Source: an uncultured bacterium
GTDB taxonomy: Bacteria; Omnitrophota; Omnitrophia; Omnitrophales; Aquincolibacteriaceae
DNA: 64,000 bases
NCBI GenBank assembly: GCA_964410905.1
Contig: CAYPIR010000003.1
Coordinates: forward strand, 79,986 to 143,985
Direction: 5' to 3'
In this document: positions 1-64,000 of the stretch, piece after piece
Layout of the letters: each line of letters opens with the position of its first letter
Numbering within the stretch: position 1 is the first letter of the stretch
Notes under the pieces: model-generated
Told to the model about the DNA's origin: nothing
The model's input: only the letters and a program-made list of their open reading frames with translations
Database searches by the model: none
Translations under genes and position numbers: made by a program

Positions 1-907
1 TCATAGCAAGCGACAAAATTGTGGCGAGCGGATTTGCCAAATCTCGTCCAGCAATGTCTGGCGCCGAACCGTGAACGGGCTCATACATCGCCACCTTATC
101 GCCCACGGAAGCGGAGGGCAGCATGCCAATCGAGCCGGTAAGCATTGCCGACTCATCACTTAAAATATCGCCAAACAAATTGCTTGTCACAATTACATCA
201 AACTGTTTTGGATCGCGGATAAGCTGCATGGCGCAGTCGTCCACGTATCTGTGATTAAGTTCAACATCTGAATAATCTTTAGAAACCTCAATTACAACTT
301 TTCTCCATAGCTGGCTCACGTCAAGCACATTTGCTTTATCCACGGATGTAACTTTTTTGCGTCTCTTCCGCGCCATTTCAAATGCCATTTTTGCGATACG
401 GCGGACTTCCGATGTCGTATAAGCCATAGTATTAAATCCGCGTTCGTCGCCGTTTGGAAGTTTTTCTATTCCGCGAGGTAAACCAAAATAAACGCCGCTT
501 ACAAGTTCACGCAGAATTACAAAATCAAGCCCGCTCACTATTTCTTCTTTGATGGGCGAACGAGAAGCAAGCTGCGAAAAAATTCGGACAGGTCTTAGAT
601 TCGCGTAAGCGTTAAGTCCTTTGCGAAGTCCGAGCAGCCCTTTTTCCGGACGTTTATCGGACGGCAAATTATCCCATTTAGGACCGCCGACCGCGCCAAG
701 GAAAACCGCATCCGCCGATTTCGCTTTAGCCAAACTCTCCTCCGCAAGAGGCTCGCCGAAGGCATCTATTGACGCTCCGCCGGCAAGAAGCGTTTCCGTC
801 TCAAATTTCAGAGAAAAAACTTCTTCAACTTTCTTCAAAACCTTTAAAGCCTGCTCTGTAACTTCCACTCCAATCCCGTCTCCCGGGAAAACCGCTATTT
901 TGGGCAT
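1..907 (-). CDS. leuB: 3-isopropylmalate dehydrogenase, 3' end truncated by window edge
   Basis: Minus-strand translation from the ATG at 907 reads [19 protein letters not shown]...[15 protein letters not shown]..., and at the window edge ...[19 protein letters not shown]. These are classic LeuB/IDH-family motifs. The ORF is not in the track because it is open at position 1. Confidence 0.85.
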
Positions 908-936
908 TGCTTCCTCTTTCTTTATTAAAATAATTG

Positions 937-2409
937 TTACTTTTTAATTGTTTCCAATGTCCGCCGTTTTACCGTTTTATAAAGTTCAATATATTTTTTT
1001 GCCGTCGCGTTCCATGAGAAATCGCGCTCCATCGCATTGCGAATTATCGATTGCCATAATTTTTTTTGCTTAAAAATTTTCACAGCTCGCAAAAGCGATT
1101 CGTGAAGCGCGTCGCTTGAATATTTTTCAAAAATAAATCCATTGCCCGTTTGTTGTTTGATGTCGAAATCTACAATTGTGTCAGCCAAGCTCCCCGCGGC
1201 ATGGACGATTGGAATAGTTCCATATCTAAGCCCTACAATTTGCCCAAGTCCGCAAGGTTCATAATATGAAGGAACAAGCAGCATATCGGCACCAGCATAA
1301 ATTTTTTTCGCCATTTTTGAATCAAAAACGATATGGATGCCAATGTTTTTTTTATTCTTTCTAGCGATATCGCGAAGCGCCTGATGATATTGATTTTCTC
1401 CGGTCCCAAGCAGCACAAATTGTATCTCTTCAGCTTCCGCCATTTGTCTAATAACAGGCATCAGAATATCCAAACCTTTTTGCTCCACAAGCCGCGACAC
1501 AAACCCCACAACAGGGATAGACTCATCTACCGAAAAATTATTTTCTTTTTGCAGCGCCACTTTATTCGTTTTTTTTTCCTCGATATTTTCTAAATCAAAA
1601 TTAGCATCAATATCAGTGTCTGTCGCGGGATCCCAATCTTTTGGATTAATTCCATTTACAATTCCAGTTACTGAATCTTTACGCGTCAGAAGAACACCTT
1701 CCATGCCACAGCCAAACTCTTTGGTCTGAATTTCACGGCTGTATCTTTCACTAACCGTAGTAACCTCATCCGCAAAAACAAGCCCGCCTTTTAAAAAACT
1801 AAATTTGCCATAGAACTCAAGCAGCTCAGGCTTATAAAGCTCCCAGCCAAGCCCCGTTGAAAGAAACGAGTCCGGCGGGAAAAGTCCTTGATATGCCAAG
1901 TTGTGAACTGTAAAAACCGTCCGAGCTTCCTTTAGCGGCGCGTATCCGCAATCGAAAACTTTCAGATATGTGGGTATAAGCCCCGTTTGCCAATCGTGGC
2001 AGTTTATAATATTCGGCGCAAGTTTAAGTTGTGATATTCCTTTTAATACCGCTAACTGAAAAAACACAAACCGCCTGTCATTATCGGGGTAGTCGTCGGT
2101 GGCCGTGCCATAAAGATTCTCCCGCATAAAATAATCAGGATGATCAACAAAATAAACCTTAACACCGTTTTCCGTCTCAGCCTTGAGGATCCGTGCTTGT
2201 TCTATTTTGCTTCCAACCGCAATCTCAAAATAATCTACAGCTACTTTGAGTTGATACTTTGAAATATCGACACAGCGATAGCGCGGAAGGAAAACGGAGA
2301 CTTCGTATCCTAGAGATTTAACAGCGTCGGCAAGAGAAGCAACAACATCGCCAAGTCCCCCTGTTTTGGCGAAGGGGGCCATTTCAGAACTAACAAATAC
2401 TATCTTCAA
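937..2409 (-). CDS. glgA: glycogen (starch) synthase, ADP-glucose type
   Basis: 490 aa. N-terminus [23 protein letters not shown]..., the GT5 glycogen synthase signature. Confidence 0.9.
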
Positions 2410-2419
2410 AACAAATAAA

Positions 2420-2749
2420 TTATTTTGCGACTTCTACTACGCAATTCCAACTGCCAAACGCATTAGGAACGCATTCAACAGGTTCTTGCGCGTTTTGCCA
2501 AACGCCATCGATAAGATAACGATATTGATAACGGCCCGGTTTTAATTTTAGAGCTGCTTTCCAATTTCCTGATCCGTCTTTTTTTAAAGGATTCTTACTA
2601 GCCTTCCAGTTATTGAAGCAACCGCCAAGCTCTACTTTTTGCGCAAGCGGCGCGTAGAATTTAAACTCAATGGCTTTGTTGCCGGAATTTTTAACCGCGG
2701 GTGCTTTTACAACGGTAACTTTTGTTTTTTCTTTTGTGATTTTCGCCAT
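2420..2749 (-). CDS. small stand-alone glycogen-binding (CBM48/AMPK-beta-like) domain protein
   Basis: 109 aa with conserved aromatic positions (W..W..Y.Y..DG.W) typical of CBM48 modules. Immediately upstream of glgA. Confidence 0.55.
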   Translation of the reverse strand: MAKITKEKTKVTVVKAPAVKNSGNKAIEFKFYAPLAQKVELGGCFNNWKASKNPLKKDGSGNWKAALKLKPGRYQYRYLIDGVWQNAQEPVECVPNAFGSWNCVVEVAK

Positions 2750-2829
2750 TTTGGGCTCCTTTTTGACTTGTTATTGAAATAAAATTTCTGTGGAGAAAGG
2801 ATTGCGGATTATATATCACAAAAAAAATC

Positions 2830-2857
2830 TTGCCAAGAGGCATCTCCTCCATATAAT
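2830..2857 (+). promoter_or_regulatory. sigma70-like promoter (TTGCCA-16-TATAAT) directly upstream of rpmB; would give a near-leaderless transcript
   Basis: TTGCCA at 2830-2835 and TATAAT at 2852-2857, with a 16-nt spacer. The rpmB ATG is at 2867. Confidence 0.35.
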
Positions 2858-2866
2858 ACGCCACTT

Positions 2867-3133
2867 ATGAAAACCTGCGCTATTTGTAAAAAGAAGCCCC
2901 TTACGGGCAATTCGATTAGCCGTCGCGGTCTCGCGAAAAAAACGGGTGGTATCGGTAAGAAAATTACAGGTATCATGCGTCGCCGCTTTTTCCCTAATCT
3001 TCAACGGGTAAAAGTGGTATTCCCGAACGGAACGGTTCGTCGCATCAGCGTTTGCGTAAGTTGTTTGAAGGCTGGGAAAGTTAAAAAAGCTCCTTCTCGC
3101 CGCTCCTACACCGCCGCCCCTGTTGCCGCGTAA
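2867..3133 (+). CDS. rpmB: 50S ribosomal protein L28
   Basis: 88 aa. MKTCAICKKKPLTGNSISRRG...RRFFPNLQ... matches the bL28 family pattern (C.ICGK..GN.VS...RRF.PNL). Confidence 0.85.
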   Translation: MKTCAICKKKPLTGNSISRRGLAKKTGGIGKKITGIMRRRFFPNLQRVKVVFPNGTVRRISVCVSCLKAGKVKKAPSRRSYTAAPVAA

Positions 3134-3193
3134 TTCGATTTAATTCTACTTATCTTTCCTTGATTTTTCACAGGGGGAAGGGATTGTGTCTAC

Positions 3194-3775
3194 TTAGACA
3201 GAAGCGTTAATTTTATTCATCGCTTGCGCTAATGGGCATTCACTCCACAACTTCACCGCCTCAGCGCCAGCATTGAAAACTTCCGCCATCTGCCTTTCTT
3301 CATCTTGAGAAAATTTTCCTAAGACATAATCCGCCAAATAAATCGGATCGCCAGATGCGGCTTTTGCCTCACCAATTCCTATCCTAAGTCTTGCGTATTC
3401 ACTTGTTCCAAGATGAGCCTCAATTGAGGCAAGTCCGTTATGTCCTCCTGAACTGCCCTCTCCGCGGAGACGCAATTTACCAAAAGGCAGCGCCACATCA
3501 TCAACTATTATTAGAAGATCCGTAGAAGGATTTATTTTCCAATATCTAACCGCATTCCCGACAGCTTCGCCAGATAAGTTCATAAAAGTAAGTGGAAAAC
3601 CTAATTTAGGGGCATTTTTGAAAGAAAGCTCGGCAAGAGAAATTTTGTGAGATTTTTTTTCAGAAAACACCGTGGAGTCTTTCTCAGCTATAAACTCCGC
3701 GAGCCGTTTTCCGATATTATGCCGAGTTTTTTTATAAATCTCGCCCGGATTGCCAAGCCCGATTATCAATTTCAT
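3194..3775 (-). CDS. pth: peptidyl-tRNA hydrolase
   Basis: 193 aa. MKLIIGLGNPGEIYKKTRHNIGKRL..., the Pth N-terminal signature. Confidence 0.9.
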   Translation of the reverse strand: MKLIIGLGNPGEIYKKTRHNIGKRLAEFIAEKDSTVFSEKKSHKISLAELSFKNAPKLGFPLTFMNLSGEAVGNAVRYWKINPSTDLLIIVDDVALPFGKLRLRGEGSSGGHNGLASIEAHLGTSEYARLRIGIGEAKAASGDPIYLADYVLGKFSQDEERQMAEVFNAGAEAVKLWSECPLAQAMNKINASV

Positions 3776-3839
3776 TTTGCAACCTCAGAAAAAATCCCAA
3801 GAGTCCGCAGCTTGCGAACCCTTGGGATTAAAGTTTTTC

Positions 3840-4523
3840 TTACTTTGCTTCTTTGGCAGGAGCATCTTTAGCAGGTGCTTCTTCGCCTTCTTTATCTTTC
3901 TTACCTTTTTCGATAACCTCAGGCTCTGCTGCCGCGCCTTCCGCCGGTTCTTCTTCGCGCGGAGGATGAATTGCGAACACGACTTCATCAGCATCCAACA
4001 AACTTGTTACGCCTTCCGGCAGCGCTAAGTCTTTCACGAGAATCGCGTCATTGATTTTCATCGGCTTGGTGTCAATTTCAATTTTCTCAGGGATCTGCGT
4101 AGGCAAACATTCCACATCAAGTTCGCGATGAACAAGGTCTTGCGTTCCGCCCTCTTTTACACCGACAGAGTCATCCGCGTTAATAATAATGACAGGAACT
4201 TTGACTTGAATTTTTTCCGTAAGTGAAACAATCATAAAATCGATGTGATCGATCTTATCAGAAATGGGATTGCGCTGAATCGCTTTAATACGACAAGTAG
4301 ATTCTTTTAAAGACGCGTCTTCAACTTGCAAAGTAAAAAGCACATTTACGCCGGCTTTTGTGCGAACAGCTTTAAGAAAATCTCTTTCAGAGACTTCAAC
4401 GGCAAGCGGCTCCATGCCATGCCCGTAAACAATAGCGGGCAACTGCTCGTTGCGTCTGACGGCGCGAGCTTTTCTCGTCCCGCCGACAACTCGTTTATTA
4501 GCTTTCAAATCATACATCTTCAT
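3840..4523 (-). CDS. rplY: 50S ribosomal protein L25 / general stress protein Ctc
   Basis: 227 aa with an L25/Ctc-like N-terminal domain and a Lys/Glu/Ala-rich C-terminal tail. Sits in the conserved pth-ctc-prs arrangement. Confidence 0.8.
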   Translation of the reverse strand: MKMYDLKANKRVVGGTRKARAVRRNEQLPAIVYGHGMEPLAVEVSERDFLKAVRTKAGVNVLFTLQVEDASLKESTCRIKAIQRNPISDKIDHIDFMIVSLTEKIQVKVPVIIINADDSVGVKEGGTQDLVHRELDVECLPTQIPEKIEIDTKPMKINDAILVKDLALPEGVTSLLDADEVVFAIHPPREEEPAEGAAAEPEVIEKGKKDKEGEEAPAKDAPAKEAK

Positions 4524-4638
4524 TTGGAAATTCCTCCATTATTTCTGTTTTATAAAGTTGCTCGAAAATTTTGATTGAGCCTTACGTAAATCAAATTTTT
4601 GCGGTTAAAACGGACGCACTTTCCCTCTTAAATCCCGT

Positions 4639-5625
4639 TTATGCCTCCACACCAGCGCTTGAAAAAAGACTGCTAATCGATACGTTGTAATGAATTCGGC
4701 AAATGGCTTCCGCCAAAAGTTCGGCTATAGACAACTGCTTGATCTTAGGAATTCGTTTTTCCGCCGTAAGCGGTATGCTGTTTGTAACTATCAATTCCTT
4801 GATGACAGAATGTTGCAGCCGTTCAATAGCGTTGTTCGCGAGTACAGGATGGACAATATTAGCATAAATGTCCAATGCTCCGACATTTTTAAGCGCTTTT
4901 GCGGCCTCAACAAGAGAACCTCCCGTTGAAATCATATCATCGATGATAATAACATTTTTATTCGCCACAGAACCAATTATGTGCATAACATGTGTTTTGG
5001 CGGCATTCTCACGGCGTTTGTCGACTATAGCCAAATCACAATTAAAAAGTTTCGCGTATCCACGAGCCATCTTAATTCCGCCTACATCAGGCGACACGAC
5101 TACGAGATCTTTTACTTTTTTCTTTTTAAAATATTCGCCCATCACTCTTATTGAGTAAAGATGATCAACGGGAATATCAAAGAATCCTTGTATTTGTCCC
5201 GCGTGAAGATCCATTGTAAGAACGCGATTCGCGCCAGCGCTCACGAGCAGATTAGCAACAAGTTTTGCGGTAATCGGAACGCGCGGTCTGTCTTTTCTGT
5301 CTTGACGCGCGTAGCCAAAAAATGGAATGACTGCCGTAATGCGTTTGGCGGAAGCGCGGCGCGCGGCATCTATCAAAATAAGCAATTCCATTAAATTTTC
5401 ATTTGTGGGAGCGCATGTTGGTTGAACAATAAAAACATCTTTCCCGCGGATATTGTCGCGAATTTGAACCTGAATTTCTCCTTCAGGGAATCGTCCTAAG
5501 AGAACATCGCCAAGCGAAACGCCTAAATGTTTAGCAATTTCTCGAGCAAGCTCAGGATGCGCTCCGCCAGCCAAAAGAATCATATTGCCATTTTGCCTTT
5601 TTTGTTTTACAGAATTTTTTTTCAT
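4639..5625 (-). CDS. prs: ribose-phosphate pyrophosphokinase
   Basis: ILLAGGAHPELAREIAKHLG...FFGYARQDRK... are PRPP synthetase motifs. The true start may be the internal Met at 5583. The ATG at 5625 overlaps the glmU stop as ATGA. Confidence 0.9.
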   Translation of the reverse strand: MKKNSVKQKRQNGNMILLAGGAHPELAREIAKHLGVSLGDVLLGRFPEGEIQVQIRDNIRGKDVFIVQPTCAPTNENLMELLILIDAARRASAKRITAVIPFFGYARQDRKDRPRVPITAKLVANLLVSAGANRVLTMDLHAGQIQGFFDIPVDHLYSIRVMGEYFKKKKVKDLVVVSPDVGGIKMARGYAKLFNCDLAIVDKRRENAAKTHVMHIIGSVANKNVIIIDDMISTGGSLVEAAKALKNVGALDIYANIVHPVLANNAIERLQHSVIKELIVTNSIPLTAEKRIPKIKQLSIAELLAEAICRIHYNVSISSLFSSAGVEA

Positions 5626-6878
5626 AATCTCTTATCCTTTTTCTTAGACGCTGAGCGAGCAGGAACGCCCACCAATACATCTCCTTTTTTAATCTTTAAA
5701 GACGGCAGCACAACTGAGCCCGCGCCTGTCCTAACATAATCTGGAATATTTGCCGGCGCGACAAAAACAGTATTTGAGCCGACAAAAACATTTTTCCCAA
5801 TCTTTGTCGCGTGTTTGTTTTTTCCATCGTAATTTGCCGTTATAGTTCCAGCGCCAAAGTTTGTCTCATCACCAACGATCGCGTCGCCTAAATAAGTCAA
5901 ATGTTTGACAGCAACTTTTTTCCCGATTTTGCTGCGGTTAATTTCAACAAAACTTCCTATTGTTGTTTCATCGGCGATATCGGTTTTTGAACGGATTTTC
6001 GCAAATGGTCCTATTGAGCAATTTTTTCCTATCAAAACATTTGATTCAATAAATGTCCAAGGATAAACCGTGGTACCTTGCCCAATTTTCACATTTGGCG
6101 ACACAAAGGTTTGACTCGGTGAAATAAAAAAAACACCGTTTTCTTGATGTTTTTCAATTTCTCTTATGTTTATTTCCGCGGCAACTCGCGACAAATCTTT
6201 CTGTGAATTAACGCCTTGCCCTTCACTCTCTTGAGCAAACGAAAAAGCTTCAACACAGTAGCCCGCCGAACGAATAATTTCTATAGTATCCGTCAAATAA
6301 TATTCTTTTTTCTTATTCTTTTGACCAAGTTTTGTCAGCGATTTCAAAAGCGTCTGAATATCAAAGAGATAAACTCCCGTATTAACTTCCCGTATTTCTC
6401 GCTCCGCTTCTGTCGCGTCTAATTCTTCTCGTATAGCAAAAAAATGTCCGTTCTCGCGGACTATTCGTCCATATTCAAAAGCATCTTGGCGCGTGCCGGA
6501 AAGAACGCTCGCGTGCGCTTTGGATTTTTTATGCTCCGCGATAAATTTTTTTATTGTTTCAGCGCTGATAAGCGGCATATCGCCGGGAAGAATAAGAATA
6601 TCGCCGCTGCCTTTTAAAAAACTCTTTGCTGATATAACGGCGTGTCCAGTTCCCTTTTGTTCGTGCTGCAGAACAAACGAGACCTCTTCTTGCTTCAAGT
6701 TTTCTTTTACAAGTTCAGCGCGATGCCCGACCACTACGCAAATATTTTTTATCTCAACTTGTTTAAGCGTTTCAAGAATATAACCTATTAGAGATTTTCC
6801 AAAAACGCGATGAAGCACTTTAGGCAAATCCGAACGCATCCGCGTTCCTTTTCCCGCCGCAAGAATGATAGCCTTCAT
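5622..6878 (-). CDS. glmU: bifunctional UDP-N-acetylglucosamine pyrophosphorylase / glucosamine-1-phosphate N-acetyltransferase
   Basis: 418 aa. MKAIILAAGKGTRMRSDLPKVLH... followed by a C-terminal hexapeptide-repeat region. Ends with a TGA stop. Confidence 0.9.
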   Translation of the reverse strand: MKAIILAAGKGTRMRSDLPKVLHRVFGKSLIGYILETLKQVEIKNICVVVGHRAELVKENLKQEEVSFVLQHEQKGTGHAVISAKSFLKGSGDILILPGDMPLISAETIKKFIAEHKKSKAHASVLSGTRQDAFEYGRIVRENGHFFAIREELDATEAEREIREVNTGVYLFDIQTLLKSLTKLGQKNKKKEYYLTDTIEIIRSAGYCVEAFSFAQESEGQGVNSQKDLSRVAAEINIREIEKHQENGVFFISPSQTFVSPNVKIGQGTTVYPWTFIESNVLIGKNCSIGPFAKIRSKTDIADETTIGSFVEINRSKIGKKVAVKHLTYLGDAIVGDETNFGAGTITANYDGKNKHATKIGKNVFVGSNTVFVAPANIPDYVRTGAGSVVLPSLKIKKGDVLVGVPARSASKKKDKRL

Positions 6879-7861
6879 TAGCCTTTTATCCCCGTCAGTT
6901 TAATACCTTCAACAAAAAATCTCTGATTAAATAAAAATACCAGTAGTATTGGGAAAATCATCATCATTGAAGCCGCCATTAAAAGAGTCCAATCTGTTCC
7001 GTGAATGCCTTGGAAATACGCCAATCCCACCGGTAGCGGATATTTCGTGTGCGTATTTACCACGATAAGCGGCCACATCAAATTCATCCACGAACCCATA
7101 AACGTAAAGGTCGTCAAAGTCGCAAGCGCCGGCTTTGAAAGAGGCAAAATTATGTGCCAGAAAATTCGCAAATATGAACAGCCGTCAATCTTGGCGGCAT
7201 CTTCCAATTCTTTAGGCAAAGTCAAAAAAAACTGTCGAAGCATAAATGTTCCATAAGCCGAAAAAATTCCCGGCAAAATCATCGCTTTATATGTATCAAT
7301 CCAGCCCATAGTCCTTAGCAAAATAAACACAGGAATCATCGTTACGGCGCCCGGTATCATCATAGTCGCGAGATAACCGAAAAATAATTTATCACGTCCG
7401 GGAAACTCAAGACGAGAAAACGCGTAAGCCGCCATCGCGCTCGTGATGACTTGCCCGGCGGTGATACAAACACTTATAAAAATTGAATTTAGATAAAATT
7501 TAGCAAATGGAACAACTGACCAAACTTTGACATAATTTTGCCAAACAAAAGTTGTCGGAAGCCATTCTTGCCACCACGCGCGCGTATCGGAAAAAATCTG
7601 CCCGGATTCTGAAAGCGATGTTGAAACCATCCACAAAAACGGCGCGGCCATACTGATCGCGCCAACAAGCAAAGCCATAAAAATAAGCCCACGCTGCAAA
7701 CGTCTCGCGAAAGAATATCGTTCGTCTTTATATTGCGATGTTTTTGCCGCTTTGTTTTTTTTCGCGCCGGAAAATATCAACTCTTGTTTCATTTCTTCGC
7801 GAATCAACGCTTCAATATGACTTCCCATATATTCCTCAGGTGTAATGAACTTCTTTACCAA
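6878..7861 (-). CDS. carbohydrate ABC transporter permease (MalG/UgpE-like)
   Basis: 327 aa, multi-TM, with the EAA-like motif ...DAAKIDGCSYLRIFWHIILPLSKPAL... Confidence 0.8.
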   Translation of the reverse strand: MVKKFITPEEYMGSHIEALIREEMKQELIFSGAKKNKAAKTSQYKDERYSFARRLQRGLIFMALLVGAISMAAPFLWMVSTSLSESGQIFSDTRAWWQEWLPTTFVWQNYVKVWSVVPFAKFYLNSIFISVCITAGQVITSAMAAYAFSRLEFPGRDKLFFGYLATMMIPGAVTMIPVFILLRTMGWIDTYKAMILPGIFSAYGTFMLRQFFLTLPKELEDAAKIDGCSYLRIFWHIILPLSKPALATLTTFTFMGSWMNLMWPLIVVNTHTKYPLPVGLAYFQGIHGTDWTLLMAASMMMIFPILLVFLFNQRFFVEGIKLTGIKG

Positions 7862-8747
7862 AGAAACGCCATTTTATGACTGTTACAACAAAAATAATCA
7901 AAAACAAAACCCACGAAATTGCCGCGGCATATCCCATTCGATACCACTCGAAAGCATTATTGAAAATATAATAAATAATAGTCGTGGTGGAGCCGTTTGG
8001 ACCTCCGCCAGTCATAATATACGCTTGGTCAAAACCCGCTTGAAATCCGCCTATCAAACTCATGGTAGCAATAAAAAATGTTGTCGGAGAAATTTGCGGC
8101 CAAGTTACATTCCAAAACTTTTGCCAAGAGTTAGCGCCATCAACCTCCGCGGCATCATACAAATCGCGGGGAACGCCTTGAAGCGCCGCGAGATAGAGAA
8201 TCATATTGTAGCCGCCTATTGACTGCCACACGCTCATAATAATAAACGCTGGTTTCGCCCACGCTTCGTCAGTAAGCCAATTGGGTCCAGAAATTCTTAA
8301 GCCTAAAAAATCGCCAAAATGCGCTATCGCTCCGTTCAGCAATCCAAAGTTCGGATTGTAAATAAGTCTCCACAACATAAAAATCGCCACGCCCGAACAA
8401 ATTGTCGGAAGAAAATAAACCGTTCTAAAAATAACAGTTCCTTTTAATTTTTGATTAAGCGCTATCGCCAAAAGAAGCGATCCCGCCATGCTGATAGGGA
8501 TAGCCGCCATCAAAACAAGTGTATTCAGACAATATTTTCCAAAGAACGGATCTTTTGCTAATTCCAAAAAATTTGCCAGTCCAACAAATTTTGGACTATC
8601 GGAGAGGAGATCCCATTGAACAAAACTTAGCCCCATAGACGCTAAAACAGGAATAGACGTAAAGAGAAGAAAGCCTAGCAGATTTGGTAAAAGAAATCCG
8701 TAAGCGGCTAGCGTTTCTTTTGTTTTATCCGTAAGACATTTTTTCAT
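7836..8747 (-). CDS. carbohydrate ABC transporter permease (MalF/UgpA-like)
   Basis: 303 aa, multi-TM, with ...AAEVDGANSWQKFWNVTWPQISPTT... Confidence 0.8.
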   Translation of the reverse strand: MKKCLTDKTKETLAAYGFLLPNLLGFLLFTSIPVLASMGLSFVQWDLLSDSPKFVGLANFLELAKDPFFGKYCLNTLVLMAAIPISMAGSLLLAIALNQKLKGTVIFRTVYFLPTICSGVAIFMLWRLIYNPNFGLLNGAIAHFGDFLGLRISGPNWLTDEAWAKPAFIIMSVWQSIGGYNMILYLAALQGVPRDLYDAAEVDGANSWQKFWNVTWPQISPTTFFIATMSLIGGFQAGFDQAYIMTGGGPNGSTTTIIYYIFNNAFEWYRMGYAAAISWVLFLIIFVVTVIKWRFFGKEVHYT

Positions 8748-8748
8748 A

Positions 8749-8988
8749 CTAGCCTTTATATCCCAGCTCTGCAGCTTTAGCTTTCTTAAACCATTTAGCT
8801 GCTTCGACGTAATCTTGTTTTACACCTTGTCCTTTACCATACATAACTCCAAGATTATATTGAGCTTCCGCACCATCTTGCTCGGCAAGAGTTTTTGTGT
8901 CTGAATATGTGTTCGCAAAAACGTTTGCGCAAACGGATAGCACGAAAAACATGATCGATGTGATAAAAATTGTTTTGAATTTATTCAT
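8749..8988 (-). CDS. small secreted Sel1-repeat protein
   Basis: 79 aa. N-terminal signal peptide followed by a Sel1-like repeat (AEAQYNLGVMYGKGQGVKQDYVEAAKWFKKAA). Confidence 0.5.
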   Translation of the reverse strand: MNKFKTIFITSIMFFVLSVCANVFANTYSDTKTLAEQDGAEAQYNLGVMYGKGQGVKQDYVEAAKWFKKAKAAELGYKG

Positions 8989-9017
8989 ACTTTGTTTCTA
9001 CTAATTGCAGCGAAGAG

Positions 9018-9088
9018 CTGCCCGACCTGGGCTCGAACCAGGAATCTTGCCTCCAAAGGGCAGTGTGATACCATTTCACCATCGGGCA
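9018..9088 (-). tRNA. tRNA-Gln (anticodon UUG)
   Basis: The cloverleaf was folded by hand: 7-bp acceptor stem (TGCCCGA/TCGGGCA), D-stem GTGA/TCAC, T-arm CCTGG-TTCGAGC-CCAGG, anticodon loop CTTTGGA. U1:A72 and G73 are tRNA-Gln identity elements. Confidence 0.7.
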
Positions 9089-9121
9089 GTATTTCTTACA
9101 AAACCAACTTGTCAAAAATCC

Positions 9122-9430
9122 TTATCGTTCAAATGGATCTTCCGCGCTAAGCTCCTGCGTAACAGGCTGATGCTCTATAAAAAGTTCATAAGCGCGCAAA
9201 ACTTCCTGTTGAACATAATCCTTAAACTCATTCGTAAGAGGATGCGCCACATCTCTGTAGTCATCGCCTTTCACTTTACGCGACGGCATTACAACAAAAA
9301 GACCTTTTGAACCATCTAAAATTTTCAAACCTCTGACAACAAAACATTGATCAAAAACAATATTGGCAAAAGCTAAAAGCTTACTGTCTCTGTGCGTTTT
9401 TGGGAAAATGCGAACTTCTGTAATCTTCAC
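9122..9430 (-). CDS. spoVG: septation protein SpoVG
   Basis: 102 aa. MKITEVRIFPK...KLLAFANIVFDQCFVVRGLKILDGSKGLFVVMPSRK...DVAHPL, a canonical SpoVG. Confidence 0.85.
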   Translation of the reverse strand: MKITEVRIFPKTHRDSKLLAFANIVFDQCFVVRGLKILDGSKGLFVVMPSRKVKGDDYRDVAHPLTNEFKDYVQQEVLRAYELFIEHQPVTQELSAEDPFER

Positions 9431-9480
9431 TTTAGATATACTCCATACAGGTTTAAATTCATAAACAAAACATCATTCAC

Positions 9481-10356
9481 CTAAAACGAATGACAAATTA
9501 TTTTTCTAAACGAAAAAAGTGAGTTTTTCACTTTTTTTGACAATGCGACTGCTTCTTTTTGGCGGGAACACATTGCGAACACCGTTGCTCCACTCCCACT
9601 CATCCGAACAAAACACGCTCCGGCATTTTGGAGAATTTTTATCACTTTCGGTATGTCTGGCATCATCTCAAAAGCAGGACGTTCCAAATCGTTCCGGACG
9701 ACCTTGCTAGCTTCTGAAAATCTCTTCTTTTCAAGAAAAGAGCAAAGAATTTTAGCAATCGCTTTTTCCTTTGTCAAGGAAAGGGGCTGACCTTTCCAAT
9801 CAAGCCTCTGATAAACCTGTTTTGTATTGAGCCCTTTTGGTGTTACCAGCAATAAAAACCAGACCTTATTTTTTGTCGGCATCGTCTGCAATTTGTCGCC
9901 AATTCCCCACGAAAGAGCTTGCTCGACATTTTTCAAAAAAAACGGGACATCCGCTCCAAGTTTTTTTCCAAGTCGCAACAGTTTTATTTGAGAAATTTTA
10001 AGATTAAAAAGTCTTTTCATCCCCAATAAAAACGTCGCCGCATTGCTAGAACCGCCGCCCAAGCCGCCGCCCATCGGAATTTTTTTAGTCAGTCGGACTT
10101 TGACTCTCGGAATTTTAGGAAATTCTTTTTGAAGCAGCCTATAGGCTTTGGTTATAAGGTTGGTTTCATCTGTCGCAAGCGTAGGAATATTCGTAGAAAG
10201 AGAAAATTCATCCGCCGTTTTCTCTATTAGAATTGAATCGAGAAGAGATATTCTGTGAAAAAGCGTTACTAGTTCGTGATAACCATCTTTACGTCGCTTC
10301 AGAATACGGAGATGTAAATTTAATTTGGCGGGACTTTTAAGTAAAAGTTTTTTCAT
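9481..10356 (-). CDS. ispE: 4-diphosphocytidyl-2-C-methyl-D-erythritol kinase
   Basis: The GHMP-kinase IspE N-terminus KSPAKLNLHLRILKRRKDGYHEL and the glycine-rich motif PMGGGLGGGSSNAA are present. The start was moved to the internal Met 16 (MKKLLLKSPAKLNL). Confidence 0.85.
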   Translation of the reverse strand: MKKLLLKSPAKLNLHLRILKRRKDGYHELVTLFHRISLLDSILIEKTADEFSLSTNIPTLATDETNLITKAYRLLQKEFPKIPRVKVRLTKKIPMGGGLGGGSSNAATFLLGMKRLFNLKISQIKLLRLGKKLGADVPFFLKNVEQALSWGIGDKLQTMPTKNKVWFLLLVTPKGLNTKQVYQRLDWKGQPLSLTKEKAIAKILCSFLEKKRFSEASKVVRNDLERPAFEMMPDIPKVIKILQNAGACFVRMSGSGATVFAMCSRQKEAVALSKKVKNSLFSFRKIICHSF

Positions 10357-10589
10357 TACCACAACCAACTCTACGCGTAAGAAAGAAACAACGCGCGGCA
10401 AAACAACTTCAAAATCTATCTTGCCGCGTGTTTATTCCAACTTAATCGCCTACGACCAATCTTTTTTCTTGTGGCGATTGCGGCGCAATTTCTTTTTGCG
10501 CTTATGCTTATTCATCTTTTTTTTGCGTTGTTTACTTGCCCAAGGCATTTATTTCCTCCGATATTTTCTCATCTGCCGTTGTTTTTGTT

Positions 10590-11477
10590 TTATGGAATAA
10601 CTTTGTTTAAAGGATATTCAATAATCCCCGTCGCACCAGCTTTTTTTAACGCGGGCACAAGCTCTCGGACTATTGACTCATCAATAATTGTTTCAACATC
10701 TAACCAGTTTTCATCTGTCAAAGCCGCTATTGTCGGTTTTTTCATCGCGGGCAAAAGAGCCAAAACTTTATTGAGGCATTTCTTTTCAACATTCATCTTA
10801 AGTCCTACTTTTTCCTGAGCGCGCATTGCGCCTTCCAGCAAAAGTATCAAATTATCAATTTTTTGCTTTTTCCACGAATTTCGAACACTAGTTTTATTTG
10901 CAATAAACTTAGGGATTGACGTTATAACCGTATCAATAATTTTCAACTTGTTGGCACGAAGACTAGAACCTGTTTCAGTCGCTTCAACAATTGCGTCAGC
11001 AAGCCTCGGAGGTTTTGCTTCAGTCGCGCCCCAAGAGAACTCAACTCTCGCGTTTACTTTATTTTTTTTCAGGTAACGCTTTGTAACGCCTACAAGTTCG
11101 GTTACGATTTTTTTTCCGTTTAAATCCTTCACACTCTTAAAAGGCGAGGATTCGTGAACCGCCAAAACCCAACGAACAGGATTCGATGTTCGTTTCGAAT
11201 ATTGAAGTTCGCAAAGCTCGACAACATCAGAGTTGTTTTCAACTATCCAATCATAGCCCGTCAAACCGCAATCAACTATGCCGTCTTCGACATAACGCGA
11301 CATTTCTTGCGGGCGAAAAAGCACAACTTCGATTTCAGTGTCATCAATGGAGGGTATGTAAGAACGAGGATTAACGTTAATTTTGAATCCGGCACGTTTA
11401 AAAAGATTATAAGTCGCTTCTTCCAAACTGCCTTTCGGCAACGCTATTTTAAGTTTGTTTGACACTAGTATCTCCAA
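10590..11477 (-). CDS. hisG: ATP phosphoribosyltransferase (long form)
   Basis: 295 aa. ...[20 protein letters not shown]...[12 protein letters not shown]..., with a C-terminal regulatory domain. Confidence 0.9.
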
Positions 11478-11632
11478 TTTAAATTACTTATGAAAAAATA
11501 AGACGCACAACAGAATTCCTAGAGCAGAATCCGTATCGCGAGGGAATAAACAGAAGCGAATTTTATCTTTTTGCTCTGTTAGTGTCAACACGCTTGAAAA
11601 ACAAAAATCTATATCAAAAAAACTGCGAGCAC

Positions 11633-11660
11633 TTGCTTGCAAAAAAAAATCTGTTACAAT
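11633..11660 (+). promoter_or_regulatory. candidate sigma70 promoter for tRNA-Met (TTGCTT-16-TACAAT)
   Basis: -35 at 11633-11638 and -10 at 11655-11660. The tRNA starts at 11695. Confidence 0.35.
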
Positions 11661-11694
11661 GCTGTTCTTATTTTGAATTTTATATTTCTAACAT

Positions 11695-11771
<77 letters not shown>

Positions 11772-11783
11772 TCTACAATAAAA

Positions 11784-11818
11784 GGGGTTACGAATAAAAT
11801 CGTGACCCCTTTTTTTTC
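11784..11818 (+). terminator. rho-independent terminator after tRNA-Met
   Basis: Hairpin GGGGTTACG...CGTGACCCC followed by T8. Confidence 0.6.
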
Positions 11819-11883
11819 TTCATTTCCACGAAAATCTAACAAAAATCTAACAGACGTATTTTGCGAACAGATACAATATCGCT

Positions 11884-12858
11884 ATGAGTAATCCGAAACG
11901 GCAGCACTTTCTGCCACAGTTCTATCTGGAAGGTTTTGCATCCCAGCCCGTATCGTCCCCTCCAAAGTTCTGGTTCTATGATTTTCTGCAAGGCGCATGG
12001 GATGTCAGAACGCCCACGAACACCGCCGTTCGAAAACATTATTACACCGTCGAGAATCAAGAGAAGGAGAAGGATTACCAAGTTGAGAAATACTTCGCAG
12101 ACATTGAGGGTAAGGTGAAAGACCTCATGGTGCGAAAGCTGAATAAAGGGTTGAAACTAAAAGGGTCAGAGCATATTGCGACGCTGGCTGTTTTTGTGTA
12201 CTTAATGCGTTCACGAGTGCCTTATTTCAGAGACAAAATGGAAGCGTTCAATGTCGAAATTATTGAGCAGATGATGTCAATGATGCGTCAGCAAGCAAAA
12301 AAGAACCCCAATTATTTGAAGTGGTTAGAAGAAGACATGGAAAAGAAAACGGGGGAAAAAATGGGGTTGGATACTATGGACCCCGATGATTTTATGAATA
12401 CCGATAAGTTCAAGATTAAAATGCATCAGAATTTTCTCGTGGGGCTATGCCTTAGCCACATTGATAAAGCGGCGAGTATCATTTCTAGGATGAATTGGTC
12501 GATTATGCGAACAACGGAAGACGCCCCATTTATTACCTGTGATAACCCCTATTTTGAAATCAATCCTAAAAGCACGAGTTCTTGGGATAGAGCAGGCTTG
12601 CTAAATAAGGACATAGAAATATCACTTCCGCTTAGCTCAACGCTCTGTTTTTTCGCAAGTTGGACAAAAGCTCCCAGCTGGTTTAGTTTGGCTTCTCCGA
12701 GGCATGTTCATCAGTTCAATCTTCGGTCGATGATGGGCGCAAGAGAGTTTATTGTCGCCAGCACTAAACAATTCCCAGCGCATGAAAACTTGGAGAGAAA
12801 AACGAAAGCATTGAAGGAAGATTCAAAGTCTCCTCGAACCGCTATGACGAAGCCCTGA
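11884..12858 (+). CDS. DUF4238-family protein (candidate antiphage protein, Rst_DUF4238-like)
   Basis: 324 aa. The N-terminus MSNPKRQHFLPQFYLEGF matches the hallmark DUF4238 start (H[FY][VL]PQFYL..F). Confidence 0.65.
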   Translation: MSNPKRQHFLPQFYLEGFASQPVSSPPKFWFYDFLQGAWDVRTPTNTAVRKHYYTVENQEKEKDYQVEKYFADIEGKVKDLMVRKLNKGLKLKGSEHIATLAVFVYLMRSRVPYFRDKMEAFNVEIIEQMMSMMRQQAKKNPNYLKWLEEDMEKKTGEKMGLDTMDPDDFMNTDKFKIKMHQNFLVGLCLSHIDKAASIISRMNWSIMRTTEDAPFITCDNPYFEINPKSTSSWDRAGLLNKDIEISLPLSSTLCFFASWTKAPSWFSLASPRHVHQFNLRSMMGAREFIVASTKQFPAHENLERKTKALKEDSKSPRTAMTKP

Positions 12859-13083
12859 TAGCACGCATAGCCACGTTTCCAGCCCATTTTGGACCCAGCT
12901 CCAACACCTATCACCAAACGCAAAACATAAGCAAAACGAGGCTAAAACGAAGCGATAAAGCAATTAGAGCTGGAGGAAAGTCAGGAGGGGCTTGATTCAA
13001 GCTTAATTAAGCTTGCACTTAGTATGTTTGAGGAGATAATACTCTTGGGTTTCTAACCATCGAAAGCAGAAAGGGGTCCGCAT

Positions 13084-13356
13084 ATGTCTATCGAAATACC
13101 AATGTCTGAGCGTTCCAAAAAATACGGCTATGTTTTTTGGGGGAAAAGAGCCGATTCCCAAATCGAATCTCTGTTGAAAGAAAAACAAAAAATCAGTGTG
13201 AAATTTAATGGCGTAGACTTAGGAGAAAAAAATATAGATTGGAAGCATCGCCGTATCTCTCTTGGGTGGACGCAAACAAGAAGTTTGCCGAATAAAAAAG
13301 CGTCATTTTTTTTAACCGTATCAAAGGATAATTGGCTAAACATAAAAACGGTATGA
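13084..13356 (+). CDS. hypothetical small protein (90 aa) overlapping the methyltransferase start
   Basis: An ORF only. It overlaps the start of the downstream methyltransferase gene by 25 nt. No recognisable motif. Confidence 0.3.
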   Translation: MSIEIPMSERSKKYGYVFWGKRADSQIESLLKEKQKISVKFNGVDLGEKNIDWKHRRISLGWTQTRSLPNKKASFFLTVSKDNWLNIKTV

Positions 13357-15551
13357 ACGTTACAGAAAATGTAGAAATAGCCTGCCCCAAATTATTCCCT
13401 ATTCCTGAAGAATCCATACACCGCATTGTTGATGAAGGGATGCTTCAGTATGAAGCGTCAGTGTCTGGACTCAAGGAAAGGTATCGCAGGGGTGAGACTT
13501 CACATACTGGGCAAGTATGGTGGGCAAGACGACCGCATTCCGCCATGCGGGCGTTGGTTTTTGCAGCGTTAAGCCAAAACGTTTCAAACGAAGCCGTGCA
13601 AATCATGGCAACCCTTGCTAACTGCGAAGCTCCCTCAAATGAAGTCTTAAAACGTGCTGAGGAAATAATCTCTTCTGGTGGTGTTCCCAAATTATTAGAC
13701 ATATTCGGTGGTGGAGGAACCATAGCTTCAGAAGCTGCAAGGATTGGGGCGAAAGCGTATTCGTGTGATGTGAATGAATTAGCCTGCTACATCCAAAGAA
13801 CGAATCTTACATATTCGCAACTTTTGAAGCAGGATGAGCTTTTCGCCTTAATCCAAAATTCTGGAGAGCGCATATTAAATAACTTAACTCAACTAACGAG
13901 AGATGTCTTCCCTCCAGCAAAGAGCATGATTGGAGGCGGGGGTAACCTGTTTTCCGAAGATGTGCAACCACTTGCATATCTATGGAGCTACGCTCGGACA
14001 TGTTCTAAATGTCAGTATAAGTTCTTGCTAATAAAGCGTCCGTGGCTTTCCAAAAAGAGAGAGCGAAAAACCGCATTTAGATTGAAGGATGATTTTGAAT
14101 CAAATGCGCAAACAGTGGAGATAATCGAAACCGATGATTCTTACGAGTTTATAAGTAATTGGAGCGGGCGAAATGGCATTGTCACATGTCCTAAATGCAA
14201 AACTATTCATGATGGCAATAAAATATCTGACTTGGAAGATTGCTTAATAGGAATAATTGTTAAAACGAAAAAGGGTAAATCTTTTTTAACGCCTGAGGAA
14301 ACCAGCTATCAATGCCCTTCATTGAATTACATGAAAGAAAAGGAAGCCAAGCTGCTAGAGAGTCTTGGGAAAAATCTGCCCGAAACAAAACTGCCTAAAT
14401 GGTCTGGCATCGTAAACCCTGCGTTGTATGGCATAGAAGAGCATAAAGATTTATTAAATCAGAGACAAAGAATCTTCCTTTTAGCGTTAATGAAGGAGAT
14501 TAAAGACGAATACAAAGTAATCGTTAAGAAACATGGCGTAGGGATAGCTAAAAGCGTTGTAGCTTTTCTCTCAGGTCTTGTTGACCAAGCTGTTGATTGG
14601 AATTGCAGATTATCAATGTGGATTTCTCAAAATGAACAAGTTGGACGAGCGCTGTGCGGACCAGGGCTTCCAATGTATTGGGACTATGTCGAAATAGACG
14701 GTGTTAGAAAAGGACCCGCAAACTTATGGGACAAGTTGGAACGAATTAGCAAAGGTGCGAAATCAATAGGTGGTTTTACGCACAAACCAGAGGTGAGTTT
14801 AGCGCCTGCTCAAAAACTTCCTTTTCCTAAAAACACCTTTGATGCAGTGGTCACTGACCCTCCCTACTATGACAACATCTATTACAGTATTTTGGCTGAT
14901 TGTATTTATCCATGGAAAAGAATGCTTTTGGAGGATATTGAGGTAGAACTTTTTTCTAACAGAAAAACCTCCAGTGAAAAAGAGCTTGTTGCCTCCACAT
15001 TTCGGAGCGGAACACCCGAAAAGGCTCACGGCGATTATTGCGTCGAACTTGCAAAGGCAATCAATGAAGCGGAAAGGGTCTTAAAGAAGAATGGAGTTTT
15101 TTGCTTTATATATAGCCATAGCTCTTCGAAAGGATGGGATGCGTTGATTCAGGCGTTCAGACCCAGCAATTTTTTCGTAACGAGCGTTCAGCCGTTAAGC
15201 ATAGAACGAAAAGAAAGACCAAGGGCAATGACGTCCCTTGCCGTCAATACATGTTTAACTTTTGTTGCGCATAAATCTAATGTCAGGAAAGGCGAAGTCA
15301 CCATAAAAGAGATTTTGAAAAACATTGAAAGCATCCGTGATAATTTCATGAAGTCTTTAACTTCATCGGGGTGGGAAGAAAGCGACGTAGCATTAGCTAT
15401 TTTTGCAAATGGCATTGGATTGTTAACGAATTTCAATCAAGTTAAGCGGGGCGAGGAAATTATTTCCAACGAAACTTGTATAGAGGCTATCGAAGCGAAA
15501 ATCCAAGAAAAGTTTCCTGAATTTAAGATACAAAAAAGAGGCTCGCTCTAG
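13332..15551 (+). CDS. DNA methyltransferase, Zn-ribbon-containing (DUF1156/COG1743-like, DPPY motif)
   Basis: 739 aa. The N-terminal ...HTGQVWWARRPHSAMRALVFAAL resembles the DUF1156 WWARRP motif. Motif I-like FGGGGTIASEAARIGAKAYSCDVN, CxxC...CxxC Zn-ribbons (CSKCQYKF...CPKCKTIHDG) and the catalytic DPPYYDNIYYS are present. Confidence 0.7.
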   Translation: MAKHKNGMNVTENVEIACPKLFPIPEESIHRIVDEGMLQYEASVSGLKERYRRGETSHTGQVWWARRPHSAMRALVFAALSQNVSNEAVQIMATLANCEAPSNEVLKRAEEIISSGGVPKLLDIFGGGGTIASEAARIGAKAYSCDVNELACYIQRTNLTYSQLLKQDELFALIQNSGERILNNLTQLTRDVFPPAKSMIGGGGNLFSEDVQPLAYLWSYARTCSKCQYKFLLIKRPWLSKKRERKTAFRLKDDFESNAQTVEIIETDDSYEFISNWSGRNGIVTCPKCKTIHDGNKISDLEDCLIGIIVKTKKGKSFLTPEETSYQCPSLNYMKEKEAKLLESLGKNLPETKLPKWSGIVNPALYGIEEHKDLLNQRQRIFLLALMKEIKDEYKVIVKKHGVGIAKSVVAFLSGLVDQAVDWNCRLSMWISQNEQVGRALCGPGLPMYWDYVEIDGVRKGPANLWDKLERISKGAKSIGGFTHKPEVSLAPAQKLPFPKNTFDAVVTDPPYYDNIYYSILADCIYPWKRMLLEDIEVELFSNRKTSSEKELVASTFRSGTPEKAHGDYCVELAKAINEAERVLKKNGVFCFIYSHSSSKGWDALIQAFRPSNFFVTSVQPLSIERKERPRAMTSLAVNTCLTFVAHKSNVRKGEVTIKEILKNIESIRDNFMKSLTSSGWEESDVALAIFANGIGLLTNFNQVKRGEEIISNETCIEAIEAKIQEKFPEFKIQKRGSL

Positions 15552-16426
15552 CCCTTATTCCACTTAGTCTGCTTCTCTTTTATCGTGTCTATTTTTTGCT
15601 GAATTTTTTGTGAATCCAAAAGCATGGCTTGCAGCTCTTCTTTTGTCAGAGACAGAATTTTCTTTTTCTCTGTTTCCCAGTAGCCAGCCTCTTTGTTTGC
15701 TTGTGAGTTTGCATGCTGCCGAGCCTTTTCAATAAATCGCTCCAAATCTGATTTGCTTGCTCCGATGCAACGGCATAGAGCTTCCTCTACTTTTGACCAA
15801 TATAAATCGCCCGAAATCGCAGAGCCTGATTTTCGAATTTCAGAGGATGTGTTCCAAAGCGCTTCATAATTAAATTTATTTGGATTTTTTGTACTTAAAA
15901 TGAACTGCAAATGTATGTATGTCAAAAGCGTTGCATTTGTTTGCACTGCTTCTCTGTAAAGCCTCGAATCATTCCCAGGAAATTGACCGAGTGGACCGAC
16001 CAAGCAAGCGTAGTCCGCTGATGCTTTCTTTCTCCAGCCATCCAAAGGTTCTATTTTGTAATCTTTGGGATTTAGAGCTGTTCTGCTGAGCCTAAATGCT
16101 TTGCCATCCGCAACGATTCTGTAAGAGCCTTTCTTTTCAGCGACTACGTCGGCGTAATCCGCTCTTTCTTCGCACAATCTAGCTTCTAAACCCATTTGTT
16201 CGAGACATCCAAAAATCAGAATGTCGCAGTACTTTGCATACATTTTTTCTTCGGTTGAGTCATGGGAAAAGATTTCAGGTATAAATCCAGCTACTGCAAG
16301 ATGGTCGTTCAGTTGGCTAATAGATAACTCACCGAGGGAAGATAGCAGATTTTTAACACGTGTTGGAAAGTCCACATCGCCCACACAAGCCTTCCCAATA
16401 AACTCAACTATGTTTTCGTGGTTCAT
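15548..16426 (-). CDS. type II restriction endonuclease, HindIII family
   Basis: 292 aa. ...KYCDILIFG...ADVVAEKKGSYRIVADGKAFRLSRTALNPKDYKIEPLDGWR... aligns with HindIII (as recalled from memory: ...AGDIVLAKAF...GDVIALSKEFNYGLVADAKSFRLSRTAKNQKDFKVKALSEWR...), including the PD-(D/E)xK residues. Convergent with the methyltransferase, overlapping it by 4 nt. Confidence 0.65.
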   Translation of the reverse strand: MNHENIVEFIGKACVGDVDFPTRVKNLLSSLGELSISQLNDHLAVAGFIPEIFSHDSTEEKMYAKYCDILIFGCLEQMGLEARLCEERADYADVVAEKKGSYRIVADGKAFRLSRTALNPKDYKIEPLDGWRKKASADYACLVGPLGQFPGNDSRLYREAVQTNATLLTYIHLQFILSTKNPNKFNYEALWNTSSEIRKSGSAISGDLYWSKVEEALCRCIGASKSDLERFIEKARQHANSQANKEAGYWETEKKKILSLTKEELQAMLLDSQKIQQKIDTIKEKQTKWNKG

Positions 16427-16450
16427 AATGTTTGCTCATCATGCCTTTGG

Positions 16451-17097
16451 TTAAATGGGGAGTTCTCTTGTGAGTATCGGCGCATGGTAGATTTTTTTAA
16501 CAATAATTGTCCCCACCTTCAGAACAAAGCTCCTCCGTTTTTGGTCATCGTTGACGCCGAATATAGGCACCCCAGAGATGATAGGACAGACGGATTTGAG
16601 TAATTCGCTCAGGTTTTTTTTGACGACTCTCGAATACAAGTGCCGAGCGTTACTCAGGGGTTTACTCGTTTTACTCAGCTTTCTTGGCGTACTTCCGAAT
16701 GTATAGGACATCTCGACGGAACACCTGAATGTAGCTGTAGCGGAGGAAGTCGGGATAGCTGAGTTTGCGATTTTTTCGCAAGGTGTTTTTGATGAGTCTC
16801 GAATACAGCTGGAAAGAGTTTCGCAAGAGGTTGACCGATTTTCGCAAGTGTTCTTGGCGTACTTCTGAAGGCATAGGACATGCCGACGGAACACCAGAAT
16901 GTTGTCGTAGCGGAGGACGTAGTAATCGCAAAAGATAGCAATTTCGGGGTGTCTGCTACGGTGGTGTCTCGAATACAGGGGAACGGAGTTGCTACGCTCG
17001 AAGCCCGTTTTTCTACGATGATAATGGATGCTCCGCCAACGATAAAAAACAGTCCGAGCTGAGACCAGTTTGATTTAATCCGCAGCACAAGCATCAC
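16451..17097 (-). pseudogene. possible frameshifted repeat-containing gene (two overlapping minus-strand ORFs encoding related peptide repeats)
   Basis: The ORFs 16675..17097 and 16451..16894 are in different frames. Each encodes a related ~34-aa segment (SATTTFWCSVGMSYAFRSTPRTLAKIGQPLAKLF versus SATATFRCSVEMSYTFGSTPRKLSKTSKPLSNAR). The first ORF starts with a hydrophobic, signal-like N-terminus. Confidence 0.3.
16611..17050. repeat. tandem direct repeat, ~169-170-bp unit, ~2.6 copies at ~85% identity
   Basis: Anchor 'tctcgaatacag' at 16628, 16797 and 16967. Anchor 'ttcttggcgtacttc' at 16681 and 16851. Confidence 0.8.
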
Positions 17098-17182
17098 CCT
17101 TCCATTTCGATAGCCCTTGCAGCAGTGTGTTCGTGGTCTACCATTACATTAACAAAACAACCACGAAACAAAAGGGGGCAAG

Positions 17183-18265
17183 ATGAACGAAGATGAAGCA
17201 AGAAGACTATTAACCCTGCCAATAACCCAAATTCAACGGCGCATCATGGAAAAGAACAAGACCGCAGCCGTTACGGCAGACCAAATGACGCTTCTTCTTG
17301 CGCTTGAGAAGGCTGGCAAGAACCGCAAGGGCATGAAAGATTGGCTTGAGCTTGGCATCAGCATGAACGCTCCGCCAGGCGAATACTACCTGACCTATCA
17401 GCACAAGGTTTCCATCTGGAAATCGGCTCTCCAGAAATACATCAGGCGTGGAATGACGGAAAAGGCATTGGGGGCAGGCAAAGTCCTGTTCAGGATGGCG
17501 CAGGAGCAAGCGGTACGACGAATGAAAATTATTATCACAGAGGACGTGTTCAGTGCGGTCGAAGCACTTCGGTTTTTCGATGGGATGATGGGACTCGATG
17601 ATTTTCTCTCCATCGTCAAAACGGTCGCTGATGCCCCAAAGGACAAGAGTTGTTGCGCCGTAGCAGACAAGCTGGCTGTAAGTGATTCGAGCTGGCTAAT
17701 GGCAAATTCTGAGCAATTACGGGGATATTTAGAAGCGAAAACGAAAAGCGATATTGTTTGCGCAGAAATAATGGGCTTGGTCTGGCAGAAAGAATGGGGG
17801 CGCATTCAAAACATCTTGGGGAATGACCCCGTGGTGCGCCAGTGCATCCAGCGAGCCTCCGAAGGCACATACTTCAAAGGCGATACCATCGTCCTCATGG
17901 TTGCTGCCATCCGCTACTTATACGGCGAACACCTGCTCAAGAACCTGAAACTGTCTCTGGTTGATGCGGATAGCGTTGCTGACATGAGGTTAAGTGAGAT
18001 TGATTGGTTTTGCACGGATTTCCACACGCCAGTTGGACGGGTCGTACTGGACGAGTTTTTAATAAGGCATCGGGGTATTGACCGTAGAGAACTTGAAACG
18101 TCTTGGTTTTTTTCAGAGAGCGCCAAGCTGAGCGACAATCAGGTAGCTGGCACTTGCGAAAAAGGGCAATTTAATCGGGAGCTGTGGATAAGTTACGGCA
18201 AAGAGATAGAAGGGATGGTGAAAGAATACCTTCTAAGCAGATTCAAGATAGCGCAATACGATTAG
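17183..18265 (+). CDS. hypothetical protein (360 aa), island cargo
   Basis: A long ORF with codon-like composition and no family I can name. Contains ...IDWFCTDFHTPVGRVVLDEF... Confidence 0.5.
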   Translation: MNEDEARRLLTLPITQIQRRIMEKNKTAAVTADQMTLLLALEKAGKNRKGMKDWLELGISMNAPPGEYYLTYQHKVSIWKSALQKYIRRGMTEKALGAGKVLFRMAQEQAVRRMKIIITEDVFSAVEALRFFDGMMGLDDFLSIVKTVADAPKDKSCCAVADKLAVSDSSWLMANSEQLRGYLEAKTKSDIVCAEIMGLVWQKEWGRIQNILGNDPVVRQCIQRASEGTYFKGDTIVLMVAAIRYLYGEHLLKNLKLSLVDADSVADMRLSEIDWFCTDFHTPVGRVVLDEFLIRHRGIDRRELETSWFFSESAKLSDNQVAGTCEKGQFNRELWISYGKEIEGMVKEYLLSRFKIAQYD

Positions 18266-18278
18266 GGGGTGGCTGAAG

Positions 18279-18905
18279 ATGAAGAGAACAGCGAAGGCGG
18301 TTATCTATGCCAGATGCAGTACGGACGAGAGCCGACAGGATACGGACGTTCAGTTGAAAGAGATTCGGCGATATGCGGAGGCATATGGATTTGATTATGA
18401 CGAGGTTTCAGAATACGGAAGCGGATACAAAGGCGAACAGCCCAAGCTCGACGAGGTTATCGAGAAAATTAAGCTCGGTCACTATTCCACCCTGCTCGTC
18501 TACTCTCTGGACAGGTTTTCCCGACAGCATCCCAAAAAGGTTAATGCTCTCTTGGACCAAATCGTCTACGACTACCACTGCCGATTCATTTCACTCAAGG
18601 AAGGCATTGATTCGACCAACGAAATGGTTTGGCACGTCATACGCCCGCTGTTCAGTTATTTTGCCAACGTCTTCTCCAAGCAGCTTAGCGAGAAAATCAG
18701 AGCTGGCATCAAGAACAAGAAGGAGAAAAACCTTTATCGGGGCGGTCGCCCTGAGAAACTCGTCAATCCTGAACGGCTTAAAGCAATTCTGACCGAACAT
18801 GGACGTCTTGCGTTACGCCCCCTGACCGTCCGATATAATGCCGACCTCTCCAAGAAGGAGCAAGTAAGCCACCAAACCATCCGTAAAGCCCTCGCCCTGC
18901 TGTAA
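18279..18905 (+). CDS. serine recombinase (resolvase/invertase family)
   Basis: 208 aa. AVIYARCSTDESRQDTDVQ places the catalytic Ser in the YAR.ST context. ...SLDRFSR... is also present, with a C-terminal HTH-like tail. Confidence 0.85.
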   Translation: MKRTAKAVIYARCSTDESRQDTDVQLKEIRRYAEAYGFDYDEVSEYGSGYKGEQPKLDEVIEKIKLGHYSTLLVYSLDRFSRQHPKKVNALLDQIVYDYHCRFISLKEGIDSTNEMVWHVIRPLFSYFANVFSKQLSEKIRAGIKNKKEKNLYRGGRPEKLVNPERLKAILTEHGRLALRPLTVRYNADLSKKEQVSHQTIRKALALL

Positions 18906-19036
18906 AAATAACTCCCCCCAAAAGCCTCCTCTACGTTACCCCCGCTAAAACGCTGTAAAGCAAACATCTCTTTTTAGAACAAGGGAGCCGATATAAACTA
19001 CACCTGAAAATTGCTTATCAACGAGGTGGTGAAAAC

Positions 19037-19780
19037 GTGGCGAAGAAAAAAAAGGCAAAACTTGCGAAAGAATTAGACCTGCTAATTCCTATGTATAAAT
19101 GGGAATTCTTACGTAGGAATAAGGATTACATCAAGGATTGTGAGAGCTGGACCAAACGCACTCGTAATCAATGGAACAAGAGAGAAATTGTTCTCGGTTA
19201 TAAGTTTAACGGCAAAATATCCGATTGGGGAAAGCCACACACTAAGGAAGCGATGACGGCAACGCTTGCTTACTGTCGTAGGCATTTCGAAGAATGGCAG
19301 TCTGAACGATTCGATTCATGGCGAAAGTACAAAGTAAAATGGGCAATAAACCTTCCTTTTAATCCTAACCTGTCGTACGTTCCATTTTTTATGGAGATAG
19401 CTCCTTTTAACATCATTACTGAACCACCCATGTCTAGCGATGGGGGGAATGATTTTCTTCTGGAAAAAGGGACGAGTTCTTTATTGCAAGTTAATTGGGA
19501 AGCTAACGTCGAAGACTTAAATCTTTCTTTCGAGAGAATCCTCCAGTTAAAAAAAATTCTTCTGAAAAACAAGCGGAAAGCCCACACATCCCATACTCAT
19601 TTTGATGTATATCACGATGCTTTAATTGTTTGGGACTTGAAGCAGGAAGAGAAAACTTATGCTGACATGCAGGATAGCAAATGGTTCACCCCCAACCAAA
19701 AGCGCTCTTCCACTAATATCCAAGACTGTTTCCAAGTTGCGGAGAAGCTAATCAAGGGAGGCTACAAGGAAATAAGGTAA
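19037..19780 (+). CDS. hypothetical protein (247 aa) with N-terminal WEFLRRN motif; possibly a mobile-element regulatory protein
   Basis: An ORF. The motif YKWEFLRRNKDY resembles a motif I associate with ICE regulatory proteins of the DUF6499/DUF2285 type. This is a tentative recollection only. Confidence 0.45.
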   Translation: MAKKKKAKLAKELDLLIPMYKWEFLRRNKDYIKDCESWTKRTRNQWNKREIVLGYKFNGKISDWGKPHTKEAMTATLAYCRRHFEEWQSERFDSWRKYKVKWAINLPFNPNLSYVPFFMEIAPFNIITEPPMSSDGGNDFLLEKGTSSLLQVNWEANVEDLNLSFERILQLKKILLKNKRKAHTSHTHFDVYHDALIVWDLKQEEKTYADMQDSKWFTPNQKRSSTNIQDCFQVAEKLIKGGYKEIR

Positions 19781-19858
19781 CCCCCCGTCGCTCCTTTAAT
19801 GAATTTCTTATTCGGCGAGTAAAATAGTCCCCACTTTAGAAAAACGTGGGGATTTTTT

Positions 19859-20197
19859 ATGCCTGAAGATGCGAAGAAAAATGATTTGCTTGTCACCGAA
19901 GTTGAAATAATTCCTCTTAAAACCTGCAACGGACACATCGGTTTTGCATCCTTCGTTCTGAACCACCAGATTTTTATTGGTAACATTGCGATTTATTCTC
20001 GCCCTAATGGTAGCGGGTTGAGATGCGTTTTCCCCACGAAGCGACTTCCGACAGGCGGAGCTATCCAGCTCGTTCATCCCATCACGAAAGAGGCTGGGCT
20101 TCTAATCGAAAAAGCGGTCTTTGAACAATACAAAAAGGTGGTCATAAAAAGTGGCGAAGAAAAAGAGAATCGAAATCTTTCTTGGCGACAAGGCTAA
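19859..20197 (+). CDS. SpoVG-family protein (island-borne paralog)
   Basis: 112 aa. ...LLVTEVEIIPLKTCNGHIGFASFVLNHQIFIGNIAIYSRPNGSGLRCVFPTKRLPTGGAIQLVHPI... follows the SpoVG pattern (V..I......AFASI.FD..FV...I.VI.G.NGLFV.MPS....G...D.AHPI). Confidence 0.6.
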   Translation: MPEDAKKNDLLVTEVEIIPLKTCNGHIGFASFVLNHQIFIGNIAIYSRPNGSGLRCVFPTKRLPTGGAIQLVHPITKEAGLLIEKAVFEQYKKVVIKSGEEKENRNLSWRQG

Positions 20198-21047
20198 GAG
20201 AAATAACTTTATTATGATTTCACGGAAAGTGAGGGCGCATGTCCTTGAGGGGCAGCTTTCTCCTTTCGACCTGCTCGTTGCTGTTTGGACTGGGATTTTA
20301 TTTGAATATGGCTGCAACGAATGTGTTACGAATTATTGTAAAATCGCTGACGGATTAGAGAAGTTGGCTGATGCTGACAAAATTCGTCAATCTCTCAAGA
20401 GGTTAAAGAAGTCGAAAATCATAAATTTCAAAACAAGACAGGGGGAAAAATACACACCCTTTTACATATCAAATTTATACCCTGCCAAAACTAAGAAATC
20501 CTCCGAAGTTAAAACAAGTTCTCCGAAGTTTAAGGAACGCCTAATCCCTTCTGGCGCAGGCAGATGCGATAATCCTGTCCCTCTGATTTCCGAAGTTCCT
20601 ACTGACCAGAAAGAGAAGAGAGGAAGAGATGAGATTAAAGAAGAGATAAGAAGGCATCCTCTTTTCTCTCGTTTTTCTGAAGCGCAATGGCAAGAAATTT
20701 TCTCATCCTTCCCGCTCGATTTTTTAATCCGCAAACTCACTAAATGGATTAAGGCTCCCAAGAAGGCGGAATTCTCCTTTTCTTTTGATGGGCTTATGAA
20801 GCTTTTGAGAGAGGACTGGCAAAAAGCAAAGCCAGCTCGCTCGTATAATCGTGACAACGAAGAATTCGCTGCCAATCAAAAGAAATGGGCGGAGCAAGGT
20901 TCATGCCCTCCGCCGAAAGATTTTTTAGATTTGAAAGACCGCCTCAAGCAAGAATCCCGATTGTCCTCGCCAGATAGCCCGAATTTATCTTCGTCAGCAC
21001 CAACTTCAACAACAGCAATCCCAAAAGGAGAAAAGAAAAATGAATGA
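20151..21047 (+). CDS. hypothetical protein (298 aa), basic/low-complexity C-terminus; start uncertain
   Basis: An ORF. Overlaps the upstream gene by 47 nt, so the internal Met at ~20211 is a possible start. No recognised family; a possible replication or regulatory function is speculation. Confidence 0.4.
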   Translation: MAKKKRIEIFLGDKAKRNNFIMISRKVRAHVLEGQLSPFDLLVAVWTGILFEYGCNECVTNYCKIADGLEKLADADKIRQSLKRLKKSKIINFKTRQGEKYTPFYISNLYPAKTKKSSEVKTSSPKFKERLIPSGAGRCDNPVPLISEVPTDQKEKRGRDEIKEEIRRHPLFSRFSEAQWQEIFSSFPLDFLIRKLTKWIKAPKKAEFSFSFDGLMKLLREDWQKAKPARSYNRDNEEFAANQKKWAEQGSCPPPKDFLDLKDRLKQESRLSSPDSPNLSSSAPTSTTAIPKGEKKNE

Positions 21048-21228
21048 GCAAACGAAATTGCTTACAGTCCAACAAGTAGCAGAAATTTTGAGCGTTCAGA
21101 CCAGCTGGGTCTACGAGCAAGCGAGGAAGAATAAAATTCCACACGTTCGATTGGGAAAGTATCTCCGTTTCAAAATGGATGAAATTCACCAGTATGTGGA
21201 AGCGAAAAAGACCGAATCTTCTTCCTGA
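21040..21228 (+). CDS. excisionase/AlpA-family helix-turn-helix DNA-binding protein
   Basis: 62 aa. LLTVQQVAEILSVQTSWVYEQARKNKIPHVRLGKYLRFKMDEI is a Xis/MerR-superfamily HTH. Lies immediately upstream of the integrase. Confidence 0.6.
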   Translation: MNEQTKLLTVQQVAEILSVQTSWVYEQARKNKIPHVRLGKYLRFKMDEIHQYVEAKKTESSS

Positions 21229-21278
21229 CAGTAAGGGGCGGATTAAAATCAAAAAAAAAAGAAGGTTGATAATGCATT

Positions 21279-22478
21279 ATGCTCGGCTCAATTAGAACAA
21301 GGTTCTCTAAGCGTGACCCGAAAAAGCCTCTCTATTATCTCTGTTATAGGATTGGGAAAAAACAGGTGTGGGAGGCTGCGGGTTCGCATAAAAAAACAGC
21401 TGAGAGAAAATTAACAGAAACAATCAATGCGCTCAATGACGGGACGTACGTTAAGGTCAAAGAAATATCATTTGCTGAATTCGCTCGTGAATGGCTTCAG
21501 ATTTATGCGTCAGTACATGTCAAGGAATCCACTTTCCGCTCCTATCGAAGCGTTATTACGCAGCATCTGATTCCAGACTTGGGGCATTACCCTGTGACAT
21601 TGATTACCCCTCACGTTGTTCAACAGTTTCTCTCTGCGGTTCTTAAAAAAACTACTAAACGAAAAAAACCGACGACTACAAAGACCGCAAACAATATGCT
21701 CAAGCTAATGAAAACCGTCTTCAAATATGCGTGCAAATGGGGTTACATGAGGTTTAATCCTGCCGAAGACATTGAATCATTTCCCGTTTCACACGAAGAA
21801 ATGCATTTTCTTGAGCCAGAAGACATCAGGGCGTTGCTTAATGCCTCTCTTGAGCCGTTCCGAACGCTTTTTTTGACAGCAGTGATGACGGGAATGAGAC
21901 GTGGTGAGCTGCTTGCGCTGCAATGGGGGGATATTGACTGGAACAGCAGCAGGATTTTTGTTCGGCGGACTCTTTTTTGGTTCAGTTGCGAAGAAGCCAG
22001 TGAAAGAAAGCATGATGAGCGATGGAAGTTTGGAACACCCAAAACAAAGAACTCTTATCGAACGATACCAATGTCACCTGAATTGAAAAAGGCGCTTCAG
22101 ATTCACCACATTAAATCGCCAGTCAACGAACATGGCTTGGTTTTTTGCAGCAAAGAAGGAAAGCCGATTGACCCCGATAATATGGTGAAGCGTGAATTTC
22201 ATTACGCTCTCACGACAGCAGGATTGCGGAGGATTCGTTTTCATGACTTACGGCATACGTGCGCAGCCGTGCTAATTGCAGCTGACTTTAATCCAAAATT
22301 TATTCAAATGTTTCTGGGACATGCATCTATCCAAACGACAATGGACCGCTATGGTCATCTTTTCAAAATTGATAATGAAAAAGTGGGTGACCGAATCGAC
22401 CAAACGGTTTTTGAAAAATCTAACAAAAATCTAACAGAATCAGCCGAGCCATCAAAATCAACCCAAATGCAAGATTGA
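21279..22478 (+). CDS. tyrosine-type site-specific integrase
   Basis: 399 aa. The C-terminal catalytic region shows ...FHDLRHTCAAVLIAAD...LGHASIQTTMDRYGHL, the R..H.R.Y pattern. Confidence 0.9.
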   Translation: MLGSIRTRFSKRDPKKPLYYLCYRIGKKQVWEAAGSHKKTAERKLTETINALNDGTYVKVKEISFAEFAREWLQIYASVHVKESTFRSYRSVITQHLIPDLGHYPVTLITPHVVQQFLSAVLKKTTKRKKPTTTKTANNMLKLMKTVFKYACKWGYMRFNPAEDIESFPVSHEEMHFLEPEDIRALLNASLEPFRTLFLTAVMTGMRRGELLALQWGDIDWNSSRIFVRRTLFWFSCEEASERKHDERWKFGTPKTKNSYRTIPMSPELKKALQIHHIKSPVNEHGLVFCSKEGKPIDPDNMVKREFHYALTTAGLRRIRFHDLRHTCAAVLIAADFNPKFIQMFLGHASIQTTMDRYGHLFKIDNEKVGDRIDQTVFEKSNKNLTESAEPSKSTQMQD

Positions 22479-22554
22479 CGTAACTCATTTTCCCCACTAA
22501 CATATCTCGGCGATTAAGAGGAAAGGTAATCATCCCTGGGGTTCAAAAGCGACC

Positions 22555-22599
22555 CTCATAACCCAAAGGTCACTGGTTCAAATCCAGTCCCCGCTACCA
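22555..22599 (+). repeat. attR: displaced 3' half of tRNA-Met
   Basis: ctcataacccaaaggtcActggttcaaatccagTccccgctacca compared with the tRNA copy (G and C at the two capitalised positions). The base change preserves T-stem pairing as A:U. Confidence 0.75.
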
Positions 22600-22611
22600 G
22601 TTACGAGAAAA

Positions 22612-22647
22612 GGGGTTGCGTAAAAAAACGCAGCCCCTTTATAATTT
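22612..22647 (+). terminator. terminator-like hairpin after attR
   Basis: GGGGTTGCG...CGCAGCCCC followed by a T-rich run. Mirrors the terminator after the intact tRNA. Confidence 0.4.
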
Positions 22648-22769
22648 AATGCGTGGCTTTACTCCTCAACTTCCCAGCCAAAACCATCCGTAGTTCAGAC
22701 TTTTCTACCATTATAAATCTGTCTGTGAAATTATTAACTTTTACAGATGTGATTTTATACGACAATTAT

Positions 22770-23240
22770 TTAACCTTTATTTTCTTGCTTAGGAAAAACT
22801 CTTTTCTCCACTCCCGTGAATACAACCAAAACCAATAAAACAATAATTGTGGCCGTTGTGGCTATTTTATAAAGTCCGACTCCGCAAGTCATGCCAATTC
22901 CGCAAATTGCCCAGATGCCCGCCGCCGTTGTAAGCCCGCGAACCGAGCCCTGCTGCGAGCGGATAATCGCGCCGGCACCCAAAAAACCAATCCCTGTTAC
23001 AACTTGCGCGGCAATACGCGACGGATCAACAAACGCCTCTCCCTTATACAAAATATGAATTTCTGTCGACAAAATCATAATAAGCGCCGAACCGACACAA
23101 ACTAGCGTATAGGTTTTAAATCCGGCGTCTTTGCCATTTATGCCTCGCTCAAAGCCGACGAGCGCGCCCAAAATAGCCGCTACAAAAAGTCTCAAAAGAA
23201 CCTGTGCTTCATGTGCAGAAAATAAATTTAAAACATCCAT
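22770..23240 (-). CDS. MgtC/SapB family membrane protein
   Basis: 156 aa. ...AAILGALVGFERG...GFKTYTLVCVGSAL...TGIGFLGAGAI is the MgtC signature. Confidence 0.8.
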   Translation of the reverse strand: MDVLNLFSAHEAQVLLRLFVAAILGALVGFERGINGKDAGFKTYTLVCVGSALIMILSTEIHILYKGEAFVDPSRIAAQVVTGIGFLGAGAIIRSQQGSVRGLTTAAGIWAICGIGMTCGVGLYKIATTATIIVLLVLVVFTGVEKRVFPKQENKG

Positions 23241-23300
23241 TGCTCAATTCTCCTTATTAGTTTGAATTTTATCGGCTAAATCTCTTGAGACTAAAACCTC

Positions 23301-24353
23301 TTACACAATTGAAAGACCGGGATCGCCTGTCATATTAAGTTTCGACTTAATTCCCTTTTTATAAAGGTCGTAGCCGAGCCGCGCGATCATCCCCGCATTG
23401 TCAGTCGATAACGCAAGCAACGGTAGCCAAACCCGAACCCCTATTTTATTCGCGCGCCGTTGCAGCTCTTCTCTTAGATACGAATTGGCGCTTACACCTC
23501 CGCCGACAACAATGTCTTTTGTTTTCCTATGTTCAGTCGCCGCGAGAGTCTTATCAACAACCCAACCGATAACAGCGCGCTGAAAACTTGCGGCGACATC
23601 TTTAACGGATTTCGCTTTTAATTTTTTTCCGGTTTTTGGATTACAAACAAGATAAAGAACCGCCGTTTTAATCCCGCTAAAACTAAAGTTAAATCGTCCG
23701 TCAAGTTTGGGCTGCGTAAAACTAATGGCATTTGGATTTCCCGTCCTCGCTAATCGATCGATAATCGGCCCGCCCGGATAACTTAGCCCCAAAATCTTTG
23801 CCGTTTTGTCATACGCTTCACCAATCGCGTCATCTATTGTCTCGCCAAGTATTTGACTTTTTCCATTTCGATTAAAAAGAATTGTCGTATGTCCGCCTGA
23901 AACAATAAGCCCGATATAAGATTTGGGCTCAGCGGCATTTAAAAAATTCGCCTTAAGATGCGCTTCCATATGATTTACGCCTATAACAGGAATGCCGAGC
24001 TGGTAACCAAGCGATTTAGCGAAGGATACTCCGACAAGAAGAGAGCCGATGAGTCCTGGCCCGCGAGTAACCGCAATCGCGTCTAAAGCGCCAGCTTTGA
24101 CTCGCGCCTCGCGCAGCGCCTCCTCAAAAACTTTTTGAACTTGTTCCAAACAATGCCGTGAAGCAATTTCGGGGACCACACCACCAAATTTTTTGTGACG
24201 AAACAAACTCGAAGAAACAACGTTTGAAAGAAGTTTATCTTTACCGCGCAATACTGCAAAAGATGTTTCGTCGCAAGATGTTTCTATGCCCAATATAAGA
24301 GGCTGGCGACGCGCGTTTTTAGGCGAGTTTTTTTTGTAGGATTTCATTAACAA
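23301..24353 (-). CDS. tsaD: tRNA N6-adenosine threonylcarbamoyltransferase
   Basis: LILGIETSCDETSFAVL...GVVPEIASRHCLEQV... is the Kae1/TsaD family. The start is uncertain because the ORF overlaps the gatB 3' end. Confidence 0.9.
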   Translation of the reverse strand: MLMKSYKKNSPKNARRQPLILGIETSCDETSFAVLRGKDKLLSNVVSSSLFRHKKFGGVVPEIASRHCLEQVQKVFEEALREARVKAGALDAIAVTRGPGLIGSLLVGVSFAKSLGYQLGIPVIGVNHMEAHLKANFLNAAEPKSYIGLIVSGGHTTILFNRNGKSQILGETIDDAIGEAYDKTAKILGLSYPGGPIIDRLARTGNPNAISFTQPKLDGRFNFSFSGIKTAVLYLVCNPKTGKKLKAKSVKDVAASFQRAVIGWVVDKTLAATEHRKTKDIVVGGGVSANSYLREELQRRANKIGVRVWLPLLALSTDNAGMIARLGYDLYKKGIKSKLNMTGDPGLSIV

Positions 24354-25761
24354 CTTTCGGATTCGCTTTACCTTGAGTTTTTTTCATCACTTGTCCAACA
24401 ATTGCGCCGATGGCTTTTTGTTTTCCAGCTTTAAATTCCGCCACCGCAGCAGGGTTAGCCGCAATTGCTTCTTCGACTGCTTTCTCAATCAATCCCGTGT
24501 CGGATACTTGAACAAAACCTTTCTCGTTAACTATCGTTTCAGCAGATTTTTTTGTCTCTGCCATTTCACGCAAAACATCTTTCGCGATTTTTCCGCTAAT
24601 AGTTCCCTTTTCAATTAACTTCAAAAGAGCGGCAAATTCCGCATCTGGCACAGGTGATGTTTCAATCGAAATATTTCGCGAATTGAGATATGACAAAAGT
24701 TCATTTTGAATCCAGTTTGCCGCAAGTTTGCTTGAGATGCCCGCATTAACCACGCTTTCAAAATAGTCGGCGAGTTTTTTGTCTTGAACAAGCACGCCCG
24801 CGTCATAAGCAGAAATTTCATATGCCGCAACAAATCTTTTTGCGCGAACCTTCGGAAGCTCGGGAATGGTTTTGCGAATTTCTTCTATGTCTTCTCGCTT
24901 AAGCGTAAACGGCACGAGATCCGGGTCGGGGAAATATCTGTAGTCGTGAGCGTCTTCTTTTGAGCGCATTGAAACGGTTTCGCCTTTTACGTCATTCCAA
25001 AGCCTAGTTTCCTGAACAATTTTTTCTCCATTTTCAACAGCTTCAATTTGCCTTGCTATTTCGTATTGAATTGCCCGCTGAACCATTTTAAAAGAATTGA
25101 GATTTTTAATTTCAACTTTTGTCCCAAGCTCTTTTTGTCCAAGCGGACGAACCGAAATATTCGCGTCGCATCTAAGACTTCCTTTTTCCATATCGCAGTC
25201 GCTCGCCTCAGCATATTGCAAAATTGCCTTTAATGTTGAAAGATAATCGTAGGCTTCGCGCGCGCCGCGCATATCAGGTTCAGAAACAATTTCAAGAAGC
25301 GGGGTTCCGCCGCGGTTATAGTCAACGAGACTTCCGTCAACTATTCCCTCGTGCAAAAGTTTTCCCGCGTCTTCTTCCAAATGCGCGCGCGTTATCCCTA
25401 TCTTTTTTTCTATTTTATTTCCCGTCGCGTCCTCAGTTTCTATTTCAACTTCTCCCCTTCCGTTCACAGGCATATCAAACTGAGAAATCTGATACGCTTT
25501 TGGAAGGTCGGGATAAAAATAGTTTTTGCGGTCAAACTTAAGTCTCTCGGTAACTTTACAGCCAAGCGCGAGCCCCGCGCGAATAGCAAGTCTTAAAGCC
25601 TCGCGGTTCACAACCGGAAGAGAGCCCGGCCAGCCCATGCATACTGGACAGGTATGTGCGTTTCCCGTCGCGCCGAACTCAGTCGAACAAGAACAAAAAA
25701 GTTTCGACTTTGTTTTAAGTTGAACGTGAGTTTCAAGCCCAATAACCGCTTCGTAAGTCAT
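24319..25761 (-). CDS. gatB: Asp-tRNA(Asn)/Glu-tRNA(Gln) amidotransferase subunit B
   Basis: 480 aa. MTYEAVIGLETHVQLKTKSKLFCSCSTEFG...NAHTCPVCMGWPGSLP... Confidence 0.9.
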   Translation of the reverse strand: MTYEAVIGLETHVQLKTKSKLFCSCSTEFGATGNAHTCPVCMGWPGSLPVVNREALRLAIRAGLALGCKVTERLKFDRKNYFYPDLPKAYQISQFDMPVNGRGEVEIETEDATGNKIEKKIGITRAHLEEDAGKLLHEGIVDGSLVDYNRGGTPLLEIVSEPDMRGAREAYDYLSTLKAILQYAEASDCDMEKGSLRCDANISVRPLGQKELGTKVEIKNLNSFKMVQRAIQYEIARQIEAVENGEKIVQETRLWNDVKGETVSMRSKEDAHDYRYFPDPDLVPFTLKREDIEEIRKTIPELPKVRAKRFVAAYEISAYDAGVLVQDKKLADYFESVVNAGISSKLAANWIQNELLSYLNSRNISIETSPVPDAEFAALLKLIEKGTISGKIAKDVLREMAETKKSAETIVNEKGFVQVSDTGLIEKAVEEAIAANPAAVAEFKAGKQKAIGAIVGQVMKKTQGKANPKVVNEILQKKLA

Positions 25762-26281
25762 TCAAAAATCCTTTATTTGATTCGTATTTAAATAGTTCGT
25801 TTATCTTGCGTTGAGCATTTTAGCACTATCGGCAATTTACCATAAACTTTTTAAAACAAAAACCGTTCTCTAATAGTCATAATGGTTTTGCCGCTTAAAA
25901 TTATTTTATATTTACGACTTGGCTTTTTCCCAGTCGCGTTTATTTTTATTATTTCGCGTCGTGTTTCAAGCTTATATTTTTACAAAAGTTTGCCAATGGG
26001 CTTTGGGCCTTTCAAAAGTTCTTTTAATTTAGAGTTTGTTTTTGAGTCCCAAAATTGAGGAGTAAAGTTGTAAAAATCAATAATTTCGCAGATAAAATCA
26101 GTTAAGCAGCATCGACGAGTTGGTCGCAGGGCACGATGAGAAAAAATCAAAAACTTTTTAATAAATCTGTTTGCGAATTAACTGACATGTACAAACTTCA
26201 TTGGGTTCTTTAACCTAAAATTTAGGAATCTGCGGTAATAGATCCATTCATCTTTGCGTATGCGTATAAGGCTACATTTTG

Positions 26282-27532
26282 TTAGGCAAGACAAATTCTC
26301 GCGACAGTATTTTCAGGAAAAAGTTTATGATTTTCGGCAATAGAAATCTTTATCTTTTGTTCTATCCCGCCGCAAGATATTTCCTCTACAAATTTATTAG
26401 TGAGGCAATCAAAAATTTTATCTAAAACTATTTCAAAAGGCTCGTATCTAAGCGGCGACAGGATTTCTATTTTATCGCCTTTCTTTAATTTGTGCCGCAA
26501 TTCAAGGACCAAAAAACCGTCGCCGCTCTCTCTGACAACTCCAGCATTTCTCCATTCGCTTTTGCTCGCGGTTTCATTGTAGTCTTGCGCCGTTTCGCCA
26601 GGAACGCCGTCAAAAAAACCCAATGTATATCCTCTGTTTTGCAGCATTTTTAATTCTTGAAAATACGCTTCGGCGTTAGATGGCCAACTTTTTGGATTTT
26701 CAAAATAATCATCTATGGCTTTGCGATAGGCGCGCGCAACAGACGCGACATAATATGAAGTTTTGTTTCTGCCCTCTATTTTCAAACTGTCAAAACCCGC
26801 CGATAAAATCAAATCCAGTTTAGGCATCAGACACAAATCTTTCGAATTCAATATATATGAACCGTGCTCGTCTTCTTCAAGCGTTAGAAATTCTCCCGGC
26901 CGCAATTCTTCTTCCATAATAAGTTTGCTTTTATATTTCCATCTGCACGAATGCGCGCAAAGCCCTTGATTCGCGCCGCGGCCTGTCATAAACGCCGACA
27001 TCAGACATCTTCCTGAATAAGACACGCACATTGCCCCGTGAATAAAAATCTCCAATTTTATGTCAGGACAAATTTCGCGTATTTTGCGAGCCTCGTCAAA
27101 ACTGACTTCACGTCCCAAAACGCAAAGCTCCGCGCCCAAATTCTTCCAAAAATCGACTGTCAGATATGAGCACACATTGGCTTGAGTAGATACATGCAAA
27201 GGCATTTCGGGAATTTCTTTTTTAATCGCGAGAAAAATGCCTGGATCGGAAACAATCACTCCGTCGGGAGCAAGATTTTTCAAAGTTTCGATAAATTCAC
27301 CGAGTTTATCGGCGTCTTTATTGTGAGAAAACAAATTGAGAGCAAGATAAACTTTCTTACCCAAGTTATGCGCAAATTTTATTCCTTCCCGCATATCCTC
27401 AAGCGGAAATTTCGATTTAGCACGCAAAGACATTTGCGGCGTTCCGGCATAAACAGCGTCCGCGCCATAGAGAAAAGCCGTTTTAAGAGACTGAAGACTG
27501 CCTGCGGGCAGCAAAAGTTCTGGCTTTTTCAT
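26282..27532 (-). CDS. peptidase U32 family protein
   Basis: 416 aa. MKKPELLLPAGSLQSLKTAFLYGADAVY...EIFIHGAMCVSYSGRCLMS... are U32 signatures. Confidence 0.85.
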   Translation of the reverse strand: MKKPELLLPAGSLQSLKTAFLYGADAVYAGTPQMSLRAKSKFPLEDMREGIKFAHNLGKKVYLALNLFSHNKDADKLGEFIETLKNLAPDGVIVSDPGIFLAIKKEIPEMPLHVSTQANVCSYLTVDFWKNLGAELCVLGREVSFDEARKIREICPDIKLEIFIHGAMCVSYSGRCLMSAFMTGRGANQGLCAHSCRWKYKSKLIMEEELRPGEFLTLEEDEHGSYILNSKDLCLMPKLDLILSAGFDSLKIEGRNKTSYYVASVARAYRKAIDDYFENPKSWPSNAEAYFQELKMLQNRGYTLGFFDGVPGETAQDYNETASKSEWRNAGVVRESGDGFLVLELRHKLKKGDKIEILSPLRYEPFEIVLDKIFDCLTNKFVEEISCGGIEQKIKISIAENHKLFPENTVARICLA

Positions 27533-27533
27533 A

Positions 27534-29519
27534 TTAAGACTTTTTTTCTATCTTTTTTATTTGGTCGCGATAGCGAGCGGCTTTGTCGAACTCAAGCGCG
27601 CGAGCGGCGCGCTCCATTTTGTTTTTCAAAAATGTTAGATATTTTTTTTCGTTATATTCCGCATTTGATTCATGCACCGCATCTTGAACAAATTCTTCCG
27701 CTTTTTTCCATTTCTCAATTCCAATTTTAATTTCCTTCTTTATTGTCGAAGGCGTAATTTTATTAACACGGTTATATTCAGCTTGAATTTTTCGTCGTCG
27801 AGCCGTCTCGTCAATCGCCCGTTTCATTGAATCTGTTATTTTATCGCCATACATTATTACTTTGCCATGGACATTACGCGCGGCGCGCCCAGCAATTTGA
27901 ATTAAAGAAACATCGCTTCTTAAAAAACCTTCTTTGTCCGCGTCTAGCACAACAACCAAAGAAACTTCGGGCAAATCCAAGCCCTCGCGCAGAAGGTTGA
28001 CGCCGATTATACAATCATATTTTTTGAGTCTAAAATCTTTTAAAATCTCCACACGCTCAAACGCGTCAAACTCCGAATGAATGTAATTTGTCGCGATGCC
28101 GACCTCTTTTAAATAACGGCTTAAATCTTCAGCCATTTTTTTTGTTAGAGTTGTTACTATTGTCCGCTCGCCGGATTTCGCGCGCTTGCGAATTTCACCT
28201 ATCAAATCATCAATTTGTCCATCTGTTGGGCGAACCTCGATTTCAGGGTCCATCAAACCTGTCGGTCGAACAAGCTGCTCAACCGGTGTTTTGTTTTTGC
28301 CAATCTCATACATTCCGGGTGTCGCGGAAACATACAGACATTGATTGAGTTTTTTCTCAAATTCAGGAAATTTTAGCGGTCGATTGTCCATAGCAGACGG
28401 AAGTCGAAAGCCATGCTCTACCAGAGTTTTTTTGCGTGCCGCGTCTCCGTTGAACATTCCTCGAATTTGCGGAATGCTTTGATGCGATTCATCTATGATC
28501 AATAAAAAATCTTTAGGGAAATAATCCAAAAGCGTGTAAGGCGTTGAACCTGCCTCGCGACCCGACAAATGTCTTGAGTAGTTTTCTACTCCTGAACAGT
28601 ATCCGACTTCACGCAACATCTCAAGATCATATTGCGTCCGCGATTCGAGCCGCTTTGCTTCAAGGTCCTTCCCCTCTCGTTCTAAAATTTTCACAGTTTC
28701 CGTTAATTCTTTTTCTATAGATTCAAACGCTGCATCAAGCCTTGCCTCCGGCGTAACAAAATGCTTCGCGGGATAAATTGCTAATTTTTCTGTTTCATTT
28801 GTCGGGGTTAACCTAACAGCATCTAGCGCCGTGATTCTGCTTATATATGCTTTGCCATCATCCACGAAACTGATTCGATAAGGCGTTTCGCCATAAGACG
28901 GCAACAAATCTATGCTGCCGCCACGGACGCGAAATGAGCCGCGTTTTAAATCCGTATCGACTCTCTCATACTGCAGCGAAATAAGATCGGAAATAAATCC
29001 ATCACGTGATTTACACTCTTTCTTTTTAATATTAATTAGCATTCCCTGCCAATCCTCAGGCGCGCCAAGCCCATAAATGCAAGAAACGCTAGAAACTATT
29101 ATGCAATCTTTACGCGACAGAAGAGAACTTGTGGCGGAAAATCTAAGCCGGTCAAGGTCGTCATTAATAGACGCGTCTTTTTCTATGTAAACATCGGTAT
29201 GCGGGATATACGCTTCGGGCTGATAGTAATCATAATAAGAAACAAAATATTCGACAGCGTTTTCAGGGAAAAATTCTTTTAACTCCGCGTAAAGCTGCGC
29301 GGCAAGAGTTTTATTATGAGAAATAACAAGAGTTGGTTTGCCAAGCCCGGCAATTACATTTGCCATCGTAAAAGTTTTGCCTGAACCGGTAACGCCCTTT
29401 AGGACTTGCTCTTTAGTTCCGGTTTGGAAACCTTCGATGAGTTTCTTTATCGCTTGAGGTTGATCGCCTTTAGGTTTCATCGATGAAACAAGGCGAAAGA
29501 CGCTCATAGTGCTAGTCAA
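27534..29519 (-). CDS. uvrB: excinuclease ABC subunit B
   Basis: 661 aa. ...GDQPQAI..L..G......Q.L.GVTGSGKTFTMANVI..., with helicase motifs and the C-terminal UvrB/UvrC interaction motif. Confidence 0.95.
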   Translation of the reverse strand: MTSTMSVFRLVSSMKPKGDQPQAIKKLIEGFQTGTKEQVLKGVTGSGKTFTMANVIAGLGKPTLVISHNKTLAAQLYAELKEFFPENAVEYFVSYYDYYQPEAYIPHTDVYIEKDASINDDLDRLRFSATSSLLSRKDCIIVSSVSCIYGLGAPEDWQGMLINIKKKECKSRDGFISDLISLQYERVDTDLKRGSFRVRGGSIDLLPSYGETPYRISFVDDGKAYISRITALDAVRLTPTNETEKLAIYPAKHFVTPEARLDAAFESIEKELTETVKILEREGKDLEAKRLESRTQYDLEMLREVGYCSGVENYSRHLSGREAGSTPYTLLDYFPKDFLLIIDESHQSIPQIRGMFNGDAARKKTLVEHGFRLPSAMDNRPLKFPEFEKKLNQCLYVSATPGMYEIGKNKTPVEQLVRPTGLMDPEIEVRPTDGQIDDLIGEIRKRAKSGERTIVTTLTKKMAEDLSRYLKEVGIATNYIHSEFDAFERVEILKDFRLKKYDCIIGVNLLREGLDLPEVSLVVVLDADKEGFLRSDVSLIQIAGRAARNVHGKVIMYGDKITDSMKRAIDETARRRKIQAEYNRVNKITPSTIKKEIKIGIEKWKKAEEFVQDAVHESNAEYNEKKYLTFLKNKMERAARALEFDKAARYRDQIKKIEKKS

Positions 29520-30330
29520 TTAGGAGAGAAAAATCTACGGCTTTTGTGGAGTGAGTAAGCGAGCCGACTGAAATTGTGTCAACTCCGGCGGCGGCAAAAC
29601 GTCTTACGTTTTCCAGACATATCCCGCCGGATGATTCCAAAATAATTTCGAGATCGGTTTTACGAGCAATTTCTACTGCGCGTTTTGTTTCTTTTGGAGT
29701 GAAGTTATCAAGCAAAATCACTTGCGGTTTTAATTCAATCGCCTCTTTCAATTCGCCAATATTGCGGACTTCTATTTCAAATTGTCTTTGACGAGTTTTT
29801 AATTTTTTCAAGTTTCCATAAGCGCGATGATTTTCTTTTACCATTACGTATTCATCAAGCCCTTGTCTGTGATTGCGTCCTCCGCCTACTTGCACAGCAA
29901 ATTTTTCCAGCTCTCGCCAAAGAGGCGTTGTTTTACGAGTGTCTAGTATAAGAGTTCCGTATTTTCGCACGCGTCTGACAAAACGGTTTGTCTGTGTCGC
30001 GACGCCTGATAAATGGCTTAAAAAATTCACCATTGTCCGTTCAGCTTTCAAAATAGATCGTATGGAGCCATCCATTTTAAAAACAATTTTCCCAGGCTGC
30101 AGCTTTCCTCCGTCACGGACTTTAAATTCCAGCTTAACGGAAGGATCAATTATTTTAAAAATTTCTTTGACTAGTCTCTCGCCAAAAAAAATTCCTTGAG
30201 CCTTCGCTATAACTTTAGCGATTCCCTTGGCGTTAGGCTTAATCAAAAGATTCGCGGTTATATCGCCTTGTCCAATATCTTCGTGAAGCGCCGCTTTGAT
30301 AAATTCGAGCGTTGTCCGAGACACCGGCAA
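29512..30330 (-). CDS. nadC: nicotinate-nucleotide pyrophosphorylase (quinolinate phosphoribosyltransferase)
   Basis: ...ALHEDIGQGDITANLL...KENH....GG.NHR..L...VLLDNF... are NadC motifs. The ORF from its first ATG would overlap valS by 77 nt, so the start is assigned to TTG 30330 or GTG 30324, which is uncertain. Confidence 0.8.
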   Translation of the reverse strand: MPVSRTTLEFIKAALHEDIGQGDITANLLIKPNAKGIAKVIAKAQGIFFGERLVKEIFKIIDPSVKLEFKVRDGGKLQPGKIVFKMDGSIRSILKAERTMVNFLSHLSGVATQTNRFVRRVRKYGTLILDTRKTTPLWRELEKFAVQVGGGRNHRQGLDEYVMVKENHRAYGNLKKLKTRQRQFEIEVRNIGELKEAIELKPQVILLDNFTPKETKRAVEIARKTDLEIILESSGGICLENVRRFAAAGVDTISVGSLTHSTKAVDFSLLID

Positions 30331-30352
30331 CGCGTGTCCATAAAGACTTTTT

Positions 30353-33052
30353 TTAAAAACTTGTAAGTTGTGTTTGGTAGGATATGAGAAGTTTTTTCGC
30401 ATCTGATAATTTTTCTTTCTCTTTTTCAAGAATATCTCTAGGCGCTTTCGCGCTAAAACCCGGGCTTTCTAATTTCTTTGAAATAGAAGCAGCCCATTTT
30501 TCCGTTTCCGCTATTTTCTTCCGCAGTCTTTTTTTCTCTTCTTCCGGGTTTATCACGCCATCAAGAGAAACAAAAACATCAAACTCGGCAAAGATCTGCG
30601 CCGCAACAAAACCTTCTTTTTTATATTCCATCACGCACTCAAAATCCTTTAGTCTGCCAAGCGCTTTAACTTCGTTTGTAAACTGATTTAGAATTTTTTT
30701 TATGTTTTCATCTTTACAAACAACAGTCGCTTTTAGCTTGTCGGTCGGAGAAATTTGAAACCTTGCTCTGATGTCGCGTATTCCTACAACCGTCGACTGA
30801 AGATAGCCTATGGATTTTTGCGCATCAGCATTATAAAAAACTCTTTCGTTCGCGCTTGGATAATCCGCTAGCGAAATTGTCTCTTTCCAAATCTCGCCGT
30901 TTTTTGCTTGAGACTTAAAAGTCTGCCATATCTCCTCTGTTATAAACGGCATAAATGGATGAAGCGCTCTAAGCATTCTTTCGCATATAAAGAACAAGAC
31001 TTTTTTTGTTTCAAGGCTGACGTCGGCGTTTTCATGCGAGACCAACGGTTTCGCTAATTCAATATACCAATCGCAAAAATCATCCCACACAAGATGATAA
31101 AGTTCCGTCGCTGCTTGCGCCGTAGCGAAACTTGAAAGATGTTTTTCAATCTCGGCAATTTTTTCTTCAAATCTGGAAAGTATCCACCGGCTTGGAAGCG
31201 ATAACCTTTTGACATCAAACTGCTTAGGGTCGGTTGAACCGTCTTTTAAATCAGCGATTTGCATTAAAACAAATCTGCAGGCATTCCAAACTTTGTTGGC
31301 AAAATTGCGTCCTACTTCAAATTTCTCCCGCGATAAAAAAACATCTTGAGCGGAAAGCATTACAAGGCTGTGTCTAAGCGCATCCGCTCCCATTTCTTCT
31401 ATAACTTCGAGAGGGTCAATGGAATTACCAAGCGATTTTGACATTTTTTTGCCGTCAGAGGCACGGACTGTTCCGTGAATATGGACGCGCGTAAAAGGAA
31501 CTTCTCCCAAGAACTCAAGCCCCGCCATGATCATGCGCGCTACCCAAAAGAAAATAATTTCAGAAGCCGTGATGAGATCGGAGGTAGGATAGAACTTTTC
31601 AAGGTCTTTTGTTTTGTCAGGCCAGCCAAGCGTAGAAAACGGCCAAAGCCAGCTTGAAAACCAAGTATCCAAAACATCAGAGTCTTGCAGTAAATCTTTG
31701 CTTTTACATTTTGAACATTCGTTTGGAGTTGTCCTAGAAACTGTAATCGCGCCGCATTTATTACAATGCCACGCCGGGATTTGATGCCCCCACCAAATTT
31801 GTCGGGATATGCACCAATCACGGATTCCGTTGAGCCAATTAAGATAAACTTTCGTCCAGCGGTCAGGATAGAAAACTGTTTTGCCTTCATCGTAAGCCTT
31901 AAGCGCTTTTTCAGCCATCGGCTTCATTTTTACAAACCATTGTTTGGAAAGATAAGGTTCGACCACAGTATCGCAGCGATAACAATGCCCCACAGCGTGA
32001 AGATGCGAGTCCCGGCAGACAAAAAACTGCCCTTCTTCTAGGTCCTGTAAAATTTTCTTACGTGCTTCAAATCTATCAAGTCCTTTATACGCGCCGCCGT
32101 TTTCATTAATTTTCCCATCGGGCGTTAAAACATTTATCTGCTCCAAATTATGCCGCGCGCCCATCGCGAAATCATTAGGGTCATGCGCGGGCGTAACTTT
32201 CACCATTCCGGTTCCAAATTCCGGATCAACAAAGGCGTCCGCGATTACGGGAATCAATCGATTTACCAACGGAAGGAGAAGTTTTTTACCAATCAAATGC
32301 TTATAGCGTTCATCGCTTGGATTTACCGCGACGGCCGTATCGCCGAGCATAGTTTCCGGGCGCGTGGTGGCGACAACAATGTGATCTTCATTTATTTTTT
32401 CATATGGAGCGGCGGCGTTCTCTATTGGATACTTGATGTGATAAAGACCGCCTTGAACGTCTTTGTGAACGGCTTCTTCATCCGAAAGCGCCGTTTGGCA
32501 TCTCGGGCACCAATTGATAATGTAATTGCCGCGATAAATAAGTCCGCGCTCATACAAAGTTACAAAAGATTCACGAACTGCTTTTGATAAACCTTCGTCC
32601 ATTGTAAAACGCTCACGCGACCAATCGCAGGATGAACCAAGCCTTCTAAGCTGTCGCGTAATGGTTTCGCCATGCGCGTTTTTCCATTTCCAAACTTCTT
32701 CTAAAAACGCATCGCGTCCCAAATCCCAGCGCGTTTTCTTTTCCTTGGCTAGTTTTTTCTCAACCACATTTTGCGTGGCAATTCCTGCGTGGTCTACTCC
32801 TGGAACCCAAAGCGCGTCGCGAGATTTCATTCTATTCCAGCGGACAAAAATATCTTGTATAGAGCTGTTTAACGCATGCCCCATATGCAAAATACCCGTT
32901 ACATTAGGCGGGGGAATTACAATCGTGTAAGATTTGTCGCTAAACGTTTTACCAAAATCACTTTGCGGACGGAAATAACCTTTCTCCTCCCAAATCTGAT
33001 ACCACTTTGTCTCAACGGTTTTTGAGTTGTATTGCTTTTCTAATTCCATCAC
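30353..33052 (-). CDS. valS: valine--tRNA ligase
   Basis: 899 aa. Contains the HMGH motif (...PPPNVTGILHMGHAL...), the KMSKS motif (KMSKSLGN) and a C-terminal coiled coil. Confidence 0.95.
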   Translation of the reverse strand: MMELEKQYNSKTVETKWYQIWEEKGYFRPQSDFGKTFSDKSYTIVIPPPNVTGILHMGHALNSSIQDIFVRWNRMKSRDALWVPGVDHAGIATQNVVEKKLAKEKKTRWDLGRDAFLEEVWKWKNAHGETITRQLRRLGSSCDWSRERFTMDEGLSKAVRESFVTLYERGLIYRGNYIINWCPRCQTALSDEEAVHKDVQGGLYHIKYPIENAAAPYEKINEDHIVVATTRPETMLGDTAVAVNPSDERYKHLIGKKLLLPLVNRLIPVIADAFVDPEFGTGMVKVTPAHDPNDFAMGARHNLEQINVLTPDGKINENGGAYKGLDRFEARKKILQDLEEGQFFVCRDSHLHAVGHCYRCDTVVEPYLSKQWFVKMKPMAEKALKAYDEGKTVFYPDRWTKVYLNWLNGIRDWCISRQIWWGHQIPAWHCNKCGAITVSRTTPNECSKCKSKDLLQDSDVLDTWFSSWLWPFSTLGWPDKTKDLEKFYPTSDLITASEIIFFWVARMIMAGLEFLGEVPFTRVHIHGTVRASDGKKMSKSLGNSIDPLEVIEEMGADALRHSLVMLSAQDVFLSREKFEVGRNFANKVWNACRFVLMQIADLKDGSTDPKQFDVKRLSLPSRWILSRFEEKIAEIEKHLSSFATAQAATELYHLVWDDFCDWYIELAKPLVSHENADVSLETKKVLFFICERMLRALHPFMPFITEEIWQTFKSQAKNGEIWKETISLADYPSANERVFYNADAQKSIGYLQSTVVGIRDIRARFQISPTDKLKATVVCKDENIKKILNQFTNEVKALGRLKDFECVMEYKKEGFVAAQIFAEFDVFVSLDGVINPEEEKKRLRKKIAETEKWAASISKKLESPGFSAKAPRDILEKEKEKLSDAKKLLISYQTQLTSF

Positions 33053-33058
33053 CCTTTA

Positions 33059-34633
33059 TTACCCTTTATGCAATTTGTAAACTATCGCTTCGACAAGCGC
33101 CTTCCAACTTGCTTCAATAATATTTTCGTGCACTCCAACCGTCGTCCAAGTTTTTTTGGCGTCTTGAAATTCAATAAATACACGGACTTTCGCGGCTGTT
33201 CCCGCCTCAGAGTTTACGACTCGTACTTTATAGTCCGTAAGATGTATTTCATTTATAACGGGATAAGTTTTGGTAAGCGCTTTGCGAAGCGCGGAATCAA
33301 GAGCGTTAACCGGACCGTCGCCTTCCGCCGTCTCCGAAAAATTTTTCCCTTTCGCGAAAAGTCTGATATCGGCAATAGAAACAGGCTCTCCGCCGCCGAT
33401 TTCTTCTGTCCGTATCGAAACGGATTTTGTCGAAAAAAACGTTTTCAACTTTCCAAGAAGTCTTTCAACTAAAAGTTCAAAACTGGCTTCCGCCGCTTCA
33501 AACTGATAGCCCTCATATTCAAGCCTCTGTATTTCTTTCAAAATCTTTTTGGATTCCGGCGAATCTTTTTTAAAATCAAGTTCAAGCTCACGCGCTTTTA
33601 TAACAATATTCGTTTTGCCACCGAGCTCGGAGACAAGATAGCGCCGGTAATTCCCCACGGACTTTGGCTCAACGTGCTCATAAGTTTTCGCGTTTTTTAC
33701 CATCGCGTTAATATGAACGCCTCCTTTGTGAGCGAATGCGGAACGCCCTACAAACGGTTGATTGTTTGTAAGCGGCACATTACAAATTTCCGCGACATAA
33801 TGAGAAAGCGACGTAAGTTCTTTGAGTTTTTTTTCTGAAAAAGTCTTAGTGTTCATTTTGAGTTGGAGATTCGCGATAATACTTATAAGGTTCGCGTTTC
33901 CGCATCGTTCGCCAATCCCATTTATTGTTCCTTGCGCGAGAACGCAGCCTTCTCCGATTGCTTGTAAAGAATTCGCTACAGCAAGATCTGAATCATTATG
34001 ACAATGAATACCAAGCGGCGTCCTTATGGTCCGTTTAATGCGCAAAATCGCGCGGCGGATTTCATGCGGAAGACTTCCGCCGTTTGTGTCGCACAGCGTT
34101 ATGATGTCCGCTCCCGCCAGCTCCGCTGTTTTTAAAGTTTGCAAGGCATATTCTGTATTGTTTTTAAAGCCGTCAAAAAAATGTTCCGCGTCATAAATAA
34201 CTTCGATTTTTTTATTTTTCAAAAACACAATCGTGTCATGAATCATCGCCAAATTTTCTTTTAACGAAGTTTTAAAAACATCCGTTACGTGCAAATCCCA
34301 AGCCTTGCCGAAAATTGTTACAACTTTCGTTCCGGAGTCAATAAGCGCTTGGACCTGCATGTCATCTTGAACGCGCGTATGCGCTCTTCGAGTGGAACCG
34401 AACGCCGCGATTTTAGCGTTTTTAAACTTTTCTTTTTTCGCCGCGACAAAAAACTCCATATCCTTTGGGTTGGAGCCGGGCCATCCGCCCTCGATGTAAG
34501 ACATTCCGAAACTATCGAGTTTGCGCGCAATCAAAAGCTTGTCTTGGCTAGACAAACTTATGCCTTCAGCTTGTGAGCCGTCTCTTAAAGTCGTGTCGTA
34601 GAAAAGAATTTTTTTTTGCATAAATATGGTCAA
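33059..34633 (-). CDS. 2-isopropylmalate / (R)-citramalate synthase (LeuA/CimA family)
   Basis: 524 aa. ...FYDTTLRDGSQAEGISLS... HMGL-like domain with a C-terminal LeuA-dimer-like region. CimA and LeuA cannot be told apart from sequence alone. Confidence 0.8.
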   Translation of the reverse strand: MTIFMQKKILFYDTTLRDGSQAEGISLSSQDKLLIARKLDSFGMSYIEGGWPGSNPKDMEFFVAAKKEKFKNAKIAAFGSTRRAHTRVQDDMQVQALIDSGTKVVTIFGKAWDLHVTDVFKTSLKENLAMIHDTIVFLKNKKIEVIYDAEHFFDGFKNNTEYALQTLKTAELAGADIITLCDTNGGSLPHEIRRAILRIKRTIRTPLGIHCHNDSDLAVANSLQAIGEGCVLAQGTINGIGERCGNANLISIIANLQLKMNTKTFSEKKLKELTSLSHYVAEICNVPLTNNQPFVGRSAFAHKGGVHINAMVKNAKTYEHVEPKSVGNYRRYLVSELGGKTNIVIKARELELDFKKDSPESKKILKEIQRLEYEGYQFEAAEASFELLVERLLGKLKTFFSTKSVSIRTEEIGGGEPVSIADIRLFAKGKNFSETAEGDGPVNALDSALRKALTKTYPVINEIHLTDYKVRVVNSEAGTAAKVRVFIEFQDAKKTWTTVGVHENIIEASWKALVEAIVYKLHKG

Positions 34634-35865
34634 ATCTTTCGTTTTATTTTTTTCTTACCGAGTCCGAACGCCGAGTGAATAACTTTGGCGGCAAGTTTCC
34701 CTTTGTCGCCGGAAACAACTACGGATATTTTGATCTCTGATGTTGAAATCATATCAATATTAACTTTGCTTTTCGCAAGAGCGGAAAACATCTTAGACGC
34801 GATACCCGAATGCGAACGCATCCCAATTCCAACGATAGAAACTTTCGCGACATTTTCATCAAATACTATTTCGCCCACGCCAAACTTTTTAGCGTTCGCT
34901 TCCACAACTTTTACCGCCTTAGGAAGTTCATTTTTAAAAACGGTAAATGAAATATCCGTTGAATCGGTTTTCGTTTTGTTTTGAATAATCATATCCACGT
35001 TCACATTTGCGTCGGCAAGCGTTTGAAAAATCCGCCCCGCGACTCCCGGCTTATCCGACACGCGAAACAGCGTGATTTTAGCTTCATCTTCCGCAAGCGC
35101 TACTCCATTAACAACGACTTCTTCCATTTTTTTTGTCTCCTTAGTAATGAGAGTTCCTTTAACATCTTTGTGAGAATTGCAAACCCAAATGGGCATATTG
35201 AACTTTTTCCCAACCTCTATCGAACGCGAATGCATAACTTTAGCGCCAAGCGAAGCGAGTTCCAAAATTTCATCATATGTTATTTTCTCTATTTTTCTCG
35301 CTTCGGAAATAATTCTAGGATCCGCAGTGTAAATTCCGTCCACATCCGTATAAATTTCACAATGTTTCGCGCCAAGCGCGACACCAAGCGCGACAGCCGT
35401 GAGGTCAGAGCCGCCGCGGCCAAGTGTGGTTATTTCTCCATCGGAAGTTTTGCCCTGAAATCCCGCGACGATAACAATCTTGCCGGACGCGAGCGCTTTT
35501 TTGATTTTGTCGGGATTAATATTCTGAATACGAGCTTTGCTGTGAAATTTATCTGTAATAATTCCCACTTGCGGACCCGTAAATGAAACCGCTTCGTGCC
35601 CAAGTTTTTGTATCGCCATTGCAAGAAGCGCGATAGACACCTGTTCGCCTGTAGCAAGCAGCATATCCATTTCCCGTTCTTGAGGTTCTTTATTAATTTT
35701 ACTCGCGAGCGTAATAAGGTCGTCTGTCATATCTCCCATCGCAGAAACCACGACAACGACTTTATTGCCGGCTTTTTTTGTTTTAACAACTCGTTCCGCG
35801 ACGTGTAAAAGTTTTTCCGCATTCCCGACAGATGTTCCGCCATACTTTTGAATAATCAACGCCAT
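34630..35865 (-). CDS. lysC: aspartate kinase
   Basis: 411 aa. MALIIQKYGGTSVGNAEKL...VVVVSAMGDMTDDL..., with C-terminal ACT repeats. Confidence 0.9.
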   Translation of the reverse strand: MALIIQKYGGTSVGNAEKLLHVAERVVKTKKAGNKVVVVVSAMGDMTDDLITLASKINKEPQEREMDMLLATGEQVSIALLAMAIQKLGHEAVSFTGPQVGIITDKFHSKARIQNINPDKIKKALASGKIVIVAGFQGKTSDGEITTLGRGGSDLTAVALGVALGAKHCEIYTDVDGIYTADPRIISEARKIEKITYDEILELASLGAKVMHSRSIEVGKKFNMPIWVCNSHKDVKGTLITKETKKMEEVVVNGVALAEDEAKITLFRVSDKPGVAGRIFQTLADANVNVDMIIQNKTKTDSTDISFTVFKNELPKAVKVVEANAKKFGVGEIVFDENVAKVSIVGIGMRSHSGIASKMFSALAKSKVNIDMISTSEIKISVVVSGDKGKLAAKVIHSAFGLGKKKIKRKI

Positions 35866-35919
35866 ACTGCTTCCTCTCTATTATCTTAAAACTATGAAAT
35901 GATTTTTATAATTGGTTTG

Positions 35920-37116
35920 CTACGTCATAAAAAACGATATAAGTTCTGAGGGCTTTACAAACTTAAGGTCGGATGTTTTTGCGGCAACTTCAGTAAAACG
36001 TTCTATCTCGCCCGCGACTACATTTTTTCCAGTCGTAACAAACGGCACCGCGTCTTTGACTATTTCACGCGTTTCCCAAAGCGTAGCGTGCGCGGGCGTA
36101 ACCAAAATCCGCGCGTCTTTAGATTTTTCCAAATATTTTCTCAATTTAGAAAGGATGAAAAAATCAGCCCCTTCAAGAGTCGCTATTTTGTCTTTTATGT
36201 TTCCCGCGCGCGCCGCCTCTTCTGTCGTGTGCAAATAGAGACAAATAAAATCCTTATCCTCCAAAGCATCAAGCGCGACCTTAGAAAGTTTATCATAAAA
36301 AACCGCCGGTTCTTCGCCTTCGTCTTTAATATCAATAACAGTAAGCCCGGCAAGCCGTCCTAAACCTTTGGCGTATTCTCTTGACGCGATCATCGCTCCG
36401 CCGGAAATATTAAACATATCTTTAAACGATTTTATATTAGGGCGTTTCCCTTGCCCCCAAAGCCAAATCATATTCGCCGGATTTTCGCCAAGGTCGACAC
36501 GGACTTGATTAATTTCGTGATCTTGCAAAAGCAGCTTCGCGTCAAGCATTAGCTTTTTAAGCGTTTCTTCGCCGGGTCCATTCGGCAAAACATCTTCTAT
36601 TTTTTCTCCTATCACATCTTCAGGATGCTCTGTTCTTGCGCTCAAGGCGTCATATCCGCTGGCGTCTTTTATAATGGCAAGATGTCTATGCCCGGAGCCT
36701 GAAAAAAACCTGACAAAATCGCTCGCGACTTTTTTGTTTAAAAAATTAATCAACGCTTTTGCTTCTTTGGTGGAAAGGTTACCCGCCGTAGCGTCCGCGA
36801 AAGTTCCCGCCGCTTCCGTAATAAAATTCATGCAAAACGCGACTTCTTTTTCTTCCAAAGTTAATTCTTTATCAGCCGCCTCAAGAGGTCCGCGTCCCGT
36901 ATAATTTTGCGCGGCGTCAAATCCCAGCAAATTGAACAAGCTTTGGTCTGCAGCCGGCGTTAATTTATCAGCCAAAAGTTTTGCCGTTCCGACTTTTCCG
37001 TTCTTGGCAAAAAAATTAAGATGCGGAATTTTGGCAACTTCAAAAGGAGTTTTCTCGCCCAGCGACTCAGCCGGGACATCTGCCGCGCCTGCTAAAACTA
37101 CAACTATAGATTTCAC
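35920..37116 (-). CDS. cofactor-independent phosphoglycerate mutase-like protein (COG3635/ApgM family); candidate non-orthologous homoserine kinase
   Basis: 398 aa. Metalloenzyme-superfamily iPGM-like sequence sitting between lysC and thrC-hom, where thrB would be expected. Confidence 0.65.
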   Translation of the reverse strand: MKSIVVVLAGAADVPAESLGEKTPFEVAKIPHLNFFAKNGKVGTAKLLADKLTPAADQSLFNLLGFDAAQNYTGRGPLEAADKELTLEEKEVAFCMNFITEAAGTFADATAGNLSTKEAKALINFLNKKVASDFVRFFSGSGHRHLAIIKDASGYDALSARTEHPEDVIGEKIEDVLPNGPGEETLKKLMLDAKLLLQDHEINQVRVDLGENPANMIWLWGQGKRPNIKSFKDMFNISGGAMIASREYAKGLGRLAGLTVIDIKDEGEEPAVFYDKLSKVALDALEDKDFICLYLHTTEEAARAGNIKDKIATLEGADFFILSKLRKYLEKSKDARILVTPAHATLWETREIVKDAVPFVTTGKNVVAGEIERFTEVAAKTSDLKFVKPSELISFFMT

Positions 37117-38189
37117 CGGACAATCTCCTTTAGAGCATCAATGGTTGACGGTATTTTAGAAAATGGATCGTTAAAACTCAGCGCGAAATCCGGGTCTTTA
37201 AGCCCTGAACCTGTAAGGGTAATCACGATTCGGGAACCTTCTTTAAAAAAATCTTTGTTGGTTTTGGCGAGTTTGATAATGCCGGCTACCGGAGCGACGC
37301 TTGCCGGCTCCGCGAATACTCCTTCTCGTTCCGCCATAAATTTATACGCCAGCGTAATTTCTTCGTCAGTAACGCTGTCAATCATCCCGCCAGATTCATC
37401 GCGCGCCGCGATAGCTCCTGTCCAACTTGCCGGATTTCCAATACGGATCGCAGTCGCGATAGTTTCAGGTTTTTCAACCGGATGCCCTAAAACAAGCGGA
37501 GCGGAACCCGCGGCTTGAAAGCCAAGCATTTGCGGTAAAGTTTGTGACTTTCCAATATGACAATATTCTTTGTAGCCTTTCCAATAAGCCGTAATATTTC
37601 CCGCGTTGCCGACAGGTATCGCGTGATATTCAGGAGCGTCGCCAAGATCATCCACCACTTCAAACGCCGCCGTCTTTTGTCCTTCAATGCGATAAGGATT
37701 TATGGAATTAACAAGCGTAATCTTTCCATCTTTGGTCATCTCCTGAACAAGCTCAAGAGCCCTGTCAAAATTTCCTTCTATCATTATCACCTTCGCGCCA
37801 TAACGGTAAGCCTGCAAAAGTTTCCCTTTAGCAATTTTTCCTTCCGGTATCAAAACATAACACTTTAATCCGCAGCGACAAGCATAAGCCGCGGCGGATG
37901 CCGAAGTATTTCCAGTAGACGCGCACATCACCGCCTTTGATTCCGCTTCAACAGCCTTTGTAATGGCAAGAGTCATACCTCTGTCTTTAAAAGAACCCGT
38001 AGGATTTAAACCTTCAAACTTAAAATAAATCTTTACCTTCTTTAATCCCAATTCCTTTGGCAGAGCCTCCGAGAGAATAAGCGGAGTATTTCCCTCGTTT
38101 AATGAAACGATCGGCGTTTTATCAGTTACGGGAAGATGTTCTTGATAGCGTTCTATAATACCAACGCGTTTTGAAATGATTTTTGGCAT
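37113..38189 (-). CDS. thrC: threonine synthase
   Basis: 358 aa. ...FEGLNPTGSFKDRGMTLAI... is the PLP-binding lysine motif. Confidence 0.9.
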   Translation of the reverse strand: MPKIISKRVGIIERYQEHLPVTDKTPIVSLNEGNTPLILSEALPKELGLKKVKIYFKFEGLNPTGSFKDRGMTLAITKAVEAESKAVMCASTGNTSASAAAYACRCGLKCYVLIPEGKIAKGKLLQAYRYGAKVIMIEGNFDRALELVQEMTKDGKITLVNSINPYRIEGQKTAAFEVVDDLGDAPEYHAIPVGNAGNITAYWKGYKEYCHIGKSQTLPQMLGFQAAGSAPLVLGHPVEKPETIATAIRIGNPASWTGAIAARDESGGMIDSVTDEEITLAYKFMAEREGVFAEPASVAPVAGIIKLAKTNKDFFKEGSRIVITLTGSGLKDPDFALSFNDPFSKIPSTIDALKEIVR

Positions 38190-38191
38190 TT

Positions 38192-39484
38192 CTAAGCCTC
38201 TTCCATTCTAACAACTTGAGATTTTTCCTTAACAAATTTTAGTTTATCGATAGCTCGTATTGCCGAGCGGATATTTTTTTCGGGTGATTTATGCGTCAAT
38301 AAAATAAGCGGAACAACTTTGCCGGCGCTCCGTTCACGTTGAACAACATCGGAGATACTAACTTTATGCGTCCCAAAAATTTTAGAAATTGCCGCCAAAA
38401 CTCCCGGCGTGTCTATCACAAGAAACCGCAAATAATACCGTGACTCAATTGACGTAATATTTTTTACTTCTATCGTTTTGCCAAGAGAGCGAATCATCAA
38501 ATTATCACTTATAACATCCACGTGGCTTTTAGCGATGTCCACAAGATCGGCAACAATAGCAGACGCCGTCGGCAAAGATCCGGCACCGCGTCCATAAAGC
38601 ATTACATCTCCGGCCTCGTCTCCTCTAAACATTACGGCGTTAAACGATTGGTTAACGCTCGCCAAAATATGATTTTTAGGAAGAAGTGTCGGCTGCACGC
38701 GCGCCTCAACTCCATTTTTAGTTCTCTTGGCAATGGCAAGCAGTTTTATTACGTAGCCGAATTCTTTGGCAAAAGCAATATCATCATTTGTTATGCGCGT
38801 AATTCCTTCAGAATAAATATCACTAAATCGAACGCGGCCGCCGAACGCGAACCGGACGAGTATCGCGAGTTTATGCGCCGCGTCAATTCCTTGAATATCA
38901 AGCGTTGGATCTGCTTCGGCAAAACCTTCTTTTTGCGCGCCCGAAAGCGCGTCTTCAAAACTCAAACCCGATGTCGCCATTTGCGTCAAAATATAATTTG
39001 TCGTTCCGTTTATAATGGCATAGATTGAATCAACATCATTAGCAACCAAACCTTCACGCAGCGCTTTCAAGCACGGAATTCCGCCGCCAACGCTCGCCTC
39101 AAAGCAAATCCATTTTTGCATTTTGTGCGCTAGTTCAAAAATTTCATCTCCGCGTTCGGCGAGAAGTGCCTTATTGGCAGTTACAACATGTTTGCCTTCT
39201 TTAAGCGCGGTTTTGATGACTTCGCCAGCAAAAGTTGTCCCGCCGATAAGTTCAACAACAATGTCTACGTTAGGATCACGGACAACTTCAAACGCGTCTT
39301 GCGTAATAATTTTTGCGGGCGGTTGAACTTTGCGTTTGCGATTTGGATATTTTTCAGCAATACGGACAACTTCAAACGATACGCCAAGTTGTTTTTCAAA
39401 CGACTTTTTTTTTCGCGTCAGAATTTCATAAAGCCCTGAGCCGATTTGTCCAAGTCCCAAAAGTCCAATTTTGACAGTTTTCAT
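38192..39484 (-). CDS. hom: homoserine dehydrogenase
   Basis: 430 aa. N-terminal NAD-binding motif VKIGLLGLGQIGSG, followed by catalytic and C-terminal ACT-like domains. Confidence 0.9.
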   Translation of the reverse strand: MKTVKIGLLGLGQIGSGLYEILTRKKKSFEKQLGVSFEVVRIAEKYPNRKRKVQPPAKIITQDAFEVVRDPNVDIVVELIGGTTFAGEVIKTALKEGKHVVTANKALLAERGDEIFELAHKMQKWICFEASVGGGIPCLKALREGLVANDVDSIYAIINGTTNYILTQMATSGLSFEDALSGAQKEGFAEADPTLDIQGIDAAHKLAILVRFAFGGRVRFSDIYSEGITRITNDDIAFAKEFGYVIKLLAIAKRTKNGVEARVQPTLLPKNHILASVNQSFNAVMFRGDEAGDVMLYGRGAGSLPTASAIVADLVDIAKSHVDVISDNLMIRSLGKTIEVKNITSIESRYYLRFLVIDTPGVLAAISKIFGTHKVSISDVVQRERSAGKVVPLILLTHKSPEKNIRSAIRAIDKLKFVKEKSQVVRMEEA

Positions 39485-39672
39485 ACTTTTCCTGTAAACA
39501 AAAATTTAAAGAAAAAAAGTTATTTATGAAAATTATAGAGGTGAAGTATAACTTGCCTATAAGTAAAAATCAAAAAGAAAGACGAGAAGAAGAGCCCGTT
39601 GGCTAGTATTTATTTGTAGCCGCTTAGCGATTCAATGAAGGACTAGCCCAAGGCTTCAAAGCCGCTCTTGAT

Positions 39673-41451
39673 TTACAAGTCAAATTGAAGGTCGTAGAGA
39701 TGCTTGTAAACGCCGCCTTGAGTAAGAAGTTCATCGTGAGTTCCGCGCTGGACAATTTTCCCCTTGTCCATCACGAGAATTGTATTGGCGCGTTGGATTG
39801 TAGAAAGCCTGTGAGCGATTACAAGTACAGTCCGCGACTCCATCAAATTTTCAAGAGCTTTTTGGACTTCGCGCTCGCTTTGCGTATCAAGACTTGATGT
39901 CGCCTCATCCAAAATAAGTATCGGCGGGTTTTTTAAAAGAGCGCGGGCAATAGCGATGCGTTGCCGTTCTCCGCCAGAAAGCTTTAAGCCCCGTTCGCCA
40001 AGATTTGTTTCATAGCCTTGAGGCAGCCTTTCTATAAAATGATCCGCGTATGCCAATTTTGCCGCGCGTTTGACTTCTTTTATATTCGCGCTTGGACGAG
40101 CATATGCGATGTTTTCGCGAATGCTTGTATTAAAAAGTATTGTATCTTGCGAAACTACTCCGATTAAATTTCTGAGTGAGTGCAGCGTAAAGTTACGAAC
40201 ATCTTCTCCGTTTATTTTTATCGCGCCTGCTGTTGGATCATAAGTCCTGAGAGCCAAATTAACGAGCGTAGATTTTCCAGAACCGCTTGAACCGACAAAT
40301 GCTATCACCTCATTATGCTTCGCCTTAAATGAAATGTCTTTTAAAAGCGGCAATTCCGGAGAATAAGAAAACTCAACATTGTCATAAGCAATTTCTTCAA
40401 TATTTTCGCGGTAATCTATAGCGTTTGTTTTTTCTTTAACGCTTGGCTTTGAATCCAATGCTTCAAAAATACGTTCGCCGGCGGCAATAGATGTTTGAAT
40501 CGTGCTATTTACCCGCGTGATTTTTTTGATTGGCTCGTAGAAAAGAAAGAGAGAGCCGATGAACGCGACAAATCTGTCGGCGGGCAAATATTTAATACCA
40601 AACCAAATTGCCAGTGCGGAACCCACCGCTCCGATAACCTCTACCAGTGGCCGCTGAACTATAGTAACGCGAAGTCCACGTTTAAAAAGGTCCATAATTT
40701 TTTTATTAAAATGTTCAAACTTTTTGATTTCCCGCTCTTCCGCGCAAAACGCTCTGATAATCGTCATGCCGGATAGTTTCTCTTGCAAAAACGACAACAA
40801 ATCCGCTGAAAGTTCATTGCCTTTGCGCGTAAGTTTTTTGACCTTTTTACCAAGCAAAACTATTGGAATAGCAACCAAAGGGAAAATAAGCATCGCATAA
40901 AGTGCGTATTTGCCCCCCCAAATAAAAACCCACGGAATATTAAACAAAATCACAAGCGGCTGACGAACAAGGTCCATAACAATATCCGTTACAGCGCCTT
41001 GAATTTGTCCGACATCATTTAAGATTCGGCTCATTAAGTCGCCTGTCCTGCCTTTTGAATAAAAATTTTGCGACAGGTATGTGAAATGACGATAAAGTTC
41101 CGCGCGCACTTGAAGGACGACGCGAATACCGATATTGGACATTTGATAGTTAGAGAGAAAATCAAAAATACCGCGGAAAAGAAACACGGCGATAAGCATA
41201 ATCGGAACTATAAAAATTGGGAAACTTATTTCTGATATTTGAGGAATATACTTTGCGATATACGGAAGTTTTTGCAGCATATTCATATTTATAACCACTT
41301 TATCGCGATGATAAAGTCCGTTTATAACGATAAAAATCGCAGCGGACACAAGAGAGTTTGCGAGAGAATAAGCAAGCATTGACGAAAGCGCGATCAAAAA
41401 CCGTTTCCAATGCGGTTTAGCATAATTAAGAAGCCGTTTATAAGTCTCCAT
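39673..41451 (-). CDS. msbA: ABC transporter permease/ATP-binding protein, MsbA-like lipid exporter
   Basis: 592 aa. N-terminal 6-TM domain, then Walker A GSSGSGKST, signature LSGGERQRIAIARAL and Walker B ILILDEATS. Confidence 0.85.
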   Translation of the reverse strand: METYKRLLNYAKPHWKRFLIALSSMLAYSLANSLVSAAIFIVINGLYHRDKVVINMNMLQKLPYIAKYIPQISEISFPIFIVPIMLIAVFLFRGIFDFLSNYQMSNIGIRVVLQVRAELYRHFTYLSQNFYSKGRTGDLMSRILNDVGQIQGAVTDIVMDLVRQPLVILFNIPWVFIWGGKYALYAMLIFPLVAIPIVLLGKKVKKLTRKGNELSADLLSFLQEKLSGMTIIRAFCAEEREIKKFEHFNKKIMDLFKRGLRVTIVQRPLVEVIGAVGSALAIWFGIKYLPADRFVAFIGSLFLFYEPIKKITRVNSTIQTSIAAGERIFEALDSKPSVKEKTNAIDYRENIEEIAYDNVEFSYSPELPLLKDISFKAKHNEVIAFVGSSGSGKSTLVNLALRTYDPTAGAIKINGEDVRNFTLHSLRNLIGVVSQDTILFNTSIRENIAYARPSANIKEVKRAAKLAYADHFIERLPQGYETNLGERGLKLSGGERQRIAIARALLKNPPILILDEATSSLDTQSEREVQKALENLMESRTVLVIAHRLSTIQRANTILVMDKGKIVQRGTHDELLTQGGVYKHLYDLQFDL

Positions 41452-41577
41452 TAGTTCCCCTATTTGTTGGTAAAAATGTCCGACAATGTAACATATCCAT
41501 TGACTTGCCTCAAGGTTATGATTAAATATTTCTTACTTCTTAACAGTCTCATCCTTTCATAGAAGGGATTTCCTAAA

Positions 41578-42516
41578 ATGAGTAAAAAAATAAAAGTCGG
41601 CGTCATAGGCATTGGCCATCTTGGAAAAGAGCACGCCAGAATTTATTCCGAGTTTTCCGAATGCGAACTTGTAGGAATTTCCGACCGCGATCCCGCCAAG
41701 GCGGAAAAAGCCAAAGAGCTAGGCACAACTTATTATGCCAATCCGCTTGATTTAATCGGTCATGTAGAAGCCGTCTCAATCGCCACGCCGACTTCAACGC
41801 ATTATGAGGTTGCCCGCGAATTTCTAAAAGCTGGCGTTCATACTCTTATTGAAAAACCAATCACCTTAAAACTTGAAGAAGCGGATGAACTCTTGGCTAT
41901 CGCGCGAGAAAAAAATCTCGCTCTTCAAGTTGGACACATAGAGCGTCATAATCCGGGATTTAAACGCGTTTGCGAAATCGCCCGCAACACGCGTTTTCTT
42001 GAAATTCATCGTCTTGGACCTTTCACGGGACGCATTAACGACTGCGGAGTTGTTCTAGATCTAATGATACACGACCTTGATATTGTCTTAAGTCTCGTTG
42101 ATTCTGAAGTGGAAAGTTTTGACGCGCTTGGAGTAAATGTCCTTACCCCTTATGAAGATATTGCAAACGTCCGTCTTAAATTTCAAAATGGCGCCGTTGC
42201 AAATATCACAGCCTCTCGCCTTACTTTTGAAAAACAGCGCAAACTTCGCATATTTCAAGAAGACACGTATATTTCATTGAACTTCGGCGATCAAACAGGA
42301 AAAATAATCCGTAAAAACGGCGATAAAATCAGCCAAGAAGAAGTTTCTGTGGAAAAAGCCGAACCTTTAAAAGAAGAGCTTCGTTTTTTTCTAAACGGCA
42401 TCGCGACGGGCAAAAGTTTCGGCAGACCTGATACAGCCGCAAGAAACGCTCTCGAACTCGCAATAAAAATCGCTCAAGCAATACAAGCAAACCAGCCTAA
42501 AGTGCTTAAAAAATAA
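41578..42516 (+). CDS. Gfo/Idh/MocA family NAD(P)-dependent oxidoreductase
   Basis: 312 aa. MSKKIKVGVIGIGHLGKEHARIY...EKP Rossmann motif. The stop overlaps the lpxB start (TAATG). Confidence 0.8.
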   Translation: MSKKIKVGVIGIGHLGKEHARIYSEFSECELVGISDRDPAKAEKAKELGTTYYANPLDLIGHVEAVSIATPTSTHYEVAREFLKAGVHTLIEKPITLKLEEADELLAIAREKNLALQVGHIERHNPGFKRVCEIARNTRFLEIHRLGPFTGRINDCGVVLDLMIHDLDIVLSLVDSEVESFDALGVNVLTPYEDIANVRLKFQNGAVANITASRLTFEKQRKLRIFQEDTYISLNFGDQTGKIIRKNGDKISQEEVSVEKAEPLKEELRFFLNGIATGKSFGRPDTAARNALELAIKIAQAIQANQPKVLKK

Positions 42517-43643
42517 TGGCAAAAAAAATATTCATAGTCGCGTGCGAAGCCTCCGGCGATATGCACGGAGCGCGTCTCATTTCAGAAATATTAAAAAAAG
42601 ATTCCTCCGTTGAATTTTGCGGCCTTGGCGGCGACAAAATGCGGCAGACGGGAATGCATATTTTTCACGACTTAACAAAATTTTCCGCACTCGGTTTCAG
42701 CGATGTCGTAAAAAACTATTTCAAATATCTGAAAATTTTTAAAAGCGCTGTCCAGTTGATACGCGATGAAAAACCAGATGCCGTTATTGTAATAGATTCA
42801 CCCGCGTTTAACCTCCGCCTCGCGAAAAAAATTAAAAACACCTTCCCCGTTATTTATTATATTTCGCCTCAACTTTGGGCTTGGGGGAAACGCCGCATAC
42901 ATATCGTGAAAAAATATGTCCGTCAAATGCTTGTCATTCTTCCGTTTGAAAAAGATTTTTATGAAAAAGAAAATATTTCCGCGGAGTTTGTCGGGCATCC
43001 GCTTCTTGATTCCATTCCTGACTTGCCGTCGCAAGAAACTCTGAAAAAAAATTTAGGGCTGCAAGACGGGCAAAAAGCTATCGGCCTTTTCTCCGGTTCG
43101 CGAGAAAAAGAAGTTCGCCGCATTTTACCCGTAATGTTAAAAACCGCAGAGCTTCTGCGAAAAGATTTTCCTAACGCGACTTTTTTTGTTTCAAGATCTC
43201 ATAATGTCAAAAATGCTGCTTATGATGAGATTTTGAAAACGACCTCCGTCAAAACCATGTCCACGCAAACTTCATTCTACGAACTTGTCCGCGCTATGGA
43301 TTTCGCGCTTGTAACAAGCGGAACCGCCACGCTAGAGACAGCGTTAATCGGCACGCCGTTTTTTCTTTTATATAAAACCGGTTGGTCGACTTATTTTTTG
43401 GGAAAACATTTAATCAAAGTCGTTTATTTGGGACTTGTAAATTTGCTTTCAAAAACCCGCGTTGTCCCAGAGTTTATTCAAAATGACGCACGCCCCGAAA
43501 CCATAGCGCACGAAGCTAAAGTGTTTTTGCAAAGCCAAGAACTGCAAAACAAAATGAGACGGGAATTTAAAGAAGTCCGTGAAAAGTTAGGCGAGAAAGG
43601 TGCGAGTCTCCGCGCTGCAGAAAAAGTTTTGGAGTTTTTATAA
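42516..43643 (+). CDS. lpxB: lipid-A-disaccharide synthase
   Basis: 375 aa. MAKKIFIVACEASGDMHGARLI... is GT19 LpxB. Confidence 0.9.
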   Translation: MAKKIFIVACEASGDMHGARLISEILKKDSSVEFCGLGGDKMRQTGMHIFHDLTKFSALGFSDVVKNYFKYLKIFKSAVQLIRDEKPDAVIVIDSPAFNLRLAKKIKNTFPVIYYISPQLWAWGKRRIHIVKKYVRQMLVILPFEKDFYEKENISAEFVGHPLLDSIPDLPSQETLKKNLGLQDGQKAIGLFSGSREKEVRRILPVMLKTAELLRKDFPNATFFVSRSHNVKNAAYDEILKTTSVKTMSTQTSFYELVRAMDFALVTSGTATLETALIGTPFFLLYKTGWSTYFLGKHLIKVVYLGLVNLLSKTRVVPEFIQNDARPETIAHEAKVFLQSQELQNKMRREFKEVREKLGEKGASLRAAEKVLEFL

Positions 43644-43789
43644 AAGGTTTCGTAAATTTACACCGATTGCTGTGCTAATTGCTAAAATCGAACTAATTAC
43701 GGGAATAAACAGATATTTTAGAGAGATTGTCTTGCGAAGAAATTCGTTGTTTGGCTAAAAAGCAACGTTAGCATAAGAGTTTGGTTATA

Positions 43790-44245
43790 TTATATTTCAT
43801 ACACACTCTTTAGAGTGTCGTTGGTTTCAACTGCAACGGATAAATCGCGTTTTAGATATTCAGCCGTTGGACGAGAGCGTTCCACTTCAGGATGCGCTAA
43901 TTCCCAAGGAAATTCTGGATAAATAATCGGGACAAAGCAATCTGGATAGCAAATCGGAAAAGTAACAATCTCATACGCGCCGACACCTATTCTGCCCAAC
44001 ATATAAAATACGCCACGCCCAATTCCTGTAAACCAAGACGGAGGAAATGTGCCTTCTTTTTCTTGTGTGGCAAGTTCGTGCGAGAGTTCAAAAGGCGAGC
44101 AAGTAACGTTAAAAAAACCGCGCTGAAGTTTGCGGAGAGGTCCCCATTTGGGTTCAATTTCGGTCTTTTCGCCAAACGCGAAAGCGTCCGTCCCGGCGGC
44201 AAAAAAAATCGCGGCAACCGCAAGTAAACAAAAAAGTCGTTTCAT
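43790..44245 (-). CDS. secreted hypothetical protein (signal peptide)
   Basis: 151 aa. N-terminus MKRLFCLLAVAAIFFAAGTDAFA. No confident family assignment. Confidence 0.5.
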   Translation of the reverse strand: MKRLFCLLAVAAIFFAAGTDAFAFGEKTEIEPKWGPLRKLQRGFFNVTCSPFELSHELATQEKEGTFPPSWFTGIGRGVFYMLGRIGVGAYEIVTFPICYPDCFVPIIYPEFPWELAHPEVERSRPTAEYLKRDLSVAVETNDTLKSVYEI

Positions 44246-44358
44246 AGCCGGGTAATTTATCTTTCTTTACAAAAAAACACAACAGAAAATCCATCTTTCC
44301 GACATTTTTTAGATTATAATTCGTCTCGCGTCTTTTACAAATATTTAGCAGAGGCTTT

Positions 44359-45555
44359 ATGAAATCAAAATCGTTATTAGTTGGAAACGCTGTAGTAGGA
44401 CAATCAGGCGGTTGCACCGCCGTGATAAATCAAAGTTTAGCAGGAGTGGTGCTGACAGCAAAAAAATCGCCACAAATTAAAAAAATTTACGGTTCTAGGC
44501 ACGGCGTTGAAGGAATTATAAAAGAAGATTTCATAGAACTTCACAAAAAACCGCTCTCTCTTATAAACGCCATCGCGAACCTCCCCTCGTCAGCGCTTGG
44601 TTCTTCGCGGTATAAAATCAAATCGGACGATGAAGAAAAAATCATCGCGAGCTTGAAACGGCATAACATAAAATTTGTTTTTTTAATTGGCGGAAATGAC
44701 ACGGCGAATACAAGCCTTCAAATTGCTCAGGCGGCTGAAAAATCGCGTTATGAGTTAAAAGTCATTCACATTCCTAAGACAATCGATAACGATTTAATGG
44801 AAACAGATCATTGTCCAGGCTTCGGCTCCGTCGCGCGGTTTGCGGCAATCACGACGCAAGAAGCGGCTCTCGATACTCGCGCCATGAAAAATGTCGACCC
44901 GGTAAAAATAATCGAATTTATGGGACGAAATTCCGGCTGGATTGTCGCGAGCTCGGCATTATTAAAAAATACCGAAAAAGACGCGCCGCATATTATTCTT
45001 GTTCCGGAAGTCGCCTTTGACGAAACACGTTTTATTTCGCAAGTCCGCGATGTTTTAAAAAATGTGGGGTATTGCGTAATTACTATGTCTGAAACTATTT
45101 GCGATAAGTTGGGAAATCGAGTTGGCGCGAAAATCGAAGGCGTGACGAAAGACCCTTTTGGGCACGGTTATGTGGAAGGCGCAGCGGCTAAAATCGCTTC
45201 AATCATTGAGAAAAAAATTGGCGTCCGCGCTAGATTCGACAAACCCGGGACAATTCAACGAATGTCGATTCCATATATTTCAAAAACAGATCAAACGGAA
45301 GCGTTTTCGGCAGGAAGTTATGCCGTCCGGTGGGCAACCCAAGGGCTATCTAAAGTAATGGTCGGATTCAAGCGGAACGCCGGCAAGAAGTATTCCATTA
45401 AATATGTCCCCGTGCCGTTAGAAAAAATCCCAAATAACGAGCGGGATTTACCGCCCAGTTTTTTTGATAAGAAAAAAGGGATAATTACGCCAGCGTTCAA
45501 GAAATACGCTCTGCCTTTGCTCGGTAAAAACTTGCCAACATTTCCTATGTTATAA
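44359..45555 (+). CDS. pfk: 6-phosphofructokinase (PFK-A family, possibly PPi-dependent)
   Basis: 398 aa. ...GGCTAVINQS...FLIGGNDTANTS...IPKTIDNDL... are PFK motifs. GGNDT replaces GGDGS. Confidence 0.8.
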   Translation: MKSKSLLVGNAVVGQSGGCTAVINQSLAGVVLTAKKSPQIKKIYGSRHGVEGIIKEDFIELHKKPLSLINAIANLPSSALGSSRYKIKSDDEEKIIASLKRHNIKFVFLIGGNDTANTSLQIAQAAEKSRYELKVIHIPKTIDNDLMETDHCPGFGSVARFAAITTQEAALDTRAMKNVDPVKIIEFMGRNSGWIVASSALLKNTEKDAPHIILVPEVAFDETRFISQVRDVLKNVGYCVITMSETICDKLGNRVGAKIEGVTKDPFGHGYVEGAAAKIASIIEKKIGVRARFDKPGTIQRMSIPYISKTDQTEAFSAGSYAVRWATQGLSKVMVGFKRNAGKKYSIKYVPVPLEKIPNNERDLPPSFFDKKKGIITPAFKKYALPLLGKNLPTFPML

Positions 45556-45585
45556 ATTCAGCAGTTCCTTCTATTAGAAAAGTTT

Positions 45586-46380
45586 TTATTTAGGCAACAC
45601 ATAGGCGTTATCATTAATCCACCCCGCACAACCGCTAGCCGTATTTTTATAAAATTCATATTCCTCGTCCTTCTCGCTTGAGTTTCTATACCACGGCAAG
45701 TGTCTAGAAGCGTACTCTCCCCCTACCCTTATCGCTCTAAAAAATTGCGTTTTATATAAAAAGCCAGGCCGGTATAACGCAAAAGTTGTGTCTATACAGG
45801 TATCATATATTTCCAAAGATTTTTTTGTTTTTTTGCCGCACCAAAAACTTTTCTCAAACGCAATCGCATCTTTTTTTCTTGCATACCAATCCGGCAAATC
45901 ATCAATTTTCAAAGCAAATCCAACTTTTATCGCTAAGGGATATTCTTGCAAAAGCCGCAAAAATACTTCCATAAAATCATCCGGACAATTTTCCGTCGGC
46001 AAAATATCAGGGTCAGTAACAACATAATATTGCGTTTCGATTACTTTATTAAATTTGCCGCTTTCCCAAAAAACTTTATGCCCATAATTTTTATCCATAT
46101 AGTGAACTTTATGTTTTGTGTTTTTAAGATACTCCAAAAGCGGCGGATACGATGATTTATTATCGATAATATTGATATTTTTATAGCCTTTAGCCTCTAG
46201 GAAGTTGATAAGTTTTTTTAAGTAGGTTAATTGATTAAAACAAATGATATAAATCGGGATGGCGCTTATGTCTGCGTCTGGCAAGAGGACATTTTTAGAT
46301 TCAATAATTAAAGCCAAACTTCTTGATGCCCTAAATCTTTTTCTTTTGGCGTTGCTAAAAGGATACCGAATAACAGACAT
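45586..46380 (-). CDS. glycosyltransferase-like protein (hypothetical); start uncertain
   Basis: ...IPIYIICFNQLTYLKKLINFL...VTDPDILP... resembles the N-terminus of a GT2-like nucleotide-sugar transferase. The ~40-aa N-terminal extension is dubious. Confidence 0.4.
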   Translation of the reverse strand: MSVIRYPFSNAKRKRFRASRSLALIIESKNVLLPDADISAIPIYIICFNQLTYLKKLINFLEAKGYKNINIIDNKSSYPPLLEYLKNTKHKVHYMDKNYGHKVFWESGKFNKVIETQYYVVTDPDILPTENCPDDFMEVFLRLLQEYPLAIKVGFALKIDDLPDWYARKKDAIAFEKSFWCGKKTKKSLEIYDTCIDTTFALYRPGFLYKTQFFRAIRVGGEYASRHLPWYRNSSEKDEEYEFYKNTASGCAGWINDNAYVLPK

Positions 46381-46466
46381 CGCTCTTTTAAATTTTGGAC
46401 TTGCAGTTATTAATTCGGCAAGTCTAAAAAGAATACATTTAAAAAAACAACCATCAGAGGTAAATA

Positions 46467-46486
46467 CTTGCTTGCTTGCTTGCTTA
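46467..46486. repeat. tetranucleotide simple-sequence repeat (CTTG)4 plus CTTA
   Basis: cttgcttgcttgcttgctta between the era stop and the glycosyltransferase-like gene start, in the upstream region of the latter on the minus strand. Confidence 0.6.
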
Positions 46487-46497
46487 TAGTCATTTTA

Positions 46498-47415
46498 TCA
46501 TCGCCTTTCATTGATCCCTGATTCACGAAAAAAGGCGGGGTTGTTTTTCCAACCGGGAATCGGTTTACACCAAAGCTGTAAAAAAACTTTCCGCCCTAAA
46601 AACTTTTGTATATCAAGCCGTGCCGCAGTTCCAATTTGCTTGATTTTTTCTCCGCCGCGGCCAATCACAATCGCCTTTTGCGAATCACGCTCAACTACAA
46701 TGGTCGCGTGAATCTTAGTGATTTTTTCTTCTTCTAAAAATTCATCAACGCGGATTGTTCCGTCATACGGCAACTCCTCTCCTAAAAAATGATAGAGTTT
46801 TTCACGTATCATTTCGCTCACATGAAATCTAACATTTTGATCTGAAATTTGATCCTCAGGATAAATCAATTCTCCTTCCGGAAGATAGCGGAGAGTTTGC
46901 TCAATAAGCACGTTTATATTTTCTCCAGACTTCGCGCTTATGGGAATAAACTCCTTGAACTCAAACGCTTTTTGATAGGAATCTAAAGCAACCACGAGAT
47001 CGTCTTTTGAAAATCTATCGATTTGATTTACCACCAAAAAAACGGGCGTTTTAATTTCACGAATCCAAGCAAGAATTGTTTTTTCAATATCGCCTATCGG
47101 TTTTGGATAAACGAGCCAATACAAAATATCCGCGTCGGAAAATGTTCGCTGGACATCGCGGACCATTCCCGCTCCAAGTTCGTCTTTGGGACGATGAACG
47201 CCGGGCGTATCTAGAAAAATAATTTGCCCAGAAAGTTCCCCGGCAATTTTTTTATTTTCCGGTATCGTCAAAATACCGCGTATTACATCCCTCGTGGTTT
47301 GCGGTTTAGCGGACGTTCCCGCCAGCTTTTCACCGACAAGTTTATTTAGAAGCGTCGATTTCCCGACATTTGGGCGGCCAATAATGGCAACATGCCCAAC
47401 TTTAGTTTTACTCAC
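46498..47415 (-). CDS. era: GTPase Era
   Basis: 305 aa. G1 motif GRPNVGKSTL, G3 motif DTPG, plus a C-terminal KH domain. Confidence 0.9.
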   Translation of the reverse strand: MSKTKVGHVAIIGRPNVGKSTLLNKLVGEKLAGTSAKPQTTRDVIRGILTIPENKKIAGELSGQIIFLDTPGVHRPKDELGAGMVRDVQRTFSDADILYWLVYPKPIGDIEKTILAWIREIKTPVFLVVNQIDRFSKDDLVVALDSYQKAFEFKEFIPISAKSGENINVLIEQTLRYLPEGELIYPEDQISDQNVRFHVSEMIREKLYHFLGEELPYDGTIRVDEFLEEEKITKIHATIVVERDSQKAIVIGRGGEKIKQIGTAARLDIQKFLGRKVFLQLWCKPIPGWKNNPAFFRESGINERR

Positions 47416-48638
47416 TGAATCTCTCTTTCATCTAAAACAACGCCTTCCGCCACTTCGCCTTTATTTTCTTGGTTAGTTAAAAATGGATCGATTAAAAACG
47501 AACCTATCTGCGACAATCCCTTGGCAACATATACCGGCGACAATGCTGTTAATTTAACGGCTTCCACAACGCCTGATTTTGTTTTTTGATACAACGCTTT
47601 TTGGATTGCCTTTGAAAACGCACTAAACATTCTAAACTGCGGGTCGCAAATATCGCCATCGACCTCTATTTCGAGCGTTACAACTCTTCGTTCTTCTAAA
47701 AGCAATTGTACAGCGCTCATTGGATATTTCGCTATTTTTTGCGTCAAACTAGGCGTCTTAAACTTCATATTCCAAAGAGTCAAAAGATGCTCTGAATCCA
47801 GCTCGCGTTCAACGCATCGCAAATGCGAATACAAATCAAATGTCCCTTGCTTCACGTTTCCCTGAATGCCATTCACCAAAAAGTTATATTCTTCTATCGA
47901 ACCGCCAAGAATGCTTACTTTAAAATCAAAATTGGCTCCGTCAGCAAATTGGCATTCTCCTCCGCCTGTCAATTTAGCGGGATTTTTCTTGCCAAACAAC
48001 GCTTCAAATTCCATTGTTTCAGAAAAAACAGGGCTTGCAAAATCCGAAATAAAATCAAACCCTTTCCATTCTCCGCGTATTTGATGAACAAGCCAGTGCT
48101 GTGAAGGCGTTTCTCTATAGTCATCAAAAATTATAGTCCCATTTTCCAACGTTAACTTATCAATCCGGAGACGCCATTTTTTTTCGCCCGTGTTATCTTC
48201 AGGAGGCTTTATTCTTCGCGCGCCCGCAGGATCGCTTTCGCTAATTCCCATAAAATCGTACCAACGAAAAACATTATTCTCCAGTCCACGAACGCCTATA
48301 TAACTTTCAATGGCAAAAACCGCTTCCTTCACTTTCACATCTCTAATCAAAATCATTTTATTTCGCAAAACGGACATATCTAGTTGGCATTCAACATTTT
48401 TAACGCTGAAGTGATCACGGCGTTTAAAATCCGGCTGGTTTAGCGCTTCTAAAAATTTCAGCCCAAGTCTTCCTGTGATGGGATCAATCCAAAGGCCATC
48501 AATATGAACGGGCAGGTCAAAAGCTTTACTCATTAAAGCTTCCACGACAGGCTCGGCGACAATACCTATCGCGCGCGGATAAAACCAAACAATCACGCCC
48601 AATATCAAGACTAAAAACCATTTTACAAACGTCTTCAT
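47412..48638 (-). CDS. membrane-anchored hypothetical protein (possibly AsmA-like/DUF748)
   Basis: 408 aa. An N-terminal TM helix followed by a long periplasmic-type domain. The family assignment is tentative. Confidence 0.45.
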   Translation of the reverse strand: MKTFVKWFLVLILGVIVWFYPRAIGIVAEPVVEALMSKAFDLPVHIDGLWIDPITGRLGLKFLEALNQPDFKRRDHFSVKNVECQLDMSVLRNKMILIRDVKVKEAVFAIESYIGVRGLENNVFRWYDFMGISESDPAGARRIKPPEDNTGEKKWRLRIDKLTLENGTIIFDDYRETPSQHWLVHQIRGEWKGFDFISDFASPVFSETMEFEALFGKKNPAKLTGGGECQFADGANFDFKVSILGGSIEEYNFLVNGIQGNVKQGTFDLYSHLRCVERELDSEHLLTLWNMKFKTPSLTQKIAKYPMSAVQLLLEERRVVTLEIEVDGDICDPQFRMFSAFSKAIQKALYQKTKSGVVEAVKLTALSPVYVAKGLSQIGSFLIDPFLTNQENKGEVAEGVVLDEREIQ

Positions 48639-48644
48639 TATTAT

Positions 48645-49610
48645 CTATTGTGGATTTAATTCTTTTTGAAAAATCGGCTCTTGATTATAAAGGACTTCAA
48701 GAGCGTTAAGATCCTCAGCTTCTAAATCTGGTATTCCTGCCGCCACATTCTGCAAAACTTGCTCTTTGTTTTTCGCTCCAGGAATGACCACGGATACAGC
48801 ATCAAAACTAAGAGCTAATTCTAAGGACGCGCGCGTAAGAGATGTGAGTTTTTTTCTATCCCGAAGCACTTGCTTCATTTTATCTATTTTTTCCCAGTCA
48901 GCCGCGCGCTTTTGAGGACTCCATCTAGCGCGATGGTCGTTTTTAGGGAACGTATAAGTTGGGGGATATTTTCTGCTTAAAATTCCAGAAGCAAGTGGTT
49001 CGCGGACAATAACTCCCACGCTGCGTTTATCCGCCTCTGGGAAAATCCGCTCGGACATTCGCTGGTCTAGCAAATTAAAAATTACCTGTATCGTTTGAAT
49101 GTTGTGGTCCTGAAGCGCGGCAAACGCCTCAGACTCCGTATGGACAGAAACTCCCACTGCGCGAACTTTTCCTTCTTTTTTGAGCTTTTCAAGGACGCTT
49201 GAAGCGTAGCGCTGTTGAATAGTTTCTAGTGAAGGGTTATGGAGCTGAAGAAGATCTATTTGTTCTACGCCAAGCCGCTCAAGACTTTTATCACACGCTT
49301 CTCTAAGATATTTTTCAGTAAAATTTTTTTTATGTCCGCCATGATAAAAATCCCAGCCGATTTTAGTCGCTATTATAATTTGATCTCGACGCTTGCTCTG
49401 AAGAAATTGTTTGAGAAGAGCTTCGCTATGTCCTTCGCCATAAACATCAGCTGTATCAAAAAAGTTAACGCCGGAGTCAAATGCCGCATTAAGCGCCTCC
49501 AGAGAATCCTCGTCTCTTGTCGCTCCATAACTCGTTCCGCCTATCGGCCAACAGCCAAAACCTATTTCAGCGATTTTAATTCCGGTTTTACCAAGTCGGC
49601 GCTCTCTCAT
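48645..49610 (-). CDS. aldo/keto reductase family oxidoreductase
   Basis: 321 aa. ...LGKTGIKIAEIGFGCW...FFDTADVYGEGHSE... is the AKR signature. Confidence 0.85.
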   Translation of the reverse strand: MRERRLGKTGIKIAEIGFGCWPIGGTSYGATRDEDSLEALNAAFDSGVNFFDTADVYGEGHSEALLKQFLQSKRRDQIIIATKIGWDFYHGGHKKNFTEKYLREACDKSLERLGVEQIDLLQLHNPSLETIQQRYASSVLEKLKKEGKVRAVGVSVHTESEAFAALQDHNIQTIQVIFNLLDQRMSERIFPEADKRSVGVIVREPLASGILSRKYPPTYTFPKNDHRARWSPQKRAADWEKIDKMKQVLRDRKKLTSLTRASLELALSFDAVSVVIPGAKNKEQVLQNVAAGIPDLEAEDLNALEVLYNQEPIFQKELNPQ

Positions 49611-49619
49611 TGTTGCAAC

Positions 49620-49949
49620 TTAAGCGGGAAAAAGCTCGTCTATTTCTTTTTGAATTTTATCTTGTGCTTGATAGCCAACAAGCTGCTTAACCGCGGCGCC
49701 TCCCTTAAAGAAAATCATTGTGGGAATTCCTTGTATGCCGAATTTACCGGGAGTCGCGGAATTCTCATCAACATTCATTTTCCCAACAATAATTCGTCCG
49801 GAATTGGCTGCCGCTATTTTTTCAATCACAGGCCCTAACATGCGGCAAGGCCCGCACCATTCTGCCCAAAAATCGACAAGCACAGGCTGCACGGATTTTA
49901 AAACTTCTGTTTCAAAATTAGCATCAGTAAAAGTTTTTTCGTGACTCAT
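49620..49949 (-). CDS. trxA: thioredoxin
   Basis: 109 aa. VDFWAEWCGPCRMLGPV is the WCGPC active site. Confidence 0.9.
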   Translation of the reverse strand: MSHEKTFTDANFETEVLKSVQPVLVDFWAEWCGPCRMLGPVIEKIAAANSGRIIVGKMNVDENSATPGKFGIQGIPTMIFFKGGAAVKQLVGYQAQDKIQKEIDELFPA

Positions 49950-50092
49950 AAAACGCTCCTTTAATTGATTGAATGAAGGTTAGAATAACAGAACTCGTGA
50001 CTACTATACACCGAAGTTTTTTTTAAGTCCATTACGCCTCAGAGCCCAATTCGTTGGGACGAAACGGCGAAGCACCTTCGGCACTTCGTCCG

Positions 50093-51874
50093 TTACGCCC
50101 TAAGGAGGGGGCTGTCTCCGCCTTCCTCTTCAAGGCAAACTCTGTTGCGGCCTTCGTGCTTTGCTCTATAAAGCGCTTCGTCAGCTCTGTGCACCATAAG
50201 GTCGGGGACGGTCTCGCCGGGCCTTAGAGTTGCGACCCCGATTGACACCGTTACTTTTATTTTTTCATCCTCATACGTAAATGTGTTTTCATCAAGACGC
50301 TTTCTGATTTTCTCGGCATAATTAAACGCTGCGTCCATAAGCGAGCTTCGTTTAAAAAGAATAATGAATTCTTCGCCGCCATACCTCGCGACAACATTGG
50401 TTTCACTTTTTGCGTTTTCCGTTTTGGTTACATCCCGCAAAATCTCAGCCACGTATTTCAACGCCACGTCTCCCGCCGCGTGGCCATACGTATCATTGAT
50501 TTTTTTAAAAAAATCCAAGTCCAAAATGAGCATCGATAATGATTGATGTTTTTTTATAGCTTCGGAAACTGCATTATTGAGCAAAATCCTAAAATGGCGT
50601 ATCACATAAAGCCCCGTCAATCCGTCCCTTGTCGCAAGAGCAAAAAGCCTTTGTTGCTCGTCAAAATCTGTAATAAAAGAACAAATGGCAGAATAAATAA
50701 AAAGCAGCAAGATAAGCATTAAAGGACTTACCGCGTAAACCCAGATTTGAAAATAAGTGAAAATTACGAAAGTGATAAATAACCACGCTATAGCCAACGC
50801 AAGGCTTATCGCGAACGAAACTTCACGCTTAAAAAACATTAAAAAACAAGATAAAAAAACACCTAACACAATAAGCGTCCATTTATTCCACGCGGGATCG
50901 CACGGGCGAACATATTGATTCGTCAAAATGCTATTCATGATTGCGGTTTGCGTTCCAACACCGGGATAGGATTCTTGCATTGGGTTAGCCTTAATATCGG
51001 TCAGTCCTAAAACCGTCAAACCTATTACACAAATTTTCCCTTTAATTTCCTCTGGGCGAATCACTGGGCTGCGCTTTTCTTTTATCAAAGAAAAACTTTT
51101 AAGCACGTCCAAAAAAGAGTAATGACTAAATTCTTCTCCCCATCTGGCTGCCCAATTGATTAAGAGGTCGCCTTTGCCGTCTAGCGGCATTTTCTTTATA
51201 CCTTCATCCGCGTCCTCACCAAGTTCGTCAAATGCAACCTTAGCTCCTAAATAAGTATAAGATTCTCCGCCATATGCCGTTTGCGGTCGAACGCGTCTGA
51301 TTACACCATCTAAATCGGGATAAATATTTACATAACCGATTCCTTTTGCGTATCGTTCAAATTCCGGCAAAGAATGAATCCACGTTTTTGCGCTATCAAC
51401 AGTTTCTATCATCACCGCAATATAAACATTTCCAGCTTCTTTAATCGCCTGAGCAAAAGACTCGTCGTCAAATGTCGTGCTTGAATCGCTAAAAATTACA
51501 TCGAAAACAATCGCCTTCGCGCCCCAAGTTTTTAATATATGCACAAGCGCAGCATGGTTGTATCTTGCCCATGGCCACCGCCCAATCCCCTGAATACTAT
51601 CCTCTGCCATATCAATATGGACAATGTTTGAAGAGGTCTGGATTGGAGGACGCATTCTAAAAAAAATATCCAAAAATATATTTTCAAATCGCTGCATTAA
51701 AGGCGTGTTTAAAAGTAGGATGCTGATATAAACAATCAAACATCCGCCGACAAGCTGGATAAAATAATGCTGTGCCCGTTTTGAAAGAAAAAAGAAAAAA
51801 CGGCGTTTTGTGCGTCTAAAAAAAGACTCGCGCGCTTGTAAAAGTCCTGATGGAGCTTTTTTTGCTGCTGTCAT
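50093..51874 (-). CDS. CHASE2 sensor domain-containing diguanylate cyclase (GGDEF)
   Basis: 593 aa. An N-terminal TM helix plus a CHASE2-like periplasmic domain, a TM block, and a C-terminal GGDEF domain (RYGGEEFIILF). Confidence 0.8.
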   Translation of the reverse strand: MTAAKKAPSGLLQARESFFRRTKRRFFFFLSKRAQHYFIQLVGGCLIVYISILLLNTPLMQRFENIFLDIFFRMRPPIQTSSNIVHIDMAEDSIQGIGRWPWARYNHAALVHILKTWGAKAIVFDVIFSDSSTTFDDESFAQAIKEAGNVYIAVMIETVDSAKTWIHSLPEFERYAKGIGYVNIYPDLDGVIRRVRPQTAYGGESYTYLGAKVAFDELGEDADEGIKKMPLDGKGDLLINWAARWGEEFSHYSFLDVLKSFSLIKEKRSPVIRPEEIKGKICVIGLTVLGLTDIKANPMQESYPGVGTQTAIMNSILTNQYVRPCDPAWNKWTLIVLGVFLSCFLMFFKREVSFAISLALAIAWLFITFVIFTYFQIWVYAVSPLMLILLLFIYSAICSFITDFDEQQRLFALATRDGLTGLYVIRHFRILLNNAVSEAIKKHQSLSMLILDLDFFKKINDTYGHAAGDVALKYVAEILRDVTKTENAKSETNVVARYGGEEFIILFKRSSLMDAAFNYAEKIRKRLDENTFTYEDEKIKVTVSIGVATLRPGETVPDLMVHRADEALYRAKHEGRNRVCLEEEGGDSPLLRA

Positions 51875-51952
51875 AGATTCCTTTTAAGTTGGTAAGATAA
51901 ATATTTAAAACCCCACATCTCTCGTAGATTTTCGGGAAAACCGACCATAATC

Positions 51953-52630
51953 TTAACACATAGATTTACTTGCGAGGCAAAGGTTGCTTAAAACGCATTT
52001 CTCGCAACGCGGGCGACGAGCCACACAGCACGTCCTGCCATGCGAAATAATAAGATGCGAATAAATTGTCCAATCTTTTTGAGGAACTAAAGCCATTAAA
52101 TCTTTTTCTATTTTCTCCGGCTTTTTGCTGTCTGTTAGATTCAACAAATTATTAAGCCGTATCATATGCGTATCAACAGGCATTGAAGGAATTCCAAAGG
52201 CGTTTCCCAAAACAACATTCGCCGTTTTTCGTCCAACTCCGGGAAGCGTTATAAGTTCTTCCATAGTTTGAGGCACTTCAGAGTTAAAGTTGGATACTAT
52301 TATTTGTGCCGCATTTTTTATATGCTTTGCTTTGTTTTTGTAAAAGCCTGTAGGTTTAATTTTGGTTTCTATGTTTTTTATGGAAGCGGCGGCAAAATCT
52401 TCAACCGTTGGAAAATCTCTAAAGAGAGCGGGCGTTACGAGATTTACCCTTTTGTCCGTGCATTGCGCGGACAGAATTGTTGCGACTAAAAGTTCCCACG
52501 CCGACGCAAACAAAAGCGCGCATTGACTTTCGGGGTATATTTTTTTAAGCCTCTTTATAATTTCCGCGGCTCGTTTTTTCTTTTTACTGAAAATCTCTTT
52601 TATCATTTGTTTTATTATCCTAGAATACAA
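51953..52630 (-). CDS. nth: endonuclease III
   Basis: 225 aa. HhH-GPD motif (LPGVGRKTANVVL) and a C-terminal 4Fe-4S cluster (C..C..C..C). Confidence 0.9.
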   Translation of the reverse strand: MYSRIIKQMIKEIFSKKKKRAAEIIKRLKKIYPESQCALLFASAWELLVATILSAQCTDKRVNLVTPALFRDFPTVEDFAAASIKNIETKIKPTGFYKNKAKHIKNAAQIIVSNFNSEVPQTMEELITLPGVGRKTANVVLGNAFGIPSMPVDTHMIRLNNLLNLTDSKKPEKIEKDLMALVPQKDWTIYSHLIISHGRTCCVARRPRCEKCVLSNLCLASKSMC

Positions 52631-52712
52631 ATCGCACTTTGTTTTGTTAAAATATTTTTGTTACAGTGCAATCTATTTCTTATTTAACCTAAATCAACCC
52701 CTCCGTCCAAAT

Positions 52713-53564
52713 ATGAGACGCTCTAAACTCTATTTATCCGGCATTCGTTTAATGGCTCAAAGCGCCGTAAGTTTCTCAATAATGGGGCTTTGTGTCAAAT
52801 TCGCAAGCGAACAAATCTCACCTGTCGAAGCTGTTTTCTTCAGAAGCTTTTTTGGCGTGTTAATGGTTATTCCCATAATTTTGGCAAAAAAACTTTCATT
52901 TTGGGGTGAAGAATATTCTAATCTAACATTGCGCGGACTTGCCGGGTTCGGGGCGTTAATTCTTCACTTTTATACTATTTCAAAACTAGAGCTTGGGCTT
53001 GCGATTATGCTCAATTATACCGCTCCGATTTTTACTGTTATTCTTTCTTCCATTTTTCTCAAAGAGCGTCCAAGCCTTTCTCTTTGCATTCTCATCGCGG
53101 CGTCTTTTATCGGAGTTTCTATTTTGACATTCCACGGGACAATGACTTTAAATCCTAATATTTGGCTGGCTCTCCTTTCTTCTGTTTTTGCCTCAATCGC
53201 CTACCTTACCATTCGCACGATACGACATAAGGAATCGCCATATACGGTCATTTTTTATTTCACGTTAATTTGCACAATAGGCTCGTTATTTTTCTTAAAA
53301 ACTTGGACTTGGCCCGAGCCAAAAACCTGGAGCTTCATCGCAGGTATCGTGATCGCTTCGTTTTATGGACAATTGTGGATGACCACGGCGTTAAGACGCG
53401 CTCCCGCGTATCTTGCCACGCCATTTTCCTACATCCATCCAATGCTTTCTTATTTTTATGGTTGGTTTTTTTGGGAGAACAAAATCACGCGCATGACAAT
53501 ATTGGGAATATTTCTCATTATCGTGAGCGGTTCGCTTATCTCTTATTTTGAAACGAGAAAATAG
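52713..53564 (+). CDS. DMT superfamily (EamA-like) transporter
   Basis: 10-TM-type hydrophobic profile with two EamA-like halves. The start was moved to the internal Met (MRRSKLYLSG). The track ORF begins at 52644 in AT-rich, promoter-like sequence. Confidence 0.7.
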   Translation: MRRSKLYLSGIRLMAQSAVSFSIMGLCVKFASEQISPVEAVFFRSFFGVLMVIPIILAKKLSFWGEEYSNLTLRGLAGFGALILHFYTISKLELGLAIMLNYTAPIFTVILSSIFLKERPSLSLCILIAASFIGVSILTFHGTMTLNPNIWLALLSSVFASIAYLTIRTIRHKESPYTVIFYFTLICTIGSLFFLKTWTWPEPKTWSFIAGIVIASFYGQLWMTTALRRAPAYLATPFSYIHPMLSYFYGWFFWENKITRMTILGIFLIIVSGSLISYFETRK

Positions 53565-53677
53565 AACTCGAGGCAAGCGCGGGAAAGTAAAGATTTAAAA
53601 ATTTGTCGGCAGTTAACAAGCGATGGCGCTTGAGTATACGCGAAGGCTTGGAATTAGTACTTTATTTTTATTTAATT

Positions 53678-54247
53678 CTATTTCCCAGACAAAAGCAATT
53701 TTAACGCCTCAGGATAAACTTCATATTCCGCCTTGTGCACTCTAGCCTCGAGCGTATCTATTGTATCGTCAGGTAAAACCGCCACTTTTTTTTGCAAAAT
53801 AATCGGCCCGGTATCAACCCCGCTGTCAACAAAATGCACTGTAACTCCCGTTTCCGAGACTTTGGCTTCCCAAGCATCACGAATGGCGTGCGCACCTGGA
53901 AATTTGGGCAAAAGCGAGGGATGAATATTTATAAGACGTCCTTCATATTTTTGAACAAATTCTGCCGTCAGCAGTCTCATAAATCCCGCAAGCACAATAA
54001 AATCCGGTTCGTATTGCTCAAGTTTATCCGCTAACGCTTCGTCAAACTCTTCGCGTGAAAAAAAACTTTTATGATCTAAAACAATTGTCTCCACGTCTAA
54101 CTTACGCGCTTTTTCAATCGCCTTCGCGTCCGGCTTATTTGAGATAACAGCGACGGCTTCAGCCGAAATTTCTCCCGCCTGAATTTTTTTTATAAGATTT
54201 TCCATATTGGTCCCGCTGCCGGAAACTAAAAAAACTATGCGTTTCAT
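53678..54247 (-). CDS. purN: phosphoribosylglycinamide formyltransferase
   Basis: 189 aa. MKRIVFLVSGSGTNMENLI...VLAGFMRLL... Confidence 0.9.
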   Translation of the reverse strand: MKRIVFLVSGSGTNMENLIKKIQAGEISAEAVAVISNKPDAKAIEKARKLDVETIVLDHKSFFSREEFDEALADKLEQYEPDFIVLAGFMRLLTAEFVQKYEGRLINIHPSLLPKFPGAHAIRDAWEAKVSETGVTVHFVDSGVDTGPIILQKKVAVLPDDTIDTLEARVHKAEYEVYPEALKLLLSGK

Positions 54248-54942
54248 ATCACTTCCTTTTTAGGTAAAACATTTTTCCGGTCTTTGCCGCTAACTAATAT
54301 TACCATTTCGCCTTTTCTTTCGCGCTGTTCCATGTTTTTAAGGACATCGGACAAATTTCCCCTTATAACTTCTTCAAACTTTTTAGAAATCTCCCGCGCG
54401 ACAGACGCCTCTCGGTCTCCAAAAATCGCCAGCATATCTTGCAATGTTTTTACAACCCTAAACGGCGATTCAAAAAAAATCAGCGTTTCCTCGTGATTCA
54501 ACAATTTAGAAAGTTCATTTCTCCGGCGTTCGCCTTTATTCGATAAAAATCCAAAAAATGAAAAACTATCTGTTGGAAGTCCGCTCAAAACAAGCGCTAC
54601 GGGGACAGCGGACGCGCCGGGCAAAACTTCAAACGGAATGTTTTTTTCTATCGCTAAATGAACAATCTGAAATCCCGGGTCTGACACAAGCGGCATTCCG
54701 CCGTCCGATACAAGCGCGAGATTTTTTCCTTCGAGTAATTCTTTTATAAGCTCTCCCGCTTTATATTCTGAACTATGCTCATGATAATTTTTAAGAGGCT
54801 TCACAATTCCGTAATGTTGGAGCAGTTTTTGCGTTTGTCTCGTATCTTCACAAACGATAGCGTCCGCTCTTTTTAAAACCTCAAGCGCGCGGACTGTAAT
54901 ATCTCCAAGGTTTCCTATCGGCGTCGGGACAATGCTTAACAT
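54244..54942 (-). CDS. rsmI: 16S rRNA (cytidine1402-2'-O)-methyltransferase
   Basis: 232 aa. MLSIVPTPIGNLGDITVRALEVLKRADAIVCEDTR... Confidence 0.9.
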   Translation of the reverse strand: MLSIVPTPIGNLGDITVRALEVLKRADAIVCEDTRQTQKLLQHYGIVKPLKNYHEHSSEYKAGELIKELLEGKNLALVSDGGMPLVSDPGFQIVHLAIEKNIPFEVLPGASAVPVALVLSGLPTDSFSFFGFLSNKGERRRNELSKLLNHEETLIFFESPFRVVKTLQDMLAIFGDREASVAREISKKFEEVIRGNLSDVLKNMEQRERKGEMVILVSGKDRKNVLPKKEVI

Positions 54943-54945
54943 ATA

Positions 54946-55953
54946 TCATCGGCTTCTTGCCAAAACATAATCGGCAAGATTCTTCAAACTGATTTTATAT
55001 TCCGACCGCGGAAACTCTTCCAACTGTTCTTGTGCCAATTCGACAAACTCCTTAGATTTTTTGAAAGCATATTCCATATCGCCATCTTTAATCAAAATCT
55101 CTCGAAGTTTAGTGAACCTTTTTTTATAACTTGGAGAATGAAGAATACGGACAATTTTATCGTGCCTAACAGACGCAAGCGCGTGAATAACAGGAAGCGT
55201 GTAAACACCTTCTTCCAGATCAGAACCTAGTGTTTTGCCAAAATCGCTTTCTTCTCCCAGCCAATCCAGATAATCATCAATAATTTGAAACGCCATGCCG
55301 AGAAAATAGCCGTATTTTTCTAAGGCTTTGAGCCGTTTTTTATCCACTCCCCAAACAAGAGCTCCCGTCTGAACCGCGCAAGAAAGAAGCGAAGCTGTTT
55401 TTTTTCGAACAATTTCAAAATAAGTTTCTTCACTGATGTTTATATTTTTTTTCTCGCTTATTTCTTGAGCCTCGCCTTCACAAATTTCTTCCGCCGTTTT
55501 CAAAAAAAGGCGACTTATTTCCTCGTTGCCGTAACGGAAAATTGTATTCACGGCTCGCGCTTGAAAATAATCTCCCGCTAAAACCGCCGCCTGAGGGCCT
55601 GATTTAATATGTAGCGTGGAAACTCCTCGTCTAAGCGGCGCGTTGTCAATAATGTCATCGTGAATAAGCGTTGCCGCGTGAAAAATTTCAGTCGCCGCGG
55701 CAAGAAACATTTCCGCAGTTTCATTCCGCTCTGAAATAAGTTCGAGATTGTTTTTAAGAGTTCTTGCTACTCCGCCGCCTAAGAAAACAAGTGTCGGGCG
55801 CAAAAGTTTCCCGTTATTAGAGAAAAAATGCTCAATCGTTTCGCGAAGTTTCAAAACGGGCGTGTCCAGCGTTTCAAGAATAACCGACGAGACTCGTTTG
55901 AGAGAATTTTCGACAGGTTGATAAATTTGTTCTATTTCAGAAGATAGTGGCAT
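54946..55953 (-). CDS. polyprenyl diphosphate synthase (trans-IPPS, IspB-like)
   Basis: 335 aa. First DDxxD motif (LIHDDIIDNAPLRRG) and second motif (IIDDYLD). Confidence 0.85.
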   Translation of the reverse strand: MPLSSEIEQIYQPVENSLKRVSSVILETLDTPVLKLRETIEHFFSNNGKLLRPTLVFLGGGVARTLKNNLELISERNETAEMFLAAATEIFHAATLIHDDIIDNAPLRRGVSTLHIKSGPQAAVLAGDYFQARAVNTIFRYGNEEISRLFLKTAEEICEGEAQEISEKKNINISEETYFEIVRKKTASLLSCAVQTGALVWGVDKKRLKALEKYGYFLGMAFQIIDDYLDWLGEESDFGKTLGSDLEEGVYTLPVIHALASVRHDKIVRILHSPSYKKRFTKLREILIKDGDMEYAFKKSKEFVELAQEQLEEFPRSEYKISLKNLADYVLARSR

Positions 55954-55996
55954 AATCCAAGGATTATAACTTTTTTGTGCTTTTTTTAGAATTCAT

Positions 55997-56878
55997 TTAA
56001 CAACTCTTTTTCTGTATGTATTTAAGCAGTTCTCTATACTCATCTAACGTCAAAGTTTCTCCGCGGAGCTTTATGTCAAATCCAAGCTCAATAAAAATCT
56101 TTTCCAATGACGGTCTGTCCAACAGCGTGATTTTGGACGACAACAAAAGAGATAAAAGAGTTTTGCGTCTTTGACTAAACGCTATTTTTACGAGTTTCAT
56201 CAACGCTTCCGTGTCTTCTTTTGTATCGTTTGGAAACTTCATCTTAAACTCATAAGATATGACTCGCGACATCACCTCCGGCTTTGGCAAAAAACAACTT
56301 TGAGAAACGTCAAATAAAGTTTTTATTTCCCCAAAATATTGACTGGTTACAGAAAGCCGTCCGTAGTCTTCGCTGCCCGCGCGCGCGGCTAGCCTCACCG
56401 CCACTTCCTTTTGCATCATCAAAATCGCCCGCGAAAAGTTTTCGCCGCTTTCTATAAGTTGAAAAAGTATCGGCGTGCTAATGTAATAAGGAAGATTGCT
56501 AACGACCTTTATTTTTTCACGCCGTGCCGTCAGTTTGTTTTTTATATTCCACTTCCTCATCGTTTCTGAAAGATTAATCTTAAGAATATCACTTTCAATA
56601 ATTTTAAATCGCTCAGGATATTCAGGAAGAATTTCATTAGTCAGTATTTCTACAAATTTAGCGTCAGTCTCTATAGCCAACAGATTCGCGCCGCGAGACA
56701 AAACCTCCCGCGTTACGGCTCCAAGCCCCGGTCCGATTTCAAGAACTTTGTCATCAGTTTTGAGCTCAAGGGCATCGACAATTTTTCTGATGGTGTTTGG
56801 GTCTATTAAAAGGTGCTGCCCCAAATGTCCGCGAACGCGAAGGTTGTATTTCCGAAGAAGTTCTATTTGCGAAAGCAT
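55997..56878 (-). CDS. rsmA: 16S rRNA (adenine1518/1519-N6)-dimethyltransferase
   Basis: 293 aa. LGQHLLIDPNTIRKIV...VLEIGPGLGAVT... is KsgA. Confidence 0.9.
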   Translation of the reverse strand: MLSQIELLRKYNLRVRGHLGQHLLIDPNTIRKIVDALELKTDDKVLEIGPGLGAVTREVLSRGANLLAIETDAKFVEILTNEILPEYPERFKIIESDILKINLSETMRKWNIKNKLTARREKIKVVSNLPYYISTPILFQLIESGENFSRAILMMQKEVAVRLAARAGSEDYGRLSVTSQYFGEIKTLFDVSQSCFLPKPEVMSRVISYEFKMKFPNDTKEDTEALMKLVKIAFSQRRKTLLSLLLSSKITLLDRPSLEKIFIELGFDIKLRGETLTLDEYRELLKYIQKKSC

Positions 56879-57909
56879 TGCTCAAGGACAGAACGCTTAG
56901 CAAATTTAAGCGCAGCGATCATTGAAGATGGGTTCGCCTTTCCGCTGTAGGCAATATCAAACGCCGTGCCGTGATCCGGAGACGTTCTGGTATACGGCAA
57001 TCCCAAAGTTACATTCACACCGTCTTCAAACGCCACGAGTTTGAATGGCGCTAGCGCTTGGTCATGATACATGCTGACAAGCGCGTCATACCGTCCATTA
57101 TACGCGGCATAAAAAGCAAGATCGGCGGCGATTGGCCCCGTCGCATTAACGCCTTTTTTTTGAGCTTTGCGAATCGCGGGTTTAATAATTTTATCCTCTT
57201 CTTTGCCGCATTCCCGCCCATGAGGATTTAAAGCGCAAACTCCAATCTTAGGCTCGGCAATTCCAAGTCCGACCCGCAGCGCGTTTTCCGCCATTAAAAT
57301 TTTTTCTAAAACAAGTGTCTCGCTTAAGAGTCCGCTGACTTTTTTAATGGGCGCGTGCATCGTAGCGAGTATCACATTAAGTTTAGAGCTCAAAAACATC
57401 ATCGCGTATTTTTTTGCTTTTGCCTTTTTGGCAAAAAATTCCGTGTGTCCAATAAAGTTTTTATCCACAAGCCGCATGGCTGTTTTGTTTATTGGCGCCG
57501 TAACAATCGCTCTTATTTTTTTCTGATTTGCGAGTTCGGCGGCCTGTTCAATAGCGAGCAACGCGAGTCTTCCGTTTTCTTTACAAAGCGTTGCCGGTCG
57601 AAAAACTCGTTTGTCAAAAAAACCTGGCGCGATATCTAAAAAATAACTTTCTCCGCCTTCCAGAGAAGTAACATCGGAAACCGAAACCGTTTTAAGATTT
57701 GCTTTTAAATCTGTTTTTTGTTTAAGCCATTCAAATACTCGTTGCGTGCCAATTACCAAATAGGCAATCTTGGAGGAAGGTTTTTCTTCGTTTATCGCTT
57801 TTATAAGAATTTCAGAGCCTATGCCGCCGGGGTCGCCCATGGTAATGGCGATAACAGGCGTTTGAGGCGAGGAAGGAGTTTGTTTTGAATGTTTCCTTGA
57901 AGATTTCAT
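56863..57909 (-). CDS. pdxA: 4-hydroxythreonine-4-phosphate dehydrogenase
   Basis: 348 aa. ...IAITMGDPGGIGSEI...GHTEF... Confidence 0.9.
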   Translation of the reverse strand: MKSSRKHSKQTPSSPQTPVIAITMGDPGGIGSEILIKAINEEKPSSKIAYLVIGTQRVFEWLKQKTDLKANLKTVSVSDVTSLEGGESYFLDIAPGFFDKRVFRPATLCKENGRLALLAIEQAAELANQKKIRAIVTAPINKTAMRLVDKNFIGHTEFFAKKAKAKKYAMMFLSSKLNVILATMHAPIKKVSGLLSETLVLEKILMAENALRVGLGIAEPKIGVCALNPHGRECGKEEDKIIKPAIRKAQKKGVNATGPIAADLAFYAAYNGRYDALVSMYHDQALAPFKLVAFEDGVNVTLGLPYTRTSPDHGTAFDIAYSGKANPSSMIAALKFAKRSVLEQCFRK

Positions 57910-57913
57910 AATT

Positions 57914-58885
57914 TTACTTAATTGATATGTAGGCGGATTTTTTTAAGTTTTCAACCCAAGCTTTAAATCTCTCATCGCTTTCTTTTTGATACAAGTAATT
58001 TAGAACTTGATCGCGCGCGTCATCAAACGAACGCGTTCTTTCTGCTTCTTTTTCTTCGACTCTAAAAATATGATACCCAATCGGAGACTCCACAATCGCC
58101 GTGGTTTTCCCAATCGGTGTATTAAAAATAACATTATCCATGGATTCAATCATCGAACCGTGTGAAACCCAATCGCCAAGTCCGCCGTTTTGCGCGCGAG
58201 CATCTTCCGAGGACTCTTTCGCGACCTCATCAAATTTATTATAGAGACGGATTTTTTGCTCAAGCAATTCTATTTTTTGTTTTGCTTTTTCGTCGGCAAT
58301 ACCTTTTTCTCGCGCCTCTTCACTTTTCTTAACAGTAACAGAACGGACTTTGATTCGTTCTTTAATTTTAAATTTTTCGGGATTGTTGTTGTAAAACGCT
58401 TCCACCTCGGCGGGAGAAATAACCACTTTCGCGCGTATTTCTCTGTCTTGCAATTGTCGAACAATAGCTTGCTTTTTAAGTCTTTCTTTGAGCGCCGAAC
58501 GCGTCAATCCCTCTTGAGCCAACATCGTATCCAGCTGCTCTGGAAATTCTAAGCGTGATAAAAAATCTCGAAATTCTTTTTCAACCTCTTCGTCTTTTAT
58601 CGTAAGTCCTTGTCTAACAGCCTCTTGATAAACGAGTTTGTCTTCTATCATTTGACTGAGAATTTTTTGGCGCGCGGCATTAACCTCTTTCATCAACGTT
58701 TCGCCGCTATACTCCCGCGCGTAATCGTCATAAATCGGACGCAGCACGCTGTCAAGTTCCGCCTGTGTAATCACATCATCGTTTATAACCGCGACAACGC
58801 GGTCTAAAAGCTCCTCTGTGGCAAACGCAGAAAAACTTGCTAAAGCAAGAACCAAGAAAAATATTATGGAAATTTGTTTTTTCAT
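57914..58885 (-). CDS. surA: periplasmic chaperone / peptidyl-prolyl isomerase, SurA-like
   Basis: 323 aa. Signal peptide, N-terminal SurA-like chaperone domain, and a PpiC-type PPIase domain (...IVESPIGYHIFRVEEKE...). Lies upstream of pdxA-ksgA as in the enterobacterial surA-pdxA-ksgA operon. Confidence 0.8.
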   Translation of the reverse strand: MKKQISIIFFLVLALASFSAFATEELLDRVVAVINDDVITQAELDSVLRPIYDDYAREYSGETLMKEVNAARQKILSQMIEDKLVYQEAVRQGLTIKDEEVEKEFRDFLSRLEFPEQLDTMLAQEGLTRSALKERLKKQAIVRQLQDREIRAKVVISPAEVEAFYNNNPEKFKIKERIKVRSVTVKKSEEAREKGIADEKAKQKIELLEQKIRLYNKFDEVAKESSEDARAQNGGLGDWVSHGSMIESMDNVIFNTPIGKTTAIVESPIGYHIFRVEEKEAERTRSFDDARDQVLNYLYQKESDERFKAWVENLKKSAYISIK

Positions 58886-59373
58886 AGGGGCGCATTATAT
58901 CTTAATTCATTACCCGCGCAATGTGTAAGAAAGGCATTTTTAATCTTCAACCTGTTTTTTTTAAAAATATAATCTATAAAATTATCTTTAGTAAGACTTA
59001 AAAACTCTATTTCCGGATAAGCATCCGCAAAAATTTTGGGCAGGCGCGCTTTTTTCGTTGAACTCCATTTAGATTCAAATGCTCTATATTACCCGTCTGT
59101 TTCGTGAATTAAATCTATTTCTTGCTGCTGTTTTGTTCGCCAAAAATATCTTTTTGCAAAATTTTTGAAATAGGCATCTTTCTTCAAAAGTTCCGCCATC
59201 ATAAAATTTTCTCATAACGTGCCAATGTCATTACGCAATGAGAGCGGATTAAATGCGGAAATCAGCGCGTTGCGGACGCCATTATCATAAGAGTTTGAAT
59301 TTAGGTTCAAAAATAGAGTTAAAGATTTAATAAAATTATCTACCAATTAAACTTGAGATGCTAATCTAGAGCC

Positions 59374-59439
59374 TTATTTTTTAAGAACTTCTTCGATTTC
59401 AATTTCTTGATTGCAACGCGGACATTTTATCTTTTGCAT
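59374..59439 (-). CDS. possible 21-aa CxxC mini-ORF (MQKIKCPRCNQEIEIEEVLKK)
   Basis: An ATG-to-TAA ORF read by eye immediately downstream of mfd. May be spurious. Confidence 0.15.
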   Translation of the reverse strand: MQKIKCPRCNQEIEIEEVLKK

Positions 59440-59443
59440 ATTT

Positions 59444-61342
59444 TCACCTGTTTTTTTTCTTACTCATTTCTTCCACTGCTTTTTTGAGCATTTTACAATA
59501 AAGATCAAACCCGACGGCCTGGATAAATCCGCTCTGTTCATGCCCAAGCAAATTTCCCGCGCCGCGTATCTCCAAGTCTTCCATCGCGATTTTAAACCCC
59601 GAACCAAGCTCGGTAAATTTCTCTATCGCCTGAAGTCTTTTTACCGCGTCTCGCGTCATTCCCCAATCTTTTGGTATCAAAAAATACGCATATGCTTGTC
59701 GTTTTTCCTTATATCTTCCGACTCGACCTCTCAATTGATACAAATCCGAAAGGCCAAAACAATCCGCCCTATCTACAATAAGAGTGTTCACATTTGGAAT
59801 GTCTACGCCGGACTCAACAATGTTGGTGGAAATAAGACAGTCGATTTCTCCTCGCAAAAATCGCTTCAGCGTTTTTTCAAGCTCACCGACATTCATCTGC
59901 CCATGCATGACGCTGAATCTAGCTTGCGGCATAAGAGTTTTCAAACGAATAAAAACCTTGTCTATTGATTGAACTCTGTTATGAATAAAATAAACTTGTC
60001 CGCCGCGGGAAATCTCCCGTTCTATTGCCTGCGTTATGATGTCTTCATGATACTCCATAACAAATGTTTCAATGGGCAGACGATTTTCCGGAGGAGTATC
60101 TATCACGGACATATCACGAACGCCAAGAAGCGCCATATGAAGAGTTCTTGGAATAGGAGTCGCAGTAAGCGTCAAAATGTCTACTTGCGTGCGGAGTTCT
60201 TTTAATTTTTCTTTATGTCGAACGCCGAATCTTTGTTCTTCATCGATAATCACAAGCCCAAGGTTTTTGAATGCGATGTCCTTTGATAAAAGTCTATGCG
60301 TTCCGACAACAATATCCATGGAACCATCAACAAGCGATTTCACAACCTGTTTTTGTTCTTTTGCGGTTTGAAACCGAGATAAAATTCCCGTCTTTATGGG
60401 AAAATTTTCAGTTCGCGATTTTATAAGCGCGTAATGCTGCTCGGCAAGAATAGTTGTCGGAACAAGAAACGCAACTTGCCTGCCTGCAGTTACGGTTTTA
60501 AATGCGGCGCGAACCGCGACTTCAGTTTTTCCATATCCGACATCTCCGCACAAAAGTCTGTCCATCGGTTTGGGCGATTCCATATCTTGCTTCACTTCTT
60601 CTATAGCGTGTTTTTGTCCCGCTGTTTCTTCAAATGGAAATTCGCTTTCAAATTCTTTTTGCCAAGCGGTATCCGCCGGAGACGAAAATCCTGACGAAAT
60701 ACTTCTTTCCGCTTGAATTCTAAGCATTTCGCCCGCGACTTTATGCAGAGCCACGCGTGTTCGCTCTTTTATTCTCTCCCACTCTTTTGTATTAAGCCTT
60801 GTAAGTTTTGGTCTAATGCCCGAACCGCCGATATATTTTTCGATAGGTTCTTTTATCGATAAATATAAAATTTCATTGTTGGCGTATTCAATTGCCATCG
60901 AACGAACTTTTTCGCCCTGCATTTGTATAGTTTTTGTGCCAAGAAACCTTCCGATACCATATTTTTGATGGACTACAAGATCGCCCCGCTTTAGTCCTTT
61001 GACAGTTTCTATCGGAACAAAATCTTCGTAGCGTTTTTCAAGGCGAGATAATTTCTTTTTAAAAAACTCCGTAACTTTTATAAGAAAAACCTCATCAAAA
61101 GTTGTCAGAGTTTCTCCTGTCGCGATAACAAAATCACGAATTTGAATAAGCTCATCGCCGCGAAACTGCAGTCTTATAGGTAGCCTATAAGTAATGGGAT
61201 AAATATCCACAATACCGCCGCGGACAGCAAACTCGCCGGGTCTTTCAATAATATTTGTTTTTTGATAATGAAGACTTTGAAGCAAGGCTTCGAGGGCTTC
61301 CAGAGGAATTATGTTATGCAGTTTAAGCCGTTTTATTTCCAT
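59444..61342 (-). CDS. mfd: transcription-repair coupling factor Mfd, short form (RNAP-interaction domain plus translocase only)
   Basis: 632 aa. ...GEFAVRGGIVDIYP...RLQFRGDELIQIRDF..., the RID-like LKRGDLVVHQKYGIGRFLG, helicase motifs (GDVGYGKTEVAVRAAF, DEEQRFG), TRG-region motifs (...RGRVGR...) and a C-terminal ...GFDLYCKMLKKAVEEM followed by a stop. An in-frame stop lies 14 codons upstream of the ATG. Confidence 0.85.
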   Translation of the reverse strand: MEIKRLKLHNIIPLEALEALLQSLHYQKTNIIERPGEFAVRGGIVDIYPITYRLPIRLQFRGDELIQIRDFVIATGETLTTFDEVFLIKVTEFFKKKLSRLEKRYEDFVPIETVKGLKRGDLVVHQKYGIGRFLGTKTIQMQGEKVRSMAIEYANNEILYLSIKEPIEKYIGGSGIRPKLTRLNTKEWERIKERTRVALHKVAGEMLRIQAERSISSGFSSPADTAWQKEFESEFPFEETAGQKHAIEEVKQDMESPKPMDRLLCGDVGYGKTEVAVRAAFKTVTAGRQVAFLVPTTILAEQHYALIKSRTENFPIKTGILSRFQTAKEQKQVVKSLVDGSMDIVVGTHRLLSKDIAFKNLGLVIIDEEQRFGVRHKEKLKELRTQVDILTLTATPIPRTLHMALLGVRDMSVIDTPPENRLPIETFVMEYHEDIITQAIEREISRGGQVYFIHNRVQSIDKVFIRLKTLMPQARFSVMHGQMNVGELEKTLKRFLRGEIDCLISTNIVESGVDIPNVNTLIVDRADCFGLSDLYQLRGRVGRYKEKRQAYAYFLIPKDWGMTRDAVKRLQAIEKFTELGSGFKIAMEDLEIRGAGNLLGHEQSGFIQAVGFDLYCKMLKKAVEEMSKKKNR

Positions 61343-61546
61343 TAAAATCTCTACTTTCGTGCTGCTGCAAAATATATAAAAATATCATTAGTAATGTAAC
61401 ATAAAAAAATCGGCATCGCTCATCAAACCTCCGCGTATTCTCGAACGTCGTTTGGTGAGCTATGCCAATTTTTTAGAATCAAAGTCATGTTATCCGTAAT
61501 TTATTAAATAATAACTTACATTAAACGCGCGAAATAGCAGCAGAGA

Positions 61547-61708
61547 TTATCCCTTCTTTTCTAAAATCGTTATTACTTTTTCTAATTGCTTCGATATTTT
61601 CCCGAGTAAATTTATTTGCTCTTCCATCATTCGCTCTTGCCGCGCCTGTAATTGTTTTGCTTCGTTCGCAATTTTTGTCATATCTCCTAATTTGCTAAAA
61701 TCAAACAT
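61547..61708 (-). CDS. possible 53-aa coiled-coil small protein (YbaB N-terminus-like)
   Basis: A hand-read ORF, MFDFSKLGDMTKIANEAKQLQARQERMMEEQINLLGKISKQLEKVITILEKKG. Resembles the N-terminal helix of YbaB/EbfC but is half the length. Below the track's size cut-off. Confidence 0.3.
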   Translation of the reverse strand: MFDFSKLGDMTKIANEAKQLQARQERMMEEQINLLGKISKQLEKVITILEKKG

Positions 61709-61723
61709 CGTTTTCTCCTAAAT

Positions 61724-62023
61724 TTATTTGTTATTACGTTTTAAAAACCAATCGTGCAATTTTTGTGTCTGATCGCCTTGTATTTCTATCGTCCCATTTT
61801 TTACCGCCCCTCCGGCGCCGCAAAGAGCCTTCCATTCGCGAGCCATATCGCTGAGCCGCTCACTCCCATAAGTATGCAAACCCAAAACCACCGTTACAAA
61901 TTTCCCTGCTCTTTTTTCCAAACGGATTACGGGCTTGGGACTGTTCGGATTTTCTTTTTTTACTGGCAAGACAGGCTCGTCCGAACTAAGCGACCAACCG
62001 TTTCCGCTCGTAAGTTTTGCCAT
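61724..62023 (-). CDS. yciH: translation initiation factor SUI1/YciH family protein
   Basis: 99 aa. ...GKFVTVVLGL......LSDMAREWKALCGAGGAVKNGTIEIQGDQ... is the SUI1 fold signature. Confidence 0.8.
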   Translation of the reverse strand: MAKLTSGNGWSLSSDEPVLPVKKENPNSPKPVIRLEKRAGKFVTVVLGLHTYGSERLSDMAREWKALCGAGGAVKNGTIEIQGDQTQKLHDWFLKRNNK

Positions 62024-62034
62024 TTCATATTCCT

Positions 62035-63690
62035 TTATTTTTGTTTTGCGCGCGCGAGCATTTCCTCGGCATGCAACGTAGAAATTTCGCTAGTGTCCTG
62101 CCCGCTCATCATTTGCGCTAATTCGTCAATTTTTTCTTGCCCTTCCAAAATCTCATAATAAACTTTTGTTTTCCCCTTCACGACAGATTTTGTTACCTTA
62201 AAATGCCTGTCAGCAAACGAGGCGATTTGCGGCAAATGCGTTACAAGCAGCACCTGCCTTTCCTCAGAAATACTTTTTAATTTTTCTCCCGTCACGCGAC
62301 CAAGCCTCCCGCCAATGTTCGCGTCAATTTCGTCAAATATCAAAACAGACACGGGATCCGTTTGAATAAGCGCTTTTTTTATAGCAAGCATTATCCGCGA
62401 AGCCTCGCCTCCAGAAATGCTTTTTTCTATAGCAAGCATCGGCTCCCCGGGATTCATTCTCGCAAAAAACTCAACGCCGTCCGCGCCATTTTCTGAAAAA
62501 TCCGTGTTCGTTATCTTGATTTTTATTTCTGCTTTCGCGATTTGCAAATCTTTTAATTCTTTTTCTATATCGTTTTCGAGGCGCGCCGCGCTCTCTTTGC
62601 GTTTTGCCGTAAATTTTTCCGCCGTTCTTTTCAGTTCTTTTTTCTTATTTTCTATTTCTTCCCCCAAATCACTTTTTGCCATGTCCAGGTCTATCAATTG
62701 CTCATATCGCTTTTTAGCGTCCGCGTAAAATTCTTTTACTTTTTCAAGAGTCGTGCCATATTTCTTTTTCAAATGCTCCAGCAAGTCCTTCTTTTTTTCT
62801 AATTCCGCGAACCGTTCGGGATCAAATGTCAATTTTTCACGATAGTCTTTTAATTTTAAAATTATTTCCTGCAAGGAATATTGAATTTGTTCGCTTTCGC
62901 TTTGAATTTCATTTATTGATTCATCAAATTTTGCCAAGCCTTTCAGATTTTTAATCGCGTGAGACAAAAACAAATCCGCGTTTTGTTCGTTTTCATCTAA
63001 TGCGCCCAGCGCTCCAGCGGTGAGTTCTGAGAGTTTTTCCGAATTTGCCAATCTAATTCTTTCCGTTTCCATTTCTATTTCATCCACTTTCAAAATATCA
63101 GCGTTTTCGATTTCGTCTATTTGATATTTCAAAAGATCTATTTCTCGTTCCCTGCTCGCTTCCATTTCGTTGAGTTCTTTTTGTGATTTTAAGAGAACCT
63201 CGTATTGACTAAAAAGTTTTGGGTATTCAGTTTTCGTTATATCTATTTGGGCAAATCGATCCAAAATGCCTAGGTGCGCGTTCGCTTGAAAAAGCCTCTG
63301 ATGGTCGTGCTGTCCGTGAATATCGATAAGCCCCATTCCTATTTCTTTCAATTGAGAAACAGCCGCCAATCTGGAATTAACCCAAGCGCGCGATTTCCCA
63401 TCGGCGTATTCTCGTCGCAAAATAAGCGTGAAATCGTCTTGCAAATAATTTTCAAAGAGTGGATTTTCCGCGGTTTCTTCAGAAAGTTCAAACGCGGCCT
63501 CTGCTGCTATTTTTTTATCCGCGCTATCTTTATCTATTTCCAATCTCGCCCCAAGGACAAATCTAATCGCGTCAATAAGAATTGATTTCCCTGCGCCCGT
63601 TTCGCCGGTAAGGACATTGAGATTGTCAGAAAAGTTTAGAGTGAGGTCGTCTATAAGCGCGAAGTTTTTGATATGGAGTTGAGTAAGCAT
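62035..63690 (-). CDS. recN: DNA repair protein RecN
   Basis: 551 aa. MLTQLHIKNFALIDDLTLNFSDNLNVLTGETGAGKSILIDAI..., a long coiled-coil region, and the C-terminal ABC signature. Confidence 0.9.
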   Translation of the reverse strand: MLTQLHIKNFALIDDLTLNFSDNLNVLTGETGAGKSILIDAIRFVLGARLEIDKDSADKKIAAEAAFELSEETAENPLFENYLQDDFTLILRREYADGKSRAWVNSRLAAVSQLKEIGMGLIDIHGQHDHQRLFQANAHLGILDRFAQIDITKTEYPKLFSQYEVLLKSQKELNEMEASREREIDLLKYQIDEIENADILKVDEIEMETERIRLANSEKLSELTAGALGALDENEQNADLFLSHAIKNLKGLAKFDESINEIQSESEQIQYSLQEIILKLKDYREKLTFDPERFAELEKKKDLLEHLKKKYGTTLEKVKEFYADAKKRYEQLIDLDMAKSDLGEEIENKKKELKRTAEKFTAKRKESAARLENDIEKELKDLQIAKAEIKIKITNTDFSENGADGVEFFARMNPGEPMLAIEKSISGGEASRIMLAIKKALIQTDPVSVLIFDEIDANIGGRLGRVTGEKLKSISEERQVLLVTHLPQIASFADRHFKVTKSVVKGKTKVYYEILEGQEKIDELAQMMSGQDTSEISTLHAEEMLARAKQK

Positions 63691-63832
63691 AGGCGGAATA
63701 GTATACCGCTTGTAAAGAAAATTTCAGAATGGATATTTTATTGGCAAAGAATCTCTAACTCTTATTGCAAAAACTTGCCTATTTGAGCCAATGAAAAAAT
63801 ATACCGCGCTCCGGAAAGTCAAAGGGGCTCGC

Positions 63833-64000
63833 ATGAAAAACCGCAAATGAACCAATCAACAAAAGCTTGAAATCGTCCTCGAGAGCCTTAAGGGTCACGT
63901 CACGATCTCGGTCCTGTGTAACCGTCATCAGATTCAGCTAACTCAATACTGCGAATGGAAGCATCGCTTTCTACGCATGGAGAAAAGGTCTTTGAACTCG
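63833..64000 (+). mobile_element. IS3-family-like transposase OrfA (HTH) fragment, running off the window end, with an in-frame TGA at codon 6
   Basis: Translation MKNRK*TNQQKLEIVLESLKGHVTISVLCNRHQIQLTQYCEWKHRFL... aligns with IS3-family OrfA N-termini of the form MSKRRKFSAEFKAKVALEALKG...ELA..HGV.P.QI..WK.... The TGA lines up with the conserved aromatic residue. Confidence 0.5.

Follow-up and report, generated by a model that had tools for sequence, protein, structure and literature searches.

The gene at positions 11884-12858 (+ strand) of the window, by which we mean the whole 64,000-nt stretch of DNA analysed, poses the question of whether a single DUF4238 protein, encoded at the edge of an integrated island in an Omnitrophota genome, serves as an antiphage protein without the help of a partner. 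The open reading frame specifies 324 residues from an ATG start codon, the stop codon being included in the coordinates. Its N-terminus reads MSNPKRQHFLPQFYLEGF, exactly the stretch that the original prediction had singled out as the hallmark of DUF4238, and the Pfam model PF14022 matched the protein with an E value of 3.2e-40 and a score of 138.8 bits (gathering cut-off, 27 bits). This match, which extends from residue 6 to residue 295 and covers profile positions 1-280 of 281, is far above chance. A Pfam scan found no second domain, so the protein is single-domain and within the family range of about 250-340 residues. PHROG 29785, to which no function is assigned, also matched (8e-14); no NCBIfam model did. 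The protein keeps the motif H-x-[LV]-P-Q-x-Y-L-x-x-F together with E68, E75, R111-x-P113, F-I-T-x-D220-x-P222, P249 and N279, and it retains at full length every residue that is invariant in our alignment of 64 DUF4238 sequences (A2), most of which are only 20-30% identical: H8, P11, F18, E75, D220 and P222. The open reading frame is an intact, full-length member of the DUF4238 family.

Rst_DUF4238 is the only member of the family to have been tested on its own as a system. Rousset et al. 2022 reported that this single DUF4238 protein, taken from a P2 hotspot, gave strong resistance to T7 and blocked one phage of the eight challenged, and they stated that its molecular function was unknown, in agreement with the earlier description of the family as mechanistically uncharacterised. 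The original prediction had placed Rst_DUF4238 in phage-satellite hotspots; the report of a single-gene system stands, whereas the satellite origin does not, the hotspot being that of a P2 phage. The insert of the construct, pFR101, came from a P2-like prophage of E. coli TA007, and the start of the insert given in the supplement of Rousset et al. 2022 encodes MSVARHHHFLSQCYLKGF..., of which the first 66 residues are identical to gp11 of Escherichia phage pro483. Protein gp11 was also the only phage record matched by the window protein (tblastn, 23.7% identity, 92% coverage, E 2e-9), and pairwise BLASTP of the two proteins gave 24% identity over about 300 residues (1-297 of the window protein) with an E value of 3e-16. 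The gp11 gene sits between gene A and the portal gene of pro483; on the P2 map, tin and old occupy this site.

The resemblance between the two proteins is broad but distant. Both belong to the same Pfam family over their full length and are of similar size (324 versus 309 residues), and both keep H8, F18, E68, E75, D220, P222, P249 and N279. They have in common the N-terminal pattern H-x-x-[PS]-Q-x-Y-L-x-G-F, the E68/E75 pair and the [TS]-[CS]-D-N-P motif; P11 of the window protein is a serine in the Rst_DUF4238 archetype. Most of the residues conserved in the 64-sequence alignment persist in gp11. The system model of PADLOC (PDLC03000, DUF4238-Pers) matched the window protein over positions 1-294 of 309 with an E value of 2.1e-15, as expected from the proposed likeness to single-gene Rst_DUF4238, but the match is weak: 55 bits versus the 725.5 bits that gp11 scores over all 309 positions. 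By sequence, therefore, the window protein genuinely belongs to the family and is a distant relative of the sole tested member. Each is the product of a single gene lacking a partner and is carried by an integrated mobile element, at a site where the cargo varies, although the carriers differ, being a small Omnitrophota tRNA-Met integrase island here and a P2 phage of E. coli for Rst_DUF4238. Given the 24% identity, the large gap in HMM score and the metabolic surroundings of some homologues described below, the word "candidate" in the original claim of an antiphage protein was apt.

Elsewhere, a DUF4238 domain is present in one validated E. coli defence system of the TIR type, and the family has been reported in hotspots of the PAPI-1 island (PMC12629846). 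Among the papers covered by our literature search, DUF4238 appeared in no title or abstract; the text matches to "PF14022" proved to be Plasmodium gene identifiers and were discarded.

The setting of the gene bears directly on its likely role. The intact tRNA-Met(CAT) gene that served as the integration target (11695-11771, + strand; ARAGORN, and 62.8 bits with the Rfam tRNA model) stands at one end of an island of about 10.8 kb. The 3' part of this tRNA and its terminator form the attL copy of a direct repeat (11727-11812, + strand), which starts in the anticodon loop and is 85% identical to the sequence at 22555-22640 (+ strand). The latter, located by a repeat search, is attR, a displaced tRNA-Met 3' half followed by a terminator-like hairpin, and just inside it sits the gene of a 399-residue tyrosine integrase (21279-22478, + strand). 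Because the tRNA-Met gene, the 85% repeat of its 3' half and the adjoining tyrosine integrase are all present, the reading of attL and of a tRNA-integrated island holds. The DUF4238 gene is thus the first gene after attL, as proposed, and is followed by orf90, a methyltransferase gene, an endonuclease gene, a 750-nt gap, orf360, a serine recombinase gene, orf247, a SpoVG-like gene, orf298 and the integrase gene. With a restriction-modification (R-M) pair on board, the compact cluster on a tRNA-integrated element that had been put forward is also there, as a block of defence-type cargo. The host was assigned to the uncultured Omnitrophota from GatB of the flanking chromosome, whose best named relatives, at no more than 77% identity, are in Candidatus Omnitrophota MAGs (metagenome-assembled genomes). 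When the tRNA-Met sequence was read by eye it displayed initiator-type features, namely a C/U mismatch at 1:72 and an anticodon stem closed by three G-C pairs (GGG/CCC), and the island may therefore occupy an initiator tRNA gene.

A strong intrinsic terminator (11780-11813, + strand; 14-bp stem plus T run) lies 3' of the tRNA and insulates the DUF4238 gene from tRNA transcription. Between this terminator and the gene is the left copy (11831-11854, + strand) of an exact 24-nt repeat, AAAATCTAACAAAAATCTAACAGA, which consists of two AAAATCTAACA units and is found 19 nt past the terminator and 30 nt 5' of the DUF4238 start codon. The right copy (22415-22438) is inside the 3' end of the integrase coding sequence, 117 nt short of attR. 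After excision the circle would have its attP core flanked by the two copies, which are therefore candidate arm-type sites for the recombinase; another possibility is that the left copy overlaps the promoter region of the DUF4238 gene. No repeat of this type of at least 12 nt was found in six related islands. A sigma-70 scan 5' of the DUF4238 gene gave no convincing promoter. The hexamer TACAAT occurs at 11872-11877, 6 nt before the ATG, and we speculate that the mRNA might be leaderless.

To place the gene within the element we compared the island with its relatives. Integrases 33-52% identical to that of the window were kept at 80 metagenomic loci, most of which, where a tRNA was nearby, lay at tRNA-Met, and six loci share the geometry of the window, with a tRNA-Met gene and then an integrase gene, both on the + strand. 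Three of these islands (L100, L111 and L142), each about 5.5 kb, have an orf247-like gene directly after the tRNA, followed by a SpoVG-like gene, the gene of an ~800-residue protein, small open reading frames and the integrase gene. The ~800-residue protein has the NrS-1 polymerase helix-bundle domain and is of primase-polymerase type (L100, 6821-9226; L111, 6636-9044; L142, 3658-6030). The other islands hold additional genes: three uncharacterised ones between the tRNA and the orf247-like gene in L110, a pair encoding HTH and IrrE/CapP-like proteins plus other unannotated genes in L083, and the gene of a 710-residue SEC-C-motif protein in L096. Hence, the interval between the tRNA and the orf247-like gene is either empty or filled with other genes in the related islands, and none of them carries DUF4238 or the R-M system.

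The genes common to the window and the related islands are the orf247-like, SpoVG-like and integrase genes. The backbone of the window island comprises orf247, which has a weak Trans_reg_dom match, the SpoVG-like gene and orf298 (19037-21047, + strand), the first two having homologues in the related tRNA-Met islands. The SpoVG-like gene (19859-20197) is 38-49% identical to its counterparts in these islands and so is a conserved backbone gene of the element family; its identity to the chromosomal SpoVG (9122-9430) is 23%. As the backbone is shared and the genes on the attL side differ between relatives, the segment 11884-18905 of the window is read as cargo placed between attL and the backbone, and on this comparison the DUF4238 gene, together with the R-M genes, orf360 and the serine recombinase gene, is cargo rather than backbone. 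At the cargo/backbone junction are orf360, which had no match in Pfam, NCBIfam, PHROGs or PADLOC, and the gene of the small serine recombinase (17183-18905 for the two, + strand; PF00239 Resolvase). The recombinase, of 208 residues, starts 14 nt after orf360 and exactly at the junction, and it might have introduced the cargo block. The 750-nt non-coding gap between the endonuclease gene and orf360 is occupied by degenerate direct repeats of about 170 nt (16627-16990), two copies of which are 76% identical and are accompanied by weaker flanking copies; Tandem Repeats Finder did not report them and Rfam gave no match in the gap.

Where the relatives carry the NrS-1-like protein the window island has an unrelated open reading frame of 298 codons, and neither Pfam, NCBIfam and PHROGs searches nor the comparison with the relatives detected a primase or helicase in the island, which may be replication-defective. 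As it has no recognisable primase-polymerase we do not call it a satellite: a replication module and helper-hijacking genes of the P4-like or PICI-like kind were not found, and the PHROGs search for capsid or packaging functions returned only a portal match at chance level. In its architecture the element resembles the P2, P4-like and genomic-island hotspots (Rousset et al. 2022; PMC12629846) in having a conserved backbone and a fixed slot that holds alternating, unrelated cargo, and DUF4238 is a type of cargo found both here and in the known defence hotspots. The element differs from the P2 and P4-like cases in being neither a phage nor a demonstrated satellite, and the cargo of the related islands, unlike that of known defence hotspots, mostly lacks a recognisable defence annotation.

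We surveyed the neighbourhoods of 45 DUF4238 loci in species-representative genomes, taking three genes on each side. The 126 and 124 flanking proteins represented 123 and 113 distinct Pfam families, respectively, and since no family occurred more than twice there is no conserved partner and no conserved synteny. The closest relatives of the window protein tell the same story. The window clade is tiny, consisting of one 92%-identical protein from another MAG, two proteins at 65-66% and one at 38%, and the genes downstream of these relatives are entirely different, with no methyltransferase gene. The 92% relative follows hrcA-grpE-dnaJ-gpsA whereas the window gene follows hisG and the tRNA-Met gene, and the 65-66% relatives, which have RelE-like, RHH and XRE genes around them, showed no flank similarity and no conserved small partner open reading frame. 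Taken with the 45 loci, these flanks support, on genomic grounds, a protein that would need no obligate partner gene in order to work.

The company that DUF4238 genes do keep is often that of conflict genes. Neighbours included components of Type I and Type II R-M systems, a complete Gabija pair, AbiTii, reverse transcriptases, a TIR protein, a Schlafen/AlbA_2 protein, RadC and a DUF927 primase. One homologue is in an integrative and conjugative element (ICE) and adjoins AbiTii and Druantia DruA. On the E. coli plasmid pSE11-1 (locus L072; NC_011419.1, 19492-22480) two divergent DUF4238 paralogues of 374 and 333 residues lie downstream of a HEPN nuclease gene. This pair (WP_000785695 and WP_000386705), an example of those found on IncI-type conjugative plasmids of Enterobacteriaceae, parallels the window gene in family, in residence on a mobile element and in having a defence-type neighbour, the HEPN nuclease there and the R-M system here. 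It is unlike the window gene in being two paralogues, and the identity to the window protein is low (about 24% by tblastn; 21% and 16% in a multiple alignment). Neither paralogue matches the DUF4238-Pers model of PADLOC. Several other homologues are lone genes amid metabolic genes with no defence or mobile-element marker nearby. Thus homologues are not consistently found in housekeeping contexts, as phage, ICE, plasmid and defence settings were seen alongside some metabolic ones. Our qualitative impression is of a mobile, patchily distributed single gene whose neighbourhoods are often, though not always, related to conflict.

We consider that the window protein is probably a stand-alone effector directed against phages or other mobile elements. 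For this particular protein defence is the most likely function by extension from Rst_DUF4238, the distantly related protein encoded by P2-like prophages of E. coli. It would act as a single-polypeptide antiphage (or broader anti-mobile element) effector. Our best guess at its activity would be a divalent-metal-dependent hydrolase of nucleic acid or nucleotide, which would either destroy a phage-specific substrate or be switched on by a phage component and so cause abortive infection.

A benefit to the mobile element of another sort is the alternative that fares best, and we consider it unlikely. The protein might form an addiction or toxin module, might exclude plasmids or islands that compete with the element, or might act as an anti-defence factor. 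DUF4238 homologues occur on 641 plasmids, 591 of which are conjugative, and are present in ICEs; the close relatives at 65-66% identity lie among toxin-antitoxin-like genes; the window gene is itself on an integrative island; and the tested member blocked only one of eight phages. However, that phage resistance is the only experimental datum for the family, and the lack of any conserved cognate small partner leaves no antitoxin-like neighbour. Plasmid leading regions are the kind of place known for anti-defence genes, but the IncI plasmid copies are in an accessory region near the HEPN nuclease gene and not obviously in the leading region.

The gene could also be an accessory of the adjoining R-M system. 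As predicted, an R-M pair lies downstream of the DUF4238 gene. The Type II DNA methyltransferase (DUF1156 / N6_N4_Mtase; 13332-15551, + strand), for which the ATG at 13353 is the likely start, scored 632 bits with the PADLOC MTase_II model, and the restriction endonuclease, encoded by a convergent gene (15548-16426, - strand), matched PF09518 RE_HindIII at 6.5e-65 and PADLOC REase_II at 3.1e-48. A HindIII-family endonuclease with an adjoining methyltransferase constitutes a HindIII-family Type II R-M system. Ahead of the methyltransferase gene is orf90 (13084-13356, + strand), which encodes 90 residues with no family match. Its stop codon overlaps the methyltransferase ATG (ATGA at 13353-13356), so orf90 is probably translationally coupled; it probably belongs to the R-M unit and may be its controller. 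We also noted that orf90 is weakly similar to the orf247-like backbone protein encoded by L110, the match falling in the N-terminal part of the latter (36% over 58 residues, E 2e-4). The 225-nt spacer between the DUF4238 gene and the orf90-methyltransferase operon contains a 16-nt palindrome, AAGCTTAATTAAGCTT, at 12999-13014, which includes two HindIII-type sites and is possibly a control element of the R-M system. In the 64-kb window AAGCTT is about 3-fold under-represented, with 14 occurrences observed versus 41.2 +/- 5.5 expected, a depletion that fits, without proving, AAGCTT specificity and long exposure to such a system.

Co-transcription with orf90 and the methyltransferase gene would make DUF4238 a third component or a regulator of R-M. 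The shared orientation of the three genes, the absence of a detected intrinsic terminator from the spacer, the palindrome within it and the recurrence of R-M components near a few other DUF4238 genes are all compatible with such an arrangement. We nevertheless hold it to be improbable: the closest relatives have no methyltransferase downstream, neither the DUF1156 nor the HindIII family recurs among the 250 neighbours surveyed, the tested member acts alone, and a 225-nt gap separates the DUF4238 gene from orf90, which is itself joined to the methyltransferase gene by the ATGA overlap. That DUF4238 might be a cellular protein unrelated to conflict (for example, a metabolic or regulatory enzyme) hitch-hiking on the island is a still fainter prospect, suggested by the homologues embedded amid ordinary metabolic genes, the very large family and its unknown mechanism, and opposed by the want of any conserved synteny, the near-identical copies in different contexts, the occurrence of family members on phages, plasmids and ICEs, the existence of a validated defence member and the status of the gene as cargo in this island family.

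Returning to the stand-alone effector, we asked what its conserved residues and predicted structure suggest about its activity. A profile built from 16 relatives retrieved 25,352 representatives of clusters made at 50% identity when the threshold was E<=1e-3, and 14,115 when it was E<=1e-10; the best 150 of the 25,352 are nearly all single-domain proteins of about 300-370 residues. So large a family need not be functionally uniform. In addition to the invariant residues, at least 90% conservation was seen in the 64-sequence alignment at P4, L10, Q12-L15, A48, E68, R111-P113, M203, F216, T218, G238, P249, E277, N279 and R281. The AlphaFold model of the window protein is confident (pLDDT 91.5, pTM 0.87) and depicts a single, compact unit of alpha/beta type that contains a helical insert. 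Foldseek gave no match for the model among solved structures (best PDB E value 0.48, TM about 0.1), and a profile search of PDB sequences returned nothing below an E value of 0.3. As no link in fold or sequence to characterised enzymes emerged, conservation is the sole basis for the idea of an enzyme. A soluble stand-alone protein of about 300 residues in which His, Glu and Asp residues are invariant and Arg, Asn, Thr and Tyr residues are conserved suggests one, although we regard this as an even call. H8, E68/E75, R111, D220 and N279 have the look of a catalytic centre of the acid-base or metal-binding kind. Within a predicted helix (66-84), the spacing of E68 and E75 (i, i+7) probably puts both on the same face. 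Any specific chemistry, including the hydrolase suggested above, is appreciably more doubtful than enzyme activity itself. A reading of D220...E245-x-S as a PD-(D/E)xK motif was rejected, as the validated archetype does not conserve E245.

The window gene is plausibly a distant new addition to a catalogued family of single-gene defence systems, which is an ordinary finding for the field. DUF4238 is a catalogued defence protein of unsolved mechanism, and it is on this question that the size of the family and a fold with no solved relative by Foldseek bear. The Omnitrophota member provides a second, distant sequence to set beside the E. coli protein, and also a short list of strongly conserved residues for mutation, H8, E68, E75, R111, D220 and N279; the mechanism is no more testable with the Omnitrophota member than with the E. 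coli protein. It also shows, in the candidate phylum Omnitrophota, an arrangement known from elsewhere, in which a mobile backbone has a variable slot for defence genes.

A bolder reading joins these observations. It would have an undescribed tRNA-Met island family of Omnitrophota and other uncultured bacteria, with a backbone of an orf247-like regulator, a SpoVG-like protein, an NrS-1-type primase-polymerase and a tyrosine integrase, bearing a defence hotspot on its attL side in which the DUF4238 clade contributes an enzyme of novel fold. We advance this combination tentatively and think it rather unlikely to hold in all its parts. If it were true, the island family would be a functional analogue of the P4-like satellites, and as the fold is unlike any solved structure the chemistry of this divergent DUF4238 clade would be a new defence mechanism.

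Two minor observations were made on members of the family. A permissive Pfam scan of the 64 aligned sequences gave weak matches to PF12236 Head-tail_con in 11 (best E value 6.4e-4) and to DUF7364 in 6; the window protein had neither. PF12236 is the T7-type portal/connector family, and the matches are curious since the tested DUF4238 protein blocks T7, but they probably represent a shared chance match. Finally, one protein of 529 residues (P0053) joins an integrase Arm DNA-binding domain (PF13356) to DUF4238 and could be either a real fusion or an artefact of gene calling.

What the first reader, a model, noticed from the sequence alone, without database searches (positions are those of the whole stretch)
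13332..16426. Type II restriction-modification pair with an atypical partner: HindIII-family endonuclease plus a 739-aa Zn-ribbon DUF1156/COG1743-type methyltransferase
The minus-strand ORF 15548..16426 aligns along its length with HindIII as I recall that sequence, including the PD-D/ExK region and the FRLSRTA.N.KD[FY]K block. It converges on, and overlaps by 4 nt, a large methyltransferase that carries a WWARRP-type N-terminal motif (DUF1156-like), motif I FGGGGT, two CxxC Zn-ribbons and a catalytic DPPY. Canonical HindIII methyltransferases are small (~300 aa) gamma-class enzymes. A COG1743-type enzyme is more often discussed with DUF499/DUF3780 partners in defence islands. Pairing it with a HindIII-like nuclease looks like an unusual combination, or a specificity variant.
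Basis: partly seen in the sequence, partly recalled or inferred. Interest (0 to 1): 0.6.

Follow-up and report, generated by a model that had tools for sequence, protein, structure and literature searches.

The report
HindIII-type restriction system with B3-fold regulator
This is a real restriction-modification gene pair of the HindIII kind that recurs in many microbes, so the pairing is ordinary, but it carries an overlooked third gene for a small DNA-binding protein that probably controls the system by reading the system's own target sequence in its promoter.

Summary
The 292-aa ORF is a full-length HindIII-family nuclease (Pfam 6.5e-65; 3e-34 to solved HindIII). It overlaps tail-to-tail by 4 nt with a large DUF1156/DPPY/Cys4 methyltransferase. 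The "unusual pairing" reading does not hold. The same pairing occurs in at least 21 loci from many phyla, the paired nucleases mostly cluster together, and a REBASE-derived PADLOC Type II methyltransferase model matches the enzyme end to end (632 bits). It is not an Hma/BREX-type DUF1156 protein.

Its model (pLDDT 95) is a B3-type DNA-binding pseudobarrel; all top 24 PDB matches have this fold. One homologue is fused to the N-terminus of a DUF1156 methyltransferase. In all 11 loci with this gene, AAGCTT sites lie in its promoter: a pair 10-12 bp apart in 10 loci (window: AAGCTTAATTAAGCTT, 12999-13014), usually overlapping the -35. None of 13 loci lacking the gene has any.

Best reading: an AAGCTT-specific three-gene module on a 10.8-kb tRNA-Met island. 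Its B3-fold protein autoregulates the methyltransferase operon through cognate-site operators, probably sensing methylation. DNA binding and methylation sensitivity are inferred, not shown.

The parts
12999..13014 (.). Paired cognate sites AAGCTT-AATT-AAGCTT, a perfect 16-bp palindrome. Proposed operator of the small-gene/methyltransferase operon.
   Evidence: Sequence; sites listed. An equivalent AAGCTT pair (10-12 bp start-to-start) lies upstream of the small gene in 10 of 11 loci and a single site in the 11th; none lies upstream of 13 methyltransferase loci that lack the small gene. In 9 loci there are 17 sites in 1,170 nt against 0.29 expected, P = 1.3e-24.
13012..13040 (+). Putative sigma-70-type promoter: -35 CTTGCA (13012-13017, overlapping the second AAGCTT), 17-nt spacer, -10 GATAAT (13035-13040).
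   Evidence: Best hexamer match, 8 of 12. Homologous loci have stronger matches (TTGACT/TTGACA, 17 nt, TATAAT-like, 9-11 of 12) with the -35 starting 4 nt into an AAGCTT site. This is a consensus match only; the transcription start is not mapped.
13084..13356 (+). Conserved 90-aa gene for a stand-alone B3-fold (DNA-binding pseudobarrel) protein. Proposed AAGCTT-binding regulator.
   Evidence: Homologues at 36-47% identity in other loci. 110 representative clusters at E<=1e-3, nearly all about 90 aa. AlphaFold model pLDDT 95.4, pTM 0.84. Foldseek PDB top 24 hits are all B3 domains, best LlaJI.R1-N with TM 0.70. Natural fusion to a DUF1156 methyltransferase in P0298. No Pfam or PHROG family matches.
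13353..15551 (+). DUF1156-type N6-adenine-type DNA methyltransferase with a Cys4 zinc-ribbon insert between motif I (FGGGGT) and motif IV (DPPY). 732 aa from ATG 13353; the longest ORF starts at TTG 13332 (739 aa).
   Evidence: Pfam N6_N4_Mtase and DUF1156. PADLOC MTase_II PDLC03233 at 632 bits, residues 17-739 on model positions 21-731 of 731. Conserved motifs in 31 homologues. ATGA overlap with the small gene's stop.
15548..16426 (-). HindIII-family PD-(D/E)XK Type IIP restriction endonuclease, 292 aa, convergent with the methyltransferase gene and overlapping it by 4 nt.
   Evidence: Pfam RE_HindIII 6.5e-65. PDB HindIII 2E52/3A4K at 3e-34 over residues 19-283. Invariant E51, D93, D107, K109 and the FRLSRTA block. 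PADLOC REase_II 3e-48.
11695..11812 (+). tRNA-Met (CAT) gene (11695-11771). Its 3' half plus the downstream hairpin (11727-11812) forms the left direct repeat (attL) of the island.
   Evidence: ARAGORN, Rfam tRNA 62.8 bits, direct repeat D2.
22555..22640 (+). Partial tRNA-Met copy, 85% identical to 11727-11812; the right direct repeat (attR) of the island.
   Evidence: Direct repeat D2. No complete tRNA is found there. The GC-skew sign flips across about 12000-22000.
21279..22478 (+). Tyrosine integrase of the 10.8-kb integrative island that carries the R-M module.
   Evidence: Pfam Phage_integrase 3.6e-30 plus N-terminal SAM-like and central domains. ORF.

Best explanation
The locus is a three-gene Type IIP restriction-modification module of HindIII specificity (AAGCTT), carried on a 10.8-kb integrative island at tRNA-Met.

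1. The 292-aa PD-(D/E)XK nuclease cleaves unmethylated AAGCTT. This is inferred from family membership and conserved catalytic residues.
2. The 732-aa DUF1156-type methyltransferase protects the host by N6-methylating an adenine in AAGCTT. This is inferred; the DPPY motif is conserved.
3. The 90-aa B3-fold protein is translationally coupled to the methyltransferase. It binds the two AAGCTT sites, one helical turn apart, that overlap the -35 region of the operon promoter, and so autoregulates itself and the methyltransferase. Because the operator is made of the system's own target sequence, the methyltransferase can modify it. Operator occupancy, and hence methyltransferase synthesis, would then report how completely the cell's DNA is methylated.
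4. The methyltransferase operon and the nuclease gene end face to face with no terminator space. A fall in operon transcription should therefore also relieve collision or antisense interference on the nuclease gene, giving the usual order of methylation first, restriction later.

Shown here: gene identities, conservation, the B3 fold, the fusion, and the strict co-occurrence of the small gene with promoter AAGCTT sites. Inferred: DNA binding by the small protein, the direction of the methylation effect, transcriptional interference, and AAGCTT as the cleaved and modified site.

My confidence differs by step: about 0.9 that this is an R-M pair of this lineage, about 0.8 that the site is AAGCTT, about 0.6 that the small protein binds the AAGCTT pair and regulates the operon, and about 0.4 that binding is sensitive to methylation. 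The overall figure given reflects the regulator step.
For: R-M identity.

Recurrence of the M/R pairing as a lineage: 15 of 80 genome loci, more, and clustering of the partnered nucleases. None of 76 distant DUF1156 loci (22-30% identity) has a HindIII neighbour.

The small gene is real and linked to the methyltransferase:
- Conserved at 36-47% identity, with 110 clusters.
- Its stop lies within -20 to +8 nt of the methyltransferase start in all 10 operons.
- A natural N-terminal fusion to a DUF1156 methyltransferase exists (P0298).

DNA-binding fold: pLDDT 95.4. The top 14 and top 24 PDB matches from two independent models are all B3 domains, several solved with DNA.

Operator:
- AAGCTT is present upstream of the small gene in 11 of 11 loci, as a pair 10-12 bp apart in 10, amid unrelated spacer and flank sequence.
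- It is the only palindromic hexamer that recurs as a pair (8 of 9 loci).
- 17 sites observed against 0.29 expected, P = 1.3e-24.
- 0 of 13 methyltransferase loci lacking the small gene have a site. Fisher exact is about 4e-7 (my arithmetic, 1/C(24,11)).
- The -35 hexamer overlaps a site in most loci.
- In L172 the small gene and its AAGCTT pair accompany a canonical small-methyltransferase HindIII system, so the pair tracks the small gene and the AAGCTT specificity, not the methyltransferase type.

Precedents: the LlaJI promoter holds two LlaJI sites that were used as gel-shift probes, and LlaJI recognises its site through a B3 domain (PMC1459862, PMC12707154). Promoter-methylation control is known in CfrBI, AhdI and LlaDII.

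Face-to-face geometry: M/R gaps of -40 to +55 nt.

AAGCTT is depleted in the window to 0.33 of expectation.
Against: - No experiment shows DNA binding, methylation or cleavage.
- The individual fold-match E-values are weak (0.016-0.8, TM 0.5-0.7), and no sequence model of B3, EcoRII-N or BfiI-C matches any of 90 family members.
- The window's own promoter match is mediocre (8 of 12), and the stricter scan found no promoter there.
- In L172 the small gene is not upstream of the methyltransferase, so regulating the methyltransferase cannot be its only role.
- L020 has only one site.
- More than half of the large-methyltransferase loci lack the small gene, so it is dispensable.
- AAGCTT depletion in the host is not specific: it ranks 9th of 64 palindromes, and many others are also depleted.
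- The 11 loci may share ancestry, so they are not fully independent, although the spacers and flanks have diverged completely.
Confidence: 0.6

Rival explanations
1. The paired AAGCTT sites are a pure promoter-methylation switch of the CfrBI/AhdI/LlaDII type, acting directly on RNA polymerase. The small B3-fold protein would then do something other than transcriptional control. For example, it might occupy unmethylated AAGCTT sites genome-wide to shield them from the nuclease during establishment, or act in trans as an effector of the nuclease or a targeting helper of the methyltransferase.
For: - A site overlaps the -35 hexamer in most loci, so methylation alone could alter polymerase binding, as reviewed for CfrBI.
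- In L172 the small gene lies downstream of a complete R-M pair and cannot control their transcription from its own promoter.
- B3 domains in EcoRII, BfiI, NgoAVII and LlaJI serve as recognition or effector modules of nucleases rather than as repressors.
- The N-terminal fusion to the methyltransferase would also fit a targeting role.
Against: - The sites occur only where the small gene occurs (11 of 11 against 0 of 13), and in L172 they sit in front of the small gene, not the methyltransferase. That is what autoregulation predicts.
- Methyltransferases of the same subfamily work with HindIII-type nucleases without the small protein, so it is not needed for targeting.
Confidence: 0.2
2. One reading: an atypical, possibly novel combination or a specificity variant. 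In this view a defence-island COG1743/DUF1156 methyltransferase was recently recruited to a HindIII-like nuclease, perhaps with a recognition sequence other than AAGCTT.
For: - Characterised HindIII isoschizomer systems have methyltransferases of about 300 aa (LlaCI on pAW153: 296 aa, PF01555).
- Most HindIII-family loci (about 55 of 80) have the small partner.
- The enzyme shares the DUF1156 N-terminus and core with HmaB (171 bits, partial).
Against: - The pairing recurs in at least 21 loci across many phyla, and the partnered nucleases mostly cluster together.
- An existing Type II methyltransferase model fits end to end.
- A halobacterial survey lists AAGCTT among REBASE-predicted sites for an 'Adenine_DNA_methylase' arCOG (PMC6471742). 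The link of that arCOG to COG1743 is from memory.
- The conserved AAGCTT operators argue for AAGCTT specificity.
Confidence: 0.08
3. The methyltransferase belongs to an Hma-like or BREX-related multi-gene defence system, and its adjacency to the nuclease is incidental.
For: Partial matches to HmaB (9e-51), DUF1156_MTase and PglX models in PADLOC. DUF1156 proteins are HmaB in Hma systems and the methyltransferases of BREX-related systems (PMC11232893, PMC12839542). The neighbouring DUF4238 gene matches a PADLOC candidate-defence model.
Against: - NCBIfam DUF1156_antiphage scores 74 bits against a cut-off of 1000.
- No DUF3883, DUF499 or BREX genes were found among the island ORFs scanned.
- The protein is about 220 aa shorter than HmaB models (967-973 positions).
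- None of 76 distant DUF1156 loci has a HindIII neighbour, whereas close relatives nearly always do.
- The 4-nt overlap and conserved tail-to-tail geometry argue against chance adjacency.
Confidence: 0.03
4. The module is a decaying or silent remnant on an old island, with the nuclease or methyltransferase inactive, so no regulation operates.
For: - No strong promoter was found for the nuclease gene.
- Its upstream region is filled with degenerate ~170-nt repeats.
- attR has diverged to 85% identity.
- Related loci show decay: a split methyltransferase in L166 and no nuclease next to the methyltransferase in L084.
Against: - All three ORFs are intact and full length with every family-invariant residue.
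- The operator palindrome is perfect.
- AAGCTT is depleted in the flanking host DNA.
Confidence: 0.1

Closest known systems
HindIII R-M system and its isoschizomer systems (LlaCI on pAW153; E. coli/Klebsiella small-plasmid systems)
   Same: The nuclease belongs to the same family (PF09518; 3e-34 to solved HindIII) with the same catalytic block. The recognition site is very probably the same, AAGCTT. It is a two-enzyme Type IIP system.
   Different: The partner methyltransferase is a ~730-aa DUF1156/zinc-ribbon enzyme with motif I before motif IV and a ~380-aa insert between them. The usual partner is a ~300-aa PF01555 enzyme. The genes are convergent and overlap. An extra B3-fold gene and a cognate-site operator are present.
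HmaB of the Hma system, and the DUF1156 methyltransferases of BREX-related systems
   Same: DUF1156 N-terminal helical domain with WWARRP, an N6-adenine-type core with DPPY, and a large insert.
   Different: It is about 220 aa shorter and matches those models only partially. Its partner is a classical Type II nuclease, not helicase/ATPase (DUF3883/DUF499) or BREX proteins. It is best described by a separate REBASE-derived Type II methyltransferase model.
LlaJI (R1.LlaJI N-terminal B3 domain; operon promoter with two LlaJI sites)
   Same: A B3-fold module reads the system's own recognition sequence, and the operon promoter holds two cognate sites (PMC1459862, PMC12707154). It is the best structural match of the small protein (6C5D, TM 0.70).
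   Different: In LlaJI the B3 domain is fused to an McrB-like GTPase restriction subunit, the site is asymmetric (GACGC) and the methyltransferases are m5C enzymes. Here the B3 protein is a free-standing 90-aa product (or is fused to the methyltransferase, as in P0298), and the site is a palindrome.
Controller (C) proteins of Type II R-M systems (for example C.Csp231I, C.AhdI, C.Esp1396I)
   Same: A small dedicated protein encoded inside the R-M module, probably autoregulatory, with an operator made of two adjacent sites overlapping its own promoter.
   Different: C proteins are helix-turn-helix proteins that bind C-boxes unrelated to the recognition sequence, and they usually precede and activate the nuclease gene. 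This protein has a B3 pseudobarrel fold, its operator is the recognition sequence itself, and it precedes the methyltransferase gene.
[quoted passage not shown]
   Same: A DNA-binding module is attached to the methyltransferase N-terminus and acts at the methyltransferase promoter. The fusion protein P0298 has exactly this layout. EcoRII repression depends on the methylation state of its sites.
   Different: The domain in those enzymes is helix-turn-helix, and they are m5C enzymes. Here the module has a B3 fold and is usually a separate, translationally coupled polypeptide.
Promoter-methylation control (CfrBI, AhdI, LlaDII)
   Same: Cognate recognition sites are embedded in the methyltransferase promoter, allowing feedback from methyltransferase activity.
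   Different: Those systems need no extra reader protein for this step. Here the sites occur only together with the B3-fold gene.

Membership tests
HindIII restriction endonuclease family (PF09518) | Full-length match to the family profile above the curated cut-off | tested here: met
   219.6 bits against a cut-off of 25.3; profile positions 2-283 of 285.
HindIII restriction endonuclease family (PF09518) | PD-(D/E)XK catalytic residues and the FRLSRTA recognition/catalytic block aligned with solved HindIII | tested here: met
   Alignment to 2E52 at 3.2e-34. E51, D93, D107, K109 and F111-A117 are invariant in 32 sequences. Assigning these residues as catalytic rests on general PD-(D/E)XK knowledge.
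HindIII restriction endonuclease family (PF09518) | Cleavage of A^AGCTT | not testable with these tools
   Indirect support only: conserved AAGCTT operators and AAGCTT depletion to 0.33 of expectation.
DUF1156 / COG1743-type zinc-ribbon adenine methyltransferase | DUF1156 N-terminal domain (PF06634) above the cut-off | tested here: met
   25.1 bits against 24, marginal. Homologues score 28-44 bits. WWARRP is invariant.
DUF1156 / COG1743-type zinc-ribbon adenine methyltransferase | AdoMet-binding motif I, catalytic DPPY and a Cys4 zinc ribbon | tested here: met
   FGGGGT, DPPYYDN and C217/C220/C279/C282 are invariant in 31 homologues. N6_N4_Mtase scores 33.5 bits.
REBASE-type Type II methyltransferase family (PADLOC MTase_II PDLC03233) | End-to-end match to the family model | tested here: met
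   3.6e-190, 632 bits; residues 17-739 on model positions 21-731 of 731.
Hma system (HmaB) | Full-length HmaB / DUF1156_antiphage match | tested here: not met
   NCBIfam NF042963 scores 73.9 bits against a cut-off of 1000. PADLOC HmaB matches only residues 289-724 on a 973-position model.
Hma system (HmaB) | Neighbouring HmaA (DUF3883 helicase) and HmaC (DUF499 ATPase) | tested here: not met
   No such families were found among the island ORFs scanned. The neighbour is the nuclease.
R-M controller (C) proteins | Xre-type helix-turn-helix fold | tested here: not met
   The model is a beta-rich pseudobarrel. All top fold matches are B3 domains. No HTH Pfam hit.
R-M controller (C) proteins | Small autoregulatory gene inside an R-M module with a two-part operator at its own promoter | tested here: inconclusive
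   The gene position and the paired sites overlapping the -35 fit this. Binding and regulation were not tested.
B3-type DNA-binding pseudobarrel (plant B3, EcoRII-N, BfiI-C, NgoAVII, LlaJI.R1-N) | Fold similarity to solved B3 domains | tested here: met
   The top 24 of 306 Foldseek PDB matches are all B3 domains. Best is 6C5D with TM 0.70 and probability 1.00; E-values 0.016-0.8. A shallower model gave the same result.
B3-type DNA-binding pseudobarrel (plant B3, EcoRII-N, BfiI-C, NgoAVII, LlaJI.R1-N) | Sequence-level membership in a described B3-type family | tested here: not met
   None of 90 family members matches any B3, EcoRII-N or BfiI-type Pfam model, even at E<=1.
B3-type DNA-binding pseudobarrel (plant B3, EcoRII-N, BfiI-C, NgoAVII, LlaJI.R1-N) | Sequence-specific DNA binding | not testable with these tools
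   Inferred from co-occurrence with the AAGCTT pairs.
Promoter-methylation-controlled R-M systems (CfrBI/AhdI/LlaDII type) | Cognate recognition site(s) inside the methyltransferase promoter | tested here: met
   AAGCTT overlaps the -35-like hexamer in the window and in most homologous loci. Promoters are predicted, not mapped.
Promoter-methylation-controlled R-M systems (CfrBI/AhdI/LlaDII type) | Promoter activity changes with methylation of those sites | not testable with these tools
   Needs reporter assays or in vitro transcription.
tRNA-integrated genomic island | Tyrosine integrase plus direct repeats derived from the tRNA 3' end | tested here: met
   Phage_integrase 3.6e-30. The 86-nt repeat 11727-11812 / 22555-22640 is 85% identical. 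tRNA-Met. GC-skew flip.

The most novel reading that the evidence does not exclude
The 90-aa protein would define a new class of restriction-modification controller. It is a free-standing B3-fold protein whose operator is a tandem pair of the system's own recognition sites. It would therefore sense directly whether the methyltransferase has done its job, as an epigenetic feedback sensor. It would also set methyltransferase synthesis and, through face-to-face transcription, nuclease synthesis. It would be a portable cassette (gene plus operator) that serves AAGCTT-specific systems whatever their methyltransferase type.
Probability: 0.45. Interest if true: 0.7.

Novelty: new variant of a known kind. 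Interest (0 to 1): 0.55.

Why it matters
The nuclease-methyltransferase pair itself is an ordinary member of an already catalogued lineage, although that lineage seems not to have been described in papers.

The third component matters more. A 2025 review lists four ways Type II R-M systems time their enzymes: promoter methylation, HTH-fused methyltransferases, antisense transcription and HTH C proteins. It calls control by promoter methylation "apparently rarely used". A small B3-fold protein tied to operators made of the cognate site would add a fifth solution that couples a protein reader to the methylation mark.

It would also extend the B3 pseudobarrel from a module fused inside nucleases, and from plant transcription factors, to a stand-alone bacterial regulator. 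The proposal is directly testable with a 90-aa protein and a 16-bp duplex.

In practical terms, about 110 unannotated protein clusters would gain a function. The AAGCTT operators also give a sequence-only way to predict the specificity of these systems.

Tried and rejected
- **AAGCTT depletion as proof of specificity.** AAGCTT is at 0.33 of expectation (z about -4.3) but ranks only 9th of 64 palindromic hexamers, and many palindromes are depleted. I kept it as consistent evidence, not as discriminating evidence.
- **Organism identity.** Cluster look-up, contig look-ups and an Rfam scan gave no name. Only an untitled 145-kb NCBI contig and Logan runs SRR11845625/23 carry these genes.
- **BbrI.** I recalled that Bordetella bronchiseptica BbrI is a HindIII isoschizomer, which would link locus L024 to AAGCTT. 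No paper in the library supports this, so I did not use it as evidence.
- **HindIII structure paper.** It is not in the library, so catalytic residues are given by alignment position only.
- **Structure prediction with locus-derived sequences.** Modelling was done first with 2 sequences and then with 90.
- **Small-protein searches.** The word-indexed search found only 2 relatives; exhaustive HMMER found 110. The 90-sequence alignment was too diverse for a locus scan; the 9-sequence alignment gave 2 viral-collection loci.
- **Repeats upstream of the nuclease gene.** Rfam and TRF found nothing in the ~170-nt repeats.
- **Promoter scan.** The strict sigma-70 scan found no promoter at the operator or upstream of the nuclease gene. 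The promoter proposed here rests on a looser match plus comparison with other loci.
- **Chance adjacency of M and R.** Considered and rejected on the basis of recurrence and the conserved tail-to-tail geometry.

Full report
**1. Checking the observation**

The + strand ORF is 13332..15551 (739 aa from a TTG). The - strand ORF is 15548..16426 (292 aa). They converge and share 4 nt.

The proposed HMM tests all pass:
- The 292-aa protein matches Pfam RE_HindIII over the whole profile (6.5e-65, 219.6 bits against a cut-off of 25.3).
- The large protein matches N6_N4_Mtase (33.5 bits against 26.7).
- It also just passes DUF1156 (25.1 bits against 24).

The nuclease aligns with the solved HindIII structure (2E52/3A4K) at 3e-34 over residues 19-283, including the VAD-x-K-x-FRLSRTA-N-x-KD-x-K block. 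In an alignment of 32 family members, E51, D93, D107, K109 and that block are invariant.

In 31 homologues of the methyltransferase, WWARRP, FGGGGT, four cysteines in two CxxC knuckles and DPPYYDN are invariant. Together the two knuckles make one Cys4 zinc ribbon.

**2. Is the pairing unusual? No.**

- PADLOC's REBASE-derived model MTase_II PDLC03233 (731 positions) matches the large protein end to end at 632 bits. HmaB models match only partially (171 bits), and NCBIfam's DUF1156_antiphage equivalog scores 74 bits against a cut-off of 1000. The enzyme is therefore a catalogued Type II methyltransferase type, distinct from the ~950-aa DUF1156 proteins of Hma and BREX-related systems (PMC11232893, PMC12839542).
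- Homologues at 46-51% identity are numerous. Many share contig lengths with homologues of the nuclease.
- Among the 80 best genome loci encoding a HindIII-family nuclease (579 were found), 15 have a homologue of the large methyltransferase immediately adjacent. The hosts include Planctomycetota, Chloroflexi, Bacillota, Omnitrophota, Armatimonadota, Streptomyces, Endobacter, Bordetella bronchiseptica and a Methanophagales archaeon.
- Further examples came from a metagenome contig, Anoxybacillus calidus, a 587-kb contig, a relaxase-bearing contig and a viral-collection contig.
- Conversely, none of 76 distant DUF1156 loci (22-30% identity) has a HindIII-type neighbour.
- In a neighbour-joining tree, the nucleases partnered with the large enzyme mostly cluster together.
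- The geometry is conserved: tail-to-tail, with gaps of -40 to +55 nt.

This is an established lineage of HindIII-type systems, not a one-off.

The other HindIII-family loci have one of two other partners:
- A ~300-aa PF01555 methyltransferase, co-directional and downstream. This is the majority. LlaCI on pAW153 also has a ~300-aa PF01555 partner, although there the two genes are convergent.
- A ~520-aa LexA/S24-peptidase/PF01555 fusion.

The small partners have the catalytic region first and FxGxG last. A methylome report also lists an AAGCTT methyltransferase as "II beta" (PMC5578853).

**3.

A 90-aa ORF (13084..13356) lies directly upstream of the methyltransferase. Its TGA overlaps ATG 13353 (ATGA), which is the start used in the NCBI gene call (732 aa, P0001).

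- The ORF is conserved. It is 37% identical to the equivalent gene in L002 (E 5e-24) and is present in eight loci of the first sets.
- An exhaustive HMMER search finds 110 representative clusters, almost all about 90 aa.
- In all ten small-gene/methyltransferase operons, the small gene's stop lies within -20 to +8 nt of the methyltransferase start.
- One homologue, P0298 (785 aa), is a natural fusion of this domain (residues 1-78) to a DUF1156 methyltransferase that is 41% identical to the window's along its whole length.
- No Pfam, PHROG, NCBIfam or PADLOC model matches the family.

**4. Fold of the small protein**

An AlphaFold model from two sequences had pLDDT 87. A model from 90 sequences had pLDDT 95.4 and pTM 0.84, with the same topology.

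Foldseek against the PDB returned only B3-type DNA-binding pseudobarrels at the top. They included the LlaJI.R1 N-terminal domain (6C5D, TM 0.70, probability 1.00), VRN1, ARF1, TEM1 and LEC2 bound to DNA, the R.NgoAVII B3 domain bound to DNA, and BfiI. Individual E-values are weak (0.016-0.8), so I call this a match at the fold level, not family membership.

**5. The operator**

About 70 bp upstream of the small gene's ATG, the window reads AAGCTTAATTAAGCTT (12999-13014). This is a perfect 16-bp palindrome made of two HindIII sites.

- In every other locus that has the small gene, the same thing is found amid otherwise unrelated sequence. The spacers are GACTT (twice), AATTT, GAAAC, GATTTC, GACAC, GACTC, GAAATA and GTTTT. 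L020 has a single site.
- Over nine loci there are 17 sites in 1,170 nt against 0.29 expected from the same loci (P = 1.3e-24). AAGCTT is the only palindromic hexamer that recurs as a close pair.
- None of 13 methyltransferase loci that lack the small gene has an AAGCTT within -250..+30. Eleven of 11 against 0 of 13 gives a Fisher probability of about 4e-7 (my arithmetic).
- In most loci the best sigma-70-like match has its -35 (TTGACT or TTGACA) starting 4 nt into a site, then a 17-nt spacer and a TATAAT-like -10. In the window the match is weaker: CTTGCA at 13012, 17 nt, GATAAT at 13035.
- In L172 the small gene and its AAGCTT pair follow a canonical HindIII-type nuclease (6e-106) and a 278-aa PF01555 methyltransferase. 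The gene and its sites therefore form a cassette that tracks AAGCTT specificity rather than the methyltransferase type.

**6. Mechanism**

The best-supported reading is an AAGCTT-specific Type IIP system whose methyltransferase operon is autoregulated by a B3-fold protein. That protein would bind two cognate sites, one helical turn apart, across the -35 region.

Because the operator is also a substrate of the methyltransferase, its occupancy can depend on methylation. This would give feedback from methyltransferase activity rather than from protein amount alone.

The face-to-face, terminator-less arrangement of the operon and the nuclease gene suggests that lowering operon transcription also relieves interference on the nuclease gene.

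There are precedents for each element:
- Promoter methylation in CfrBI, AhdI and LlaDII, called "apparently rarely used".
- Methyltransferases with fused N-terminal repressor domains (SsoII, Ecl18kI, and EcoRII, whose repression depends on the methylation state).
- Convergent or antisense control (EcoRI, Eco29kI) (PMC12707154).
- LlaJI, whose promoter carries two LlaJI sites and which recognises its site through a B3 domain (PMC1459862, PMC12707154).

No paper found in the library describes a free-standing B3-type regulator of an R-M system.

Shown here: gene identities, conservation, the fold, the fusion, and co-occurrence with the sites. Inferred: DNA binding, the sign of the methylation effect, and interference. 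The main rival is that the sites act as a methylation switch on their own and the small protein has another role at AAGCTT sites. L172 keeps that option open.

**7. Specificity**

AAGCTT is supported by family membership, by the operator sites, and by depletion of AAGCTT in the window: 14 observed against 41-42 expected under low-order models and 24 under a fourth-order model. Many palindromes are depleted, so this last point is weak.

A halobacterial survey lists AAGCTT among REBASE-predicted sites for an "Adenine_DNA_methylase" arCOG (PMC6471742). That fits REBASE already assigning AAGCTT to this enzyme type, but the link between that arCOG and COG1743 is from memory.

**8. Context**

The module lies on a 10.8-kb island.
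- The 3' half of tRNA-Met plus its hairpin (11727-11812) is repeated at 22555-22640 (85% identity).
- An exact 24-nt repeat lies just inside each end.
- A tyrosine integrase sits at 21279..22478.
- The GC skew flips across the island.
- The island also carries a DUF4238 gene, a small serine recombinase and a SpoVG paralogue.
- The organism could not be named.

**9. Verdict**

The claimed oddity of the pairing is not real, since the pair belongs to a recurrent, already catalogued lineage. The added value is the unannotated B3-fold gene and its cognate-site operator, which look like a new variant of R-M control. I score interest at 0.55: the pair alone is ordinary, but the regulator is surprising to specialists, rests on strong comparative evidence, and can be tested immediately.

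Noticed in passing
L004 6847-8448 (-), L008 6863-8407 (-); also L005, L009, L011, L014, L016, L017, L026: In nine loci the convergent partner of the HindIII-family nuclease is a ~515-535-aa fusion of a LexA DNA-binding domain, an S24 autopeptidase and a PF01555 methyltransferase. The hosts are mostly candidate-phyla-radiation bacteria and uncultured Gammaproteobacteria. A self-cleaving LexA-like repressor fused to an R-M methyltransferase could tie R-M expression to DNA damage. Pfam was run on two of them.
   Followed up: partly
window 16627-17135: Three degenerate ~170-nt tandem copies fill the space between the nuclease start codon and the next gene. The first two are about 76% identical and the third is weaker. 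On the - strand each ends in CTGTATTCGAGA(C/G). There is no Rfam match and TRF is silent, so the function is unknown.
   Followed up: partly
window 48521-48541: A second close pair of AAGCTT sites (15 bp start-to-start) lies inside a coding region (47412..48638, - strand), about 100 nt from its start. With 14 sites in 64 kb, about 0.06 such chance pairs are expected (my arithmetic). It could be a second target of the small protein or a coincidence.
   Followed up: no
window 11884-12858 (+): The first gene of the island is a DUF4238 protein (Pfam 3e-40). It also matches PADLOC's candidate defence model 'DUF4238-Pers' (2e-15) and an unknown-function PHROG. The island may therefore carry two defence functions.
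   Followed up: no
window 19859-20197 (+) and 9122-9430 (-): The island encodes a SpoVG-like protein (Pfam 4e-8). By eye, a SpoVG-like ORF also lies just outside the island, next to tRNA-Gln; that ORF was not scanned. The island also has a 208-aa serine recombinase (18279..18905) and three ORFs of 247-360 aa with no family.
   Followed up: no
L172 1602-3699 (IMG/VR contig of 172 kb): A canonical HindIII-type system: a 313-aa nuclease, then a 278-aa PF01555 methyltransferase, then AAGCTT-GTTTT-AAGCTT and an 88-aa B3-fold gene, all on one strand. Here the small gene cannot control the upstream R and M genes from its own promoter, so its role may be wider than methyltransferase control.
   Followed up: partly
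L166 1689-3254; L084: Signs of decay in relatives. In L166 the DUF1156 methyltransferase behind the small gene is split into 247-aa and 181-aa ORFs, by a frameshift or an assembly error. In L084 a 47%-identical methyltransferase has no HindIII-type gene downstream.
   Followed up: no
L167, L168 (Logan contigs from SRR11845625 and SRR11845623): Short-read assemblies of the same organism break just past the MgtC-like gene, close to the island's right end (attR). This could reflect the repeat, or a mixed population with and without the island.
   Followed up: no

Follow-up and report, generated by a model that had tools for sequence, protein, structure and literature searches.

Research on the regulation of Mfd has centred on the clamp between domains D2 and D7 of the E. 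coli protein. In this protein the UvrB-homology module is essential, D2 is the domain that binds UvrA (PDB 4DFC; Manelyte 2010, PMC3025350), alanine at three surface residues of D2 abolishes coupling, and UvrA is the only external partner of D2 documented so far (PMC3025350). When D7 is removed from E. coli Mfd, the ATPase and the translocase are derepressed, D2 is exposed and UvrA is bound, with strand-specific repair being retained both in vitro and in vivo (PMC3025350), and Mfd lacking D7 still requires the contact between its RNA-polymerase interaction domain (RID) and the beta subunit in order to displace RNA polymerase (RNAP) (PMC1874598). Since the known atypical Mfds all retain D7, a permanently active cellular Mfd has been held unlikely (PMC3488230). 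A 2026 paper argues that D2-D7 autoinhibition is not universal, taking as its example the Mfd of Thermus, which translocates on DNA without RNAP (PMC13453472). Here, we describe a short Mfd (mini-Mfd) encoded in a 64-kb stretch of Omnitrophota DNA, the whole of which was analysed and is referred to below as the window. We believe, with a probability of roughly 0.6, that it is a streamlined, clamp-free transcription-repair coupling factor which still recruits UvrA and which arose by three deletions from full-length mfd. It refines a well-known system and does not constitute a new one; in the searchable literature, we found no description of an Omnitrophota (Omnitrophica) Mfd or TRCF, or of shorter Mfds without domain 7.

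The mini-mfd gene occupies positions 59444..61342 of the minus strand and encodes 632 amino acids plus a stop codon from an ATG start, precisely the open reading frame put forward in the original prediction, whose in-frame stop 14 codons 5' of the ATG is likewise exact. The protein passes the mfd equivalog model TIGR00580 (TIGR00580.2; 856.1 bits, cut-off 800), a comparison with solved structures ranks Mfd proteins first (E = 1e-173), and its predicted structure resembles solved Mfd structures. Its score of 617 stays below the cut-off of 1329 of NF007966, a model of full-length enterobacterial Mfd, as is expected at half length. The possibility that it is RecG was rejected, the best RecG model reaching 404 vs. 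a cut-off of 718 and the N-terminal part consisting of D2 and RID.

The domains follow each other in the order D2, 24-residue linker, D4 (RID) and D5/D6 translocase with TRG motif and hook helices. In particular, Pfam places UvrB_inter at residues 6-93, CarD_TRCF_RID at 117-164, DEAD at 241-402 and Helicase_C at 438-544, and gives no match to the TRCF/D7 domain in mini-Mfd, while BLASTP aligns residues 15-99 with E. coli Mfd 139-223 and residues 111-626 with E. coli Mfd 471-986, the latter at 48% identity. The prediction of a shortened Mfd with an RNAP-interaction domain and a RecG-like motor is confirmed by these two lines of evidence, and the proposed alignment to E. coli domain boundaries finds D2 and D4 to hook matched and D7 absent.

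All parts of the gene lie on the minus strand. D2, the UvrB_inter or UvrA-binding domain (residues 4-91, 61070..61333), is delimited by Pfam, BLASTP, profile HMM and pLDDT, and is followed, in place of D1b and D3, by a short helix and flexible linker (residues 92-115, 60998..61069). The linker is 24 residues long in 62 of 63 homologues, has pLDDT below 50 at residues 97-113 in the structure model, and shows, at the pattern level, a weak and non-significant likeness to full-length Mfds where D3 ends and the D3-D4 linker runs (for the D3-D4 linker, E of at least 0.2 in BLAST and at least 0.08 with HMMs). The RID (D4; residues 116-175, 60818..60997) is recognised by PF02559 (CarD_TRCF_RID, 43 bits vs. 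a cut-off of 23) and is alignable to E. coli Mfd from residue 471 on, with the equivalent of E. coli L499 being hydrophobic throughout (I, L or F). The relay-helix region (residues 176-235, 60638..60817), assigned from the predicted model and W188, has a long helix at residues 187-215 in that model, and W188 (E. coli W550) is invariant in all 63 homologues. The same holds for Walker A K272/T273 and for D367/E368 of DEEQ in the SF2 translocase lobes D5 and D6 (TD1 and TD2; DEAD and Helicase_C; residues 236-560, 59663..60637), as well as for R569, R593 and Q603 (E. coli R929, R953 and Q963) in the TRG motif and hook helices (residues 561-626, 59465..59662). This last segment is the most conserved one (mean pairwise identity 0.84). 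V610 (E. coli I970) is nearly invariant, and the hook-relay interface, the second known regulatory node (W550/I970 in E. coli), is kept as W188/V610. A six-residue basic tail and the stop codon (59444..59464) stand where full-length Mfds run on into D7.

Could such a short gene be just a piece of a full-length mfd, created by faulty assembly or a frameshift, or left over from recent decay? One could point to its length, about half that of canonical Mfd, and to the remnant of a DUF4143 gene downstream. That remnant, however, comes from an unrelated family, the flanks hold no Mfd-derived sequence, and the catalytic residues are all invariant. What is more, the 100% identical protein is present in two independent assemblies (sequencing runs), both ends are kept in 63 aligned homologues, and more than 120 homologous clusters share the length and both ends of mini-Mfd. 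The suggested check for a frameshift or assembly error thus yielded none, and the reading of the gene as an artefact or pseudogene is already refuted, what probability it retains being negligible.

The same comparison addresses Mfd length in related genomes, a further check called for at the outset. Namely, the best 120+ protein clusters (61-77% identical) are all 617-683 amino acids long and have the same Pfam set with no D7 domain. Of the 150 best-matching clusters (50% identity) in a search of 1.84 billion representative proteins, only two are short. Mfds of 929 and 1006 amino acids among the best 150 representatives were considered as a second D7-less class and rejected, being annotated as 'partial'. 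The aligned homologues (n = 63) begin no more than about 10 residues away from the first strand of D2, with one exception that has a longer predicted N-terminus; 61 of them have the motif GFDLY and end approximately 3-30 residues past the hook helices, the tails having variable, low-complexity sequences. The 14 short forms sampled make up a single, monophyletic clade of the tree, and in most related loci surA follows 0-150 bp after the gene, which leaves no space for D7. The best explanation is that mini-Mfd is common to a clade of Candidatus Omnitrophota and is lineage-specific.

Altogether, D1a, D1b, D3 and D7 are absent from mini-Mfd. It starts at the first D2 strand, its RID comes 24 residues after D2, and its stop codon lies 6 residues past ...GFDLYCKMLKKAVEEM. 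This motif corresponds to residues 971-986 of E. coli Mfd, which then has 162 further residues as D7, in agreement with the predicted absence of D7 and with the approximately 160 additional E. coli residues given there. The loss of D3 had gone unstated in that account. A tblastn search of the window with E. coli D1a, D1b, D3 and D7 gave chance-level matches only. Domain profile HMMs were built from 60 full-length Mfds, and in six-frame searches of the window and 13 related loci the sole match of those for D1a, D1b and D3 was uvrB, and the one for D7 had no match. On these grounds we reject the idea that the missing domains are concealed in the flanks, and the claim that no N- or C-terminal Mfd pieces lie nearby holds, the genuine uvrB aside. 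The four domains are the least conserved ones of full-length Mfds (identity 0.17-0.25). As for the downstream side, the 21-residue CxxC mini-ORF is indeed there (59374..59439, minus strand, from the ORF listing), but the roughly 490 bp described as non-coding contain the decayed DUF4143 gene fragment. Rfam detects no RNA in the 558-bp downstream and 204-bp upstream spacers, the only two matches in the window being tRNAs elsewhere, and scanning the surroundings of the gene for promoters and terminators gave counts not above shuffled expectation.

One may still ask whether Mfd is split in this organism, with genes at other sites in the genome providing the functions of D1a, D1b and D3, of D7, or of both in trans. 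The region examined, namely 64 kb together with 3 kb flanks of related loci, speaks for keeping this in mind. That said, we regard it as very improbable, in view of both profile results, the stability of the gene ends in more than 60 diverged homologues, the tight conservation of the surA neighbour and the poor conservation of the lost domains even among full-length Mfds. To our knowledge, there is also no stand-alone D7 family, which again counts against a split Mfd.

The central question concerns D2. The original prediction took the N-terminus for the end of a D1b-like region and the UvrB-homology module for absent. Its loss is real for D1a and D1b, but the stretch beginning GEFAVRGG lies in D2, and residues 6-93 make up a complete UvrB_inter domain (PF17757, 61 bits vs. 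a cut-off of 22.9), the UvrA-binding part being kept. The D2 profile HMM matches with E = 1e-20, and AlphaFold, with a pLDDT of 81-91 over most of D2, predicts an independently folded domain. All 63 homologues have arginine at R41 and R57, which correspond to E. coli R165 and R181. In E. coli, these two arginines also touch D7, so their conservation need not point to UvrA binding alone. Of the three residues implicated in UvrA binding, E. coli F185 has a variable counterpart (E, R or Q), and the UvrB of the same organism has V, which is not aromatic, at this site. The ratio of D2 to TD1 identity is 0.74 in the short clade (0.56 vs. 0.76) and 0.61 in full-length Mfds (0.40 vs. 0.66). The nucleotide excision repair gene uvrB lies within the window (27534..29519, minus strand; 661 aa; Pfam ResIII, UvrB_inter, Helicase_C, UvrB and UVR), and from this full-length gene we infer that UvrA is present in the organism. 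Given a conserved D2, with the equivalents of R165 and R181, and a full uvrB in the same window, the claim that the protein cannot recruit UvrA is probably wrong.

Alternatively, mini-Mfd may be an RNAP-displacement or termination factor only, which clears stalled or roadblocked polymerases uncoupled from nucleotide excision repair, with D2 retained for stability, for a different partner or for direct autoinhibitory docking on the motor. Precedents exist in the atypical Mfds of Buchnera, Wigglesworthia and chloroplasts, which work without repair coupling (PMC3488230, PMC13453472), and in the repair-independent roles of Mfd in many bacteria (PMC13453472); what is more, the F185 equivalent is not conserved and the rest of the UvrB-homology module, i.e. 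D1a and D1b, is gone. However, the known repair-independent Mfds have lost D2, exist in the absence of UvrABC and have D7, whereas here D2 and uvrB are present and D7 is lost. D2 is also clearly constrained, its two invariant arginines included, and UvrA is the one documented candidate for an external D2 partner (PMC3025350). We therefore consider displacement without repair unlikely, if by no means negligible.

If mini-Mfd is indeed a clamp-free coupling factor, its origin and action could be envisaged as follows. Three deletions in an ancestral full-length mfd, a 5' one of D1a, an internal one of D1b-D3 and a 3' one of D7, would have left the UvrA-binding D2, the RID (D4) for interaction with the RNAP beta subunit, the D5/D6 motor, which contains the TRG motif and translocates on double-stranded DNA at the expense of ATP, and the hook helices. 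By homology, the RID would anchor the protein on a stalled elongation complex, and the motor, whose residues are intact, would then move along the upstream DNA and drive RNAP forward and off. D2, on its 24-residue and largely disordered tether and with no D7 to mask it, would be exposed and, to judge from the complete domain and its key arginines, could pass the site to UvrA2B. Loss of D7 means that D2 and D7 cannot form the autoinhibitory clamp known from E. coli, and clamp autoinhibition would be absent, as the behaviour of E. coli Mfd without D7 and of Thermus Mfd suggests; residual control might come from the hook-relay-TRG network, from the requirement for RID-RNAP contact or from the level of expression. 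From its sequence and by analogy, one would thus expect ATP-dependent displacement of stalled RNAP together with UvrA-mediated stimulation of template-strand repair, and constitutive activity, as originally proposed, is plausible by analogy with those proteins. The structure model is uninformative on any docking of D2 to another domain. Two further points count against a coupling factor of this kind. First, cryo-EM of E. coli Mfd shows the D1-D3 module participating in loading onto the elongation complex, and in the absence of D1-D3 loading must differ from the E. coli route. Second, the existence in cells of an Mfd that is switched on at all times was judged unlikely by Smith et al. (2012; PMC3488230).

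What would follow? Whether transcription-coupled repair is carried out throughout the lineage by a 630-residue Mfd consisting of D2, RID and motor alone is, in our estimate, an even bet. If so, Mfd could do without the D2-D7 clamp, without D3 and without the pseudo-ATPase fold of D1a/D1b in vivo, the UvrA-binding surface might stay permanently exposed without harm, and the DNA-wrapping loading path of E. coli Mfd would not be obligatory. The Omnitrophota form, with D7 deleted outright, D2 conserved and UvrB encoded, would be a natural counter-example to the view that a permanently active Mfd is unlikely, and it reveals the parts of Mfd that evolution does not dispense with, namely D2, RID, motor and hook, the very parts needed for transcription-coupled repair in E. 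coli. As a natural minimal coupling factor, it would by its small size be attractive for structural and single-molecule studies, and a half-size protein lends itself to testing whether an exposed D2 sequesters UvrA, how loading occurs without D1-D3, and what restrains the motor once the clamp is gone.

How, then, does mini-Mfd compare with known systems? With canonical E. coli Mfd (1148 aa; PDB 2EYQ, 6X26) it shares D2, RID, relay helix, TD1/TD2, TRG and hook, and all catalytic and TRG residues checked are kept, but it is without all four of D1a, D1b, D3 and D7; unlike E. coli Mfd, it can neither close a D2-D7 clamp nor wrap DNA with a D1-D3 module in loading, and D2 is held to the RID by the 24-residue tether. 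RecG is a homologous SF2 motor with a TRG motif (its models score about 400 bits, and PDB 1GM5 is among the structure matches), yet it has a wedge domain where mini-Mfd has RID and D2. Thermus thermophilus Mfd (978 aa; PDB 6M6A, 13JQ) naturally lacks effective D2-D7 autoinhibition (PMC13453472); it still has D1a, D2, D1b, D3 and D7, however, its clamp being dynamic, whereas that of mini-Mfd is deleted. Engineered E. coli Mfd without D7 (Smith 2007, PMC1874598; Manelyte 2010, PMC3025350) has the same end point after the hook helices, but retains D1a, D1b and D3, which the Omnitrophota form lacks, and the latter is natural and evolutionarily stable. Finally, the atypical Mfds of Buchnera aphidicola, Wigglesworthia glossinidia and chloroplasts are likewise naturally shortened, with a reduced N-terminal region, but they lack the UvrB-homology module including D2, retain D7 and are found without UvrA, UvrB and UvrC (PMC3488230, PMC13453472). 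With D2 present, D7 absent and uvrB in the window, mini-Mfd does not belong to this BHM-less type as defined in PMC3488230; it is rather its reverse, having kept D2 and lost D7 in an organism that encodes UvrB.

The 632-residue product of the ORF at 59444..61342 (minus strand, ATG start), which we call the short Mfd together with homologues of the same architecture, passes the NCBIfam equivalog model for Mfd (TIGR00580; 856 bits, cut-off 800), and the NCBIfam RecG models score far under their cut-offs. Pfam finds four domains in total, namely UvrB_inter (residues 6-93), CarD_TRCF_RID (117-164), DEAD (241-402) and Helicase_C (438-544), and no TRCF/D7 domain. The top solved-structure matches are the mycobacterial, E. 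coli and Thermus Mfds (E = 1e-173 to 1e-149), always in two stretches, D2 alone and D4-D6. In BLASTP, residues 15-99 correspond to E. coli Mfd 139-223, the UvrA-binding domain D2 (32% identity), and residues 111-626 to E. coli Mfd 471-986, comprising the RNAP interaction domain (RID, D4), the translocase lobes TD1 and TD2 (D5 and D6) and the hook helices (48% identity). From these Pfam, structure and BLASTP matches it follows that the architecture is D2 - linker - D4 - D5 - D6, without D1a, D1b, D3 and D7. The original prediction, a minimal Mfd devoid of both the UvrB-homology module and D7, thus rested on a real observation and was right about D7, and erred in part in its domain assignment. 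Namely, the motif GEFAVRGGIVDIYP, which it had placed in D1b, is the core of D2, aligning to GEYATRGALLDLFP in E. coli Mfd and to GSFRVRGGSIDLLP in the UvrB encoded in the same window.

Could the missing domains have been lost to an assembly error, or be encoded nearby? An artefact was ruled out, as the identical 632-residue protein is present in two sequencing runs whose contigs were assembled independently. As had been described, an in-frame stop lies 14 codons upstream of the ATG, within a spacer of 204 bp, and the protein ends soon after GFDLYCKMLKKAVEEM, which aligns to E. coli Mfd 971-986 (reference from NC_000913) and is followed by six residues only, where the E. coli protein extends 162 residues past residue 986. 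The claim that no fragments of the missing domains lie nearby also held. In particular, a tblastn search of the entire 64-kb window with E. coli D1a, D1b, D3 and D7 as queries gave chance-level matches only, and profile HMMs for each domain, built from 60 full-length Mfds and searched against six-frame translations of the window and 13 related loci, revealed no Mfd remnants: D7 had no match, and D1a, D1b and D3 matched only the genuine uvrB gene, as expected of UvrB homologues. The D2 profile, on the other hand, matched every short Mfd in this set (E = 1e-19 to 5e-26). What is more, in most related loci surA starts 0-150 bp from the mfd stop codon, leaving no space for D7. For this reason, the 558-bp downstream spacer of the window (58886..59443), found in this genome alone, looks like an insertion remnant peculiar to it. 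This spacer had been described as some 490 bp of AT-rich non-coding DNA; it indeed holds no Mfd sequence, and it does contain the decayed remains of the C-terminal part of a DUF4143 gene (about 59062..59211, minus strand; PF13635, E = 2.3e-9, read through an internal stop codon). The 21-residue CxxC mini-ORF reported there is present (59374..59439, minus strand; MQKIKCPRCNQEIEIEEVLKK), and is probably not a gene, since the related loci lack both the spacer and any counterpart.

The short form is not confined to this window. In a search of 5.8 billion proteins, the best 120 clusters share 61-77% identity with the short Mfd, and all are short (617-683 residues) with the same Pfam set; those with a named source come almost entirely from Candidatus Omnitrophota or Omnitrophica. 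Among 63 homologues drawn from these clusters, all but one begin no more than about 10 residues from the first D2 strand, and 61 carry a GFDLY motif and end some 3-30 variable residues past the hook helices. When 1.84 billion cluster representatives were scanned exhaustively with HMMER, two of the best 150 clusters were short, the remainder being 929-1393 residues long, the two shortest of those annotated as partial. From species-representative genomes the short form was recovered in 11 loci, with identity as low as 51%; their hosts are MAGs of Omnitrophota, several MAGs without classification and a single MAG labelled Planctomycetia; in the other matches D2 and RID lie about 700 bp apart, and these are therefore full-length. 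A neighbour-joining tree built on the D4-D6 core (163 sequences) places the 14 short forms in an exclusive clade, consistent with one origin. The locus in the 'uncultured Planctomycetia bacterium' (L014; CAYJWF010000017.1, 2911..4872) has an ORF of about 650 residues, 51% identical, with a surA-like gene immediately after it; either this MAG has been labelled imprecisely, or the short form reaches beyond Omnitrophota.

The gene order is conserved as well, and in the window occupies 55997..63690, all on the minus strand: recN (62035..63690), SUI1/YciH (61724..62023), a small 53-residue coiled-coil-like ORF with no Pfam match (61547..61708), mfd, surA (57914..58885), pdxA (56863..57909) and rsmA/ksgA (55997..56878). 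The last three follow the order of the E. coli operon. Elsewhere in the window, and unrelated to the short Mfd, a 739-residue ORF (13332..15551, plus strand) weakly matches N6_N4 DNA methylase and Methyltransf_11.

Invariant in all 63 homologues are Walker A K272 and T273 (E. coli K634, T635), D367 and E368 of the DExx motif (D729, E730), R569, R593 and Q603 of the TRG motif (R929, R953, Q963), relay-helix W188 (W550) and the D2 arginines R41 and R57 (R165, R181). At the position of I970, the hook residue that partners W550, V610 reaches at least 90% conservation. The position of E. coli F185 is variable (E, R or Q), and the preceding phenylalanine (F184) is retained. Mean pairwise identities in the short clade and in 60 full-length Mfds are, respectively, 0.56 and 0.40 for D2, 0.69 and 0.45 for RID, 0.76 and 0.66 for TD1, 0.70 and 0.55 for TD2, and 0.84 and 0.61 for TRG plus hook. 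The four domains lost are exactly the least conserved in full-length Mfds (D1a 0.23, D1b 0.17, D3 0.22, D7 0.25), and, judged by these identities, constraint on D2 relative to the motor is at least as strong in the short clade as in canonical Mfds.

In an AlphaFold2 model based on the 63-homologue alignment (mean pLDDT 77), for which Foldseek ranks Mfd structures first, RID and both motor lobes are confident and D2 is a separate, well-folded domain (pLDDT 81-91 over most of it), joined by a low-confidence tether at residues 97-113 (pLDDT <50). The D2-RID linker (residues 92-115; 60998..61069, minus strand) is 24 residues long in 62 of 63 homologues and has a mean identity of 0.41 in the short clade. 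Although predicted to be disordered, it has conserved positions (K97, E109 and a consensus F-E-P motif) and may act as more than a simple tether. In full-length Mfds, the end of D3 and the D3-D4 linker show a weak similarity to it that does not reach significance.

What might such a protein do? The window also carries a complete uvrB (27534..29519, minus strand; 661 residues, with ResIII, UvrB_inter, Helicase_C, UvrB and UVR domains), and UvrB loading requires UvrA; from this we infer a functional UvrABC pathway. Domain 2 of this UvrB has phenylalanine at the F184 position and valine at the F185 position, so that both proteins show a phenylalanine followed by a non-aromatic residue, a pattern that may reflect co-adaptation to one UvrA surface. 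In E. coli, coupling is abolished by deleting the UvrB-homology module or by mutating D2 residues R165, R181 and F185, and Mfd without D7 binds UvrA constitutively and remains competent for strand-specific repair both in vitro and in vivo (PMC3025350); its ATPase is raised and it translocates independently of RNAP, with RNAP displacement still dependent on the RID-beta contact (PMC1874598). A second regulatory node, the hook-relay interface of W550 with I970 (PMC3488230), is conserved here (W188/V610), and Thermus Mfd demonstrates that effective autoinhibition by the clamp can be missing from an Mfd in nature (PMC13453472). In light of these experiments, this node and this precedent, the best-supported reading of the observed domain content and residue conservation is that the short Mfd would be a coupling factor without a clamp, with binding, activity and regulation as the parts that we infer. 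RID would hold the protein on stalled RNAP, the motor would drive RNAP off the DNA, and a permanently unmasked D2, on its short flexible tether, would bring in UvrA2B. The earlier expectation that it would be unable to recruit UvrA is probably wrong, given the retained D2 and its invariant arginines.

These short proteins already bear the database name 'transcription-repair coupling factor', and we found no published description of their architecture in the searchable literature. They belong to a well-understood family, bear on what a minimal coupling factor requires, and offer a natural experiment on the universality of Mfd autoinhibition. The natural short Mfds described so far, from Buchnera, Wigglesworthia and chloroplasts, have lost the entire UvrB-homology module and retained D7, and occur where UvrABC is absent (PMC3488230, PMC13453472). 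In the Omnitrophota form this pattern is inverted. Functionally it comes nearest to the engineered E. coli Mfd without D7, from which it differs by the further removal of D1a, D1b and D3.
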